A DNA stretch of 64,000 bases from Yuukianura sp. NJ FZ-2021 (taxonomy: Eukaryota), in NCBI GenBank assembly GCA_046563655.1, contig CM102287.1:8742001-8806000 (forward strand), written 5' to 3'. This document shows positions 1 to 64,000 of this stretch, piece after piece. The notes below the pieces were generated by a model. The model worked only from the letters and a program-made list of their open reading frames with translations. It searched no databases and had not been told where the DNA came from. Both the position numbers and the translations under genes were made by a program. The number at the start of each line of letters is the position of its first letter. The stretch's first letter is position 1.

Positions 1-63
1 CTTTAGATTGTTTTATTGGTTGTTCTAATTTTCTAATTTCCCTTTATCTTGTGCCTTACTAAG

Positions 64-81
64 CACGCCCTTTGTTTAAAC
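64..81 (+). promoter_or_regulatory. Conserved upstream motif CACRCCC-N3-GTTTVAAC present before all four GR genes
   Basis: Copies at 64-81, 2071-2088, 4710-4727 and 6815-6832, each about 110-225 bp upstream of the ATG. Confidence 0.55.
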
Positions 82-248
82 ATCTAAAACAGACAACGTA
101 ATGCTCAAAATCCATATGTGTCGCTGCATTTAGACAACGTAGAACGCAAACTCAGCATTTTCCTCCTGCAATTGTCCATAAGAACATGCTGCATTTCGAT
201 CTTCTGAAAATCAAAAGTCCGTTTCAATTCCAATCTCGAATTTCTACA

Positions 249-1857
249 ATGGTGGACAGTGAATTTCAGGCATTCGAACAAGTAAAGAAACAAAGGTTAA
301 AGGTCACTAAAGAAGCCATTTTCGAACAGTCACCGCTCTACAAACACTGGAGATGGTTATTTCTTTCGCTAAGAGCTTTTGGAAGTTGTCCAATTTCTCA
401 AAATTTGGAAAATTTTCAATTGAAATTTCGTTGTTTTTCGTGGACAACTTTGTACACACTGACTATTCACTTGCTTCGAATTTCATTTTCGGTTTGGTTC
501 TTCAAGGACTGGGGAGCTATGCTTGGAGAAAGGTGCTATTCCAGGAGTTTTTTTTTTCAAAATGGTTTTTCAAAAATTTGAGTTTTTTTTGGGTTTTGAC
601 AGATATAGCAATGGGAATCTGCTGGTTCAGTGGATTATTGGCAGTATGGGCTACACTATTCCGCTGCAACAAATTTGGGAAATCATTGCAAGTTGGGCAA
701 CAGCTACCAAAATGGCGGCAATTGGAAACGAATGGATCCAATTCGATACAACGTTTCGCGAAGCTTTTGGAAAAACGTGTGCGCAGTACTATCGGCGCAC
801 AAAATGGCGTAAATGTGTCTTATTCTTTATAGTCTTTGTTGTTGGTGGGCACGTCTGTAGCACCCGAGCCGAATTGTTCCAAGAAGAAAAATTCGGTAAT
901 TTAAAAAAAGTTGTTTGTTGTCTATTATTGGATTTCTGCTATTTTAATATATTTTGTATAGGAAATTAACTTTTGTGTTTTTTTTTGTTACAGAGGTTTT
1001 GCATGTTTTGCGTATAATTCCTAGCTTCATGTTGATTGGTATCATGGTAGTTGAAGAAATTCGGATCCTCATGATGAACTTTACTTGTGCTGAGGGGTTT
1101 TACTACATACGGTCAGCCATAGAAGAACAGGTCAAAGGTCATGACCAAATTCTGACTCAAGTAGTGGTCAAGTGGACATCGATTGCCATGACATTACGAC
1201 GCAGTGTCCAACTGACTGGAGATATTCAGATGTACTTCCTCATTCCGGGATTTGTCCATATTGTTTTCATCCTCACTGGAGTTATTTTCATTTCAATTCA
1301 AACTGTGGTGGGGCAACATGCGACGGAAGACTTTATTTATATGGCCATCGCTGCAAGTTCCATGTTTGCCGGAGTGTTGCTAATAGTCAACATGGCAGAA
1401 GCTGTATCTCAGGAGGTACGTGTTCAAACAATGCCGCCCCTCTAGTATAACCTACAAGTTTGCTCCAGAAACTTAATCTTCATTTTAATTTGTTGCTGTT
1501 TTTGAATTTAGGAACAGCTTTTGGCTTCTGTGTTAATTGAATGTGACCCAGATATGTTTGACCTCAATGGAAAGATGGAAATAGCCAAGTTGATTGTAAC
1601 GCTTCAGCAAAATCCATCCAAGATATCCCTAGGTGGATACATTTCAGTGGAGAAAAGGCTGGTGACAAAGGTAATTCTATTTGACACAATTGGAAAATTG
1701 CGGTAAACTTTATTTGAAAGTGTTTTGAATGTTTTGTTGAATTTTGACTTTTAAGATGCTGACACATATCGTAGGCTATTTACTTCTTCTTATCCAGTTT
1801 GACCTCGCGTTCCACGTTAGAGACATTCCAAATTGTGGAAATGGAACTTCGTCGTAA
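249..1857 (+). CDS. Gustatory receptor (7tm_7-like), paralog 1 of a 4-gene tandem array; 5 exons
   Basis: Hydrophobic ORF pieces join in frame over short GT-AG introns (e.g. donor after 532, exon 2 from 603). Last exon reads MLTHIVGYLLLLIQFDL, matching the GR TM7 TYhhhhhQF motif, preceded by SLGGYISVEK. Stop TAA at 1855-1857. Confidence 0.85.
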
Positions 1858-2312
1858 ATACTTCCGCCATATTCCAAAATTTGGGTTGAAGTAAACTTTT
1901 GGCGGCCTGACCGTACCCACCGGTTTGAAACAGAAACGCAGAAACGTCACTCCTACCTTAACTTATCTAATGTTAACGCGGGTCGTAAAAAGCAGAACTT
2001 ATTCTGATGTCACCCGGATCGGCGAATTTTACTTTGTGTTTCTCTACATTAATGTTTGGCATCACTCAAACACACCCGCTGTTTCAACAAAATAAAAAAA
2101 GAGAACACGGGCATTAGAAATCCATTTTTTGTGTTGCAAAAATTAACATTTGAGTCACTTTTCACTTTTTCGGATAGTAAGAGTAACTCAACTGCTTTCA
2201 CTTGGATTTCATCAGTTTTGTCCTCAGCAAGTTCTAATTCAACCACTTCAAAAATATGGAGCATACTAAACTTAACGTTGAGCATTTTCAGCCAAAAATT
2301 TCAAATCCATTT

Positions 2313-4393
2313 ATGAAGAAGCAAAAGGTTCAAAACGGTAAGATTGACCACGACGGACTACAAAAGTTGAGGAAGAAAAAGGAAAGGTCAAAGGTCAACG
2401 GAAATGAAACCTTGGATAGCTCTCCGATGTACCGTCACTGTCACTGGTTGTCACGGGTGATGCTATTGTGTGGGAGTTCTCCAGTTACTAGCCATCCTGG
2501 AAATGACCTCCAGAGGTCAAAGGTCACATTCAAGTGGATTTCGTGGGCCAGTCTTTACACCCTTGTTGTTGATATTGTACGAGTGGTGACCTCGCTTTGG
2601 TATTTTGAAGACTGGGGACACATTCTAGGAGAAAGGTTAGATTTGAAAAACGAAACATTAAACTTTTGAATTTTTTTGTGTCCCAAATTTACGTTTTGAA
2701 ATTTGAAGCTACTTGGACAGTAACAGTTTGGGGTCGTGGATCATCCGCAGTATGAATTACTCGATGCCTCTTCATCATTTATGGGTCATTGTAACAATCT
2801 GGGCAAATGCAGGCAACTGGGCAGCGTTGGGCAATGCCTGCATTGCATTTGAACTTAAATTTATGGACATTTTTCAAAGAAGCACTGGACAATATTACAA
2901 CAGCAATAAATGGTTCTACAGCATTACCGTTCTATTCGTGGCCATTTTTGTTGGAGTGGGAGCAGCAGCTATTGCAGAACTGCTGCAATCACCGCCGTCA
3001 GACTTCGGTAAGCATTAAGGTTGTAACGGTACCAAGAGCTTCAGGTATCGCGGTACCTAGCGTGCCAGGTACCGGGGTACCACTTTTCTATGATACAGAC
3101 AAAATTGTTACGTTGAGTTTCTAAAATAATTTCCAGATCCTTGGACAATGGTTCGAGCAGTTCCATCGGCAATCCTTATAATACTGTTTGGGGTTGAAGA
3201 AATGCGGTTGATGTTGATATGTTTCACGATCTCTGAATTTCTTCGGTACATTCGGTGTGCCATCCAAGATCAACTTATAAGTACGACTCAAGTAAAGGAT
3301 GAAATGGTGACAGAGTGGACGAAACTGGTGATGACGTTGAGAAAAACAATCAAGGAAACTGGGAATGCCCAGGCTTTGTACCTCATTCCTTTCTTTGTCC
3401 ACGTAACAGTCGCCTTTACTGGAATTTTGTTCCTGGTTATTCAAGCACTAATTCGAGGACAGGCAGCGGAGTTTTCTATATTCGTCCTTATTGTTGGCGT
3501 TTCTATGATTTTTCGGTTATTCCTTGAAATCGATATGGCGGAGACCATTACAAAAGAGGTCAACAAAACTTAAATATATTAGGTTGTGTTACCCTAACTC
3601 GTTGGTTCGTAATGTACGTTTTGTCTGTGAATATCTCACGTGTGTGCTTATACGTTAACACGGAGTGTGTATGGTTTTGTGTATTAAATGTTACATCCAT
3701 AAATTGTTGTGCGTACATGAGTATCTATGAGTATCTTACCTAATACTTGCTTTTTGGCTGTATCACAAATGCATGTATTCATGTATGTATGTTTTTACCG
3801 TACGGGATTCCTGCATACACGGCATGTTTTGACAATACACAATTCCTACACGTATGTTTTGTCCGTATACGACTCATGTATGTGTGCTTTCGGTAACACG
3901 TAATCTATTTGTGTTACGTACATTATGTGATTTACAAGTTACAAGACATATAAATCTATACTAATTATATATAATATACATAATTATATAATAGTTATCC
4001 AAATTTTTGCTTTTTTAGGAACAAGCGTTGTGTACAATGTTGGTTGAACTGGATTCAGATGTATTCGATGTCAATGGTAAAATTGAACTGGGAAAATTGC
4101 TTGGTACGCTGCAGCGTAACCCGTCAAAAATTTCTCTCCGGGGATATCTTACGCTTGAACGCAAATCGCTCTCAAAGGTAACTATACTAATTAGCACCTA
4201 AAGTGTCCAGAAACGAAAATATTTTGAAGTATATTATTTCTTTTCTAAAAAAAAAACTTTTTGTCGTAAGTAGATGATGACGCACATCGTATCCACCTTG
4301 ATCATTTTGATTCAGTTCGACCTCGGCTACAACGGAAGAAACGCTGAGTATATTAAATTAAATAGTACTCTAAATGGAACTGTTCAAGAATAG
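2313..4393 (+). CDS. Gustatory receptor, paralog 2; 5 exons
   Basis: Same exon layout as paralog 1. C-terminus MMTHIVSTLIILIQFDL, stop TAG at 4391-4393. Start could alternatively be ATG 2256. Confidence 0.82.
3600..3990. repeat. Low-complexity TATG/TGTA-rich stretch in GR paralog 2 intron 3
   Basis: Repeated tgta/tatg/tacg words; this intron is much longer than the equivalent intron in paralogs 1 and 3. Confidence 0.5.
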
Positions 4394-4836
4394 CTTTACA
4401 AGGTTTCGAGAATAATGTTTAGCTGTACATTGATCAATTTCAAAAAATACTCTAGTTTAGACACTTTATTAAAAGTTTCTTTGTAGGTACATATGTGTGT
4501 TTTTTTCAACGTTTACCGTAAGTTTTGTGAGTAGTTTTTCCGTAGTAAATTTTTCCGCCAAATGTTGGGTTGTAGGGGCGTAATATTTTTCAGCTAAAAA
4601 AACAAACAGTATGTCTAATTGATTTCTTCGAAAAGTTGTGTCAAATTTGTTTCCCTTGTGTTGATTTTTCCGGTGTGACTTTCTATTTTATCTTCACAGT
4701 CAATTAGAACACGCCCATAGTTTGAACAACTTCGGTGCTTAAAATTTGCGTTCAGTTCCAATTCAAAAGCAATTTATACCAAACACAGTTACAAATTCAC
4801 AAAAGAGAAAGGATTCCTAAATTTTAAGTCATAGTC

Positions 4837-6649
4837 ATGAAAATGGACAAGAAAAACGCAGAATTAAAGCATCTACAAGCAAGCCAGAAGTCAAAGATCA
4901 CGGAGCAGGACGAGGAAGTTTTACCAATATTTCGTCAATGGCAATGGCTCCTGTTGGCCATGCGTGTACTTGGAAGCTGTCCTGTTTCTATTAGTCGCCT
5001 AAGCAGTCACCCCCAGGGGTCAAAGGTCATCTTCCACTGGGTCTCTTGGTCAAGTCTCTACACTCTTGTAGTCGACATTTTGCGAATTATTCTGTGCATT
5101 TACTATTTCAAAAATTGGGGACACACTTTTACACAAAAGTTAGTCGCAAATGGTTTAAAATTATGTAAATTTACGAGGGAACATTCCCAACCGTTTGTCA
5201 AAATTTTGAATTTAAAAAATACAGTCATAATTTGTACGTGAAAAGGAAATTTTCTGCAGTAGTTTCGGTTGCCAATGCCAAAAAAAAGTACCACAAGCTG
5301 GACTCGAACCGATGGCCCCCCTCCAGAAAAAGGAGAAAAAATATATTTTTATATACAGAATATGACCGTAATTTTTAAATTTAAAAATTTGACGAACGGT
5401 TGGGAATGTTCCCTCGTTAATAATCTTTAGTAAAATATATTTTTTTTTGTTTTTTCGAAGACTCAGCGGCCAGAATCCTGTAGTTTCCGGAACTGTTTGG
5501 AGTTTGACCTACTCTATAGCTATTTATCACTTCTGGGACATCGTGGCAGTTTGGGCCACAGGGAAAAAATCGGCTCGTCTGGGAAATTCTTGGATTCGGG
5601 GAGAAATGATGTTCCAGGAAGTTTTTGGAAAAAGTTCTGGATGCTTCTATCGACGTAAGAAGTGGTATTGTATCTTTGGGATTTTAGTTGGAGCAATTTC
5701 TGGAGGCATGACAGCATCAGCAATTGGAGAACTAATGAACTCTTCCTTTGAATTTGGTATAGCTGCGAAATTTTTGTCCAAAATCAAAATTTTACCCGGA
5801 ATTTTTTTTAAACTTGAATTTTCAATTTTGCTTTTCAGATGTTTCTGGACTGCTGCTCGTCTTCCCTAGCATAATCCTGTTCTCGACAATTGCTGTAGAG
5901 GAAGTTCGGATGCTGTTGATGTGTTTCACAATCTCCGAGACGTTTCGGTGTATTCGGTGTGGCATTTCGGACCAAATGCGGTCCACGGACACAGTTACAA
6001 ACCAGCTTGTGTCCAAGTGGATACGGAACATTTTGGTGTTGAGAGACACTGTCAAGGAAGTGGGAGACATTCTAGCAATGTATCTTATTCCACAGCTTGG
6101 TTTCAATCTAGTTGCTTTCACCGGAGTTTCATTTGTGGTCATCCATACCATAATGCTTGGCGAATCAGCGCAACATTTCATTTTTCTTCTTACGTTTGGA
6201 GCATCTATGGCTGTCCGAATGATTTTGAAAGTTGACGTCGCGGAGGCTATTACGGAAGAGGTTGGTCCAGAAATTTACATAAGTTTAAGCTAGTTTAAGC
6301 TTAATTGAGTGTTTTACATTAGGAACAAGCGTTGACCTCTGTGCTTTTGACATGTGACCCTAAGATGTTTGACATCAAAGGAAGAATGGAGCTGAACAAG
6401 CTTATTGCAACGCTCCAACAATGTCCGTCGAAGATGTCCCTCGCTGGATACTGCACCGTTCAGAAGAAACTCATTACAAAAGTAAACTTTAACAAAAAAT
6501 TTCTCACTTTTTTGAAATTTTGAAACACCATTTTCGAAATGTAGATGATGACACAAATCATCTCCAGCTTGATCATCCTTATCCAGTTCGATCTTGGGTA
6601 CACTGTCATGGACAGATTAAATTGCAGCTACAATGGAACTGTTCCGTAA
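4837..6649 (+). CDS. Gustatory receptor, paralog 3; 5 exons
   Basis: Same layout; KMSLAGYCTVQKKLITK then MMTQIISSLIILIQFDL; stop TAA at 6647-6649. Confidence 0.85.
5174..5416. mobile_element. MITE, PIF/Harbinger (Tourist-like), in GR paralog 3 intron 1
   Basis: TIR CGAGGGAACATTCCCAACCG...CGGTTGGGAATGTTCCCTCG, flanked by TTA on both sides (5171-5173, 5417-5419). Second family member at 45181-45499. Confidence 0.88.
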
Positions 6650-6966
6650 AACAGAAAATCAAAAACAAAATTGTGTTGAACAAAATTTGGTTTCGAAATT
6701 TTGAAATTTAGATTAATTAAAATAATTGATTTCTCCGCAAAACTGTGTCAAATGTTTTCCTCGTGTTGATTTTTGTGGTGTGACTTTCTATTTTATCTTC
6801 ACAGTCAATTAGAACACGCCCATTGTTTGAACAGCTCCAGTTTTTTAGAATTTGATTTCAATATTTCAGAGACGTTTGAAGTTTGTTGAGCCGTGAAATT
6901 CAAAAGCAATTTATATCAAACACGGTACAAATTAACTAAAAACAAGAGATTTTTAAATTGTAAGTT

Positions 6967-9222
6967 ATGCACAAGGAAACCGCAGATTTCCAGCGTCTAG
7001 AAGGAAGCCAAACGTCAAAGATGAAGAAACAGAGCGAGGAAGTTTTACCGCTATTTCGTCAATGGCAATGGCTGTTGTTTGCCATGCGCGTAGTTGGAAG
7101 TTGTCCTGTTTCTATTAGTCGTCTTAGCTATGACCTCCAGGGGTCAAAGGTCAGGTTCAATTGGATCTCTTGGCCAAGTCTCTACACTCTAGTAGTCGAC
7201 ATTGTTCGTATTCTTCTGTGCATTTACTTGTTCGACGATTGGGGACACACTTTAACAAAAAGGTTAGTCTCAGGGGGCGTAAATCCGGATTTTTGAGAAA
7301 TTCGGATTCGTCCAAATCCGGATTTCAAAAACAATTATACCGGATCTGACGGTTTTTTTTTGTTCCATGGTGTGCTCAATTGGAAAATTATTGATGTCGC
7401 AATCCGAAAAATTGAGTATGTATAAAAATATTTCTTAATTCAAGTTAATTAAAGAGAAGCATTCCTGAAGCCAGTTACAAACTTTTCTTTGGTTCTTGGA
7501 GTTTAAAACCAACTTGTTAATAGTTTTGGAAAAACTAAATAACTTTCTTATGATAAACTACAATGTAGTCTCAAATCCGCATTAAAATCCGGTTTTTTAT
7601 TCAAAATTTGTCAAAATCCGTAATCCGGATTTCTAAACAGCACTGATGAATTTACACCCCCTATTCTCAAATCAAATGGTTGAAAATTACTATGTAGAAA
7701 TTCCTAAAAACATATTTTTTTTTGTTTTTTCGAAGATTTAACAGCAAGAATCCTATAGTTGCCGGAGCGGTTTGGAGTTTGTCCTACTCTGTAGCTATTT
7801 ATCACTTTTGGGATATCGTGGCAGTTTGGGCCACCGGGAACACAACGGCTCGGCTGGCAAATTTTTGGATTCAGGGTGAAATGAAGTTCCAGGAAATTTT
7901 TGGAAAAGCTTCTGGATGCTACTATCGACGTAAGAAGTGGTATTCTATCATTGGGATTTTAGTTGCAGCAATGTTTGGAGGTATGACAACATCAGCACTT
8001 GGAGAACTACTGAACACTACCTTTGAATTTGGTATAGCCGCGAAATTTTTGTCCAAAATCAAAATTTTACCCGGATTTTTTTTTTAACTTGAATTTTAAA
8101 TTTTGGTTTTCAGATGTTTCTGGACTGCTGCGCATCTTCCCTAGCATAATCCTGGTGTCGGCAATTCTTGTAGAGGAAGCGCGGATACTGTTGATGTGTT
8201 TCACAATCTCAGAGACGTTTCGGTGTATTCGGTGTGGCATTTCGGACCAAATGAAGTCCACGGTCACAGTTGAAAGCCAAATTGCGTCCAAGTGGACACG
8301 GATTATTTTGGCGTTGAGAGACGCTGTTAACCAAGTGGGAGATATACAAGCAGTGTATCTTATTCCGCAGATTGTCTTCAACGTATTTTATTTCACTGGA
8401 ATTTTATTTGTGGCCATCCATACAATAATGCTTGGCGAATCAACGCAACACTCCATCTTCCTTCTGGCGCAGGGAGCGTCTATGATGGTCTGCATGATTT
8501 TGAAAATTGACGTCGCTGAGGCTATTACGGAAGAGGTAGATCTGACGAAATAGTTTTTCTTTAATAGGTTAGGCAATAAGTCCTGTTTTTTGAAAAATCA
8601 TGAGTCAATCTATTTTTTTCTACGTTTATTTTTGTTTTGTTTTCTACCTTCTACATTCAATTTGTTAATTCAAAAACTATCTCTTTGAATTTTTTAGTTT
8701 CGTTTACCATTACCATGCGTGATTGAAACTAAGTGAATTCTGTTTTCAAAATTTTTGCAGAAAAATTTAAAACTCGAGTTATTGCCTAGCCTGTTAACGA
8801 AAACGTATTTCTTTGTTTATCCACCTTGGGAAGATTAACATCCTTTTTTTATATTTATATATTTTTATATTTTTATTTTTTATAGTACAAATTGTTCTTT
8901 TTTACTTTAGGAGCAGGCGTTGACTTCCCTGCTTTTAGCATGTGACTCTCAGATGTTTAAAGGAAAAATGGATCTGAGTAAGCTAATTGAAACGCTCCAA
9001 CAATGTCCGTCGAAGATGTCGCTCGCTGGATACTGCACCGTGCAGAAGAAACTCATTACAAAAGTAAGGTTTCAACAAAAAATTCACTTTTTTTAACATT
9101 TTTTGAAATTTTGAAACAACATTTTTGAAATGTAGATGATGACACATATCATCTCCAGCTTGATCATCCTTATCCAGTTTGATCTTCGGTACAGTGTCAT
9201 GGGCAGGTCAAATTGCACTTAA
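6967..9222 (+). CDS. Gustatory receptor, paralog 4 (recent duplicate of paralog 3); 5 exons
   Basis: Exons and intron 2 closely match paralog 3 at the DNA level. C-terminus MMTHIISSLIILIQFDLRYSVMGRSNCT, stop at 9220-9222. Confidence 0.85.
7271..7663. mobile_element. MITE-like insertion in GR paralog 4 intron 1
   Basis: Termini CAGGGGGCGTAAAT ... ATTTACACCCCCTA with internal AAATCCGG subterminal repeats. Absent from paralog 3 intron 1. No clean TSD seen. Confidence 0.7.
8565..8793. mobile_element. MITE in GR paralog 4 intron 3
   Basis: Imperfect TIR TAGGTTAGGCAATAA / TTATTGCCTAGCCTG, flanked by TTAA at 8561-8564 and 8794-8797. Absent from the short equivalent intron of paralog 3. Confidence 0.7.
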
Positions 9223-9470
9223 CAATGGAACTAATCCGTAAAACGGAAAATCAAAAACAAAATTGTGTTGGTCAAATGGTTTCAAAATTTTGAAATTTGA
9301 GTATTGTAATTCAACCAAATCCTTTGATGAAACAAAATCATCAGTTGTGAGTTCATAAGTAAGGCAAGAGCGAATTTAATCATGAATTTTTATGTTATGG
9401 ACAAAATTTTTAGAAATTCCATTAATTTGTTTTGAAAAAAAGCCAGAATTTTTTTATTCCCAAAATTTCT

Positions 9471-10094
9471 TTAATTGCACTGGCAAATGCCTTCCCTCAT
9501 CTTGTTCATGATGTGAGTTCTGAAGGCGTTCATGTCCCTCATGTTTCCAGTGAACGAGCTCATCATCTCCTGCGTCATTCGCGTCTGCGTACAAACTGAT
9601 CGATCCGACTTCAGTTGGCATGAAGTATTCTGCTTACATCGGAGGTCAGGCGTGCGTGCCCCCAGGCTAGACAAAGACTCCGGTGGGACACAGGCTGAGC
9701 CACGGTCAAGGCGACAAAAGTTTCCTTCCCGAACCGACCTCATCTGAATTCCTCCGATTTCCGCATTAGCACATCCGCACTTCCAATTGCTCTGACACTG
9801 CAGATTCTTCAGGGAATTGCAGAAGTTTCCGCTCATCTGGGAAAGATTCCGGAGTTTACTCAAGGCTGCAGGGAGACCTGACATGTCACTAGACGTCATC
9901 GCCTGGAGCAACGATTTGCCAGCGGCTTCTCGCAGTCTCTCGTTGGTGTGGTTGCAGCTTGCACCGAATTCCAGAGTGTTCTTGGCGTCTAGAGCAGCTG
10001 TAATTGTACTTAACTCTCCCAAAGATGAAAAATCTTGTCCAACACACAGTTGAACTGCAGCGATCAAGCCCATGACAATTGCAAACTTTGCCAT
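9471..10094 (-). CDS. Intronless secreted cysteine-rich protein (207 aa), function unknown
   Basis: ATG at 10094 begins a signal-peptide-like MAKFAIVMGLIAAVQLCVG. Many spaced Cys including CxC pairs, ending GICQCN; loosely resembles EB-module-type Cys domains. Confidence 0.75.
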   Translation of the reverse strand: MAKFAIVMGLIAAVQLCVGQDFSSLGELSTITAALDAKNTLEFGASCNHTNERLREAAGKSLLQAMTSSDMSGLPAALSKLRNLSQMSGNFCNSLKNLQCQSNWKCGCANAEIGGIQMRSVREGNFCRLDRGSACVPPESLSSLGARTPDLRCKQNTSCQLKSDRSVCTQTRMTQEMMSSFTGNMRDMNAFRTHIMNKMREGICQCN

Positions 10095-11527
10095 TTTTAA
10101 AACGGTTTTCCAAAAGCCAAAATTTTCAAAAACCAAAACGGATTCAGCTTAAACGCAAAGTGAACTGCCTTTTTAACCTCATTTTCCAACCAGAAAATTA
10201 ATCAGCTCAATTAAACTGCGTAAATTAAACTTCCTATTTAACTTAACCAAAAGACCGCCGAAGCTCGTAATTTTGGACAAATTAAGGTCATATCACTAAT
10301 TAAATACTTCCCATATTTCAAAGACTTTGTCCACATTTAACTATTAACCAAATCGTCCTACTTCATTCGAAAATTGCAAATCAAAATTTTGTTTAATGTA
10401 GAGAACTATAATACATGTATAACCTTGCAGGTTACAGGTCATAAGCGCAAATTCCAAAAGTTGGCAACACTGAACTTACATTACCAATGAAACGTGACCT
10501 ACCCTTTTAAAAAACTTAAATCTTCCCAACTTCAATAAAGTCCACCTCCACTGTTGCCAACTTGCTCAATTCGCGAATATTGTTTTCGCGCTAATGAGCG
10601 GTTAAAATCGTTGAAACATGATAATATTTTGCCAAAAATGCAAATAAACTAATCGTAAGCTTGTATACATTTATAGAACAACAAAACACGGAGTATGTAA
10701 CTTGAAATTTTAATTAATGTAATACAACATCAACTCAAGTGATTTTTTTCAAAATCAAAATGTAACAATTCCTCCTTATAACAAAATGTAATCAAGTTTT
10801 TTTGAAACCAGTTTTCGATACAAAAGGCATCCTTAAAAACGAAGCTGACCAAAATTGTCGAAAAAGAATAATTTGTAGAAAGACAGACTTTCACTTTTTG
10901 TTTTTTTTTCATTTGAAACGTGTTTTGTACAAATGTATTTCAATTATTCCTTATTAATCATTACAATATTAAAATTAATTTAAAAAAAATCTCGGTAACA
11001 CGTCAACTGTTGTGTTATGTAATGAGTTTATACAATTTTTCCTTGTCTTTTTTTTATATGTCAAGTTTTCTACTTCCTAAAGTAATTGATGTGACCTGTG
11101 ATCTGAACTTCCTCGTTTTCGAATCCTCTTCACCATCCCACACAAAGTACTATTTGATTAATTAATCATTTCGTTTTGTGAACCTGTTATACCACTGCAT
11201 GTGCAAAAATTTTGCAAATTGCATAATTTCCTAATTGGTCACCAACTGAGTGTTCTTGTGGTTATTATATAATACTTTGAAGTATTTAGTACTTGGCCGA
11301 AACTACTTCAAGTGAAAGTGTAACATGCATTTTAGTTTCCAAATTGCAGTTCCTTGTTTAACCATATAAAGCTGCGCCGTAACGGTTCACAAATTTCATT
11401 TCTGGGCAGAGTTCGGCAGATGCTGATCTGCACGAACTCCTCAAAAAGTTTTGCTGTTTTTAGTTCCTAAGAATTTTTTGGCATTTCTACGAAGAAAATC
11501 ATTCTGAGTTTCGCGCCAAAATTCAAA

Positions 11528-13770
11528 ATGGCGCCTAGTCGTCAGTGGTACTCCGGTTATGTCAAAAGCTTTATACTTTTGGCATGGACGGGCATCGCAA
11601 ACGCTTACAAAGGTTGGCATGGTCTTCATCACGGATGGTCTGCTTTAGCTGGTCTGGGTGGACTCGGATGGCCGGGATTAGCTGGATATGGTCTGGGAGG
11701 ACTCGGGTGGGCGGGGCTTGGACTCGGTGGCCTTGGACTATACGGTGGTTCATACTTACTACCAGGAATGCTGTCACTCCTGGCAACACCGCAGTTCGGT
11801 GTCGGAATTTTTCCATCACTGTGTCTCCGTGTCCTACTGTGCAAAGCACGACTCATGGTGTACGGTCCGGTGGGACTCGGAGCGTTCGTGGTCGGTACCG
11901 GTTCGGGACTTATAATTGGAAAACTTCTTGGAATCCGGACGGTACTGAATCACTTTTGGCCCAAACCGCCTAAACCGAGGTATCCATTTGAAGTCAAAAT
12001 TAACGGATGGAGGTCTGGACCACGCGGTTGGCATGGCTGGACTGGCTGGAAGCCATGGCGACTCAAGTTGCGTCTGCCACTGTTCAGACGATTTCGACTC
12101 CACCGAACTTTCCCACCACCACACCACTACGACTTCCATAGTTATCCACCAATCAAGCATGGGTGGAGTCACAAAACGTATGGAACATATTCACATGAAC
12201 CAGAAAGCCATGGGTGGGGCGATGCCACCAGCGAGAGCCACGTTTCAAGTTCAGGGTGGAAGCAGGGGCGTGGCCCTGTTAGTTCCAGCTACGAAAGCAC
12301 CAGTAGTCACGTGTATACTCCGCACGATGATCACGGACACACGGATATCAAATACGAAGGTGATCAAGGCTACGCACATTGTAAGTTGCCTAAAAGTTTG
12401 GGAGTTTGCGTTATAAATAATTTATAAAATTTATAGAAATTATAGAAAGTATAGAATTTATAGAAAGTATAGAATTTAGTTAGCCACGCCCCTTCCTCTA
12501 ACCCGCTTTGTTACGGCTCCCGTGATTGGTTGATTTCAAATCTATGACGCCACTTTCAAAACTTTTCTCATTTATGGAACTTATATGGTTATAAATTTTG
12601 TAAATCCGAAAAGTTTGAAAAGTGACGTCACAAATTCTACACTTTCTATAAATTCTATAATTTATTTGTAACGCAAACTCCCTGATAATTTTTTTTTAAA
12701 TTCGGATTTTCCAAAATTTGAAATTTTTACTGAAATTTTCCCCACTTTTTTCAGATTCTACTGATCCTGAGCACAGCGCTTCAGAACGGTCATACCAACG
12801 CTACCGAAAATCAAGCAACGACGCAGTCAATGTCCAAGATCTTCTTCGCGCAGAAGTACTCAAGATGAAGTCAGACAAATACAAACCAACCTCATCCAAG
12901 GAAGAGGAAGCCATGTTGAACGACCTGTTCAACGAACAATTTGCCAAAGACATTGCCGATACCATTCAGGAAGGGAAACTACCCGAATTCAAACCAATTC
13001 CTACTGAAGAGATTGACCCCCTCCTGCTCAATGAAACAGTCACCGAACCGCCAAAATCTAAAAACAGTACCGAGTCGGATCCGGGAGACGATTTGGTCAA
13101 ACTGAACCGACAATTGGCGGATAACTTGTTTTCAAATGTCATGAATTCTATCAAAAACTTCAATCCTCTTACCTTTGTTCCGGAGACGATCGTATCATGG
13201 CTCACGGGAACCGAACCGGACAGTGTCGGTTCTGGATCGGACCAACAGCGTGCAAAACGTGGAACTGGAAATGAAGTTAATGTGGATCACATCACAAAAT
13301 CTATTGTCAAAGATATCAAAAATCTGTTCAGTTTCATTTCGTTTCTGGACAGAGGTCAATGTCTCGAAAAAATGGTTTGTGAAATTCATAGTCGTGGGAG
13401 AGAGTTCACTGCTCAGCAAATTGCTAACAGTTACGAAGGAAATATCATAACTGCATTCAAGTAAGCCATCGTTTTTGAAAACGGTTTACATTTTTGATTG
13501 AAATTTTGAAAGTTTTTATTGAAATTTTGAAACTTTCTAATTTGGTATGATGTTTTTAGGATTATGGAGTCCATTATGCCGGATGAGCAGGATGCGGGTG
13601 TAGTCAAGTACCGAGAGGCAGCTCGTCTTGGCCAAAAGAACGAAAAACCTGAAATTTGTTTGAAAAATTACTCTGGTTGTGTCATTAGTACAAATCGATT
13701 AATAAGACTCGGAAGTCTTATTGAAGGAACTCCTACACAGGAAGACCAAGAACCGGCAGAAAAAGCTTAA
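11528..13770 (+). CDS. Secreted Gly/His/Trp-rich protein with C-terminal DM4/DM12-like domain; 3 exons (11528-12380, 12755-13460, 13560-13770)
   Basis: Splice phases verified in frame. Signal peptide, GLGGLG repeats, His/Ser-rich stretch. C-terminal GQCLEKMVCEI ... YREAARLG ... C ... YSGC pattern is typical of arthropod DM4/DM12-like domains. Confidence 0.72.
12400..12682. mobile_element. Foldback-type MITE in intron 1 of the DM4/DM12-like gene
   Basis: TIR GGGAGTTTGCGTTAYAAATAA ... TTATTTGTAACGCAAACTCCC, TATAGAA tandem subrepeats and an internal inverted pair (TGACGCCACTTTCAAAACTTTT / AAAAGTTTGAAAAGTGACGTCA). Confidence 0.8.
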
Positions 13771-14964
13771 AACCTTGTTCATTGATTCGAATTTTCAAAA
13801 ATGTAAACTTTTCAAATTTTGACAAATTTGAAAAACGAATACTTTAGTATGATTAGAATACACTAGGTTATGAATATTTTTTGAAATACTCTTCCTTGTT
13901 AATCGTCTACATTTTAGTTTTGGCTTAATTAACATTCGTTAAAATTTGTCAGACTAAACAGTCAGGTTTTTAATTTTTCTGTGAAACAATTTTTGTGTTA
14001 CGTCGAGAAAAGTCGAAGTAAATTTCAAGGTTAGTTTATGGCCAGAAGAACGTTTCCTGAACAGGCTGGGCTTTCCATGGAAAAATTCCAGTAGCGTAGC
14101 ATAAAAAACTGTCTTTCCAATTGGAAACTTTGTGAAATTAAAGTTTTCTTCAAACACCAATTTGACCTTTCAATAGTTTCATTTTTCATAAATTTCATAT
14201 TCACATTCGTATCTTTCTCGAATGAGCTATTATTTCCGCAAAGTTCAAATTCTTGAAACACTGAAAATATTTTAAAAGTTTCACAAAAACCTAATCTATT
14301 CCTTAAGAAGTTGCAACAGATCGCAATTTATGCGAAAAAAAATACAGGATGCTTAAATTGAGAATCAGTGACGTGAGTATCACAGACCGTAAACCAGTTT
14401 TTACTAACCTATTACGCAGAATCATACAAGTATGTGATCATTTGCACGTACACTTTTCTCATAGTAACATACGATGGCATGGGAAAACCCAAACACGAAC
14501 CTTGGACAAGTTCCCTTTCCTTCTATGAATCACTAAACAACTCAATTATTCCTTATTAGTTAATTAACTAAAAACGATTCCTGAAAAGGATGGTGATGAG
14601 ACATAACATTTTCTATGCAAAAAGAATCACTACATGAAAAAAACAGCTTTTGCAATGATTTGTGAATTTTATGTAATTGTAATTTTATTTTATTATTGTT
14701 GTATTTATAAATCTTACGTCTTTACTGGTATTAAAAAGTTGTTATAAAAATTGCTTTTTTAACTCCGTAGTTTTTTTTGAAGATGAAAACAAAGTACTAA
14801 AAACAATTGGCCTTGAACTAGGAATTTACGTCTATTACAGGCTGTGATTCACGACAACTATTTCAACTTTTGAATTTTTTTTTCTGAATTTCAAAATTTT
14901 GGTAGTTTTAAATCAGCCATCTCAACCCGTTATTATAAAAAATTATGAAAAGTAAATTTAAATT

Positions 14965-16099
14965 TTATGAGCACATCATTTTCATGGAAGATCGCTTTCT
15001 GTCCAGTCTTCTTGGTCTGTACGGTCTCTCCATAGCTCCATTCCAATACCCTGTATAATCAGAAACAACTTTCAAAATTTTGATTTCAAATTAAAATTTT
15101 GAAATTAAAAGTGTTTCATGTTAAAAACTTACAGTCATAAGGAAGATTCCTCTCTACAAGTTTAGGAATAAACTCGGTATCAAGCGCTTCGTGATCTTCA
15201 ATATTCCCTCCAAGAAATTTTGGCAAAATGTCTGGAGATAGGGCTTTCGCAAGGTCATTCACACTCGAATGGAAGAAGATTCGATCTCGAATTTTTTGCG
15301 GAAGAAACTGTACTCCAATTTTGTAAATTGGCCAAAACAGGGCTGACGCATTGAGAACATGCAGTCCTGCCACTTTGATCGGAAACATTTGCTAAAAAAT
15401 TTAATAAACACATTAATTTTAATTTTGATCAAAAATTTAAACATAAAAAACTGAAATGGTTTTGTTTTTCAAAAACTTTTTACTCACCAGCCCCACTCTA
15501 ATTGCAAATCTAATTTCAGAGATAGTTGCTTGTCGAATTTGAGAAAAACTGAGTCCACTGACATCAATAATGCCAATTGCTCCGTTCAATTGCAAATTGG
15601 AGTCTTGGAAAATTTCTTCAACTATAAATGCTGCCGAATGCTCAACATCACGTAGAGAAGCAATTGAGGTGTTCCAATGACTCACTCGAGCATGTAAGAT
15701 TCTTGCTCCATTGAAATTGTGTTTCAAGAGATGTACAGCATCCATGTTGTAAGCGTCGGTAAATTTTTGAGGGCAAAGTCCTTCCACAAGACGCATGTTT
15801 TCTTGCAAATTTTTGTAATATTTGTTGTAAGCTATAACAGCTTTATCCACGTCGTATCGTTTGCAACGCACAAATTTTGCTATAAATGGTCCGTCTGTTC
15901 TTCTCGCTAACGGAAATTCAGTTTCTGTTGACACAATGCAAAAGAAAACAATAAATTTCAAAGAAAATGAATTTTGACATTTCAGAAATTTGGAACTTTT
16001 GAAATTTTCAAAACAAAAGGTACCTAGGACGCGTTGGCGCACAATTTCAATCAGTTCGTTCATTTTCTGTTCAGATGGATGCTCAACTATGGGCTCCAT
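14965..16099 (-). CDS. CRAL-TRIO (Sec14) lipid-binding protein, alpha-tocopherol transfer protein/clavesin-like; 4 exons
   Basis: FIAKFVRCKRYDVDKA (CRAL-N), GAIGIIDVSGLSFSQ, FPIKVAGLHVLN, KIRDRIFFH and ILPKFLGG motifs; final exon joins in frame. Confidence 0.9.
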
Positions 16100-16480
16100 G
16101 ATGTGATTGTTTTTCAATTTATAATTATTTATTAATTACAAATTCACAAAGATTAACTTTGAGTTAAATTTTTAGTAATGTTGTAATGTTTTCAGAATTT
16201 TAAAAAGTGAGGTTTCAAGTTGTATGTGAGCTTAGGTATTACTTTTTTAAGTTTCACAATTTGAGTGATCTGTAGTTAGGAAGATGTTGTGGCCCTTTAT
16301 ACTGGAAGGTGTGTAAAAACCAGTTGTTTTTGTGCTTGCGTCATGTAGTAATGTTAAAAACATTGGACCCTCCATTGGCTATGTATAACGTCATCTTTTC
16401 CTCATTTCAAGTCTTTGCAAAATTCCCACAATTTAAATTGGCAAGTAAATTGTGGGGCCACGGTCAAGTTTACACATTAC

Positions 16481-16693
16481 CAGAGTTGTCAAAAATATGT
16501 GCTAAAAACCCTGGTAAGGACAAAAAAATATGTTTCTTAAAAATCACCCAAATATTTACTTATTTAAGAATAATTGGCACGGATTAAGATTAAGATTTGT
16601 TGCAAAATAAATAAATATTTAGCAACAAAAACACCTTAAATATTTTTTTGTTCACATTACGGGCATGGAGACTAAATATGTTTGGCATCCCTG
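16481..16693. mobile_element. hAT-type MITE
   Basis: Termini CAGAGTTGTCAAA ... TTTGGCATCCCTG, flanked by a perfect 8-bp TSD CACATTAC (16473-16480, 16694-16701). Confidence 0.85.
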
Positions 16694-17689
16694 CACATTA
16701 CACATGTATATCAGATGTATTCTTTGTGTAACAAGTAATTGTAAGTACTACAGAGTCTAATGCGATGTATGGCCTCATCGGAATTTTGGAAACGCAAAAG
16801 AAATGATACAAAAAATTAAAAACTCGTTTTTAAAAATTAATACGAATAATGTTTTACACGCGATATAAAATGACCTTGGATGAGGTGGGACTTCCAAAAT
16901 TTGATATGCATAAAATTGAAACTTTTTTTTTTGTAATTTAGCCATGTCCATGACACGTTGGTGGTTGAATTACGTCAATGGAATCATAATGATGTTATTT
17001 TTATTATTTTTTTTTCGAAAGATCAATAATTTTTGTAGAAACTGGTTTTGGAAATCATCAGCCCTTCGTTCATCTTATGTACGATTTTGCAATTTAGCAT
17101 GCACTTTGCCTTAAAAAACAAGTTTGTTTGCAAAGATTGGAAAAACCTTTACTTTGACAATACTTTATTTTGCAACTGTAACCTTGAAATTTCGACTCGT
17201 GTAAGTGGCTAAGGAAAGACAAAAATAAGTCAAGATAATTGAAAAAAATTGTTTATAAAATGGAATTGTAGACAACATTTTAGATTCGTTAAAATCTTAT
17301 TAGTAATTTATTCAAATGAAGAATTGAATTCCACTTTCTCTTTATGTAAATTCTCCATTTTCATTTTATGTTATAAGTCTCATAATTTTGTTTTTCTTAT
17401 AACTGTTTATATTATCAATTCGCTTCTCTTTGACAAAAATAGGGATGATTATATAATTCATGCTTTCAGACTTTTGCTTTTTAGATTTTGCAACTTACTT
17501 AATTGACTTCTCATGTCAGTCTCCCTGCTTTTATACTTTTTACTTTCCATTCCAAATGGCTAATAAAATTTTAAATTGTTTTCAGCAAAACCTTCCTATA
17601 AACAGTTTTCATATTTTTGGTTCATTTGGTTGTGTGGAACCAATTTTTGCCGGGTTAGAACAAATTGTTGACGGAAAGGTTGGGACATC

Positions 17690-19567
17690 ATGTCGCTCAT
17701 GACTCAAAACACATGTATTTGGCTCGATAAGTGTTTGGAACCTACGAGATGGATGGGTGTAAATCGCATACAAGTTACACCTAAAGGAGAGTACTTTCTT
17801 GACTCAAGTGTTTGGCTAAAAATTAAATTTGTTTTCACTCACTACTTTTTCATGACCGTTGGAAGAGCTATACTCGTGTGGATCTTATGGTGTGCCAACA
17901 CATTGTTTCAACGAGGCGAATTGTCAATGGCTTTATGGGTTGGATATTTTGCTATGATAGGTTTACATTTTACGGGGATCGCTGGAGACATGATCATTTG
18001 GGGACATGATGCTGAAGTTGTATATTTGGCCAATCGTTTTCGTTGCCTTCTGAACTATATGCACCGTAAGTTAACTTAAGTTGGTTGAAGAGAATTAAAA
18101 TTGTACTGATTGTAACCACCCAGTGTAACTCGTGCATTTTACCTTTGTTCTTATACTTTTTCAATAGAATCATACACCAAAACTAAAGGTCAGCTAAGGT
18201 CAGACGCAAAAGCGGAACGAATGATACAGAAACTGTTGAAATCTCTTAAGATCGCATTATACTTTTGGTGTTTTGCATTTCTTTGGATACCGCTAATTTT
18301 TTGGAAGGACTTTTGGGCTTTATGGAAATATGCTTTTACGGAGCCCGTAGCTGCCCTGAGAGGTGAGAGTATGGGGGGAGATTTTCTCATAAACAACAGG
18401 ATTTTCTGCGCAACAGGAATGCCAAAAAACATTTGCGGAGAATCCTGTTGCGTAAATCGTGACAGTCGATTCCCGTTACGAAAAATTCTGACAGTCGTTG
18501 CAAAAATTCCTGACAGTGAATTTCTGTTGCGAAAAATGACACCAGAACGTTTCGTCCGCCCCGTCCGTTTCTGGAAGAACAGAAAATGACTATCAGCATT
18601 TTTCGCAAGAAAATGGCTGTCACGATTTTACGCAACAGCATTCTCCCCAACTGGAATTGCCCGTTTTTTTTTTTTGGTATTCCTCTTGCGGAGAAAATCC
18701 TGTCGTGTCTCAGCAAATCTCCCCCCATATGAGAGCACTATAAAAAGAAATATTGATGTATTGGGAATAACTTTTTTTTTGGCTACAGTATTTTCGTAGA
18801 ATCAAAAAATTTCGTCTATTTTTTTTTCAGGAAAACGGGCACCAATCGAAGTGTCAATTTTTCTGTGCGTAACCGTAGGTTATGCAGCATACGTCTACGT
18901 CTACGTAGTTCACTTGATCAGACCATATTTGCTTGCGCTCTTGTGCATTTTAACTGAACACGGTCCAATCCAGATGCTAAACAACATAGGGTATGCGGAA
19001 TTTGGTATTGAATAGTTACAATATTTAAAGTAATAATATCTGCGTCATTCAAGGTATCGATCGGAATTGTATGACTTAAAAACGTATGTTGCAAATCCAA
19101 CCAATGCGATACGGATTTACAAGGAGTTGTTTATAATTATGGAAAAGGGGGTTGGGATCACTTCCTACCCACTTGCAGTAGTGCAAGGCAGCACTTTGGC
19201 GCTGGCATGCGCTACTCTACTTCTTGCATGCACAAACACAGTTTCACCAATTCTGCGCGTTGTTGGGCTCGTTGGTATTCTGACTGTCGCTACCGCCATG
19301 GTTTCGTATCTCGCGAGCACTGCGACACTCAACGTCCGAAGCAGTGCACTCATTCACAAATGGAAGCGATTTGAACTATACAAAAGGGCTAAGGGATTCA
19401 CTGATCAGAAAGCCCTGGATGCGGCAAATGTAATGAACCGGGAAATAAAATTTTTACAACCAATCAGAGTGACTGTAGGGGAGTCTTACCCAATCAGCAA
19501 TAGAAGCGGAATAGAGTTCATCGACAATGTTATAGATAAAACGGTAGTACTGATGTATGGATTTTGA
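17690..19567 (+). CDS. Divergent GR-like multi-pass chemoreceptor; 4 exons
   Basis: All three introns checked in frame. Multiple TM segments; C-terminus QPIRVTVGESYPISNRSGIEFIDNVIDKTVVLM has the architecture of GR-superfamily C-termini. Confidence 0.7.
18370..18729. mobile_element. MITE with 6-bp TSD and TAT..ATA termini (IS3EU-like), in chemoreceptor intron 2
   Basis: Imperfect TIR of about 55 bp, TATGGGGGGAGATTT ... AAATCTCCCCCCATA, with TGAGAG direct repeats at 18364-18369 and 18730-18735. Confidence 0.8.
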
Positions 19568-20125
19568 ACAGAGTGGTAAAATGTAGGCTAGCTAACGGCC
19601 ATACAAAGCTTTTCACTAACTGCTGCTAAGAAAATTTGTCTACCTTACCTAGTTACAACGCACACTTACATCATACATGATGCAAAGTTTAAAAACTTAA
19701 AAGCCAACATTATTCGAAATGATAACTTACTGCACTTGAGAATAATCAAAACGCCTTTGAGTTATGGGTGATTTTAATATTAAACTAATTATTATATTAT
19801 GTTTCATTTTTTCAAGTTAATACGCTTTTGTCTCCAAATTTTCATTTTGGTTATTGATTTTTTACTAGAAGAGGAAAGTAGAATGTCTTACCATCATAGC
19901 ATGTTCACCTAACTGAAAAAATTGAACACACGGACAGTCGCTCAAATGTATTCAAAAGCTTAACCATTTGGATATCGCTTCATTTAAGGTTTTTAGAAAG
20001 GAACCTTGCGCGAATTCGTCCGTGGAATTCGACATGCACATTAAAGATAAGCGTGCCATTTTTTGATTTGTTCAAACACAAAAGCTTGAAAAGTGTCATT
20101 TTGTTTAATGTCAGAGGTTTAAGAA

Positions 20126-20647
20126 ATGATCTCTTCCATTGCAGTCTGTGTAACTCTCACTGCTTTGTCAGCTAGAACAAGTGGTGAGACATGTTCAAAA
20201 TTTTTTGAAGAGCTTTTTTATACTAAATTTTTTCAACAATTAAGTTTTAAGGTTTCTGAACACTTCTTAGCGCTTGAGTGCTACGTTTGTGGAGCAAACA
20301 TGACGGAGATTGGCGCAACACCGGACCCAGCCTGCGGCGATCCCTATGAGCGGAATGCCGCCCATCTCATGACATGCGATGTCGCAAATGTATCAAACCC
20401 TCGCGTAGGTACGAACGCATGCACAAAGTTCAGAACGGAAGAATGGGGTGTGGTCAACGTTGTTCGTTCTTGCATAGCAACTAGAAAAGAACTAACAGTG
20501 ATATGTACTGGAGACATGAGCAAAACGGGTGCCAGGTTCTGCGTCTGCGCAACTGACGGATGTAACTTCGCAGGTCCTAGTATTGGAACCAGCATGTCTC
20601 TCCTTCTATATATATTACTAATCATATTACATATTCTGAACTACTAA
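20126..20647 (+). CDS. Ly6/uPAR three-finger protein (quiver/sleepless-like), GPI-anchored; intron 20184-20270
   Basis: Signal-peptide exon, then LECYVC ... CTK ... VVRSC ... CVCATDGCN and a hydrophobic tail. Confidence 0.88.
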   Translation: MISSIAVCVTLTALSARTSGETCSKFFEELFYTKFFQQLSFKVSEHFLALECYVCGANMTEIGATPDPACGDPYERNAAHLMTCDVANVSNPRVGTNACTKFRTEEWGVVNVVRSCIATRKELTVICTGDMSKTGARFCVCATDGCNFAGPSIGTSMSLLLYILLIILHILNY

Positions 20648-21367
20648 GATATTACCTACCATTGCATATTTGAGGTTTCGCATATTGTGACACGGTTGGA
20701 ATAAAAATTTTGCGAATTTAGTCTGTTACTCACGATACATTGTCTGTATTGCACAAAGCTATGAAATTTATTCGAAATACACTTCTACTAACCTAAAATA
20801 ATAAAAAAATTACAAAAGGAAAAGTTCTCTATACCTCGACTACTTTTGGCTTTTTGTTAAAAACCGATCTTCGACACGAATTTCCAAAAAATCCTTGTTA
20901 GAATCTTTCAAAAAAAAATTGAGCTCAAAATTTGTCCATTTTAAAAAATTTCGAAAACGTGCATTAGGAAGGCCAAATGTTGAAAACCAAAAAATAACAT
21001 TATAGATTTATGCAGAATCGTGTTGAAGCAAATATTCTTGTGTCCAAAACTATTCAAAACTTTTGGAAGTTGACCTGGAGCGTGATATGTCAAACGGTAG
21101 CATGTTAGAAAAACTAAAAATTCAGCTTTAACCTTGGACTTAGTTGTAAATAATTTAAAAAGTTTTGGCTCATGGAAGATTTTCAAATGCTAACTTCCAA
21201 TACATCCTGACCAAACATGATCATGCAAACCAACAAAACCAAATTTTACTTAACATCACGAACCAACCAACTCTTGTTCAAATCAACTTTACATCTCCAA
21301 GAAGAAGCTGCTACTTCAAAATTTCCAAAAAATTGAACACAACAAAATTTATTTCAAAAACAACAGA

Positions 21368-21875
21368 ATGATGCTCTCTATCGGAACTTGCTTCGTTCTA
21401 CTCACGTCGGTGCTGTCTGTTACAAACGGTAAGTCACCAAAACCTTCTGCGTATTGTTCAGTTACAAGTCAAAACTAAACGTAATTTTTTTTCAGCGATC
21501 AAATGTTACCAGTGTGGTATAAAAGACCTGACTACTGCTCCTGGTACAAAGCCTGTTGAAGCTTGTGGAGACCCCTACAAGCCAAAAGATGAGGACTTGA
21601 AGCCCTGTCCCGAATTGAGCGCAAAAGATTTTAAAGACCAAGTGTCGGTTTGCACTAAAATGAGATTCGAGGACAAGGGGAAGGTCAACGTCTATCGAGG
21701 TTGCGTTCCTGCTCCCAAGGGGGCAGCCCACACATGTGTGACGCCTGCAAATCAGAAAAACACTAAGCATTGTACATGTGACACGGAGAAGTGCAATGAC
21801 GCAACTACAACATGGACCGGAACTACCCTCATCCTGTCTCTAGTTCCTGCGTTAACACTAATCACTTTCAACTAA
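21368..21875 (+). CDS. Ly6/uPAR three-finger protein, paralog 2; 2 exons
   Basis: Signal exon with a phase-1 intron; IKCYQC ... CTK ... YRGC ... CTCDTEKCN and a hydrophobic tail. Confidence 0.88.
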
Positions 21876-22894
21876 ACAGGTTGCAAGGAATTATGCGGGT
21901 ATGAGGGGAGAAGTGTGGGGAAACACAAAAAAAAATCAAGGATTTTGGCACTTAAGATTATTAGTTTGACAACACATGGCCGCAGTAGGTTACAATTTTG
22001 AGAGAAAATGTACCAATTTCAAAAATAGTGTGTTAAATACTCCGAAATTTTAGAAAATCTGCGTGTATAGAAAAAATGTTTGGGCAAAAGTGTAGGTTTA
22101 AGCTGTATTCCTGTAAGCGTTAATTCAAATTTCAAATAAAATTTGCCTTTTTTCCTGTTGAACGTGTTTCGACAAAAGAAATTTTATAAAAACGTTTTAC
22201 GCATTACTAAAGATTTCATAAATTCCTTATGTGGGATTTTGAAAAAGGATTTGATGAATATTTTTTTTCAATTGTATGTACATGTAGATTACTAAAAAAA
22301 AAGTTCTCAGAAAAATTGGATTTCCGCCGCCATTTTGGCACGAGGCGTTCAAATTTTGAATTTTTGATGTTTATGAAATATTTATGAGGTGGTCGTGGTC
22401 GAGGTCAGAGGTTTGAACTTTTTTGTTTTGAAAAAAAAAAATAGACATCATGTGATAAATTTTGGACACTTTTGAATAATTAATTAGAAGATGACGGCTT
22501 CAAAAAATTTAGCAAAATTTCCGTTGTAGTTTTTAAGAAAAAAAAGAACAGGCATTTCCAATTTCTTTCCAAATCCATTTAGAATTACACCGTGGGAATT
22601 TGGTTCTCATGATTTTCATAATTTTCTAAGAAAAAAGTTTCTCCTTTCAATTTATTTCCGCTTATTTAATAAGAGTTACCATGGAAACATCCGGGCTCAT
22701 GTTTTACACAACTTTAGGCTCTAGACGTTCATGTTTTGAACTTTTTTTCTTATGAAATGAGTCATGAATGTTCATTCCGAGCCAACGCCTTTGCAAACAT
22801 GCGATCAATAAATTGTGTTCAATCATGTTCAAACCAATTTAACTTTTTCAACTTTTGAACTACTTTTCTAAAAATTTGTTGTTGAAAAAAAAAC

Positions 22895-23436
22895 ATGATT
22901 GTGCCTGTCTCAACTTGGGTAATTCTCATCTACACTCGGATATTAGTCATATACGGTGAGTAATTCGCAAAATGTTTTTGATGAAAAGTTTCTAAGCATC
23001 AAAGAATACATAAATAGGCACAAGTTTTTGAAAATTTTGATTTTTTTTTGAAAATTTTGAAAATGTGTGAACAGCAACTGACGTGTGTTACGTTTGCGGA
23101 GGTGGGGATGCTGTTGACCCTAGCTGCCTTGATCCTTACAAACCAAATGCTTCGCACGTCAAGCTGTGCTCTAACACTGGAGTCAAGCTGAAAAACAAAC
23201 AGCAACTGTACTACTGCGCCAAGTACAAAACGGAAGTAGGGGGCGTGGTCAACATCACTCGTAGTTGTATCAATGTGACCAGGGGAGCAGAAGAAATCTG
23301 TCTAGGTCGAAGGCCTACAGCCTCTGGCGGTGTGCGTTGCGCATGTCCAAAGAAGAAGTGTAACGACGCAGCGTCCAATTCCATTAGCGTCACTCTCTTT
23401 CTCATTCTAACTTTTGAGCTTATACAACTGACTTGA
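22895..23436 (+). CDS. Ly6/uPAR three-finger protein, paralog 3; 2 exons
   Basis: Signal exon with a phase-1 intron; VCYVC ... CAK ... TRSC ... CACPKKKCN and a hydrophobic tail. Confidence 0.85.
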
Positions 23437-23776
23437 CTAAAATCTTTTTATATTAATGCTCAGTTTTCAAAATATGACAAAAAATTATGAACCAGTTTTT
23501 TCTGACATTGCTACACTGCTTCAATATTTTAATTATATCAACATTGACTTAATTAGTTAATTAATTTATAAGTATGCATCATTCATAAAGTAAGACATAA
23601 GTTAAAGTAAACTAAAAATTGTTTAAAAAACTGAGATTTTTTTTTCAGATTTTGGAATTATGAGGGGAAAACCATGAGATTGGAAATCAAAATGTAGGTG
23701 ACTAAATTTTAACTATGTAACTTAATTCTACAAATTATTTACATGTTTATATATATATAACATAATTTATTGTAAT

Positions 23777-26174
23777 TTACAATCTGATGTCTTGATAAAA
23801 TTGAGCTAAAAGTACAGTTTCTCCAGTTCCTCGAATTGGCGGTATTCCTACAATCGATCCTACGTAATATGCATACAGTTGAAGGAAACAAATAGGATGA
23901 AAATTTTCAATTCCAAACCAAATACATTGAAAATGGGCATGAAGTGTAATTGTACTTGGGGGTCTATTGAGTTGAACAAAAGGGCCAACATTAATGTTCT
24001 GTTCAAATAGCTCTGTAGTGTCAAATATCGTTTGACCTTGGAGTTTAAGAACTCCGTTAGACAGTTCTTGATTGCCAAAGGCGTACTCTATGAGGCTGAG
24101 GATTGACCAATTGACTGATAGTCTTTGAAGTGGTTTGTACGTTCGAAAGTAAGCGAAGGTAAATTGCCAAAACCCGGGCGGTTCTTCTGAAGAGTCACTG
24201 AAATAGTACTGGTTGACAAGATATAGCTGTAGGACGCCGTTAACACTTCCGCCTTTAGCTACAAAGTTATAAATTAGGTGTAAAACGGACGTAAACATCG
24301 TATCTTGAAGTAAGTCAAGGTCAGTGACCTCCTGACCTTGACCCTGGCCTTGGCCCAGCATTTGAACTTGGCGCTGACCCTGACCAACCATTTGGGGCTG
24401 GCTTTGACCTTGGCCCTGTCGTCGGATTTGACCCCGCCCCTGACCTTGACCTTGATTCTGACCAGGGCGTTGACCTTGAGGCGGATTCTGACCATCAATT
24501 TGACCTTGACCTGGATTTTGACCAGGGCGTTGACCTTGACCTTGATCAGGGCGTTGACTTTGACCTTGATTTTGACCAGGGCGTTGACCTTGAGCTGGAT
24601 TTTGACCTGGGCGCTGACCTTGAGCTGGAATTTGGCCGGGGCGTTGACCTTGACCTTGACCTGGACTATCGTCGTCTTCATCTGGAGCCAAGTATTTGAC
24701 CCCCCGGTCTGAGTTAGTTTGTAAATTAAAGTGATAGTTGATATTGAAAACATCTCCGTCATTGAATCCATCCCAAGTTTGACTAAAGCCCAGTATAAAC
24801 TGGATGAAATCCAAACCATGTGCCCTAGGATTGGTTGTGTCATAGGTCAAGTAATTGTACTGACCCACGAGAAAAGCACCAATAAACGGAGGAGGCGCAA
24901 CCGTCTGCGTTTTGATTGGAAGGCGATACTTATACGTAAGCCAGCCTTGCATAAAATCACGGTCATCCAGCGGTATTCCACCTTGACCGTGGAATTCAAT
25001 CAGAAACAACTGAGCCAGAAACGTATGACTATCAAATACACGCTGCAAATTGAACGTTGTACTGGCAAAGCGATTTGCCAGTCCTTCATCAAAATCAGTT
25101 CCAACGTAGTGATAATTGTACAAAGCGCGCTGATTTACGAAAAAAGTGGTCGTGGTTTGTTTAAGTTGTTGAAGTTTTGTTGAACCGTCTCCAATGATGG
25201 GTACAGGAGGTAGCGGTAAATTCAAACTTTCATAAGCTTGTACCAGTCCAAAATTTCGGTTGGAACCTTTTGGCGCGAAATTGTAAATTCCTATAATCTG
25301 TCCAGTGGCAAACGGTGGCTGACCCGGATTTGGTCTATGCTCGTAAGTAACTCTGCCGAAAATGTAGAAAAAATTGGTCAACTCTTTTTTCTTTTGCGGT
25401 TTTTTCGTAATGAAGCCCCATGTATGTCGAATTCCCTGAAAGAAGCACGTATGCGGTCCAATACCGTTTCGAACTGTAAGTTCCCGTCCTGGTCGTTGGT
25501 AAAAACATTGGTAAAAACCGGAGCCGAAGATGGCAATTTTGGCCAGTAAAGTTTGGCCGTAAAAGTAGCACCGATACCATCCAATTTCGCGGGTAAAAAC
25601 ACTTAAGATAAGTGAATTCTGCTCAGTCGATACGCGTAAACCGCAAAAAAATGGGCCAGTCCCTTCAATAACTCCGGTTAGATGACGGTTATTCCCGGCG
25701 CCACGAGCAGCTGACATGGACAAATTTCCACCTTGACGCTCTGAAGCCATTGGTGCATTCTCAGACTCTTGAATTGAACTGCCAAAAATTCCCGCCTTTT
25801 TTGAATTTTGATCCAACTCATACAAATTTTCCTTTGAAAAAGCATGTTGAGCGTCGTCGTGAACTCTGAGCCTTTCGGCATTTTGCGCGGCGGGAATTGA
25901 TAAGGGAATCCAGTTAGGCAGGCACTGTGTACCGGGCTTTAGGCGTTCCAGTGGAGAATTCAAACAAGAATGTGTTAGTGGTCTGAAATTGTGCTAAATT
26001 TTCAGAAATTTGAATTAGAAATATCAAATTATTTCAAATTTTGGACAAGAACAAAAATAAAATTTGAAACTTTTACTGTACATTGGAATGTGTGAATCCG
26101 GAAGGCAGTGCGTAGCGACGCGTTTGAGAATAAACTTCAAGGAAAACTAGAAGCTGAAGAAACGTTTTGAACAT
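23777..26174 (-). CDS. Orphan, probably secreted, aromatic-rich protein with a central Gln/Gly/Pro tandem repeat; at least 2 exons
   Basis: Short first exon MFKTFLQLLVFLEVYSQ... splices (CA|GTAAAAG ... TTTCAG|A) in frame into the 728-aa ORF. No family recognised. Confidence 0.7.
24330..24665 (-). repeat. Coding minisatellite, ~30-bp unit encoding QGQRPGQN(P/Q)x
   Basis: Repeated ttgaccagggcgttgaccttga units on the + strand; translates GQRPGQIPAQGQRPGQNPAQGQRPGQNQGQ... Confidence 0.9.
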
Positions 26175-27958
26175 TTTTTAGTCTTTTTCATAAAAGTTTG
26201 AACAATTTGAACACAAATGAAGATGAGGCTTTCGAGACAAGTTGAATGACTTTACGAATTGAGTGAATTCTGAAAAATGTTTTGGAATTGCGAATAAGAT
26301 GTTTTAAACATTGCACCAATAAGGTGACTTAACGCATCCGAATGACTTCAAAGGTTAGGTAAGTTCAAAAGTTAGACTTGGATGTTTAGCATTTCGGTTG
26401 AAGTGTTAATTTCAAGTGTTTACTTCATTTGTATTCAAACCCTCAAGATCAGTGGATCCTTTCATTTTATTTACTCTGACTCCTTTCACCTTTTCAGATT
26501 TGAAAATTAAATTTTCAAAATTTATTCGGTGTAAATTTGGTTCCAATTCAATAAGACAGTGAATGTGATACAAAAATAACTTTTTGGACAAACCAATTCA
26601 GATCAAGTTGAACTCAAATGGACAAAGTTGAAAGTTTCATAATGTGTAAGACTACGCATAAAAAGACGATTCAAAAATTTTGAAACGAGAAATTTTACTC
26701 ATTCAGTACTTCTTGTACAGTCCAACGTGGCAAGTTTTTTTTATCTTTCCTCAGAATTTGCACTAAATTAACTAGTTCATACCTGTTGATACTTAATGAC
26801 ACGGTATTATTAAATATGAATTATAAATAGTATTCTTGGCCTAATTAGTGTTGATACATTTGCTGTGGTAAGCTTTACCAATGTCCTGTTGTGTTGTCAA
26901 TAAATTCTTGTGATCACCGCCAATGCCGCCAAATCACAAATACAAATTCAACCCGCATCAGCACAATGTTATTGCCGTGCCTTTTTTGGTTGACGATATG
27001 ACGTACTTGTTTGGTTGTACGCAATAATTGTTTACATCAGATCTGTGAAAAAAAAAATGTTTTTCTTCAAAATTCATTAAAAAAAATTTTATTTTCTAGT
27101 TTTAACAGCAGAATTTCTTCAAAATAATAGGAATGTGTTGAATATCGTCAATGTTGAGGACACCTTCTTTGTTGTGAATCATAACTTTTGATATGTTGTG
27201 TGGTGTGAATGTAATGAAAAATTCAGAAATAATTCAATCAGAGTTTGCGAATTTTCATAGCATGGCATTAGCGTTTATTTGTTGGAATTTGCGTTTTGAG
27301 GGATGTATTTTAAGCGATGTGGGGCACGGTATTGATGGTATGTTAATTTTAACTTGCAACGTTGAAGTTAGGGTGACAAGTTAGGCTATGTGTGGGTACA
27401 ATTGTGAGAGACACAATGTACTCCACGATCTTTCTTTTAGAAAGCTCTCTCCTCCTTCTCAGCTTGTTTTCTCTGGATTCGGATGCCTTTGATATTTTTT
27501 TTCTGAGCAAAAGATCAGGGATTCGTTGGAATCTGGGGTCAATTTCATTAAGAAGTTGGTCTGTCGGGTCAAGGTCAAGTGAGTGGGATCTTACCATTAA
27601 CGAGGTTCAATTGAAAAGGTAAACTTTATGGACTAATGTCCTTTTGGATAAAGATTTGGTTGGCGTTGAGGTTGAGGAATGAATGGCGAAGGCGAAACGA
27701 CTGACGTAGCAGCCGACGGCTACAACGATTAAAATTTTAACCGATTTTCTTTAGAGGAAGCATAACTTCAGTGGAAAACTGCGAGTGAGGCGAGGCAGAA
27801 CGCGAAGTCCTCCATTCGGTCCCGTCGTCAATTCTATTGGAAGCGGAATTGAGGAATTTGCAACTTCCATTTAGTTACTGAATTGGTATGAAATTGCTGG
27901 CAATTGCTACGTTTTTTCGTTTCTGAATAATGACATTTTTTTGTTTCTTGCTAAGGTT

Positions 27959-30667
27959 ATGGTGATGCATCGAAAACGGAAGAAAGGATATCATCGTTTG
28001 AATGGAAAAGTGTCAGCTGATGAGACCAAATCAAGTTATGGAAACGGTGACGACGGTTCAACGACTCATAAACTGCATTCAGTGTCTTCCGAAGAATTGA
28101 CACAGGAGTTTGCTCGGATCGTCAGTGTAAGAAGCCTTGCTCCAACAGCAGAAGTAGAAGAATTTGAGGAACCTACCTGGAAGCGAAACTGTATGTTGAA
28201 CCACGTTACGAATTCCGATTTAAGTACACTGTAGATGTTTTTACTTTTAGGTGAAACAGTAATTGAAATGGGCGAGGAAGAAGAGGAGGAAGAGGAAGAA
28301 ATACTCGGTCTGCAATATCCACACGAACGATCAACATTTTCAGCCCATGATTTGGATGTAGGCCATTTTTTATGTGGTGGGAGCGGATTAGATGCTCTGG
28401 CATTAGAAGACCTTGACCTTCCGGAAGAAGAAGATCCGTGCCCTTCGCAACGACTCGAACTTCCAACTCACCCACCTCTTGCCTCCTGTGACACCCTTTG
28501 GGATAATATTATCCACCTCTGTGAGATTCCACATTGTGCCAAGAGAGCTACTTCCAAATGTGCCGCATGTTTCAGAGCTTTCTACTGCGGTATTGACCAC
28601 CAAAATGCAGATTGGGAAAATCATCGTCACCATTGTAGTGTGTACACAAAAACTTCAAATTTAAATCCAGACGGCCGGGGAGTTCCTGACGGAATGGTTG
28701 CCACCAAGGTAAAAATTTGCAACAAATGTTCATTTCGTTGAAGAAGAAGATTTACTAAATACTTTATCTTGTTGTTCAGGATATTGCCCAGGGTCAAGAA
28801 CTTTTCAAGGAAAAGCCACTGCTTCTCTTCCCCCTAGTTTCATGGAATAGCTTTGAACATCCACTAGAGTGCCTTGGAATTGAGAGGCATAACCTTTGCA
28901 GAGCGGTGGAACCGTCCTGTCTTGGATGCAACAAGGCCGTGGAATTCGTTGGACCAAATCGACACCGATGTTCTACGTGTACTCTTCCCCTTTGCTCAAA
29001 AAGTTGTGAATACGAAGTGTCTCATAAATTGGGAGAGTGTCAGGCCATCGTTGAAGCTGGTTTGAAGGTATAACCTCACTTTTCTAAAGTTTTGACCGAA
29101 ATACCCCGGGGCTAATTTAATTTCTTGAATTTTTGCAGGTACCCGAGAGGAATTCGCAAGCTCCATGCTATCATGCACTTTACATGGACATTGAGATTCT
29201 TCGAGCACTTCGACTTCGTCAAGTTGAACCAACGTCGTTTCGTCAGTTATTTAATCTCCAACACAACTCTCGAACCAGAACTTATTCAAACAGTACTCAC
29301 TTCCGAAGGTTCAAAAGAGATGCCCAGAGGATTGCTCCATTGTCAGTATCTTATGCAAAGGAAAATATTGGTTTGGTCATTGCTTTACATGCAATCATCG
29401 CCTCCAACTCGTTTAGGCCATCTCTGGGAAGCACGTAAGATAAACGAAATTCTAAACATTGATTTGACCTCTTGACTTAATTGATCAACTACTAATTGAA
29501 AATGTATGTTTCAGTTACAAGGTTGTGTTTCGTCGACAAGCAGAGTTCAATCACAGTTGTCTTCCCAATACCGTACACTATGTTGAAAATGAGCAGAGTC
29601 GAGATCAATTGAAGATTCGGTTGGTAACGAAGGCTTCCGTGGTGATTCCAGTTGACGAAATGATAACGATTGACTTCTTGCCAACTCCCTACCTTCCGCA
29701 TGCCCAACGTCAGAGTCTGTTGCGTGACATGGGGATTTGGTGCCAGTGTCCTCGGTGTACGAAACCACATGATATCCACGACTTTTCCATTGAGCTCAAG
29801 TGTCGTAACTGCCACCATGGCTACGTCCGTCCAGAAGAACCTCTCAAGTGGTCTCAAAGCGTTTGGGCCTGTGGACATTGTTTTGAAGAAACTCCATTTG
29901 CTCAGGTTAACCGAGTAGAACGAGAACTGTCTCTCCAGTTGATGCAAATGCCAAAGAAACGATACGAGGATATTCCTGGCCTCGTTAGATTTACACAGAC
30001 GGCGATGGACAGTGTTCATCGTGGGCATACTCTCATTATCCATACTTGGTGCTTTATTGAAAGGTAACTTTAAAAGTTGAGGCAGTTAGTTAACTAAAAT
30101 CAGTCAGTAATTAACTTTTTGTGTCTCTTTTAGTCTTATCCGGAAGAGGATGGACTCTGCCCGTGACTTCAATCCACAGAAACGACACGACGAAAAGACG
30201 TTGAACGATTGCAGGTTGTTGTTGCAATATGCCGACACTGTTCTTCCCCACTTGGAGGCAATTCGACAAGGCCTTTGGGTCGACAAAGGTTGGTTTAACA
30301 TGAGCATTGAGCTAACTTTAGTAGTTGTAGTAACTGACGCTGGAGATTAATCATTAATCGCTCCTTTTTATCAGGAATGGTGCTATTTCACAAGTTTTAT
30401 GCCAAATTCATCCTGTCGTGTGAAGACTATCGTCGTTCAAGGACAAATCTGAAGGAGTTTACTACAAATATTTTCAAGTGCCTCAAAGTAATTGACATGA
30501 GTCTCCAGAACCTAACTCCTTTGGAAGGAATGTCTACATCCAATGTCGCCGTTGCCAAAACCCTCAAAGACGCTACATCTGCATTGACATCACTCAAAGA
30601 CTATGCAGCTACTCTCATCAAGCAACAGACCAGGACTAGTAGAAATCCATTTACTTCCACGATCTGA
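27959..30667 (+). CDS. SET and MYND domain protein (SMYD, SmydA/msta-like); multi-exon
   Basis: zf-MYND CEIPHC...CAACFRAFYCGIDHQNADWENHRHHC; GMVATKDI...ELFKEKP; FNHSCLPN; post-SET CQCPRC; helical C-terminus. Start codon uncertain. Confidence 0.88.
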
Positions 30668-31137
30668 CTTAACCCGGAATTACTTCCGGAATCTGAATTT
30701 ACCCGGTTAACACCTCAAGTTCTGACATAACTTAAGGTAAACTTCCATATTATTATCCAAAGCTATTAATAAAAAAAAGTTGTTATTAATGCCCAACCTA
30801 CACGGCGACCTTTGTGAAACTGTTTGTGGTTTAGCATGAATTCAATATTTATTTTGTTAAGCTCGAATTAACTAACCAATCGAAAATCTAATCCCAATTT
30901 TCTGCAGCTCGCAGTTGCATTGCATTTTCGAACATAACGCAGAAACTAATCCAAAGATAAGTAACAATAGACGTACAGCTACCGACAATGAATGTATAAA
31001 TGTGAAATGCTAACTTTACAGGCTAGCTATAAGTTATCACATTACAAATTAATAGATAAGAGAAAAACGGATAAGGAAAACAATTCAGTTAGAAGAATAG
31101 TGCTGGATACTTTTGTTCTTTTGAAGAGTTCCATGAC

Positions 31138-33793
31138 TCAATAGTCACCAAATCCCCAATCTGGATCAACATCATCGTCATCAGAGTAGCCATCAAAACC
31201 AAAAGAATCCAAATCCGAATCAGGGTACATGTCATCAGAGAAGAAATCATCATCAAAGAATTCTCCTTCTTCACTGCTCGCATCAACTGTGTCAGGCACT
31301 GGAGGCTGAAAAAGGTAAATAGTACACGTACTAAATGCATAATATGAAACTAAATCGTACAAAATTATTGGTTTCAAAACCGTACAATGAAGAGAAGAGT
31401 ACGAAATCTTCCGGAACGACGTTTCAAAACCTTCTCCAATTTTTGAAACCTCATTTCTTCTGCATCCGAAATCGCTAGAATTTCAAGGCTTTTGTTTTGT
31501 TTCAAAATAGTCTCGTAGAATGCTTGGTTCAGGAGACCCTAGTCAAACAGGAAAAAAAAAATTAAAATCAGTTTTTTAGCAGTGCTAAAAGTTTTTAAGT
31601 TTGAATTACATTCTTACAGATGTAGTAACGAGTGTCAAGTCTCTTAAATCCGGAAACACTAGAGAACTTAGGAAGGCTTTGCGAGTCAAGTTTACACAGT
31701 CAATGATCTCCAGTTTTCGAAGGCCTAAAAATCATCATAAAATACAATTAACATAAGCAACTGGCTCAGAATTGATCTCAAAATGGGTTAATTTGGATTA
31801 AAACGTACCAGTTAGGGTGTTAATGCCTGGAGCAACGACGGCACCATGCCGTTTTCCAGTCAGGGCTTCATCAGTTACTTGAGCACAATGTGAAAATCCC
31901 AGTTCTAGTAAAGACTTCATGTGAGAACAAATGTAAACGAGGACTTCGTCGTTAATGACTCCCGGACATTGGACGAGATTCAGTACAGTAAGGTTGCGAA
32001 ATCGACTCAGACTTTCAATTGTGGTTTGTGCAGAGTCTCCATGTTCAGGACGCATTCCACAGATATCAATTTCTCGTATTCCATCTGGATGCATTAAGTA
32101 AATTTAAACTTTAAAGTAATTGAGAATAATAATTAGTAAAAGTAAAGTTGTACCTGGAAGGAGAGAGAGAATGGTTCCAAGAGAAATTCGTGGATCCCGC
32201 CCATGTCTCTCCATGGAATACAACGCAAAATGACTTAGTGTCAAAGTACTGCATTGACGAAGTACAATTTTCTGCAAAGCTCCACAATTCTTGAGAAATG
32301 AAAAATCGATTCTGCGTGGAGGGGGTAGAGGAGCATTGTTGTTTGGACCTTGAGGTTGAGGACCATCAACTTCATCGTCATCTGGAACCACTCCAAGTCT
32401 GATTTGGAATTGGATTTGTCTAACTTCTCCATTGTTATCCCAATCCTCTTCGTCCGCAGCATCATCTCGTACGACGACTGGAAACTGTTGAATCTGAACT
32501 GTTGCCGGTTTCCAACTGAAATTGAAAGTCTTCAGATGAGGTCCATGTTTTAGTAGTGGTGGTCCGAGGTCCTGGCCACCATTAGTAACCCCTTCTAACT
32601 TCAAAGTTAAACTCTGTAACGGTGGCTGTTTGCTCAGAAACATCGTAAGCTTAGTGAACTCCTTTTCGTTTCCGACAAGGCTCAGATCTGTCAGACGAGG
32701 GAAGACCAAGGAACTGAATGAGTCTGCGTCCCAAATAGAGCTATCCATTGACAGCTTGGTCAAGGATTGATGGTGCTTTTGTAAGACCGAAATAAGAGAT
32801 TCTGTGACAGCCTTCTTTTCAGTTTGTGCATCTGTATGGAAGTCGTACTCCATGAAAGAGATTCGTTCGAATCCAAATCTGGACAAGGTAGTTGGACTCT
32901 CCCCCAATAACTTGACGTTGGCTGCAAAGCTCGTTGCACCCAATACTCCGTACTTTCCAGAAATTGGATTGGTGATGTAAAGGGAATCCAATTGCTTCAG
33001 AGTTTCCTAAATTGAGAAAGTTCAGTCAGAAAAACTTTGAAAGATAGTAATGTTAATAATATTTCTTTGTAACCTCAGCTTTCTTCATAGCAAGATCGAA
33101 AGACTCAGAAGGTATTAGGTCCAGGATTTCAGCATCTACTGTCAAGTCCCGTAATTTAGCCGATGTACGTAACAAAGTGGCCATGATGTCCGCAGAGGCG
33201 AGGTCAACACCAGGACCTCCAGAATGGACTTCCAACGCAGTAATGTTGGGTATAAGGCGACAAATGGATGTTACCTCCTTCTTCTTCTTCCATCCACTGT
33301 GCAGTTCAACTGCAACCGTTTTCCAAGGAAAGTCTGTGGGCTTAAAGAAATCCGGTTTCGGACCAAGGGCCTCTGACTTAAAGAATACAATTCTGCAGCG
33401 ATCAATAAACTCCTTGTTTCCTCGTACAATCCATTTGAGCTGCTTATTAACTGCGCTTAGAGCTTTAATGGATGCAAAGTCCAAGTATGGCATAAGGTGT
33501 TCCACAAACTGGAACGAATCATAAACAAAACTGTGAAGACTGGTTCGATACTTGATTACTTTTACAATTTAAATTGCAGTATTTACCACATGATTGTGAA
33601 ACGCTGATGCCACCAATTTTTGTAACTTGTCGTTGTTGCTGGCGGAATCCTCACTGTCAGGATAAGCTGTGTTGTCCACTGGTGTCGACGGTTCGGCAGC
33701 ATCCGGAATTTTCTTCGATTGTCGTGAAGCCTTTTCTTTTCGTTTTCCTTTCGTCTTCGGTACTTTCCCACGTGGAGCTCGAGCCCGATTCAT
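31138..33793 (-). CDS. F-box / leucine-rich-repeat protein with acidic C-terminal tail; multi-exon
   Basis: F-box-like EHLMPYLDFASIKALSAVNKQL; LRR units such as LTVLNLVQCPGVINDEVL and LLELGFSHCAQVTDEAL. Confidence 0.8.
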
Positions 33794-34837
33794 CTTTTTT
33801 CGTTTTCCTATAAGAAACGTATCAAAAACGATTAGATAAGGCAAAATGTCGAGAACTTAGTAGTAGTCATCAATTATTAACTTACCTTTTCACTGCCCAA
33901 AACCAAAATAAATCAAGTAATCGTTAATTAATGCAAGTTTTGTTTACTTTACTTACATCAATTAGTACCACTCCTCCGTTTATAATGTTAAGTAGAGGCA
34001 GCTGCTGTGTGTGTACCCTTATGTCGTTATGTCTTTGTGACACTATTGCCTTGCCTTGCCGCTGAAAAACTGAATTTGAGACGGAATGGGTTTGTGCAAT
34101 TCCAAAGTATGGAACAATAAATTTCAGTTTCAAATTCATAAATCATACATAAATCATAATTTTAGAAAAAATCATTTTATACTCGTTCTTCCAACCTAAT
34201 TGATAATTAACAATCCTCACATAACTACACGCCACTAGTTCAATGAATTTTCTCCGGTTGTCCTACCTTTAAGTAACATCTATTTGCATCTTGCATTTTA
34301 ACATCAACGAATTTCCAGAAACTGGAAGACGTTTAGTATCAAAAATTGCGAAAAGTTGCACGAGCATATCATAAATACTGAAAATATTTAAACTTTTTTA
34401 CTACTATAAGATTCAGAAAGAGGAGGAGAAAAGTATTTATACTTTCTAATATTGTTTTAGCAGCTTAAGTGCATATAAAATAATATATGTGTTTTTCAAA
34501 AAAAAATTGCATCGACACAATTTATGCCTGGAAGCCGATGACATAGTTTTCTTTTTAAAAAAATCGTTATTTCAAAACCTTTTAAGTTTAAAACAACGGA
34601 ATCCCATTTTTTTTATTAATCATTTAAAAAGGAATGACGTCTTTGGCATTTTATTTTGGAGAAAAGCTTCTCCTTAACGTAAAACGAAAAAGCATTTAAT
34701 TTTTGTTTAAAAAAATACGAATTACCAGTGTGGCGAATTCCAAAGAACAGAAAAGACGCCTTTTTGCAAATACGGGGAAAAAGCACAAAAATTTGCAAGT
34801 TATAAATCATTCTTGCGTCTGAAAGTTTATTTCAAAA

Positions 34838-36186
34838 ATGAAACTACTTACTGACACTATCCTTCAATTTCTTCGATATAGCACGCAATACTGTCTGTTC
34901 TACAAAACTTGGCCATATAAATGGAACAATCAATTAAATTTACTTAATAGCGCATGTCGAACGCAGCAAATCCTACATTATTGTTATGTTACATTACTTT
35001 TTAGTCATCAAATTTATCTCACTGTGTTTGGAATCAAGTTTATTCTGTATCCTGAAACACTCGGATTCACATTTCGAGTTATGTATGCTGTCAACTACAT
35101 TTCATTTTTGATGAACTCAATTTCACAATTTTGTATTCTGATTCATGAGAAAGAATTTCTTATTTTCGCAAACAGAAGCTTGACCTTCTACAAAACAGTG
35201 CAAGGTAAGAATAATCAAAACTAAAAAAATTTAACAATGCATGTTTGAGTAACATGCAATGTCGATATGTGTAATAAACATCTTATGTACTATTCCAGAT
35301 GTCTACATAAAACAGAGGGCGCCACGTCCTCAATGGCAATTTGAGCTAGAAATGCTCATAACAGGATGTTTTTCAACGTCCATTACAACTCCGTTGTCAA
35401 TATTGCTGTTCTGGGCACAGTTTCCTGAATTACGGCAATTTGTACCCTCGCATCTTCTGCCTTACTCCAACCACTTCTTCATTGACATCTTCGTCTCATT
35501 TCCACTTGCGTTCTACTTGTACAACACATTGTGGACTTCAATCTTGTCTTTGGTTGGATTTCTGACAATTTGGATCTATTCAATAATTTTCATTACTCAA
35601 GAGCTCAAGTACGTTTAAAAACGGCGGCAACTTTTGAACTTTTTAAACATAACTTTTGATTTTTTTTTTTGCATGTAGTATCAACAAATCGAGCCTTTAT
35701 ACCAAAAAGGCACTTCGTAACCCACGGACGATATGTCGCCTACATGATGCTCTACAAATTTTGACTAAGGATATGGAAGGAATCGCCAGCGATTTTCTCC
35801 TGATGTGTGCAAATGACATTGCAATTGGCGTAATCGTTCTTTCAAATTTTCTGCTCATTCGATACCACCATATTTTTTCAGGCATATTTGTACTTATATT
35901 TCTAACACTGTCTGGATTCTCTACAATGTCACTCGTTCTTTGCTACATTGAATTTGGCTCTCTAAATGCACAGTCTAAAAAAGTCATTTCGAATTTACGA
36001 AATCATCGTAGAAACTTGGCCGGAATTGGGAGAAAAATCATCGGAATGAAAACTAAAGCCATGATGCCTCTCAAAATCCATTTGGGCACGTTTGGCTACT
36101 ATCAAAAAGGAAATACAATTCGAGTTGTTGGAAAACTTATTACTTATACTCTACGATTTTTGATTCTCACTAAAAGTTCATTTTAA
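34838..36186 (+). CDS. Divergent GR-like chemoreceptor, YT(L/M)RFLILTK subfamily, copy 1; 3 exons
   Basis: Multi-TM protein; C-terminus PLKIHLGTFGYY...LITYTLRFLILTK shared with the copies at 40671 and 42395. Confidence 0.75.
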
Positions 36187-36200
36187 ATCAAAAAAAAAAC

Positions 36201-36255
36201 TGGACAGATAGGCAGACAGACAGATAGACAGCATAAAGTAGCTTTGACTACTTAA
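36201..36255. repeat. (GACA)n microsatellite plus terminal hairpin; 3' fragment of a Helentron/DINE-1-like element
   Basis: GGACAGATAGGCAGACAGACAGATAGACAG followed by the AAGTAG-CTTTGA-CTACTT hairpin; same layout at 38138-38196. Confidence 0.5.
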
Positions 36256-36444
36256 AATACACGAAACGAGAGCGTTATGTTCCAAAAATTTTATTTACAA
36301 CGTTTGGTTCGTAGTTTTGTAGGAACAAAACTAAACTTAAAATTAAATATTAAAATTAGTAATATTAATATTAAAATTAGTAAAAATTAAAATAAGATAT
36401 GTAACAATTTACTTTTTGTGTGTGTGTTTGTAACTCCCGGGTTC

Positions 36445-38865
36445 TCAAAGTCCCAATCTTTTCTCCGCTGTGGCGTATGCTTGAAACCACTTTTTGACAT
36501 CATTTTCCTCTACTTCCGGTAAATACTTATTTTCAAAATAAAATTCCGTATTTGCCGCCTGCCAAATCATGAAGCCAGAAGTTCTATAAGTTCCGCTGTC
36601 CTTGGACCCTGTGCGCACAATCAAGTCCGGTTCAGGAAACGGTTGGTCATTTCCCCACAAATTTTGTGTAATTTGATCCGGTGAGGGAGGTCGAGAGGTC
36701 AAGGAACTCGTACTAGCCAACCTATCTACAGCATACACTATTTCTTCCCGCCCATCATAGTCAATTGCAATGTTAATTTGATGTGCAACTCTACCCGCTG
36801 TTAGCCTTTCAATTTCATTAATACATTCCATCATGTCTTCCGTAATACGTTCTTTTTTACCTACATGAGTAATTCGTGCAGAGTATTCATCTGCAATGTG
36901 CTTAAAGTGCTCAAAGTAAAATTTTACGACTTCACGAAGATTGTCGAGCTCAGCCTTCGGCCTTTTGAAATTACTTGCGCTCAATACCCAAAGTGTAACT
37001 GTATGGACTCCAAGACGAAAAGCTTCTCTGACAATTTTCTCAACTGCGTCTGCGCCGGCCCAGTGACCGCGCATGGTCGGAATGCCCTGACCTCTGGCCC
37101 ATCGTCTGTTACCGTCCGGAATCAACCCCATGTGCTTTACAAGCTGTTTTTCTGGATCAACTGGAATCTCCAAAATTTTCGGCTCAGCTGTAGTGATATC
37201 TTCTTTTTCAACAACTTTGGGCTCGGGCAACGGTTCGGTCAATTCCGTTTTGGACACGAAAGTTTCCGTGACCTGGTTGATTTTTTGATTGATTTCTTTG
37301 GCTTTTTCAATTTCAGCAAAAATTTTGACGGTGGTTTTATCCGGATTCCGCACAGGAGCTTCATGTACCTGCTTTTCTTTCTGTTGGTAGACTTCATTGA
37401 ACTCGATCAAGTCATAAGTACATCGGTCCGTCAATCCATAACGGTAGTCAAGCTCTTCGTGTAGAGGAATCATCAAGTCAGTTGCTCTGCCACAAGTAGA
37501 GACCATTTGCTCAACAAATTTGTCACCAGGAAAGGCTTTCATTAAGACTCTGCCGGCTTCCTTGGCTTGAAAGAAGTGCTCTTCCAGTAGTCGTACTGCT
37601 GTGTCAATTGCCTCTTGAAAAGGCATTGACTTTGCCAGAATCAAGATGGAGTTCATGGGCTCACCATCGTTCATTTCCTTGAGTAAACTGCTTATGTCGT
37701 TGGCAAACGTTTGTTGACGACTCAACGCATGGACGTAGTGGATGTATGCGGGATTCAATCTGACGTTTGTCGGAATCTCCATGCCTAGGTAGAGCCAGTA
37801 ACATTCCATTAGCATTGGAGTTGTGACGGAGTAGGTCCGGTGAGTCACATAAGCAGCCAAGTCGTCTCCTGGTGGAGCCATTATTTCGTTATGAAACGAT
37901 TCAATGCATCTGAAATAACGAAATTGACATTAATCGGATGTAAAAATAAAACGAAGGTAGTCAAGTAGCGACAACAAAGAAATAATTAAAATAAAACGAA
38001 GGTAGTCAAGTAGCGACAGAACAAAGAAATAATTGACTTTAACGCGGAATTAGTAAAAAAAAAATTCAATCGTCAAATTTGGCTCATAAAAAGTTTTTTA
38101 CAGTTTGCCTCGAGGTAAAAATTTTATAAATATTGTTCAGACAGACGGACGGACAGACAGACTCTTCAAAGTCATTAAGTAGCTGAGATTACTTAATCAA
38201 TTTAGTAATAAAATTTGCTTTTACCTCACAATTTCTTTGTGATAATGAATCCAACCGGGAAATTTGGAACATTCATAGCGCAGAAACATTGCTGCAGCCA
38301 CCGGAGCCCTCAAGTTTTCCGGTAACGATGGAATTTGTGACAAATGAGTCACGTGACCATCGAGCGCCGCTGTATAAATGTCAACCAGAGTTCGAAGATC
38401 TTTTTCTTCTGCATTCCAAGCCACGAACGTTTCTTCTATAAAGTACAACAGAAGGTTCATGGCGCCAACAATTTTGAAATTTTCTCTCGGTGCGTTTGCG
38501 TAGAGTCTTGAGTAGACCGTGATTGCTTCCAGTGACATATGTTCCGAGATTACATTCATTGTAGGATCACCAAAGTCCACTTCGAAGCCGAATTTCTCCA
38601 AACCGGCGGCTACAGTCATAACCAGTTCCATTGTTGCCTTAGGACCCAATGTTTTCTCGGCTTCAGTAGGCGGAAGTGACCTGATGTCCAGAAATGGCTC
38701 GAAGCAAAGGGAGTGGCCCTTTAAGTGCCCTGGGCCATAAATTGGATGTGTGATAATTCCGTAGTCAAAGTTAATTGCAACTGGCAAACCCTGATGCTTC
38801 GCTGGATGTGCTTTTCCGAGGACTCGGAACGATTCCACTTCCGTTTGCTGAGTCAATTTTGTCAT
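36445..38865 (-). CDS. Bifunctional class I terpene synthase / cis-prenyltransferase (UppS-like) fusion, 701 aa; exons 38865-38225 and 37909-36445
   Basis: GT-AG intron 38224..37910 joins the two ORFs in frame (EIVR/CIESFHNEIMAPP). Terpene synthase motifs: YVTHRTYS, FANDISSLLKE (NDxxSxxKE, 37701-37675), DYRY. cis-PT motifs from 37140: HMGLIPDGNRRWAR, GHWAG, TLWVLSASNFKRP, NIAIDYDGREEI, PDLIVRTG, RTSGFMIWQAANTE, C-terminal KRLGL. Confidence 0.92.
37941..38196. mobile_element. Helentron-associated (DINE-1/HINE-like) element filling most of the terpene-gene intron
   Basis: Tandemly duplicated ~45-bp head AAAATAAAACGAAGGTAGTCAAGTAGCGACA, a CAGA/CGGA microsatellite and a terminal hairpin TTAAGTA...TACTTAA. 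Confidence 0.55.
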
Positions 38866-39020
38866 GACGGAAATTTACTTTTTCGTTATTTTCAAAAAAT
38901 ATGTTAACTTTTCAAAAAATGTTTTTAAAGTTAATTTTTAATTGTTTGCAACTTTTGTTTTGTTTGTTTAACTTTGCAAATTTTGAATCTCAGATGAGTA
39001 TCTAGATTTCGTTTGCGTAA

Positions 39021-39063
39021 AACTGATTGTGAAAGTAACAGATCCAGAGTCACAGATTTTATA
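39021..39063 (-). promoter_or_regulatory. Putative TATA/Inr core promoter of the terpene synthase fusion gene
   Basis: Minus-strand TATAAAA at 39063-39057 with Inr-like TTACTT and TCAGTT about 27-39 nt downstream. CRE palindrome TGACGTCA at 39200-39207. Minus-strand AATAAA at 36295-36290 after the stop. Confidence 0.45.
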
Positions 39064-39309
39064 GAAAAACCCAAGTAACCCTCATCCCTCCTTTTGTTTT
39101 TTTTCTGACCATTTTTTGTACAATTTATTGTTAAAAGTAATTTGTAACTTGTGGAAATTCCTGTATTTTGCAGCCTTTACTTTCAAATGACCCCTACAAT
39201 GACGTCACTCCTTCCTGGTTTTCCATAATAATTTAAATTGTACAACTTTTTTTTTCAAAATTTCCCACTCTTTTAATGACTGATGAGTTATTACAATGTG
39301 TACGCAAAG

Positions 39310-39537
39310 CGGTTTCCGCTTGATGATGCATCACACGTGGCATTTTTTTGTGTTAATTTTTCATTATAACTTTAATTTCACAACCGACATGGAAAACCCA
39401 ACGATCTGTGTTTTACGCAATTCAAACCTTGTGAGTCCAAAGATCATAAAACAGGGTTTAAAAAAACAAAATTCAAAATTTTGGAATCAATTACACAAAT
39501 TGATTTATTACGAGGATAAATAGGATTTAAAACATGA
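39310..39537. repeat. ~225-bp dispersed repeat, copy 1 (copy 2 at 49723-49941)
   Basis: Collinear high similarity from CGGTTTCCGCTTG...CATCACACGTGGC to ...TTACGAGGATAAATAGGATTT. Confidence 0.9.
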
Positions 39538-40023
39538 TACACAAAAAGCAGGAGTCGGATCAGAATCTGTAGCAGGTTACGCCCTTGGTCCGCACCTAAA
39601 TCTCCATAAATTAAACCACAGACTACAAACTCTTATGTCAATTTTGAAAATATTGAACTACGTGTTATGCAAACACGTCAACTGCATAATAATTACGTCT
39701 GGCCGTCAAGCTTGGGATCTTCCAAAGGACGAGGCTATGTAAACGTGTTTTGGTTTTTGTTTCAACTGTTAGCATCATAGGAAAGGCCATTACTTTGGAA
39801 TTTTTTCGATCAATTAAGAATGTGGGATGTTGTAAGTATGACGAGTATGAAACTGGTTAGGCAAGTTTATGAAAATTTTGAAAAAATCTACCAATTTACG
39901 TCAACATGAAAATACATAAAATAAATGACATAAAAACCGGAAATCTTACAATTTGTTTATGTATAAAAACTGATGTGAATGAGTCGTTAAGTTTTGGAAC
40001 TTCAAGTAATTTGATTGGTTGTG

Positions 40024-40207
40024 AATGGGGAGCAAGCCAATTCATCGAATGAATTAGAACGAAGCGAATTTCTCCGAATGGATTTCCCCGAATGTGTCTA
40101 AATCTCTTTCGTTGCAATTCAACTTTCGTTGTAATTGGCTTTGTGGAAATTCATTCGGGAGAATTCCCTTCGTTGTAATTCATTCGATGAAATTGCATGG
40201 AACCATA
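40024..40207. mobile_element. Degenerate foldback MITE
   Basis: Long inverted arms TTCATCGAATGAATTAGAACGAAGCGAATTTCTCCGAATG versus CATTCGGGAGAATTCCCTTCGTTGTAATTCATTCGATGAA; no clean TSD. Confidence 0.65.
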
Positions 40208-40670
40208 TGAGTGTCATCATTGTACATAATAGGATTTATTTTGCCGGGTTGTTGTTCTATGTGTTTTATTGTCAAGTTTGGAATTTGGCGATTTTCACTT
40301 TGTAAATTTGTAATACAGTTCTGTATTTGCTGCTTTCTGTAAATTTGTTGGACTAGAAAGTCCTTGGAGTTTTATGCTGCGGGTAAATCAACCGTCAGAT
40401 CTCATCCAACATTAAATTAACACGGAAGTTGCCGTAGGTAGACCATTATTCTAAAAAGACAACCAAAAATTCCATAAAAATTCGTTTTTGAAGTTTTTGA
40501 CAACTCATTTTAGGAAATTGAGACGTGTAATTTTTTAACAACCTACTTTCGATAAATGTCAATTAAGCAGACTATATTTTTTTTGTGGGGGTCACTTATT
40601 CCTCTGTCGATCGAGAGAATTGAACTATTACTTTGGTTGACTTTGAAAGAAAGTTGTTTCAAAAATCGAA

Positions 40671-42023
40671 ATGAAAATTGTAAGTGTCAAAACTGTTCAA
40701 ATTTGTCACTTCATATCCGAGTTCGCTGGATTTTTTAAATCCACGCCTTACACATGGAAGATAAATTCAAACTTTCCTATTCTGCGGCCTAGGAAAGATC
40801 GGATCATTCGGCGGTGTATTGCACTTTTGTTCGTTTGCTATCAAATTTTTCTCATTGCCCTTCCAATCTTCAATCCATTTTCGAGCCGCGTAGGTGACTT
40901 TTCAAGTCATATTCGAGAAGTTACAAATTTCGTGTTATGTACAATATGCACTATCACTCAAGTATGGATGTTCGCTTACGAAAAAGAAAGTGTACTAACG
41001 TTACAAAGAACTTTTATGTACTTTCAACACATTGAACGTAAGTTGAACGTATTTAGCATCATACACATAACGTTTGACACTTAATAATCCAGTATGTATA
41101 TAAAATTTTTTAGGTACGTACTTAAATGTACGGAAAGCCCGCCCATATTGGCAACTTGAACTGGAACTGCTTCTCGCATTATGTGCTGGCGTGTGTATTA
41201 CCGGCCCGATACTTGGAGTTTTAATTTTACTAAATTTTCGTAATTTTGAATATGACGTCACCACATATTTCCCGCGCATTCATCCAGTATTCGACCTCTC
41301 TGCGCAACTCAGTCTAAATGCATTTATATATGTCACAGTTGGCAATTCCATTGTGGTAATTTGTGTAATCTGTGCTGTTTATATATACACTATGCTATTT
41401 ATCATACGCGAGATCAAGTAAGCCAAAACATTTTCCACTTAAAGTAAAACACAGTTACACAACTAATAAGTTTATCCTACGTTCTAAATTACGTTTTTGC
41501 ATGTTTTAGTATCAACAACAAGAAGACTTTGTGTACCAGAAGTGAAATGAGAGATGTTGAAGCTATTATTCAAATTTACAAAAATTTACAAATTTTGGTG
41601 CTCGAATTTGACTCTATGGTAGGTGAGTGGTTGTTGATGTTGGTCAATGACTTGATGATTGCCTTAACCGTAACATGTAACTTTATGGTCGTGCGATTTC
41701 ACCACACCCTACCCTATTCATCACTGGCACTTATGGGAATTGCATCTCTATGTGGTGTCGTATACCTGATAATATCATATCACAAATTTGGAGCTGTGTA
41801 TACATCATCACTTAAAGTCAAACTTGGACTTCGGCGGCACATTCAAAGGGCATACCACGGTCAATCTAAGCCTATCATACTCAGGGTCACCAAGTCCCTC
41901 CAACCCTTTAAAATTCACTTTGGCCTATTTTCATTTTATACAACGCTGGGCGCCCTACGCATCATGAACAAGACGCTGAACTACACAATGCGCTTTCTAA
42001 TTCTCACAAAGAAGTTTGTGTAA
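40671..42023 (+). CDS. Divergent GR-like chemoreceptor, YT(L/M)RFLILTK subfamily, copy 2; 3 exons
   Basis: Same intron positions as copy 1; C-terminus QPFKIHFGLFSFY...YTMRFLILTKKFV. Confidence 0.75.
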
Positions 42024-42394
42024 AGTGCAATGTTTTCAAGTACCGTATCACTAAAATTATATACAAATTTTTAAAAAAAATTGTTGGTAGAAGGAATAAG
42101 GCGGAAGGTTGACTCGGAAGTTGCAACCTTGGAATTCCCAGGTTTGAATAATTTCGTGTTTTTGGAAATTGAAAGCTTCAACAACTTTAATCAATATATC
42201 TGCGGCTCTTCGGACTTTATTGCACTTAAAAATTAAAAACGAGCTGAAGTTGAATTTCCTTTTTAGTCTCACCGAATATTAGTACTAATAGTCATAATAG
42301 TACCATAGTCAGAAGTTGGTGGAAAAATTCAGTCGCAAAATTGAAATTGGCAAATTCAGGTGGAACGACTAAAAAGTTTCAAATTAAAATCAAC

Positions 42395-43736
42395 ATGAAG
42401 ATAATTAGTAACAGGGCTGTTCAAACCTGTAGATTTATGGCCTACTACAGCAGTATTTTCAATTCAATCCCGTACAAATGGACGCTAAATTCAACACTTC
42501 CGGCTTTACATTCACGAAAACGTCGTATTTGGTGGCGCCTCTCTGTTCTGGGCTTTCTAGTTCACCAAATTTTTTTAACTGCAATGTTAGTCACCAAACT
42601 ATTTTCAAAAACGAAAAAGGGAATTTCCTCCAATGTACTGCAGAGTATGAACTATGTATGCTACATGATTGGCACACTCGTACAACTTTGGTGTCTGGTT
42701 AACGAAGAGGATGTTATCTTATTTGCAAAACGGAGCCTTACCTACTTCTACAAAATTGAAAGTAATGAAATAATTTTTTTTGTAAAACCTTAAAAAACTT
42801 AAAAAAAACTAAAATTTTTCTTGAAATCTCATTTTCCGTAGGTCTGTACGTTAAGCCCCGTTCACACCTACCTTTTTGGCAGCATGAAATTGACGTTATT
42901 AGTGTCATTTGCATTTGTCTATGTACGGTGAGTCCAACTTTGGGCGTCTTAATCTATTTACACTTCTCACCGTTGGAGTACGATATAACTACATATATAC
43001 CCCGTTTCTATGGTCCACTCAACACTTTTCTGCAAATAGTTATAAACAAATATTTATTTAGCGTAATTGCAAATGCAATGGCAATTATACTCATGATCGG
43101 AACAACTTGGGTGTACGCCGTCATATTCACAACAAATGAAATCAAGTGAGCCAAATATTTCCAAAATCTAAAATTTAAACCTAACTGTCGACCAATACTG
43201 TCCCTTGTTTGTGATTTTCCAGTATCAAGAAAACCACGAGCGTATACACACAGAACAAAATTCGGAAAATTGAAACCATTCTACAAACGTACACAAATTT
43301 GCAACTTACCGTGAAACATTTTGACTCACTCGCGAAAGAGTGGATTCTGATGATCGTCAATGACCTTATGATTGCCCTCACTGTTTTATGTAACTTCCTG
43401 ATGATTCGATTTCATCATTCCCAACCATATTCCTCACTGTCACTAATGTGCGGACTGTCTGTAGGTGCCATTTTGTTCCTTGTCTTAACGTACGACAAAT
43501 TTGGTCAAGTACATGCAAGTTCTTTAAAAACAAAACTTGCTCTTCAAAGATACATGCTTTGGTCAGGCCAAGTAGGGCAGTACAACGTACTTCTCAAGGT
43601 CACAAAGTCACTTCAACCTTTCAAAATTCATCTCGGAGGGTTTTCGTTTTATACGAAACGAAATACACCCAGAATTGTAAACAAAATTTTAACGTACACA
43701 ATGAGGTTTCTTATTCTCACGAAAAAATTTCTGTAA
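42395..43736 (+). CDS. Divergent GR-like chemoreceptor, YT(L/M)RFLILTK subfamily, copy 3; 3 exons
   Basis: MKIISNRAVQ start parallels MKIVSVKTVQ of copy 2; C-terminus YTMRFLILTKKFL. Confidence 0.75.
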
Positions 43737-43850
43737 ATCTATATCTTTCTATCTATCTATCTCTAATATGTATCTATATATATCTAATTTGTCTTTCTAT
43801 CTAAAATATGTCTAGCATGTCTATCTATCTAAAAATTTATCTAAAATGTA
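43737..43850. repeat. (TATC)n imperfect microsatellite
   Basis: Repeated tatc/tatct runs immediately after the receptor stop codon. Confidence 0.7.
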
Positions 43851-43860
43851 GATAAACATA

Positions 43861-44084
43861 CTGCGTGTCACATACAAAACTGAGCACCTTCAGCGTAAAC
43901 AACTTATTTATTTTTTAAATCATGAGGGGATTTCCGAACCAATTCCTGAATTATTGTAAAAGTTTCAAAAGTTACACTTGAAAAATATTGAAAAGTTTGC
44001 AAATTTCCCTCCATGTTTTGTAACTTTTGAAGTGGTTGCCATGAAAATGATTTTAGGGTGTTCAGTTTTAAGTGTGACACGCTG
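43861..44084. mobile_element. Tc1/mariner-type MITE
   Basis: TIR CTGCGTGTCACATACAAAACTGAGCACC / GGTGTTCAGTTTTAAGTGTGACACGCTG flanked by TA on both sides. Confidence 0.8.
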
Positions 44085-44338
44085 TAATATTTAAATACAT
44101 ATTTAATATCTATTTAAATCTCTTAAGAAAAAATTATACAAATATTAACAAGTAGTAGTAATATGTTAGGTTATTGTAGCATGTAATTGTAGCATGACCA
44201 AGCATTCTACTCTTACAAATCGCTTTTGCATATTGTTAACTACACAACTGACATGTTAAATAGTAAATATTTTAAAAAAATATACCTCAAGTGTAAAAAC
44301 ACAGTTTAACTTTTTGGGTTTTGGGAAACTACCGCAAA

Positions 44339-45882
44339 TTATGAAATAGGCTGCATTTCACTTCGTCTACGATCTGATTTTTTAGAACAGAAAATTAACC
44401 GCTTCAGCTCCTCTCTAAATTTGGAGCTCATGAAGCAGTAAAGAACAGCATTTGAAGCAGAAGTGAGTCCCGATAAAGTGTTGCTCGTGGCAACGAGTAC
44501 AGGCGGTGGTGGTGGTATAAACGTGTCGATCATATGAGTTATAATCGTTATAACGTTAGATACCAAAAATACTCCGACAATTGTAAACAAAATTTTTGTT
44601 ACTGAAACTTCAAGAGTTTGCGTCTGAGTCATGGTTCTACGTACGTCATTCATTTCTCGAATCTGAAAAATCAACAATAAGCAACATAAAAAACAAAAAC
44701 AACTTACAAAAACAAAAATAATTACTTGTTTTGTTTTGAGAAATAATTTTAATTACCCTGTTGTAGGTCAAAGACGTCGTAATTACAAGAATAGTCAAGG
44801 GAATTATTCTCATGACCGTGAACGACCCCCAATTGACGTAGTAAACTTGATATGCTTTGTTGTATGTTAAGTCTGTAAAACCCCATTCGTAGGCTACAAG
44901 CACATCCCCATCATATACTGGCCAACTTATTCTTTCAAACCACACTGGCAGATCATAAAAAATGGCAAACAGTAGCACTCCCGTACAGTAGATTTTGGAC
45001 CATTTCCAAGAAAACCATGTTGATTTCTTGAATGGATGACAAATGGCAATGTAGCGCTCGAAACTGGCCAATACGATACAGTAAACAGAAGCAACACGGG
45101 CTGGAAATGAAAACAAGAAAAAATGAAAAAAAATTTCAAGAAATTACGTCAGATCTGAAAATTTTTATTTGAAACCCTAACGAGGGAACATTCCCAACCG
45201 GATGTCAAGTTTTTGAATTTAAAAAATACAGGCATATTCTGTATGCCAAAAGAAAATTTTCTGCAGTAGTTTTGGTTGCCAACGTCAAAGAAAAGTACCC
45301 CGAGCTGGGCTCGAACTCATGGCCCACTCCAGAAAAAGAGAAAAAAAATATTTTATGCCGAATTATTCAACAGGTCGGGGTAATTTTTTTTTGGCGTTGG
45401 CAACCGAAACTAGTGCTAGAAAATTCTCTTTCGGCATACAAAATATTACTGTATTTTTGAAATTAAAAAACTTGACATCCGGTTGGGAATGTTCCCTCGT
45501 AAGTACCGGTTGTTCCAATTGAAAAGACTGACGGAGCGACAAATGGAAGAAAATATAGTAAGTAGTTGACCATTGTGCAATGATAAGCAAAAACACTTGC
45601 TAATCCATTGAGTAGAAGGAGATTGACTAGATATATTGTATCCATGGATATGAGAAGAGTTAGAAGAAAGTTAAACGTAGACCTCATGGAATGACGTGAG
45701 AGTACTACGACGGAAATCAAATTGACGCAAATTGCACAAATGCTTAAGATTGTCGCTGGGAGCCCTTCTGCTACATATAATTCCCAAGTTTCATATAAGC
45801 AAGTTGAAACGAGTTTCACTTGTGCAAAAGTAATGTTTTCTGCAGCAATTCCATGTGCTGCCCATACCTCTTCAATTCCCAT
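44339..45882 (-). CDS. Class A (rhodopsin-family) peptide GPCR, FMRFamide-receptor-like; exons 45882-45507, 45100-44757, 44662-44339
   Basis: NLISVVVL..MRSTFNFLL; SVYCIVLASFERYIAICHPF; TM7 SNAVLYCFMSSKFREEL; splice phases verified. Confidence 0.85.
45181..45499. mobile_element. MITE, PIF/Harbinger (same family as 5174-5416), in GPCR intron 1
   Basis: TIR CGAGGGAACATTCCCAACCGGATGTCAAG with TAA TSD (45178-45180, 45500-45502). Confidence 0.9.
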
Positions 45883-46225
45883 GCTTAAGAAAAAATGTGA
45901 AAAAACGTTTTTTAACAATTCTACACAACTGTTTTTCTCAATAATTTTGAATTGAACAAATTTTTAACTGAAGACGAAAATAAAATTGGTTAGAACTTTC
46001 GTTTGTTATTAATTAACGACTATTAATTTGCGGTTTCCGGAATAATTGAGTTTCCTCCAGCTTTACACTAATTAGAAGCGACGCACTTTTAGTCAACGCG
46101 CATGACAGACAACTTTTCAAAACAAAAATTATGCATTCGAAATTTATTTCAAGTTAATTTAAAGTTTCTACTGTTAAAAGTATGGTTAAGTATATTAACT
46201 AAAATTTCCAAATACTAACTTTCTT

Positions 46226-47930
46226 TTAGAATGTTAGAATTAGGAAAATTGCATTTTGTAGAACAATGTCCCCGAAAAGGCGAAGAATGTAATTTTTTGA
46301 CTCAAGCGTAAAGTGAGATCCAACTTGAATGCAAATGGGTCTTCTTGATTTCCAGAACTTGTTATTATACCTCTTCCACTGTCGATTCGTTTGCAGATGC
46401 TTGCCAATATTACAACATTCCAGGGATTGTGAATACACAGATACTGCCAATTCAATTCCAGTTTTCAAAATGTAGACTACTAGTAAGCCAATCGCACTAG
46501 AAAAAGCCATGAGTATAGCTACTCTTTGGAATGGATATTTCGTTGCTTCTAGTACACCGTAAATGCAAAGTGTTAACAAAGCTGCTCCCGCGTAAATTCC
46601 AAATTCTACAACTAGGGAGAAAATATCATTTCCCCACATGTTAAATACTTCCTGAGCTGTGTATGAAGAATGTATGTGGGATACATCTCTCCGGGTTTTG
46701 ACTTCTTTAAGGTTGTCACTGCAAATGATTTACAAGAAAAATTGTTTAACACGATTAAATTTATATTGTCTTTATAATACACTGCACTACTTGAAAGCAA
46801 GCCACTATGCTTGTTGGTAGAGTAATAATTTGTATGCTATGCTGCATTAGGGAATATGTACATATTGTATACGTGTATACGCCATAGAGTAGTCAAGGCG
46901 ATTTTCGTTTTTTTGTCTTTTATCGAAAGAAAATAAACGAAGCATCCCCTTGACAACTCTATGGCATTGTATATTTGTACTATGTATTGCATATTTGCAT
47001 ATATGCAGTGCGTATACACTGTGTATAGGTATGTATATATTTATTGTGTATGCTTTGTGTATATGCAATGTAATATGTATGCAACATACTACCTAGTAGT
47101 ATATGCATAGAAGAAATTTTTAACTAGGTTTTATACCATAACTGCTGCATTCTAGACAAGGAAACGTTCGCGTACAAGACAGCACAGTTTATGCACAAAA
47201 ACAGCGAGAATGCTCCGTGCACAATCCCTATACACACGAGTGTCACCGAGGTAGAAAAGCAACAGTGGAACAAAATGTGTGGAAATAGTTGCGATGAATC
47301 TGGTTCTCGCCAGGATATAGCTGCTGTGAACATCCGTTTGATTAATTCACCAGTTTCATTCCGTGTTAAATACACCAAACATAACATTTCTGGCACGTAT
47401 ATCCAGCGGTGTAACGTGAACCAAAGATTCACAAGTTGTAGCCCCATTCTGACCTTGTCAAATCCCTTATTCATTGGAGTTATCTCTATAAAAACGTTTT
47501 AAAAACGCATTACAAATATTAACCCCTGAAAATAGTACAATTAATGCAGTCTGATTTGTCACTTGAGTCATGTACCTGAGAGCTCTAAGTTTTCCGAAAA
47601 ATTTGTGACCAGAATCCGGATCTCATCGATGTAGAATAAATGCCAGCATTGCACGCCAATGATAATGGTTGACTGACAAATGGCTCCCAGCAGCAACATA
47701 ATTAGTTGTGGATGCCGTTCATAACGTAGTCCAAACATCAAAGAGATGAATATAACCCACAAGTTGTCAAGTATGCTCAATATTGTGGCACACTTAACAA
47801 CGTTAGGACGTTGTGACCTGATTACTTTGTAGCCATTGGATTTCTTTTGAATGTCAAATGTATAAGAGTACCAGAAAAATCCGGAATGAAATGTGGGCAG
47901 ACTTACGTCGACTGCATTTAAAGCAGCCAT
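46226..47930 (-). CDS. Divergent GR-like chemoreceptor; 3 exons
   Basis: Exons join in frame (last acceptor TTTGCAG|TGACAACC); multi-TM; C-terminus FWKSRRPICIQVGSHFTLESK...NAIFLILTF. Confidence 0.7.
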
Positions 47931-48691
47931 CGTTCAATTTTATTCTAAATTTCTTTGAAACTTTTGAAATTCAATTTTTAGATGTAACTACTTTCAGCAC
48001 CGAGTTTCAAACGGGGTTCATTTCGTTTTACTATTTGTAAGGTTGATATATACAGACAAATTTAACAAAATTTTTCCCCCTTTGCATAAATGGAAACTCA
48101 AAAAAAGCCCATTAAGTAATTCAAAATCCATATCAAACGTATTCGAAAATAATTTTTGGCTAAATTAAATTGAAAAAATAGAATTTTGAAATTAATGGTG
48201 AAAGTGGGAGCAAAGCACAAAAATGTAAAGCAATTTAGATAAAAAAAAAGTTCCTAAAATTTTGAACAGTATTGACTTTCTGGCAGCGGAAATTGAGGAC
48301 TTTTGAAGATACCTTCATTTTTTTTCTCTCAAGAATGCTTTCCTTACTAAATTAAGCTTTCGCTACTAATTTACTAACCATATACAACAAACTATACTTT
48401 ACTAAACGACTAAACCCCTACAAAAAAGTGTCTAAGAATATCAAACTTTTTTCCAAATTAAAGTGCATCAATGTTTCAAATGCAATTTTTTGCCCAGTTT
48501 GGTTTATTGCTTAAATATCTGCCCATTTCGATTACGGCAAAACCATTAAGTTTAAAATTTAAGAAATTTTTGAAAATTGGCTCTCTTTTCCATCGGACAG
48601 TCCGAGAATTTATTGGCTTTCTGTCACAATAATTTATCAAATTTAGATCGCATATGTGCCAAACAATGAAGATGTGGTGATTCTGAGCTCC

Positions 48692-49374
48692 TTAAAGTAG
48701 GCTCCATTTAATTTTGAATCTTCCCACGCCTCTGGATTCACCCAAAGCTTCAAATGCCGTTACAGACAAATCCAAATTTCCCTCTCCACAACTTTGGCAT
48801 TTGTCCCGAATTGTAACTGTAACGCTTTTTCCATTTCGAATGTTCGTGACTCTTGCTTGTCTTCCGCAAATCGGATCATTGTTGGGATTGCTTTCTGTCC
48901 AGTAGTTGATTCCAATGGCGGCAACCATCTCTGAATCTGTGTGCTGAGAACCACAAGCCAAAATGCCCAAAATTTCGTACCAAGTTGCGTCTCCATAATC
49001 TGATGAAAAACAATAAAACATAAAAAAATACTCTAAATAATACACTTAAAATAAATTATAAACGAAGAATTTTTGTTCTTTTGTTATTTTCATTTACGTT
49101 CAACTCCAGCCCCAGCGCCGCCGGATCGAATCCCCCTCGGTGCATCATTTTTCGTCTCCTCTTTGCAACAGTAGTAAGTCCACCCGGATTTGGAGGCGGA
49201 GCAAGGCCACATATGTCGCATAGTGTAACCCACGTGATTTTGGCAACCGTCTTTCGGATAGGGAAGTGGAGCCGGGTAGCATTCTGTATTGAAACAAGAT
49301 TTTGCTTGAACTTTGACCAGTAAAAGACTCAATAGATTTGCTACAACAACGAAGCCTATTTTGCCAAATTTCAT
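48692..49374 (-). CDS. Secreted RlpA-like double-psi beta-barrel (expansin/loosenin-like) protein, copy 1; 194 aa, exons 49374-49098 and 48999-48692
   Basis: Signal peptide, small Cys-rich domain, Gly linker, then GDATWY...ACG...VAAIG...PICGR...SVTVTIRDKCQSC...LDLSVTAFEAL...IKW. Confidence 0.88.
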
Positions 49375-49722
49375 TTTTGTTGAATTTTTGTTAATTAAAA
49401 ATTTTGAAAGTTTACTTTTCAAATTCTTCATCCAAAATGTAGGCCCACCTTGTATTTATAGGTGGCTTCATTAAACTATGTGGTTGGTGGCTGTGTCCGA
49501 AATACAGTAGGTTTTGAGCCACCGTATTCCTGCGTTTTTTTTTTGTCACATTTTACCGCAATGACCATACTCTCCGGAAATGCTTGCTCTAAAAAAATGC
49601 CGTTTTAGGCTCCTAAAAAGTTCTTATGAATAGCCGAAAAAGCAGTTAAAACCTGAAAAAAGTCCTAAAAATCCGTTGAAATTGACCACGAGTTTTTTAT
49701 ATGTACATCCGATCCGCCGATC

Positions 49723-49941
49723 CGGTTTCCGCTTGGTCATGCATCACACGTGGCATTTTTTGTAATTAATTTTTCGTTATAATTTCACAACCGACATGGA
49801 AAATTTAACGATCTGTGTTTTACGCAATTCAAACCTTGTGAGTGCAAAGATCATAAAGCAGATTTAAAAAAAAAACAGAATTCAAAATTTTGAAATCAAT
49901 TATACGAGTTATTACGAGGATAAATAGGATTTCAAACATGA
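49723..49941. repeat. ~220-bp dispersed repeat, copy 2, within a 377-bp segment (49566-49942) absent from the duplicated paralog promoter
   Basis: Matches 39310-39537. The segment is flanked by AATGAC direct repeats at 49560-49565 and 49943-49948. Confidence 0.85.
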
Positions 49942-50353
49942 AAATGACAATTAACGCTAATGAGTTTATTGTCGGATATATTTTATCGCAAAATGAAAAA
50001 TTATCTTGTAACACTTGTGAGAGCCACAGTACATGACAAAATGCTGTCCAACAAAACAGATGAAAACAGATAACGTTTACAATTTTGTAATTTCCAATTT
50101 TCCAGGATTTTTTTTTCCAATTAACGTGTATCAATGATGGAATTTTTTGACCATTTTGGTTTATTGCCTAAACGAATATCTGCCAATTTTGATTACGGTA
50201 AAACTAGCAAGCTTAAATAATTCATGAAATTTTTGAAAATTGGCTCTGTTTTCCATTGGACAATCCGAAAATTTATTGGTTGTGTCGTAATAATTTACCA
50301 ACTAGGGGCAGCACAGAAGCCAAACAATGGGAGATGTGGTGATTCTGAGCTAC

Positions 50354-51045
50354 TCAAATTAGGCTCCACTTAATTTTGAATCTTCCCACGTCTCTGGATT
50401 CGCCCAAAGCTTCAAATGCGGTTACAGACAAATCCAAATTTCCCTCTCCACAACTGTGGCATTTGTCCCAAATTGTAACTGTAACGCTTTTTCCATTTCG
50501 CACGTTCGTGACTCTTGCTTGTCTTCCGCAAATCGGATCTTTGTTGGGGTTCACAATGCTTTTTGTCCAGTAGTTGATTCCAATAGCGGCAACCATCTCT
50601 GAATCTTTGTGCTGAGAACCACAAGCCAAAATGCCCAAAATTTCGTACCAAGTTGCGTCTCCATAATCTAATGAAAAACAATAAAACATAAAAAAAAAAT
50701 ATTCTAAATAATACTTAAAATAAATTATAGATTATATGAAAGAATTTTTGTTCTTTATTTTCATTTACGTTCAACTCCAGCCCCAGCGCCGCCGGATCGA
50801 TCCCCACTCGGTGCATTATTTTGTGGCTCGTCTTTGCAACAGTAGTAAGTCCACCCGGATTTGGGGGCGGAGCAAGGCCACATATTTTGCATAGTGTAAC
50901 CCACGTGATTTTGGCAACCGTCTTTCGGATAGGGAAGTGGAGCCGGGTAGCATTCTGTATTGAAACAAGATTCTGCTTCAACTTTGACCAGCAAAAGACT
51001 GAATAGATTTGTTACAAAAACGAATCCTATTTTGCCAAATTTCAT
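50354..51045 (-). CDS. Secreted RlpA-like DPBB (expansin/loosenin-like) protein, copy 2; exons 51045-50769 and 50667-50354
   Basis: Near-identical tandem duplicate of copy 1 including intron and flanks. Confidence 0.88.
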
Positions 51046-51820
51046 TTTTGTTGAAATTTTGTTAATTAAAAAATTTGAAAGTTTATTTTTGAAATTACTT
51101 TATTCAAGATGTAGACCCACCTTGTATTTATAGTTGAGTTCATTAAACTAATGTGGTTGGTGGCTGTGGACAAAATACAGTAGGTTTTGAGCTACCGCAT
51201 TCCTGCGTCTTTTGTCACATTTACCACAATCACAATTAACGCTAATGAGTTGATTGTCCGATATATTTTATCGCAAAATGAAAAATTATCCTGTAACACT
51301 TTTGAGACACACAGGACATGAAAACATGCTGCCCGACATAACAGATGAAAACAGATAACGTTTACAAATTGTAATCGTTATCTGTTTTCCTAAATTTTTA
51401 TTGATTGTAAATTACAATTAAAAAAAAATTGACAAAAACGGAACATTTTTTACCAAAAACAGCAGTTAGCTGGTCCGACACCAATAATGAAAGGAAACAA
51501 ATTTTCAAAATTTACGGTTTATCTAAAAATTGCACGAATTTTTTCCAGTTTCGACTTAATGTATGTACACGTCCTTTTTCAATGGGAATTTGAATTTTAA
51601 AAAAAAACGCCTCTTTTGGAACAATTAGCAAAGAACTTCATATCTAGATCAAAACTGCAGCCTTGTCTTGTTAAACAATTTAAAAACGTCGTCGTTCCAA
51701 CTCACTCGCTCTTCTTTAAAAAACATGAGAAAACTCCTTTTCAGGGAAAACGAAAACCAAGAATTGAAAAAAGTTCCAGTATTGATTGAAACTTGGCGCT
51801 AAAAACTTGACATACTAAAA

Positions 51821-53141
51821 ATGGACGTCAAAATGTTCCGTTTTTTCGTCAACTTGGCGTCGACTCTATGTTTCATTCCGCTTGACATGAAGGAAAATTT
51901 CATAATAGTGAAGTCACCGTCTACACAAAAGAACACAAAAGCCAAATCCGTTTTTTTCATAAAAAGATATTTGAAGTACTTCATTTTTGGATTAATCGTT
52001 GGTCGTACTCTATTTCTTACAATTAAGCTCCTTCAACATGCTATTGGACAACTTGACCTGTCACTTGCGCAGGCGCAGCTACTAAGTAGACAAGTAGCCT
52101 TGTGCTGGGTCACTGTAACACAACAAATGACGATTCAATTCCAAAAGAACGATATTGCCTACTTTTTTAACCAATTCATCAAACTTCAACAAATTCTTGA
52201 ACGTAAAATTTAAACAAAGACATTTTGAAATAAAATTGAACATAACCAATCAGCAACAAGATTGGAGAAAAAATTGATAAAAATATTTTTAAATTTTCGT
52301 TTTTTTTTTGTAGAAAGCGATCAAACCCGAAAAGAATTTCGACATAGTTGGCTCATACCAAATGGAATGATCAGTTGCTATGCATTGATCAGTGCCTTTT
52401 CAATAACAAAGTATGCTGTGGGTAAAGTCACTCAACCAATGACTCAAATTGAAGTATCGTCAAATCCATTGATCAGAATTTTAGAGGGAACGTTTGAAAT
52501 TTATTCCCAGACGATGTGTGCTCTAAACCTCATCATTCTTGTGTACGTTTCCGTCGTATATTATCTTACCGCAAGACGCGGCCTCAAGCTGAAGCTTCGC
52601 GAGTAAGCGATTCTTTTTCTAACTAAACTCTATTACTAATTATAATTTTCTAATTTAACTATAATTTAGTTCCCAAAATGGTGCTGACGATGTTCGTGAC
52701 CAGTTTGTCTGGTACAGACATCACCAACTTCTCAACATTGTGTACAACCGAGCATTTGAAACATTGAATACGACCAGTGGAGTAGCAGGGGGCGCTGTGC
52801 AATGTATAAGATCCATTTACGCCTTTGTACGACTATTCCGTTTGGGATATGTTGGTGCTGAACATTTCGTACAATTGTTTAGCATGGTGACATCAGCGGT
52901 AATAATCTTTGCCCAATGTGGTTTAAGTTGCTCGTTCTATGCACTCAGCATGCAGTTGATCAATGGGTGGACCTTAAGGGCCCATCTAACAAGAAATGAA
53001 TTTGATCAGAAGAATCTGAAATCGTTTCAGCCATTGAACATTCGCGTTGGAATATTTTTTATGTTCAAGCGACAATCGAAATTGACCATGGTTCGATTCG
53101 TACTGGATGGAGCTGTTAACGCTCTCCTTGGACTAGAGTAA
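51821..53141 (+). CDS. Divergent GR-like chemoreceptor; 3 exons
   Basis: Multi-TM protein; C-terminus LKSFQPLNIRVGIFFMFKRQSKLTMVRFVLDGAVNALL. Confidence 0.7.
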
Positions 53142-53728
53142 AGTTCATAGTATTGACAATGCATCCCAAATATTAATATTATTATTATTTCAATTCACTC
53201 TGTGGAAAAAAAATTATTGCAGCTTAAAAAACACCGAATCGCAGCGGTTTTTGTTGTGAATGAGTTAATTGTTTTGCAACCTGGTCCGAAAGACATTAGA
53301 TAATTTGCGAGCTATAAGCCGGAATTTAGGGTAGTAACTCTCACAGCGGCGTCATCGGATGTTTTGTGGAAAACAAACGTATAAAAATTATAATTATACA
53401 TCAATTGTATATAATAATTAAATAAACAATATGTAAGTGTTGTTTGTATAAAGCGTATTGTTTAGTTATTTATTACACAATAAGTTAATTTCGATATTCT
53501 TCAAATTAGTTCATATTTAAAAATTGAAGAAAAAGCTTTGCCCATCTCTGGTAATGTGGGTACACAGTTGTGAGTGTTTTTTACCTTAACCGTTTTGTTA
53601 TTGTTTTGGGAAAAAAAACGGGCACATGTTTTTTCTCATAATGGGAAACGGAATCTGAAGTGACTGTTTAGTTTTAGTGATTGATTACTTATTGATTAAT
53701 TAATTGATTAAATAGATTAATCGCCGAA

Positions 53729-55174
53729 ATGAAGTCATCAAGGAGTATGCTACAGTCGTACTCTCGGTTTCATAGGCTAAAGTTAACACTGCCAGTACAA
53801 TCCAATGTACTGGTTCGACGTATCGCTACAACCGTCGAAGATCCAAAACATAGTCAGCTTAATGTTTTCGACCGAAGGACTAAATTGATGCAAAGGGAAC
53901 GAACACTTCAATATGAAGATCCGGAAGTATACGAGTATCTGCGGGATGAGGTAAAGCAATTAGTAATAGTTAAACTGAAACTTATTCTTAAATACAGTTT
54001 TTCGTAACTGCAAAACTATTTTTGTGGCATTAGGTGGGATTTGTACTTGCAGATCGTGTACTGGATATACAACGGGACTTGAAACTAATTCTGGACTTGG
54101 GGTGTGGGCGAGGTCATGTAATGCGGCATCTGAATAGTGTGCGTCTTGACTATCCTTTAATTTAGATGCCTAAACAGGAGCACGTACTAAAAGTTTTCGT
54201 TTTTTTTTTCAGAACCGAGTCAGTGCTATGATTGCGACGGATGCCAGTCAAGCTTTATTGGACAGTGCTGTCGTTCCTGAAGATATTCCATGTGAGAAGA
54301 TTGTCATGGACGAAGAAAACATAACTTTTGAGGACAATAAGTTCAACCTTGTGGTATCCGGTTTAAAGTAAGTTTAGATCCACAGCTATTCATTAGGGCA
54401 TTTTCCTCTTAACCCATTCCGTTTTGGTTAGTCTTCACTGGGTCAACGATCTTCCCAACACTTTCAGAAGAATACACCAAATTCTCAAACCGGACGGTGT
54501 GTTCCTTGGTGCCATGTTTGGATGTGAGACGTTGTACCAACTACGATGTTCACTCCAATTGAGTGAACTAGAAAGAGAAGGGGTATGCCCTTCAGCCTGT
54601 TCAATGGTCATAGATAAAGTTTTAAACAAACTGTTATTTCTTTTTATGTTTTTAGGGAATAGGTTCTCATATATCGCCGTTTGCTCAAATTAGGGACATC
54701 GGTGGACTGTTAAACATGAATGGCTTTACCATGCTAACAATCGTAAGGTTCTTACTGAATTATAACACTGTAAAAGCATTGACGTAATTTTCGCAACATT
54801 TTTTTTATCTCGACAGGATACACAAGAAATCAAGATAAACTATCCAACTATTTTTGAACTTATGGAAGATTTAAAGGGAATGGGCGAAAGCAATGCTTCC
54901 TGGAAAAGAAAAACGCATCTGAGTCGTGATACGATGTTTGCAGCGGGTGCAGTTTACAATGGCAAGTTGGCCAAATACAATTTTTAGCGCAATTCTTAAC
55001 TTTATGCGAATGTCATTTTTTGTTCCAGAACTGTACGGTAACGAAGATGGAAGTATTCCAGCAACGTTTCAAATAATTTATATGATAGCCTGGAAACCGG
55101 ATCCGTCACAGCCAAAAGCCCTTCCACAACAGAAGCCTGATGTGTCCCTCAAGGACTTGCACAAAATCAAGTAA
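53729..55174 (+). CDS. NDUFAF5: Mitochondrial complex I assembly factor NDUFAF5 (methyltransferase-fold arginine hydroxylase)
   Basis: [89 protein letters not shown]; transit-peptide-like N-terminus. Confidence 0.95.
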
Positions 55175-55849
55175 AAGAACACAAGAGGAAATCAATGTTA
55201 CCTAGTTTATATCGAAATCTTGGACGATGTAACGAGTGACAAGGGAGACCGAATTTCTGCGGTTAACCTTCGCCGTTGATTGCGTGACTCAAGCTCTGCC
55301 GTAGAACTGTGACATCAAGCTCCAGCCAAAACTTCTCAGGAAATAAACTTTGCCGATTCAGTTTGACGTACAGCCCTCAATATGCCAAGGTCCTTATTGG
55401 ATTTGGATCAAACAAGTACCAAGTATTCTCTATTTCTATTTTCAAAGTTTTTAACTCACTAGCTATTCTCCGCAACAACGTTCATTTCATACTTCGTTTG
55501 AATTACAGCAGGTCCAACAATCCAACATTCTTGGGAATCAAAACTTTTAGCAGAAAGTTTCCCGTTATTTCTCTAGTTTCAGCGATTGGGAACTTCTCTA
55601 CTTTCAGTGATTGGGAACCGCTCCTGATTACTAATTCTGAGATTTTTGTTACATTGTAGCTTCTAGCTTAAACATACTCGATGGAATTACTAATTCATCA
55701 GGACTGTGTTCTCACAGCGTATAACTTTTGCCAATAATTTTTCAGACTTTTCCGTCTCACGAAATCAGTTCACATATCCGAATGTCCTATAAAACAGAAT
55801 TACGATGTCTGATTCCTGTTTTGTGGCATTCCTTCTCTACTAGTGCAAA

Positions 55850-58800
55850 ATGAAAGTCAGCAAGGTCAATAGGTCAACGAAACTGTTTTTGAGTATCACT
55901 TTATCAGTATTGTTAGTTCACATTTTGGCAGTGATTGGCCAATCGGATTTCCTCTTCAAAAATGTTAACATGGGTAAGCAATTAACATAAATTGCAAAAT
56001 ATTCTCCAGAATTTAATTTTGTCCAGAATTTGAAAACATGCAACTTTCCTTTTTTCTTTTTCTAGGAGTTGTGATTTCTTCTTCCAAAGTGACTCCGATT
56101 CCAGACCGTGAAGAACTGGAGCTGAACTTGAAGGAATTGATTACAAGTATTGTGGCATCTGAAGGCGGAGGTGACGGTGGAGACAATTCAACTCATGTCA
56201 GCAACATCACAATTATCAACTTCAATTTCACTGATGACCTCAGTAGTTTGCCAGACATTGTCCTGTTGTTTACATTTCTTAACTGCGAAGAAACGCATTT
56301 CCTCAACCAACAGATTTCTGCAAATGGTGAAATTGTGCACATTGCTCTAACGGGTAACCTTTTTCTTAGAAAAATTGTAAAAGTTTTGGTTTATTTTTAT
56401 GAAAATGTTTGTTTTTAGATCCAGGATGTCCAAGACTTTCCAACAAAGTGTCAATTACATTGCCTTTGACTTGGTTTGAGCGTACGGATGGGATTTACCA
56501 GTTACTGGTGGACGTTCGTCATGAAAACGTTTTGCCAAAATGGAAATCTGCTGTGATCATTTGTGACAAGCAGGCTGGACTGGGAGTGATGGAGGCCGTG
56601 CTTAAAGCTCTTGGAAATCAAGGCGGAATGGACGACTTCACTTTAGCATTTTTCCAAGTCGATAGCATGAGTCGAGATTTCGCATTGTGAGAATCATTTT
56701 AAAAAAAAAATAGTTTTAAAACGTTTTTGAACAAACTGATTGAAAATGTTTCGTTTTTTGACAGAGATGAGCAGATGGAAAGAATCATGAACTTGTATCG
56801 TAACAAAGAGACGAAGTTTGTCGTCGTTACTGGCAGTTCTCGTGCAATTCAAATTCTGGATTCGGTGAGTCCTGCTGATGCTGAGCAACGTGAATATTTT
56901 AAGTTTCAGTTTAGTTTAAAAGTGTCCAATTTTTAAATTAGGCGAGAAGAATGCATATGCTAACGTTCTCGACTCAATGGCTGTTCATTTCGACTGATTC
57001 TGAGAAAAGTTTGCTTGGCTGGACAGACATTACGCGTCGGATTATTACAGACGGAGTGAACCTCGCACTGATTTCAAACTACTCGACTACAACCGTTGGA
57101 CATACCGTAAGACAGCATTTTGGAAAAATTGTTTTCAAAATTTATAATTTTGAAATTTTTGTTCTTAGGAGGCTCTACTGTGTCAAGTGGAATCTCTAAT
57201 TACACTTTTGGTCCAAAGTAACGAAGTTGTAACGGAAGAGGAATTTAACACTTTTCTGAAAGTATCAGACGAAGAATGGGACATTATCAAACCTAGTCGA
57301 CTGGAAAGAACAATGAAAATTGTTGGTCTGATTTCTGTATGGCTGGTTAACTTTTAGTTACATCTTCAAAATTTTTCGAGAATTTCATAACTTTTTGAAA
57401 TGTTTTTCTGAACAGGACAACATTGATACTGGAGTTCTTCAAAAATGTAAAAACTCAAATTTTTGGAAACTGGAAGTGGCTGAACATGGACGCGTGGGAA
57501 AACGTGTTTTTGAAGTTGGCAAATGGAATCCTGTGACTGGACTTCGGTTGACGGATGACTTGTTTCCACATGTGACAGGAGGTTAGGTTAATGTAACCCA
57601 ATGTGTAAAAAACTATAACCAATTTATACAAAAAGTCCTTGATTTGTTAGGTTTTCGTGGAAGAACAATTGACATTACTTCGATTCATGCAAGTCCTTGC
57701 GACATTTTGTAAAAAATCAACATTTTAGGTTAGGTTAGTAGTGTCTAGTAATTTTGTGATTGTATTTCAGTATCCACCTTGGCAAATTTTTACACCCGAC
57801 CCTTCAAATCCTGCAAATATTACGTACAGTGGTCTGATCTTTGAAGTAGTGAATCACATGGCTGATACGCTGAACTTTACATATCGAGTAATTCATCCCA
57901 CATTTGGAACTTGGGGATTTTTACAAAGCGATGGAGCATGGGACGGCATGACCGGAATTGTCGCTAGTGGCGAGGTAACATTTTCCAGAATTTGAAAACT
58001 TTTTATCAGAAAACCATTTTTTGTTGCAAAATGTCAATTTTTCGGTTTTCGTTTTTTCTTGTTAAGGCTGTTTTAGGAGCTGCTGCCTTTACAGTGACGC
58101 CCGAGCGATCTCAAGTTGTCAACTTTACTAGCGTTATCGAACGAGAAGCTTACAGTTTCATTGTGAATCGACCAGTGGAACTCTCACGCATTCTTCTGTT
58201 TGCCCAACCTTTCAAAATCGATGTGAACATTAAAATTTTAAATTTTTTTTTAAATTTCAAACTTTATTAGTGTTTTTTTTTGTTTTAGGTGTGGCTCTGT
58301 ATTGGATTTGCAGTTGTATTAGTGGCACCAGTTTTGTTTGTAGTTAATCGCAACAGCTACTACTACACTTTCCATAATCAGAGAAACGTCTTTGGTTTGT
58401 TCAAACTGAAGAACTGCTTTTGGTACCTCTACGGTGCCCTACTACAACAAGGTAAAAAATGCTCGACCAAGTTTCAAAAATGAAATTTTGAAAAATGAAA
58501 AATGAAATGGAATGAAATTTTGATTTCAGGAGGACCTCACCTTCCAAATGCCGTGAGTGGGCGAATGGTGGTTGGGTTTTGGTGGCTCTTTGTTCTCGTC
58601 ATTGTGACAACATATTCTGGAAGTCTTGTCGCATTCTTGAGTAAGTCACTTTGATTTCGTGAAATTCTTGTAAAACTTTCCAATTTCGACATAAAATTTT
58701 TGTTTTCTAGCGTTTCCCAGAGTTGAGAATTCCGTAAACACAATTGACGATGTTATTCACTACAGAGGCGTCAGTTCCTGGGGCATCACTGCAAACAGCG

Positions 58801-59671
58801 TCGTCGAAGGGTTTTTGACGGTGAATACAAAAAATGATACTGAAATTTAAAAAAATTGTGCTAGAATTGATTTTTTTTCAGAGTTCGAGAAACTCCAGAA
58901 TAAAAATTCTAAACGAGCGGGCTGTTCGTCACCCTTCGTTTAACGCTACTGTTATGGAGCTGGTACGAAACAAGAACCATGCTTACATTGACTGGAAAAT
59001 TGCTTTACTAACGAAGTTACAAGAGGAGTACAGGATTACTGGCATCTGTGAATTCGCACTTGGTTATAAACAGATTCATTTTCTGTAAAGTAAATTTTTC
59101 TACAAATTCAAAATTTGATTTTAATTTTTTGAAATTTTAGGCACTGAAGATTTCTTCGAAGAAGAAATAGCTCTCATTGTGCCTCCAACGAGTACCTTTC
59201 TGCATTTGTTTGACAATGAGTACTGTTTCTAAAAAAAATCAGTTTTTTGATAATGAGTTTCTGAAAGTGTTTTGAATAGTGCCACTTTTTTTCTAGAATC
59301 AAGATCATGCTGGAGAGCGGTTTGATTAAAAAGTGGAAAGGGAAGTTATGGCCACAGAAGGACAAATGCTCATCTGCTTCAGGATTTACTGGCAGCGTGG
59401 CCAACAGAGTCGTTTCAATTGGCGACATGCAAGGTAACACTTTTTAGCACAAAATTTTGAAAAGTGAAAAATTGCTAATTTTTTGTTTTATATGTTAGGA
59501 TCGTTCTATCTGCTCCTGGTCGGAACGTTTACAGCGTTTGTTATTCTCCTGATAGAATTTCTAGTGCACAGGCACCGCCAACGAAAGTTAGTCGACAGCC
59601 TCAAGGTTTTAATGGAATCCAACAAAGCGAAAGAGTTTTGGCAACAGAAGCAGTTTCCATTTTTGAATTGA
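55850..59671 (+). CDS. Ir93a: Ionotropic receptor with amino-terminal domain, IR93a-like; many short exons
   Basis: [94 protein letters not shown]. Confidence 0.85.
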
Positions 59672-59870
59672 AAGGAGAAAATTTAAAAGAATTTTGTAAA
59701 AGTGACCAATTGCGAGTAAAAGTTAGAATCGAAATGAGTTTTATGCAAGTTTTGTATAAAAATTGACAAGATTTCTTGGTAGTTCCAGAACAGTGTAGGA
59801 AGTGGACTTTGAAATTTTGAAATCAGTTTTTCAAAAAACTTTTTTTGGGAAAGTTTTAGAAGAGATTGGT

Positions 59871-60633
59871 TTAGCAGACGGTTGGAATGGATTCAAATTT
59901 GAACGGTTGACGACGTGGAAACATGAATTTGTTGGGATGAGCCCAGGCCATGTAGCGCCCTCCGTACATCTTTCCCAAATATGGTGGCCATTCGCAGCAC
60001 TTGTTCGGTGGACAAACGGGCTCTCCGGAACCGCCACACTTGAAATCGGTGTACTGCTTACGTTGATCTTCGTTGTAGCGACGCCAATCTCGGTTGTAGC
60101 CGTATCGAATCGTGGCACTGGAAGAAAAAATCACGCATGCGTAAGACAATAAAACAAAATCTTTGCTCTGAATTTTACCATTCGTCTTGATCTGGCAGAT
60201 CCCATGTACAGCAGACGCATGGCGGCATCAATCCTCGGACCTTGTGACAGTCGTACTGATACTCATCCTTGGCAGGACGTATGAAGCAATGAACGTTGTC
60301 CGGGGTCACGATGTCACTGACGAAGTCGTTCCATTCAGCCTTGATGATTGGGTCAAGGTACCACGGTTGTTTGCTATACGTACAAAGACATGCCGGGTCA
60401 CAGTTTTTGTTCCAGTAGCATTTGAATTGTGCTTGGCAGCAGGGTGACTGGCGACAGTCTGGAACACATCTTGGTCGAATGAAGTATGGAGGCTGGACAC
60501 CGCTGCATTTGGACGCACAATGGGATTTTTCTCCAGACGAAAGTCCAACGATGGGAGGGTTGTAGAGACGACGAGCATCAGCCACTCGAGTGGTGATGTC
60601 AAAAGGATTCGAACGACAATCTTTGCAGTTCAT
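59871..60633 (-). CDS. Cysteine-rich orphan protein; at least 2 exons, 5' end unresolved
   Basis: ORFs 60633-60175 and 60149-59871 join in frame (GAATG|GTAAAA ... TTCCAG|TGCC). Rich in Cys, Pro and Trp, with CC and CxC motifs. Confidence 0.6.
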
Positions 60634-61014
60634 GATTCCGTAATTCGAGGAGAAAGTAGTTGATAAACTGTTAAATTAAAGGCTAATTAGCTAATCAGCG
60701 AAGATCTGGCTGCGAAGAATGTCCAGAAACGAAAGTGAACCGCGAATAAGGTTGTTGATTTGGTCATTTGTGTTCTGAAAACAATTTTTTTCAGGTGTTT
60801 GTTCCCAGTTAATAACTCCAAGCCAGTTTGTTTCCATGGTGACATTTACACGATAAAAATTGCTGTATAAGGAATTCCAAGATTTCAAATTTTGCGTTCC
60901 ACCGTTAGTCTTGTCTTATCTATGTCCAATCGTATTCGAGACTTTGGCGCGAAATTCAGAATTTAATTTTTTTTTTTCAAGCACCCCTGATTTTGATTTT
61001 GGTCAACTCGGTAT

Positions 61015-61459
61015 TAGCTATGCGCAGCCTCTTATTGCGAAAAAATTTCTTGAATAAAGTAAGCCTCCGAGGGCCTAAAAGTGTTCCCCATTATTAAACA
61101 AAAATTATGGTACAAAATTTTAATTTTTAAATTAAGTCTAGCTATTTTCGCGGCAGGCCCAATGTTAAACAAAGCACCCGATTATTCAAATGCTTGTGCA
61201 AATATTGAAATAAAAGCAAAAACCGTTCCTTTTGGATAAAATTAATTTGAAATTGAGTATTGAAACGTTCTATTTACTAACATTGATTTTTCGAATTCCA
61301 AAATATTACCAAACCTCGAAACTTTGTGCGCCTGGCGAAAATAGTTAGGATTCAAATAAAATTATAAATTTTGGTTTTAAATTTTTTTCTCATTTATTGG
61401 AACATCTTTAGCCCTTCGGAGCTAATTTAATTCGACTTTGAAGCTTTTGCGCATAGCTA
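61015..61459. mobile_element. hAT-type MITE (445 bp) just upstream of EMC2
   Basis: TIR TAGCTATGCGCA / TGCGCATAGCTA with a perfect 8-bp TSD CTCGGTAT (61007-61014, 61460-61467). Confidence 0.9.
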
Positions 61460-61561
61460 CTCGGTATTTGCACTTTCTTCATCTCAGCTGCTTCATCAGT
61501 TCAAATTGCAAATTTAATTTTAATTGTTCATTTGATCATCTGAAATACTTTTAGCTTAATT

Positions 61562-62910
61562 ATGGAAGCCGAAAAAACACCAACTTTTACTGGTAAGCTT
61601 AGTTATTCTAATGTAAAGTTAGTGCATAGATATGCCAAAGTAATGTCAAAATGAGTTAAATTAAGGACTAATGCAATAATCGTGAACGTGTGTATTAGGC
61701 GCCCGAGAACAGCTGAGAAAATGGCGAGAAGATCATGAACGGAAGAGTGAAGAGGTCGTGTCACTTTGGATATCGGTTTTAGGCAACAATGCGAATAGGC
61801 TAGGCGACGAAAGTAAGGAATCGATCCAATTCAATTCTTGTGATTAACTTATAGGTATTACTGATTTCTTCCTTGTTACAGAGTGGATGGTATTGGAACA
61901 AGTAGTAAAAGCAGCACTTGATACGCACAACTACGATATTGCTGGCGATGCAATTCTTGAGCTCAAAGAACGATTTCCGAATAGTGATCGAGTTAGGTAA
62001 GTGACATACCGGAATAATAAGATTTATTCGTCTTTCCATTATCGTTATTTTCCATTACTCAATTTCAGGCACCTTCAAGTATTACGTTTGCAGGCATTAG
62101 GAAAATATGAAGATGCATTATCAGCTTTAGACCAAATGATCACCAAGGATCCGACCAATTCTGGAGCATATAAGCAGAAGATTTCCATCCTCAAGAGTCA
62201 AGGGAAACTGCCGGAAGCTATCAAAGGTCTAAGCGATTATTTGAACAAGTGAGTAACAAAAGCTGTACTATAACTACCAGCACTGTTGTCAGTACTTGGA
62301 CTTTTTTTTATTAATGTTGTATTATAGATTTATGAGCGATCAGGAGGCCTGGGGGGAGCTGTGTGATTTGTATTTGAGCGAAGGGGAATATGGACGAGCC
62401 AACTACTGTGCAGAAGAACTAATTCTTCATAATCCGCACAACTTCTTTGTCTATCAACGGGCTGGTGACATTCGCTACACAATGGGTGGAATTGACAACT
62501 TGAAAATTGCATTCAACTACTACAGTCAAGCTCTGAAACTTAATCCCAGCAGCATGAGATGTTTATTTGGACTGTTTCTGGTGAGCCCTTGAGTCATTTT
62601 CGTTTCTTTCACAAACTAATCGATTACCCAACTTGTTTTATTTACTAGGCTGGGTCTAGTCTCGCAACGCACACAAAAGTCCCACCGAATGACAGAAAGG
62701 ACTTTGCGAAATCCACATCTTGGGCAGCTGATGAAATATATCATAGGTAACTTCTAACTTATCTCAATTCTTTCAGTGTTTTGGCACGTTATGAACTTCA
62801 TATGCTTAAACACGTTAACTTTTGACAGATACCATGAGCACGGTGAAGGTCCAGATCCAGTGGACAACATGTTAGAAGGTGCAATGAGCAATTTGCAAAT
62901 AACCAACTAA
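61562..62910 (+). CDS. EMC2: ER membrane protein complex subunit 2 (TPR protein TTC35)
   Basis: AREQLRKWREDHERKSEEV, LGDE.WMVLEQV, FPNSDRVR.LQ.LRLQALG.Y, FMSDQEAWGELCDLYL, EELILHNPHN, YTMGG.DN motifs. Confidence 0.95.
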
Positions 62911-63329
62911 ATTCCAATAATTTCCAGAGAATGAAGGTTAGCTTTAAGAGTTTAATTCTAAAGCACCAAGTATTTCTATCCGTTTTCCAATGTCTTTAGC
63001 CTAAATCATGATTTTAAACTACAATTTGTAGTAGTAACTTGTCAATTCTTGGTACGGTTCAGGGATACGCTTAACTCTTAAACTTGTCACTTAGGTTTCT
63101 TCTGAATATTGTCAATGATTTTTCATCTTTTGTTCTTTTTAAATTAAAAATTGCATTATTTTACGTTTTCATGGAAATAAGAGTGAAACTTTTTTGGAAC
63201 AAAAGCAAAGTATTCCAAAATCGTTCATCTTTCGTTAGAGATTCTCACAGTACAACACGTGCACGTGATTTCATCTTTTTACATCAGAAGAAGTGTTTTT
63301 CTCCATTTGCTAATCAGTTTGCAGCTAAA

Positions 63330-64000
63330 ATGGAAGGCAGAGGTGATGTGACCAGCAAAGGTCAACGGAACCCGTCATCTATTCCCCGGTCAAGCGGTGG
63401 TCCTGCTGTATTAAAACATGGCGGAGGTGACATTGACAGGCTCAAAAGGGAAACGCAAAATCCTGAAACACTTCGGAATGAAATTTTGGAACCGTGGGAT
63501 TCAACTGCCGAAGAAGAAGAGGAATGCAGAGAAGTTGATGGAGAATGCGAAGTTCCAGGAGAAGATCTGTGGAGTCCAGAGGCAAATTTTTACGTTTCAA
63601 CTGGTGGCGACATTATCAACGAAGGGGCTCTGAGTGACCCTGAAACTATTGAAAGTGCTACTACAATTCCGGATGACCTTGACTTACCTGAAGACGATGA
63701 TTTCCGAGAATGGACTGAACTGGATCCGTCGGATGACGAAGAGCAAGAGGAACTGAGGGAGAAGTATTTTGATTTGTTCAAGGTCGCTGAACCGGAAGAA
63801 GTTTTGTTCGGTGAAGACGACTTGAGTCCGGTAAGTTATCAAACGTTTTGAAAACGTTTTAATTTCACTTTTATATTAAAATATTGTAATAATATTCAAG
63901 TTGTATCAATGTTTTAGGAAGATGCTGGATACTGGAAGGAATACTTTGCTCGACAGTTTACAAATCAGCACGTGAATGTGCATCAGCCCGAAAAGTTTTT
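63330..64000 (+). CDS. 5' part of an uncharacterised acidic protein, running off the window
   Basis: ATG 63330 opens an Asp/Glu-rich exon ending CCG|GTAAG; the next exon follows TTTTAG| (EDAGYWKEYFARQF). Confidence 0.6.

Follow-up and report, generated by a model that had tools for sequence, protein, structure and literature searches.

Gene structure

The window, i.e., the whole 64,000-nt stretch of DNA analyzed, carries on its minus strand (38865..36445) a gene of two exons, the spliced frame of which encodes a 701-aa protein. In this protein, a terpene synthase domain is followed by a linker of about 75 residues and, at the C-terminus, by a cis-prenyltransferase (cis-PT) domain (Table 1). 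The start codon occupies 38865-38863, and exon 1 runs for 213 codons and two bases. It codes for the N-terminal half of the terpene synthase, where IEETF occupies the place of the Asp-rich motif. The candidate intron is of the GT-AG type (GTAAAA...TTTCAG) with a GC content of 0.30, and its removal yields a 2106-nt frame whose only stop is the terminal one and which is colinear with the uninterrupted homologues. An exact 31-nt tandem repeat (37943-37973 and 37988-38018) is present within the intron. P0001 denotes below the 494-codon open frame translated from 36445-37929 on the minus strand. The linker is poorly conserved and of variable length across the four fused proteins, and the Pfam scan gave no family match to it. 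The first-pass annotation had described the cis-PT domain as intronless, which is true of the domain; the single intron of the gene lies upstream, in the terpene synthase part. The strings that it had taken for a TATA box and an AATAAA signal are present, although both are consensus matches only.

Table 1. Features of the fusion gene, in positions of the window
Feature	Position	Strand	Basis
Candidate TATA box (TATAAAA), about 190 nt ahead of the ATG	39057..39063	-	consensus match only
Exon 1, coding	38225..38865	-	open reading frame and sequence; spliced frame checked
Candidate spliceosomal-type intron, 315 nt, phase 2	37910..38224	-	GTAAAA...TCGTTATTTCAG (sequence)
Exon 2, first part: C-terminal half of the terpene synthase domain	37369..37909	-	PF19086 and alignment of the fused proteins
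Linker, about 75 residues, K/E/P/T-rich	37144..37368	-	alignment of the four fused proteins, columns 401-485
cis-PT domain, homomeric UPPS type, with its own C-terminal RLG	36448..37143	-	profile, alignment, and fold-model matches
Stop codon TGA	36445..36447	-	sequence
Candidate polyadenylation signal (AATAAA), 150 nt past the stop	36290..36295	-	consensus match only

The cis-prenyltransferase domain

All six motifs quoted in the first-pass annotation were found at 36445-37140 on the minus strand, inside a full-length cis-PT domain. These are IPDGNRRWAR (P0001 residues 270-279), GIPTMRGH (282-289), TLW (312-314), DQPFPEPDLIVRT (428-440), RTSGFMIWQ (449-457), and KRLGL (490-494), the last being followed by TGA. 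The Pfam family PF01255 matched P0001 residues 270-493 (36451-37122 on the DNA) over profile positions 1-219 of 219, with an E-value of 2.8e-53 and 181 bits against a cut-off of 27, and TIGR00055 (uppS) reached 154.4 bits against its cut-off of 109.55. The assignment to the cis-PT family is far beyond chance. The 15 narrower NCBIfam PRK models among the matches listed all stayed below their own cut-offs (e.g., 163 against 304).

In the HMMER alignment with the undecaprenyl diphosphate synthase (UPPS) of E. coli (1jp3_A), query residues 7-235 correspond to chain residues 19-244, IPDGNRRWA...GH pairs with IMDGNGRWA...GH, and the terminal 'ekrlg' stands opposite 'errfg'. With residue numbers counted off the alignment, the Asp of IPDGN pairs with D26 and the RLG tail with R242-F-G244. 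The catalytic Asp loop and the His about 17 residues on (IPDGNRRWA...GH) are invariant in all four fused proteins. In the RT(S/G)GE-x-R-x-S-x-F segment, both Arg residues, the Ser, and the Phe are kept (RTGSKDSGTYRTSGF), while four residues are inserted after RTG and the usual Glu is missing; this insertion is common to the fused homologues P0003-5 and to P0140, and P0006 has a longer version. The residues opposite E. coli A69 and L137, Val and His in the window domain, were compared for a signal of chain length, and none usable was found. The same His occurs opposite L137 in P0003-5 and is a common residue in the relatives.

The RLG tail comprises R491-G493 of P0001 (R698-G700 of the 701-aa protein). 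It also stands opposite the RFG of S. aureus UPPS and tomato CPT2, and R-x-G occurs at the aligned place in 12 of the 14 other cis-PTs of alignment A3, the two exceptions, P0126 and P0140, being without the Gly. The cis-PT of animals is a heteromer of DHDDS and NUS1 (NgBR), in which the RxG motif sits on NgBR. By comparing the scores of PDB sequences against the window domain, the homomeric cis-PT chains (111-120 bits) were placed far ahead of human DHDDS (70 bits, rank 28-29 of 34), which belongs to the same superfamily (PF01255), and the alignment of human DHDDS ends at query residue 214 of 236, short of the RLG tail. The 70 bits and the domain's own RLG speak against a DHDDS-type catalytic subunit, and the earlier view of the domain as homomeric and unlike DHDDS is borne out. 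The further step taken there, from the own RxG to horizontal acquisition, cannot be made from the motif alone: plant plastid cis-PTs likewise align through a C-terminal RFG onto the RLG of the window domain. The RxG motif is described as required for cis-PT activity in a portion of bioRxiv 10.1101/139675.

The AlphaFold2 model of the domain has a mean pLDDT of 90.5, with values below 50 in the RLG tail, and the top Foldseek matches listed for it are all homomeric cis-PTs (TMq 0.80-0.91). The homodimer model gave an ipSAE of 0.74 against 0.01 for the best of three controls, a pass that may reflect memory or likeness only because related UPPS dimers are already solved structures. Among solved structures, 21 of 30 homodimers and none of 23 single chains attained the mark. 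Contact agreement between runs is 98% or more, and the partner pLDDT is at least 84. Since the catalytic Asp loop, the RT...R-S-F segment, and the RxG are all on one chain, the cis-PT should act as a homodimer without a NUS1/NgBR partner.

Relatives of the fusion protein

An unrestricted HMMER search with the cis-PT domain in 1.84 billion representative proteins returned 13001 matches at E ≤ 0.001. The best of these was a fused protein, P0005, at 199.8 bits, and the next one reached 160.8 bits. Close relatives among these representatives are three proteins only (P0003-5), which carry the same fusion and share the whole architecture with the window protein, their identity to it being 37-38% over exon 2 and 26% over exon 1. 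Across 5.8 billion clusters, the fusion family consists of the window protein and these three proteins of one metagenome dataset. Their contigs (L081-L083) look eukaryotic. In L083, the 4.9 kb upstream of the gene contain just two open reading frames of at least 80 aa (80 and 81 aa), and this upstream DNA has a GC content of 0.36-0.40, lower than that of the gene (0.47-0.49). The conserved coding sequence of L081 and L083 extends 5' of the called start, where it lacks an ATG. A full-length model of P0003 had a mean pLDDT of 53, and its Foldseek matches re-find the cis-PT half alone.

A terpene synthase domain was found by the Pfam scan in none of 20 longer cis-PT relatives. The partner domains seen among these 20 were acylphosphatase (five), subtilase (one), and UPF0047 (one). 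The 345 N-terminal residues of P0165, which match no family, were considered as a synthase and rejected (hhalign probability of 0.2 against the synthase profile). Full-text literature searches found no fusion of a cyclase with a cis-prenyltransferase.

The terpene synthase domain

PF19086 matched P0001 residues 23-117, encoded by exon 2, with an E-value of 8.5e-12 and 45.7 bits against a cut-off of 23.7. In P0003-5 this family reached 56.9-62 bits, with a match that spans the place of the intron of the window gene, and exon 1 alone gave no match in the Pfam scan. The synthase frame is intact across about 400 residues. The class I motifs were taken from the list for microbial-type terpene synthases in part of PMC13638087. 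By this list, the NSE triad (NDISSLLKE), the RY pair (DYRYGL), and the sensor Arg (R31 of P0001) are kept and aligned with the fused homologues; the Asp-rich motif DDxx(D/E) is absent, the window having IEETFV against IDDGF(K/E) or IDDGVE in P0003-5. Because IEETF(V) replaces IDDGF(E/K), the cyclase half may be weakened or inactive.

Searches for relatives of this half were limited by protein length. With P0001 residues 1-200 as the query of a word-index search, none of 204 candidates was found at E ≤ 0.001, and the synthase-half profile A4 recovered P0003-5 only among the 8000 word-index candidates scored. Distant kinship to other synthases may lie beyond the reach of word-index searches. Actinobacterial SQS_PSY+Prenyltransf fusions were the nearest clusters to P0001 (0.78-0.80), under the level counted as evidence, and were set aside.

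The altered Asp-rich motif is also the point from which the strongest alternative to a bifunctional enzyme starts. In this case, the cis-PT half would work alone and make polyprenyl diphosphates of medium or long chain length, e.g., for a lipid carrier or a defensive polyprenol, and the synthase half would be degenerate or no more than a scaffold. Consistent with this, the nearest named cis-PT relatives are ordinary bacterial UppS and the TIGR00055 cut-off is passed. Moreover, of the five exon 2 variants listed, all at third codon positions, four are synonymous and fall in the cis-PT part, and the fifth, H325Q, alters an amino acid of the synthase part. On the other hand, the other class I motifs and the long intact frame speak against this, and Glu is also able to bind Mg2+. 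The fusion is kept among proteins that are only 37-38% identical, and it can therefore be argued that the two halves are selected together. We regard a polyprenyl synthase with an idle synthase half as unlikely, and a bifunctional protein remains the preferred reading.

Phylogeny and origin

The window domain, P0003-5, and P0140, an unnamed protein of 236 aa that falls inside the clade of fused proteins, were grouped together in four trees. The support of this clade was 96 in the 238-row tree, 98 in the 430-row tree, 91 (SH-aLRT) in a quick IQ-TREE tree of 97 rows under the C20 model, and 100/98 (UFBoot/SH-aLRT) in a 48-row LG+G4 tree whose rows were hand-picked from the 97 after the first trees had been inspected. 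Rows under 180 profile positions were dropped from the first set and those under 170 from the 430-row set, the near-duplicates P0271, P0272, and P0273 were dropped from the tree set, and the 430-row set excludes L081-83, which are copies of P0003-5. The next relatives beyond the clade are unnamed metagenomic UppS, followed by Babeliales and by metagenome-assembled genomes (MAGs) labelled Bacteroidota. As most tree neighbors are unnamed, the nesting among bacteria rests on few named rows (Babeliales and MAG titles), in trees that contain no eukaryotic DHDDS, RER2, or plant cis-PT rows. The deep branches are weak (79 in the 97-row tree and 59/86 in the 48-row tree), and the bootstrap of the 48-row tree was unsettled (correlation 0.959).

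The first-pass annotation had likened the motif variants to UppS of Patescibacteria or archaea. IPDGNRRW is indeed common in both according to a pattern-biased scan, and a sister group of Microgenomates (Patescibacteria), chosen after seeing the tree, was not rejected by the AU test (p 0.342). The immediate neighbors of the domain in the trees are unnamed proteins, with Babeliales and the Bacteroidota-labelled MAGs close by. A giant-virus origin was rejected, as none of 58 pattern matches in viral contigs was confirmed by tblastn.

It may also be supposed that no transfer into animals took place, and that the gene descends vertically from an ancient homomeric cis-PT fusion of eukaryotes that has been lost in most lineages, or was passed from one eukaryote to another with a much deeper bacterial ancestry. 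The three closest relatives, already fused and on eukaryote-like contigs, fit this, and so does the synthase half, whose detectable relatives are these three proteins only. Plant homomeric RxG cis-PTs also score near the bacterial ones among PDB chains (111-120 bits). However, prokaryote-type and metagenomic UppS reach 160.8 bits against 120 for the best plant PDB chain, the nearest named tree rows are bacterial, and the family is tiny, with four members from the window and one dataset. We therefore give inheritance without transfer a low probability, and favor a gene of ultimately bacterial descent that lies outside the dolichol pathway of animals, because its cis-PT half sits among prokaryote-type UppS and its family is so small.

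Genomic context

The neighboring genes are of the 7tm_1, QVR, and CRAL_TRIO families, and a flanking open reading frame resembles arthropod clusters at 0.95-0.97. The GC3 of the gene (0.44) lies inside the range of its neighbors (0.30-0.54), and its codon usage is host-like (RSCU r 0.65). The depths in run X1, given as one figure per contig, were 207 and 224 for the contigs at the two exons and 183-235 at the flanking open reading frames, and the contig of X1 record 4 (36470-37972) covers exon 2 and 62 nt of the intron. The run of another study, under a different organism code, contains the gene as well as the flanks, including 821 nt of exon 2 that show 11 differences. The public contigs at the locus are short unitigs, none of which joins the gene to a neighboring gene. 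Contamination, which that annotation had already argued against, is unlikely in view of the GT-AG intron, the arthropod-type neighbors, the host-like GC3 and codon usage, and the DNA runs of the second study. A microbial gene misjoined to animal DNA, as contaminant or chimeric assembly, would accord with the short contigs, but it is highly improbable given the AT-rich intron whose removal restores colinearity, the contig running from exon 2 into it, the similar depths (a soft point), and the recovery of gene and flanks in a second study.

Proposed function

We consider it probable that the locus holds, in the nuclear genome of an arthropod-like animal, a foreign, ultimately bacterial fusion gene in which a homomeric cis-PT and a terpene synthase form a self-feeding enzyme. 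The earlier proposal of a domesticated, horizontally acquired gene is retained in that foreign origin is the best reading; a direct transfer from a prokaryote to this lineage is not needed. The parts may have been acquired separately or as a ready-fused gene and later fitted to the host by intron gain and host-like codon usage. Since the nearest relatives carry the fusion on eukaryote-like contigs, an already fused gene may have been transferred.

We hypothesize that the cis-PT dimer would add IPP to a short allylic primer and release a short Z-prenyl diphosphate, which the tethered terpene synthase would ionize and cyclize. The enzyme would thereby feed itself from a substrate pool apart from the all-trans FPP and GGPP of the host. 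The likely function is therefore that of one bifunctional protein which supplies itself with Z-prenyl diphosphates and turns them into terpenes, a reading weakened by EETFV at the place of the Asp-rich motif. It is possible, though short of probable, that the protein is the first natural cis-type bifunctional terpene synthase, passing a C10-C20 Z-prenyl diphosphate to its fused cyclase, and the first metazoan homomeric enzyme of the UPPS type.

Bacterial UppS (E. coli 1jp3, S. aureus 4h8e) has the same fold as the window domain (TMq 0.86-0.90). The window domain matches PF01255 over its full length and has the catalytic Asp loop, the Arg and Ser residues of the substrate-binding segment, and the C-terminal RxG on the same chain; a homodimer is predicted for it. 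Identity is about 30%, and the window domain differs in the insertion after RTG, in the absence of the Glu, and in its position behind a terpene synthase and linker in an intron-bearing gene of an animal-like genome. A class I cyclase likewise shares one chain with a prenyltransferase in the bifunctional terpene synthases of fungi and bacteria (e.g., those for variediene, fusicoccadiene, and ophiobolin). These enzymes have the order cyclase, linker, prenyltransferase, with a long flexible linker, and make their own substrate. Two activities and a linker are described for them in parts of PMC11474042 and PMC12130500. Their prenyltransferase is of the all-alpha trans type and gives all-trans GGPP or GFPP, whereas that of the window has the unrelated cis (UPPS) fold, so that Z-configured products would be expected; the Pfam scan found no trans-type prenyltransferase family in the window protein.

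The tomato trichome enzymes NDPS1, zFPS, and CPT2 are also homomeric and RxG-bearing (110-116 bits and TMq 0.80-0.87 to the window domain), but they are separate plastid-targeted proteins of separate genes, unlike the cis-PT of the window, which is fused to its synthase. The short-chain cis-PTs of tomato supply Z-prenyl diphosphates to terpene synthases (cf. PMC7422722). Springtails, mites, and fungus gnats have terpene synthases of microbial type, which are described in PMC13638087 and PMC11665903 as nuclear, often intron-bearing, and presumably transferred. The window gene is likewise arthropod-like, microbial-type, and intron-bearing, although the detected relatives of its synthase half are P0003-5 only. 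The main texts of both papers contain no occurrence of 'undecaprenyl' and no mention of a cis-prenyltransferase or its domain, and the supplement of PMC13638087 gave no match either.

Significance

Microbial-type terpene synthases in springtails and mites are already known, and fungal enzymes that combine a trans-prenyltransferase with a cyclase have been studied in detail. If the protein of the window is active, it would add a new architecture for terpene biosynthesis, predict that an animal uses Z-configured substrates and so makes unusual skeletons, and place a bacterial-style, partner-independent cis-prenyltransferase beside the expected DHDDS/NUS1 system. The gene would moreover be a compact case of a foreign gene fitted to its host: it would have gained an intron and adopted the codon usage of the host, and it bears signs of purifying selection. 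Should the proposed function be true, an animal would have a route of its own to irregular or Z-derived terpenes, contained in a single enzyme.

Gene structure and domain composition

A class I cyclase comes first in the fused gene, followed by a poorly conserved, K/E/P/T-rich stretch of about 75 residues and then by a cis-prenyltransferase (cis-PT). Scripted joining of its two exons (see table) gave 2106 nt and 701 codons with a sole, terminal stop, and the predicted intron has 315 nt with a GC content of 0.30. Both Pfam domains were found in the 494-codon open frame of exon 2 (P0001). The NCBIfam model TIGR00055 (uppS) was passed with 154.4 bits against a cut-off of 109.55, and none of the narrower NCBIfam PRK models reached its cut-off. 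Exon 1 alone gave no Pfam match; it is 26% identical to the N-terminal regions of P0003-P0005, three fused homologues from one metagenome dataset. The protein ends in ...AEKRLGL, and all six motifs quoted in the first-pass annotation were found in place. Contigs of two sequencing runs (X1 and X3) jump from 38162 back to 36231, with 'AT' inserted at the junction; this could reflect a shared-repeat alignment artefact, a different locus or structural variation around exon 2.

Features of the window, in window positions unless residues are given
Feature	Position	Strand	Remarks
Fused gene	38865-36445	minus	two predicted exons
Exon 1	38865-38225	minus	ATG start; 3' end ...GTG AG/GTAAAA
Exon 2	37909-36445	minus	preceded by ...TCGTTATTTCAG; TGA end
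Terpene_syn_C_2 (PF19086)	P0001 residues 23-117		Pfam, E 8.5e-12
Prenyltransf (PF01255)	P0001 residues 270-493		Pfam, E 2.8e-53, entire profile covered
31-nt exact direct repeat	37943-38018		intron; spacing 45 nt; local tandem duplication
GACA-type short repeats	38138-38161; 36203-36232		intron; 3' flank
X1 contig	36470-37972		1503 nt; exon 2 and 62 nt of intron
X5 contig	36605-37425		821 nt; 11 differences
CRAL_TRIO frame	15437-16135
QVR frame	20123-20647
7tm_1 frame	44646-45143
Flanking ORF	41448-42023		arthropod-only protein clusters at 0.95-0.97
Short multi-exon frame arrays	102-8553; 34823-36186; 40647-43736; 51803-53141	plus	7TM-like hydrophobic stretches, no Pfam match
Short multi-exon frame array	46226-46729	minus	7TM-like hydrophobic stretches, no Pfam match
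738-codon open frame	23777-25993	minus	long GQ(R)PGQN-type repeat run, no Pfam family
Bins of raised depth	40018-40518; 45028-45528		summed contig depth about 20 times that of neighbouring bins (three runs of one sample)

Genomic setting

The first-pass annotation had argued against contamination, and the neighbourhood, the composition and the sequencing runs support this. Besides the neighbouring frames with family matches, the flanking ORF is of arthropod type; its nearest named family, the 7tm_7 chemoreceptors at 0.86, is only a lead. The short frame arrays are probably tandem divergent gustatory or chemoreceptor genes, which lie on both sides of the fused gene. The GC content (0.446) and GC3 (0.442) of the fused gene are host-like, as 14 neighbouring frames have 0.35-0.49 and 0.30-0.54, respectively, and its relative synonymous codon usage correlates with that of the pooled neighbours (r 0.65). 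Furthermore, the stretch is present in five DNA runs, four from one sample and one from another study with another organism code. The X1 contig spans the boundary of intron and exon 2, and the coverage check proposed earlier gave depths in X1 of 207 for exon 2, 224 for exon 1 and 183-235 for the flanking ORFs, a soft comparison with a single figure per contig. In X5, the flanks are covered with a likeness similar to that of the gene contig. No contig bridging the fused gene to a neighbouring gene was found among the matched contigs. The five listed exon-2 variants all fall on third codon positions: four, in the cis-PT part, are synonymous, and the fifth is H325Q in the synthase part. They fit purifying selection, in a small, pre-filtered sample with 1015 further differences outside the listing. 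Elsewhere in the window, the two bins of raised depth, with their many loose ends and strand-switch joints, resemble high-copy repeats or mobile elements; the other study's run shows elevated depth there as well. The 738-codon frame may encode a low-complexity secreted or structural protein.

Enzyme type of the cis-PT domain

Sequence, fold and dimer model indicate that the cis-PT domain is of the homomeric, 'prokaryote' type. In a comparison with PDB chains, which stands in for tree placement in the contrast with DHDDS, the top chains were lavender lavandulyl diphosphate synthase (120.1 bits), S. aureus UPPS (118.9), tomato CPT2 (116), E. coli UPPS (115.3) and tomato NDPS1 (111), whereas human DHDDS reached 70.2-70.3 bits (rank 28-29 of 34). 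The DHDDS alignment spans query residues 5-214 of 236 only and ends ahead of the tail. Query residues 7-235 align with 19-244 of E. coli UPPS, which places the tail 'ekrlg' opposite 'errfg'; the tail is paired in the same way with S. aureus UPPS and tomato CPT2, and R-x-G is at this position in 12 of the 14 other cis-PTs of the domain alignment. The AlphaFold2 model of the domain has a mean pLDDT of 90.5, with the final three residues below 50, and the best Foldseek matches listed are homomeric cis-PTs throughout (TMq 0.80-0.91). A modelled two-copy dimer gave an ipSAE of 0.74, whereas the best of three controls gave 0.01; the contact agreement between runs was at least 98% and the partner pLDDT at least 84. 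Among solved proteins, 21 of 30 homodimers and 0 of 23 single chains attained this ipSAE mark, although the pass may only mirror likeness to UPPS dimers, because these have been solved. The segment after RTG has four extra residues (RTGSKDSGTYRTSGF versus RTGGEHRISNF of ordinary UppS) and the usual Glu is absent; this insertion is common to P0003-P0005 and a further metagenomic protein (P0140), and P0006 has a longer form. The earlier view that the domain has its own RxG and is no DHDDS copy thus appears sound. On the other hand, the tail had also been read as a sign of transfer; it indicates the enzyme type but not by itself transfer, because plant plastid cis-PTs are homomeric with their own RxG too.

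Relatives of the fused protein

In a word-index search of proteins of 271-865 aa, P0003-P0005 (654-686 aa, with both PF01255 and PF19086) had cis-PT parts 43-45% identical to that of the window, followed by P0006 at 39% and many Patescibacteria-labelled UppS at 32-40%. When 1.84 billion representatives were scanned with HMMER without restriction, 13001 proteins passed E<=0.001 and 92 passed E<=1e-30, with P0005 as the top match (199.8 bits; runner-up 160.8). For the synthase half, sequence and profile searches detected no relative beyond P0003-P0005; a Pfam scan of 20 longer cis-PT relatives found a synthase domain in none, and no relative was found in the viral contigs searched. The same 20 proteins include other natural UppS-type fusions, namely acylphosphatase-cisPT in five (P0150, P0157, P0166, P0170, P0229), subtilase-cisPT in one (P0205) and cisPT-UPF0047 in one (P0265). 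SQS_PSY+Prenyltransf fusions in Actinomycetota are listed in the Atlas.

The three fused homologues are encoded on three contigs (L081-L083) whose ids have a common dataset prefix and which look eukaryotic from their sequence. On L083 (7.3 kb), just two ORFs of at least 80 aa (80 and 81 aa) lie in the 4.9 kb that precede the gene, and the GC content is 0.36-0.40 upstream versus 0.47-0.49 in the gene. Moreover, on L081 and L083 conserved coding (...YSG(E/Q)DLI..LLYLET...DGY(K/Q)IKRPV) extends 5' of the called start with no ATG, after ...TTTATTTAG, which points to an additional upstream exon. The fusion would thus be present in at least two eukaryote sources, with a mutual identity of only 37-38%. 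The sister of the fused clade is P0140 (236 aa, on a 5246-bp metagenome contig). Its non-ATG start coincides exactly with the domain border, its end reads RRFED in place of R-x-G, and it could be a single exon of another fused eukaryotic gene.

Phylogeny and possible donor

The domain of the window grouped with P0003-P0005 and P0140 in every cis-PT tree, with a support of 96 and 98 in FastTree (238 and 430 rows), an SH-aLRT of 91 in the quick IQ-TREE (97 rows, LG+C20+F+G4) and 100/98 in the careful one (48 rows, LG+G4), whose bootstrap was incompletely settled (correlation 0.959). In the careful tree, the next branch is P0006 (99/84), followed by P0232, P0125 and P0208, all metagenomic proteins, and the 17 rows of named Patescibacteria, DPANN, archaea, Chloroflexota and Bacillota lie with two others beyond a 92/98 branch. 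In the 430-row FastTree, these proteins belong to a wider clade of 44 rows (support 98). Its few named members are an 'uncultured bacterium' (L010), two MAGs labelled Bacteroidota (L031, L045), and P0015 and P0038, whose clusters contain Candidatus Babeliales proteins and a 'bacterium'. Forcing the window's clade together with the five Microgenomates rows, a group chosen after tree inspection, lowered the log-likelihood by only 9.8, and the AU test did not reject this grouping (p 0.342). In a GTDB scan, Levybacteria, Woesebacteria and DPANN archaea had identities of 35-39%, but these lineages are not shown to be the nearest kin because the pattern used, [IL]I[PA]DG[NMD]RRW, favours lineages with that motif. 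As to where the motif occurs, the scan shows that the likeness to Patescibacteria or archaea noted in the first-pass annotation was fair. L002, L003 and other records titled 'uncultured Gammaproteobacteria' have cis-PTs that group with Levybacteria/Microgenomates rows (93 and 99*; 97-row quick tree), and these titles are probably unreliable as taxonomy. Horizontal acquisition is the best reading of the gene, and its nearest kin point to the fused gene, rather than the domain by itself, as what was moved or inherited.

Proposed function

Springtails (277 genes in 26 species, 55% with introns), mites and fungus gnats are reported to have terpene synthases of microbial type, which are discussed as old gene transfers (PMC13638087, PMC11665903). 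The two main texts lack the word 'undecaprenyl' and describe no cis-prenyltransferase fusion, and one supplement of PMC13638087 makes no mention of prenyltransferase, undecaprenyl, PF01255, fusion or UPPS. In fungal bifunctional terpene synthases, the prenyltransferase supplies the substrate of the tethered cyclase (PMC11474042, PMC12130500). Their part order is similar, but their prenyltransferase has another fold, and that of the window is the unrelated cis fold. By the motif list of PMC13638087, the synthase half keeps NDISSLLKE as NSE triad, DYRYGL as RY pair and the conserved Arg. The first Asp-rich motif is not retained, with IEETFV in the window versus IDDGF(K/E) or IDDGVE in P0003-P0005. 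This is the main ground for a rival reading in which the cyclase half is weakened and the cis-PT works alone, although Glu can bind Mg2+. By analogy with the fungal enzymes, we infer that the protein probably works as a self-feeding Z-terpene synthase. Cyclases are not known to use C55, and therefore the cis-PT would halt at a short Z-prenyl diphosphate, like tomato NDPS1, zFPS and CPT2, which stop at such products, and the tethered cyclase would turn this product over. Val and His, which the window has where E. coli has A69 and L137, gave no usable signal of chain length. No natural terpene synthase-cis-prenyltransferase fusion is described in the literature searched (full text). The gene would belong both with the bifunctional prenyltransferase-cyclase enzymes and with the arthropod genes of foreign origin.
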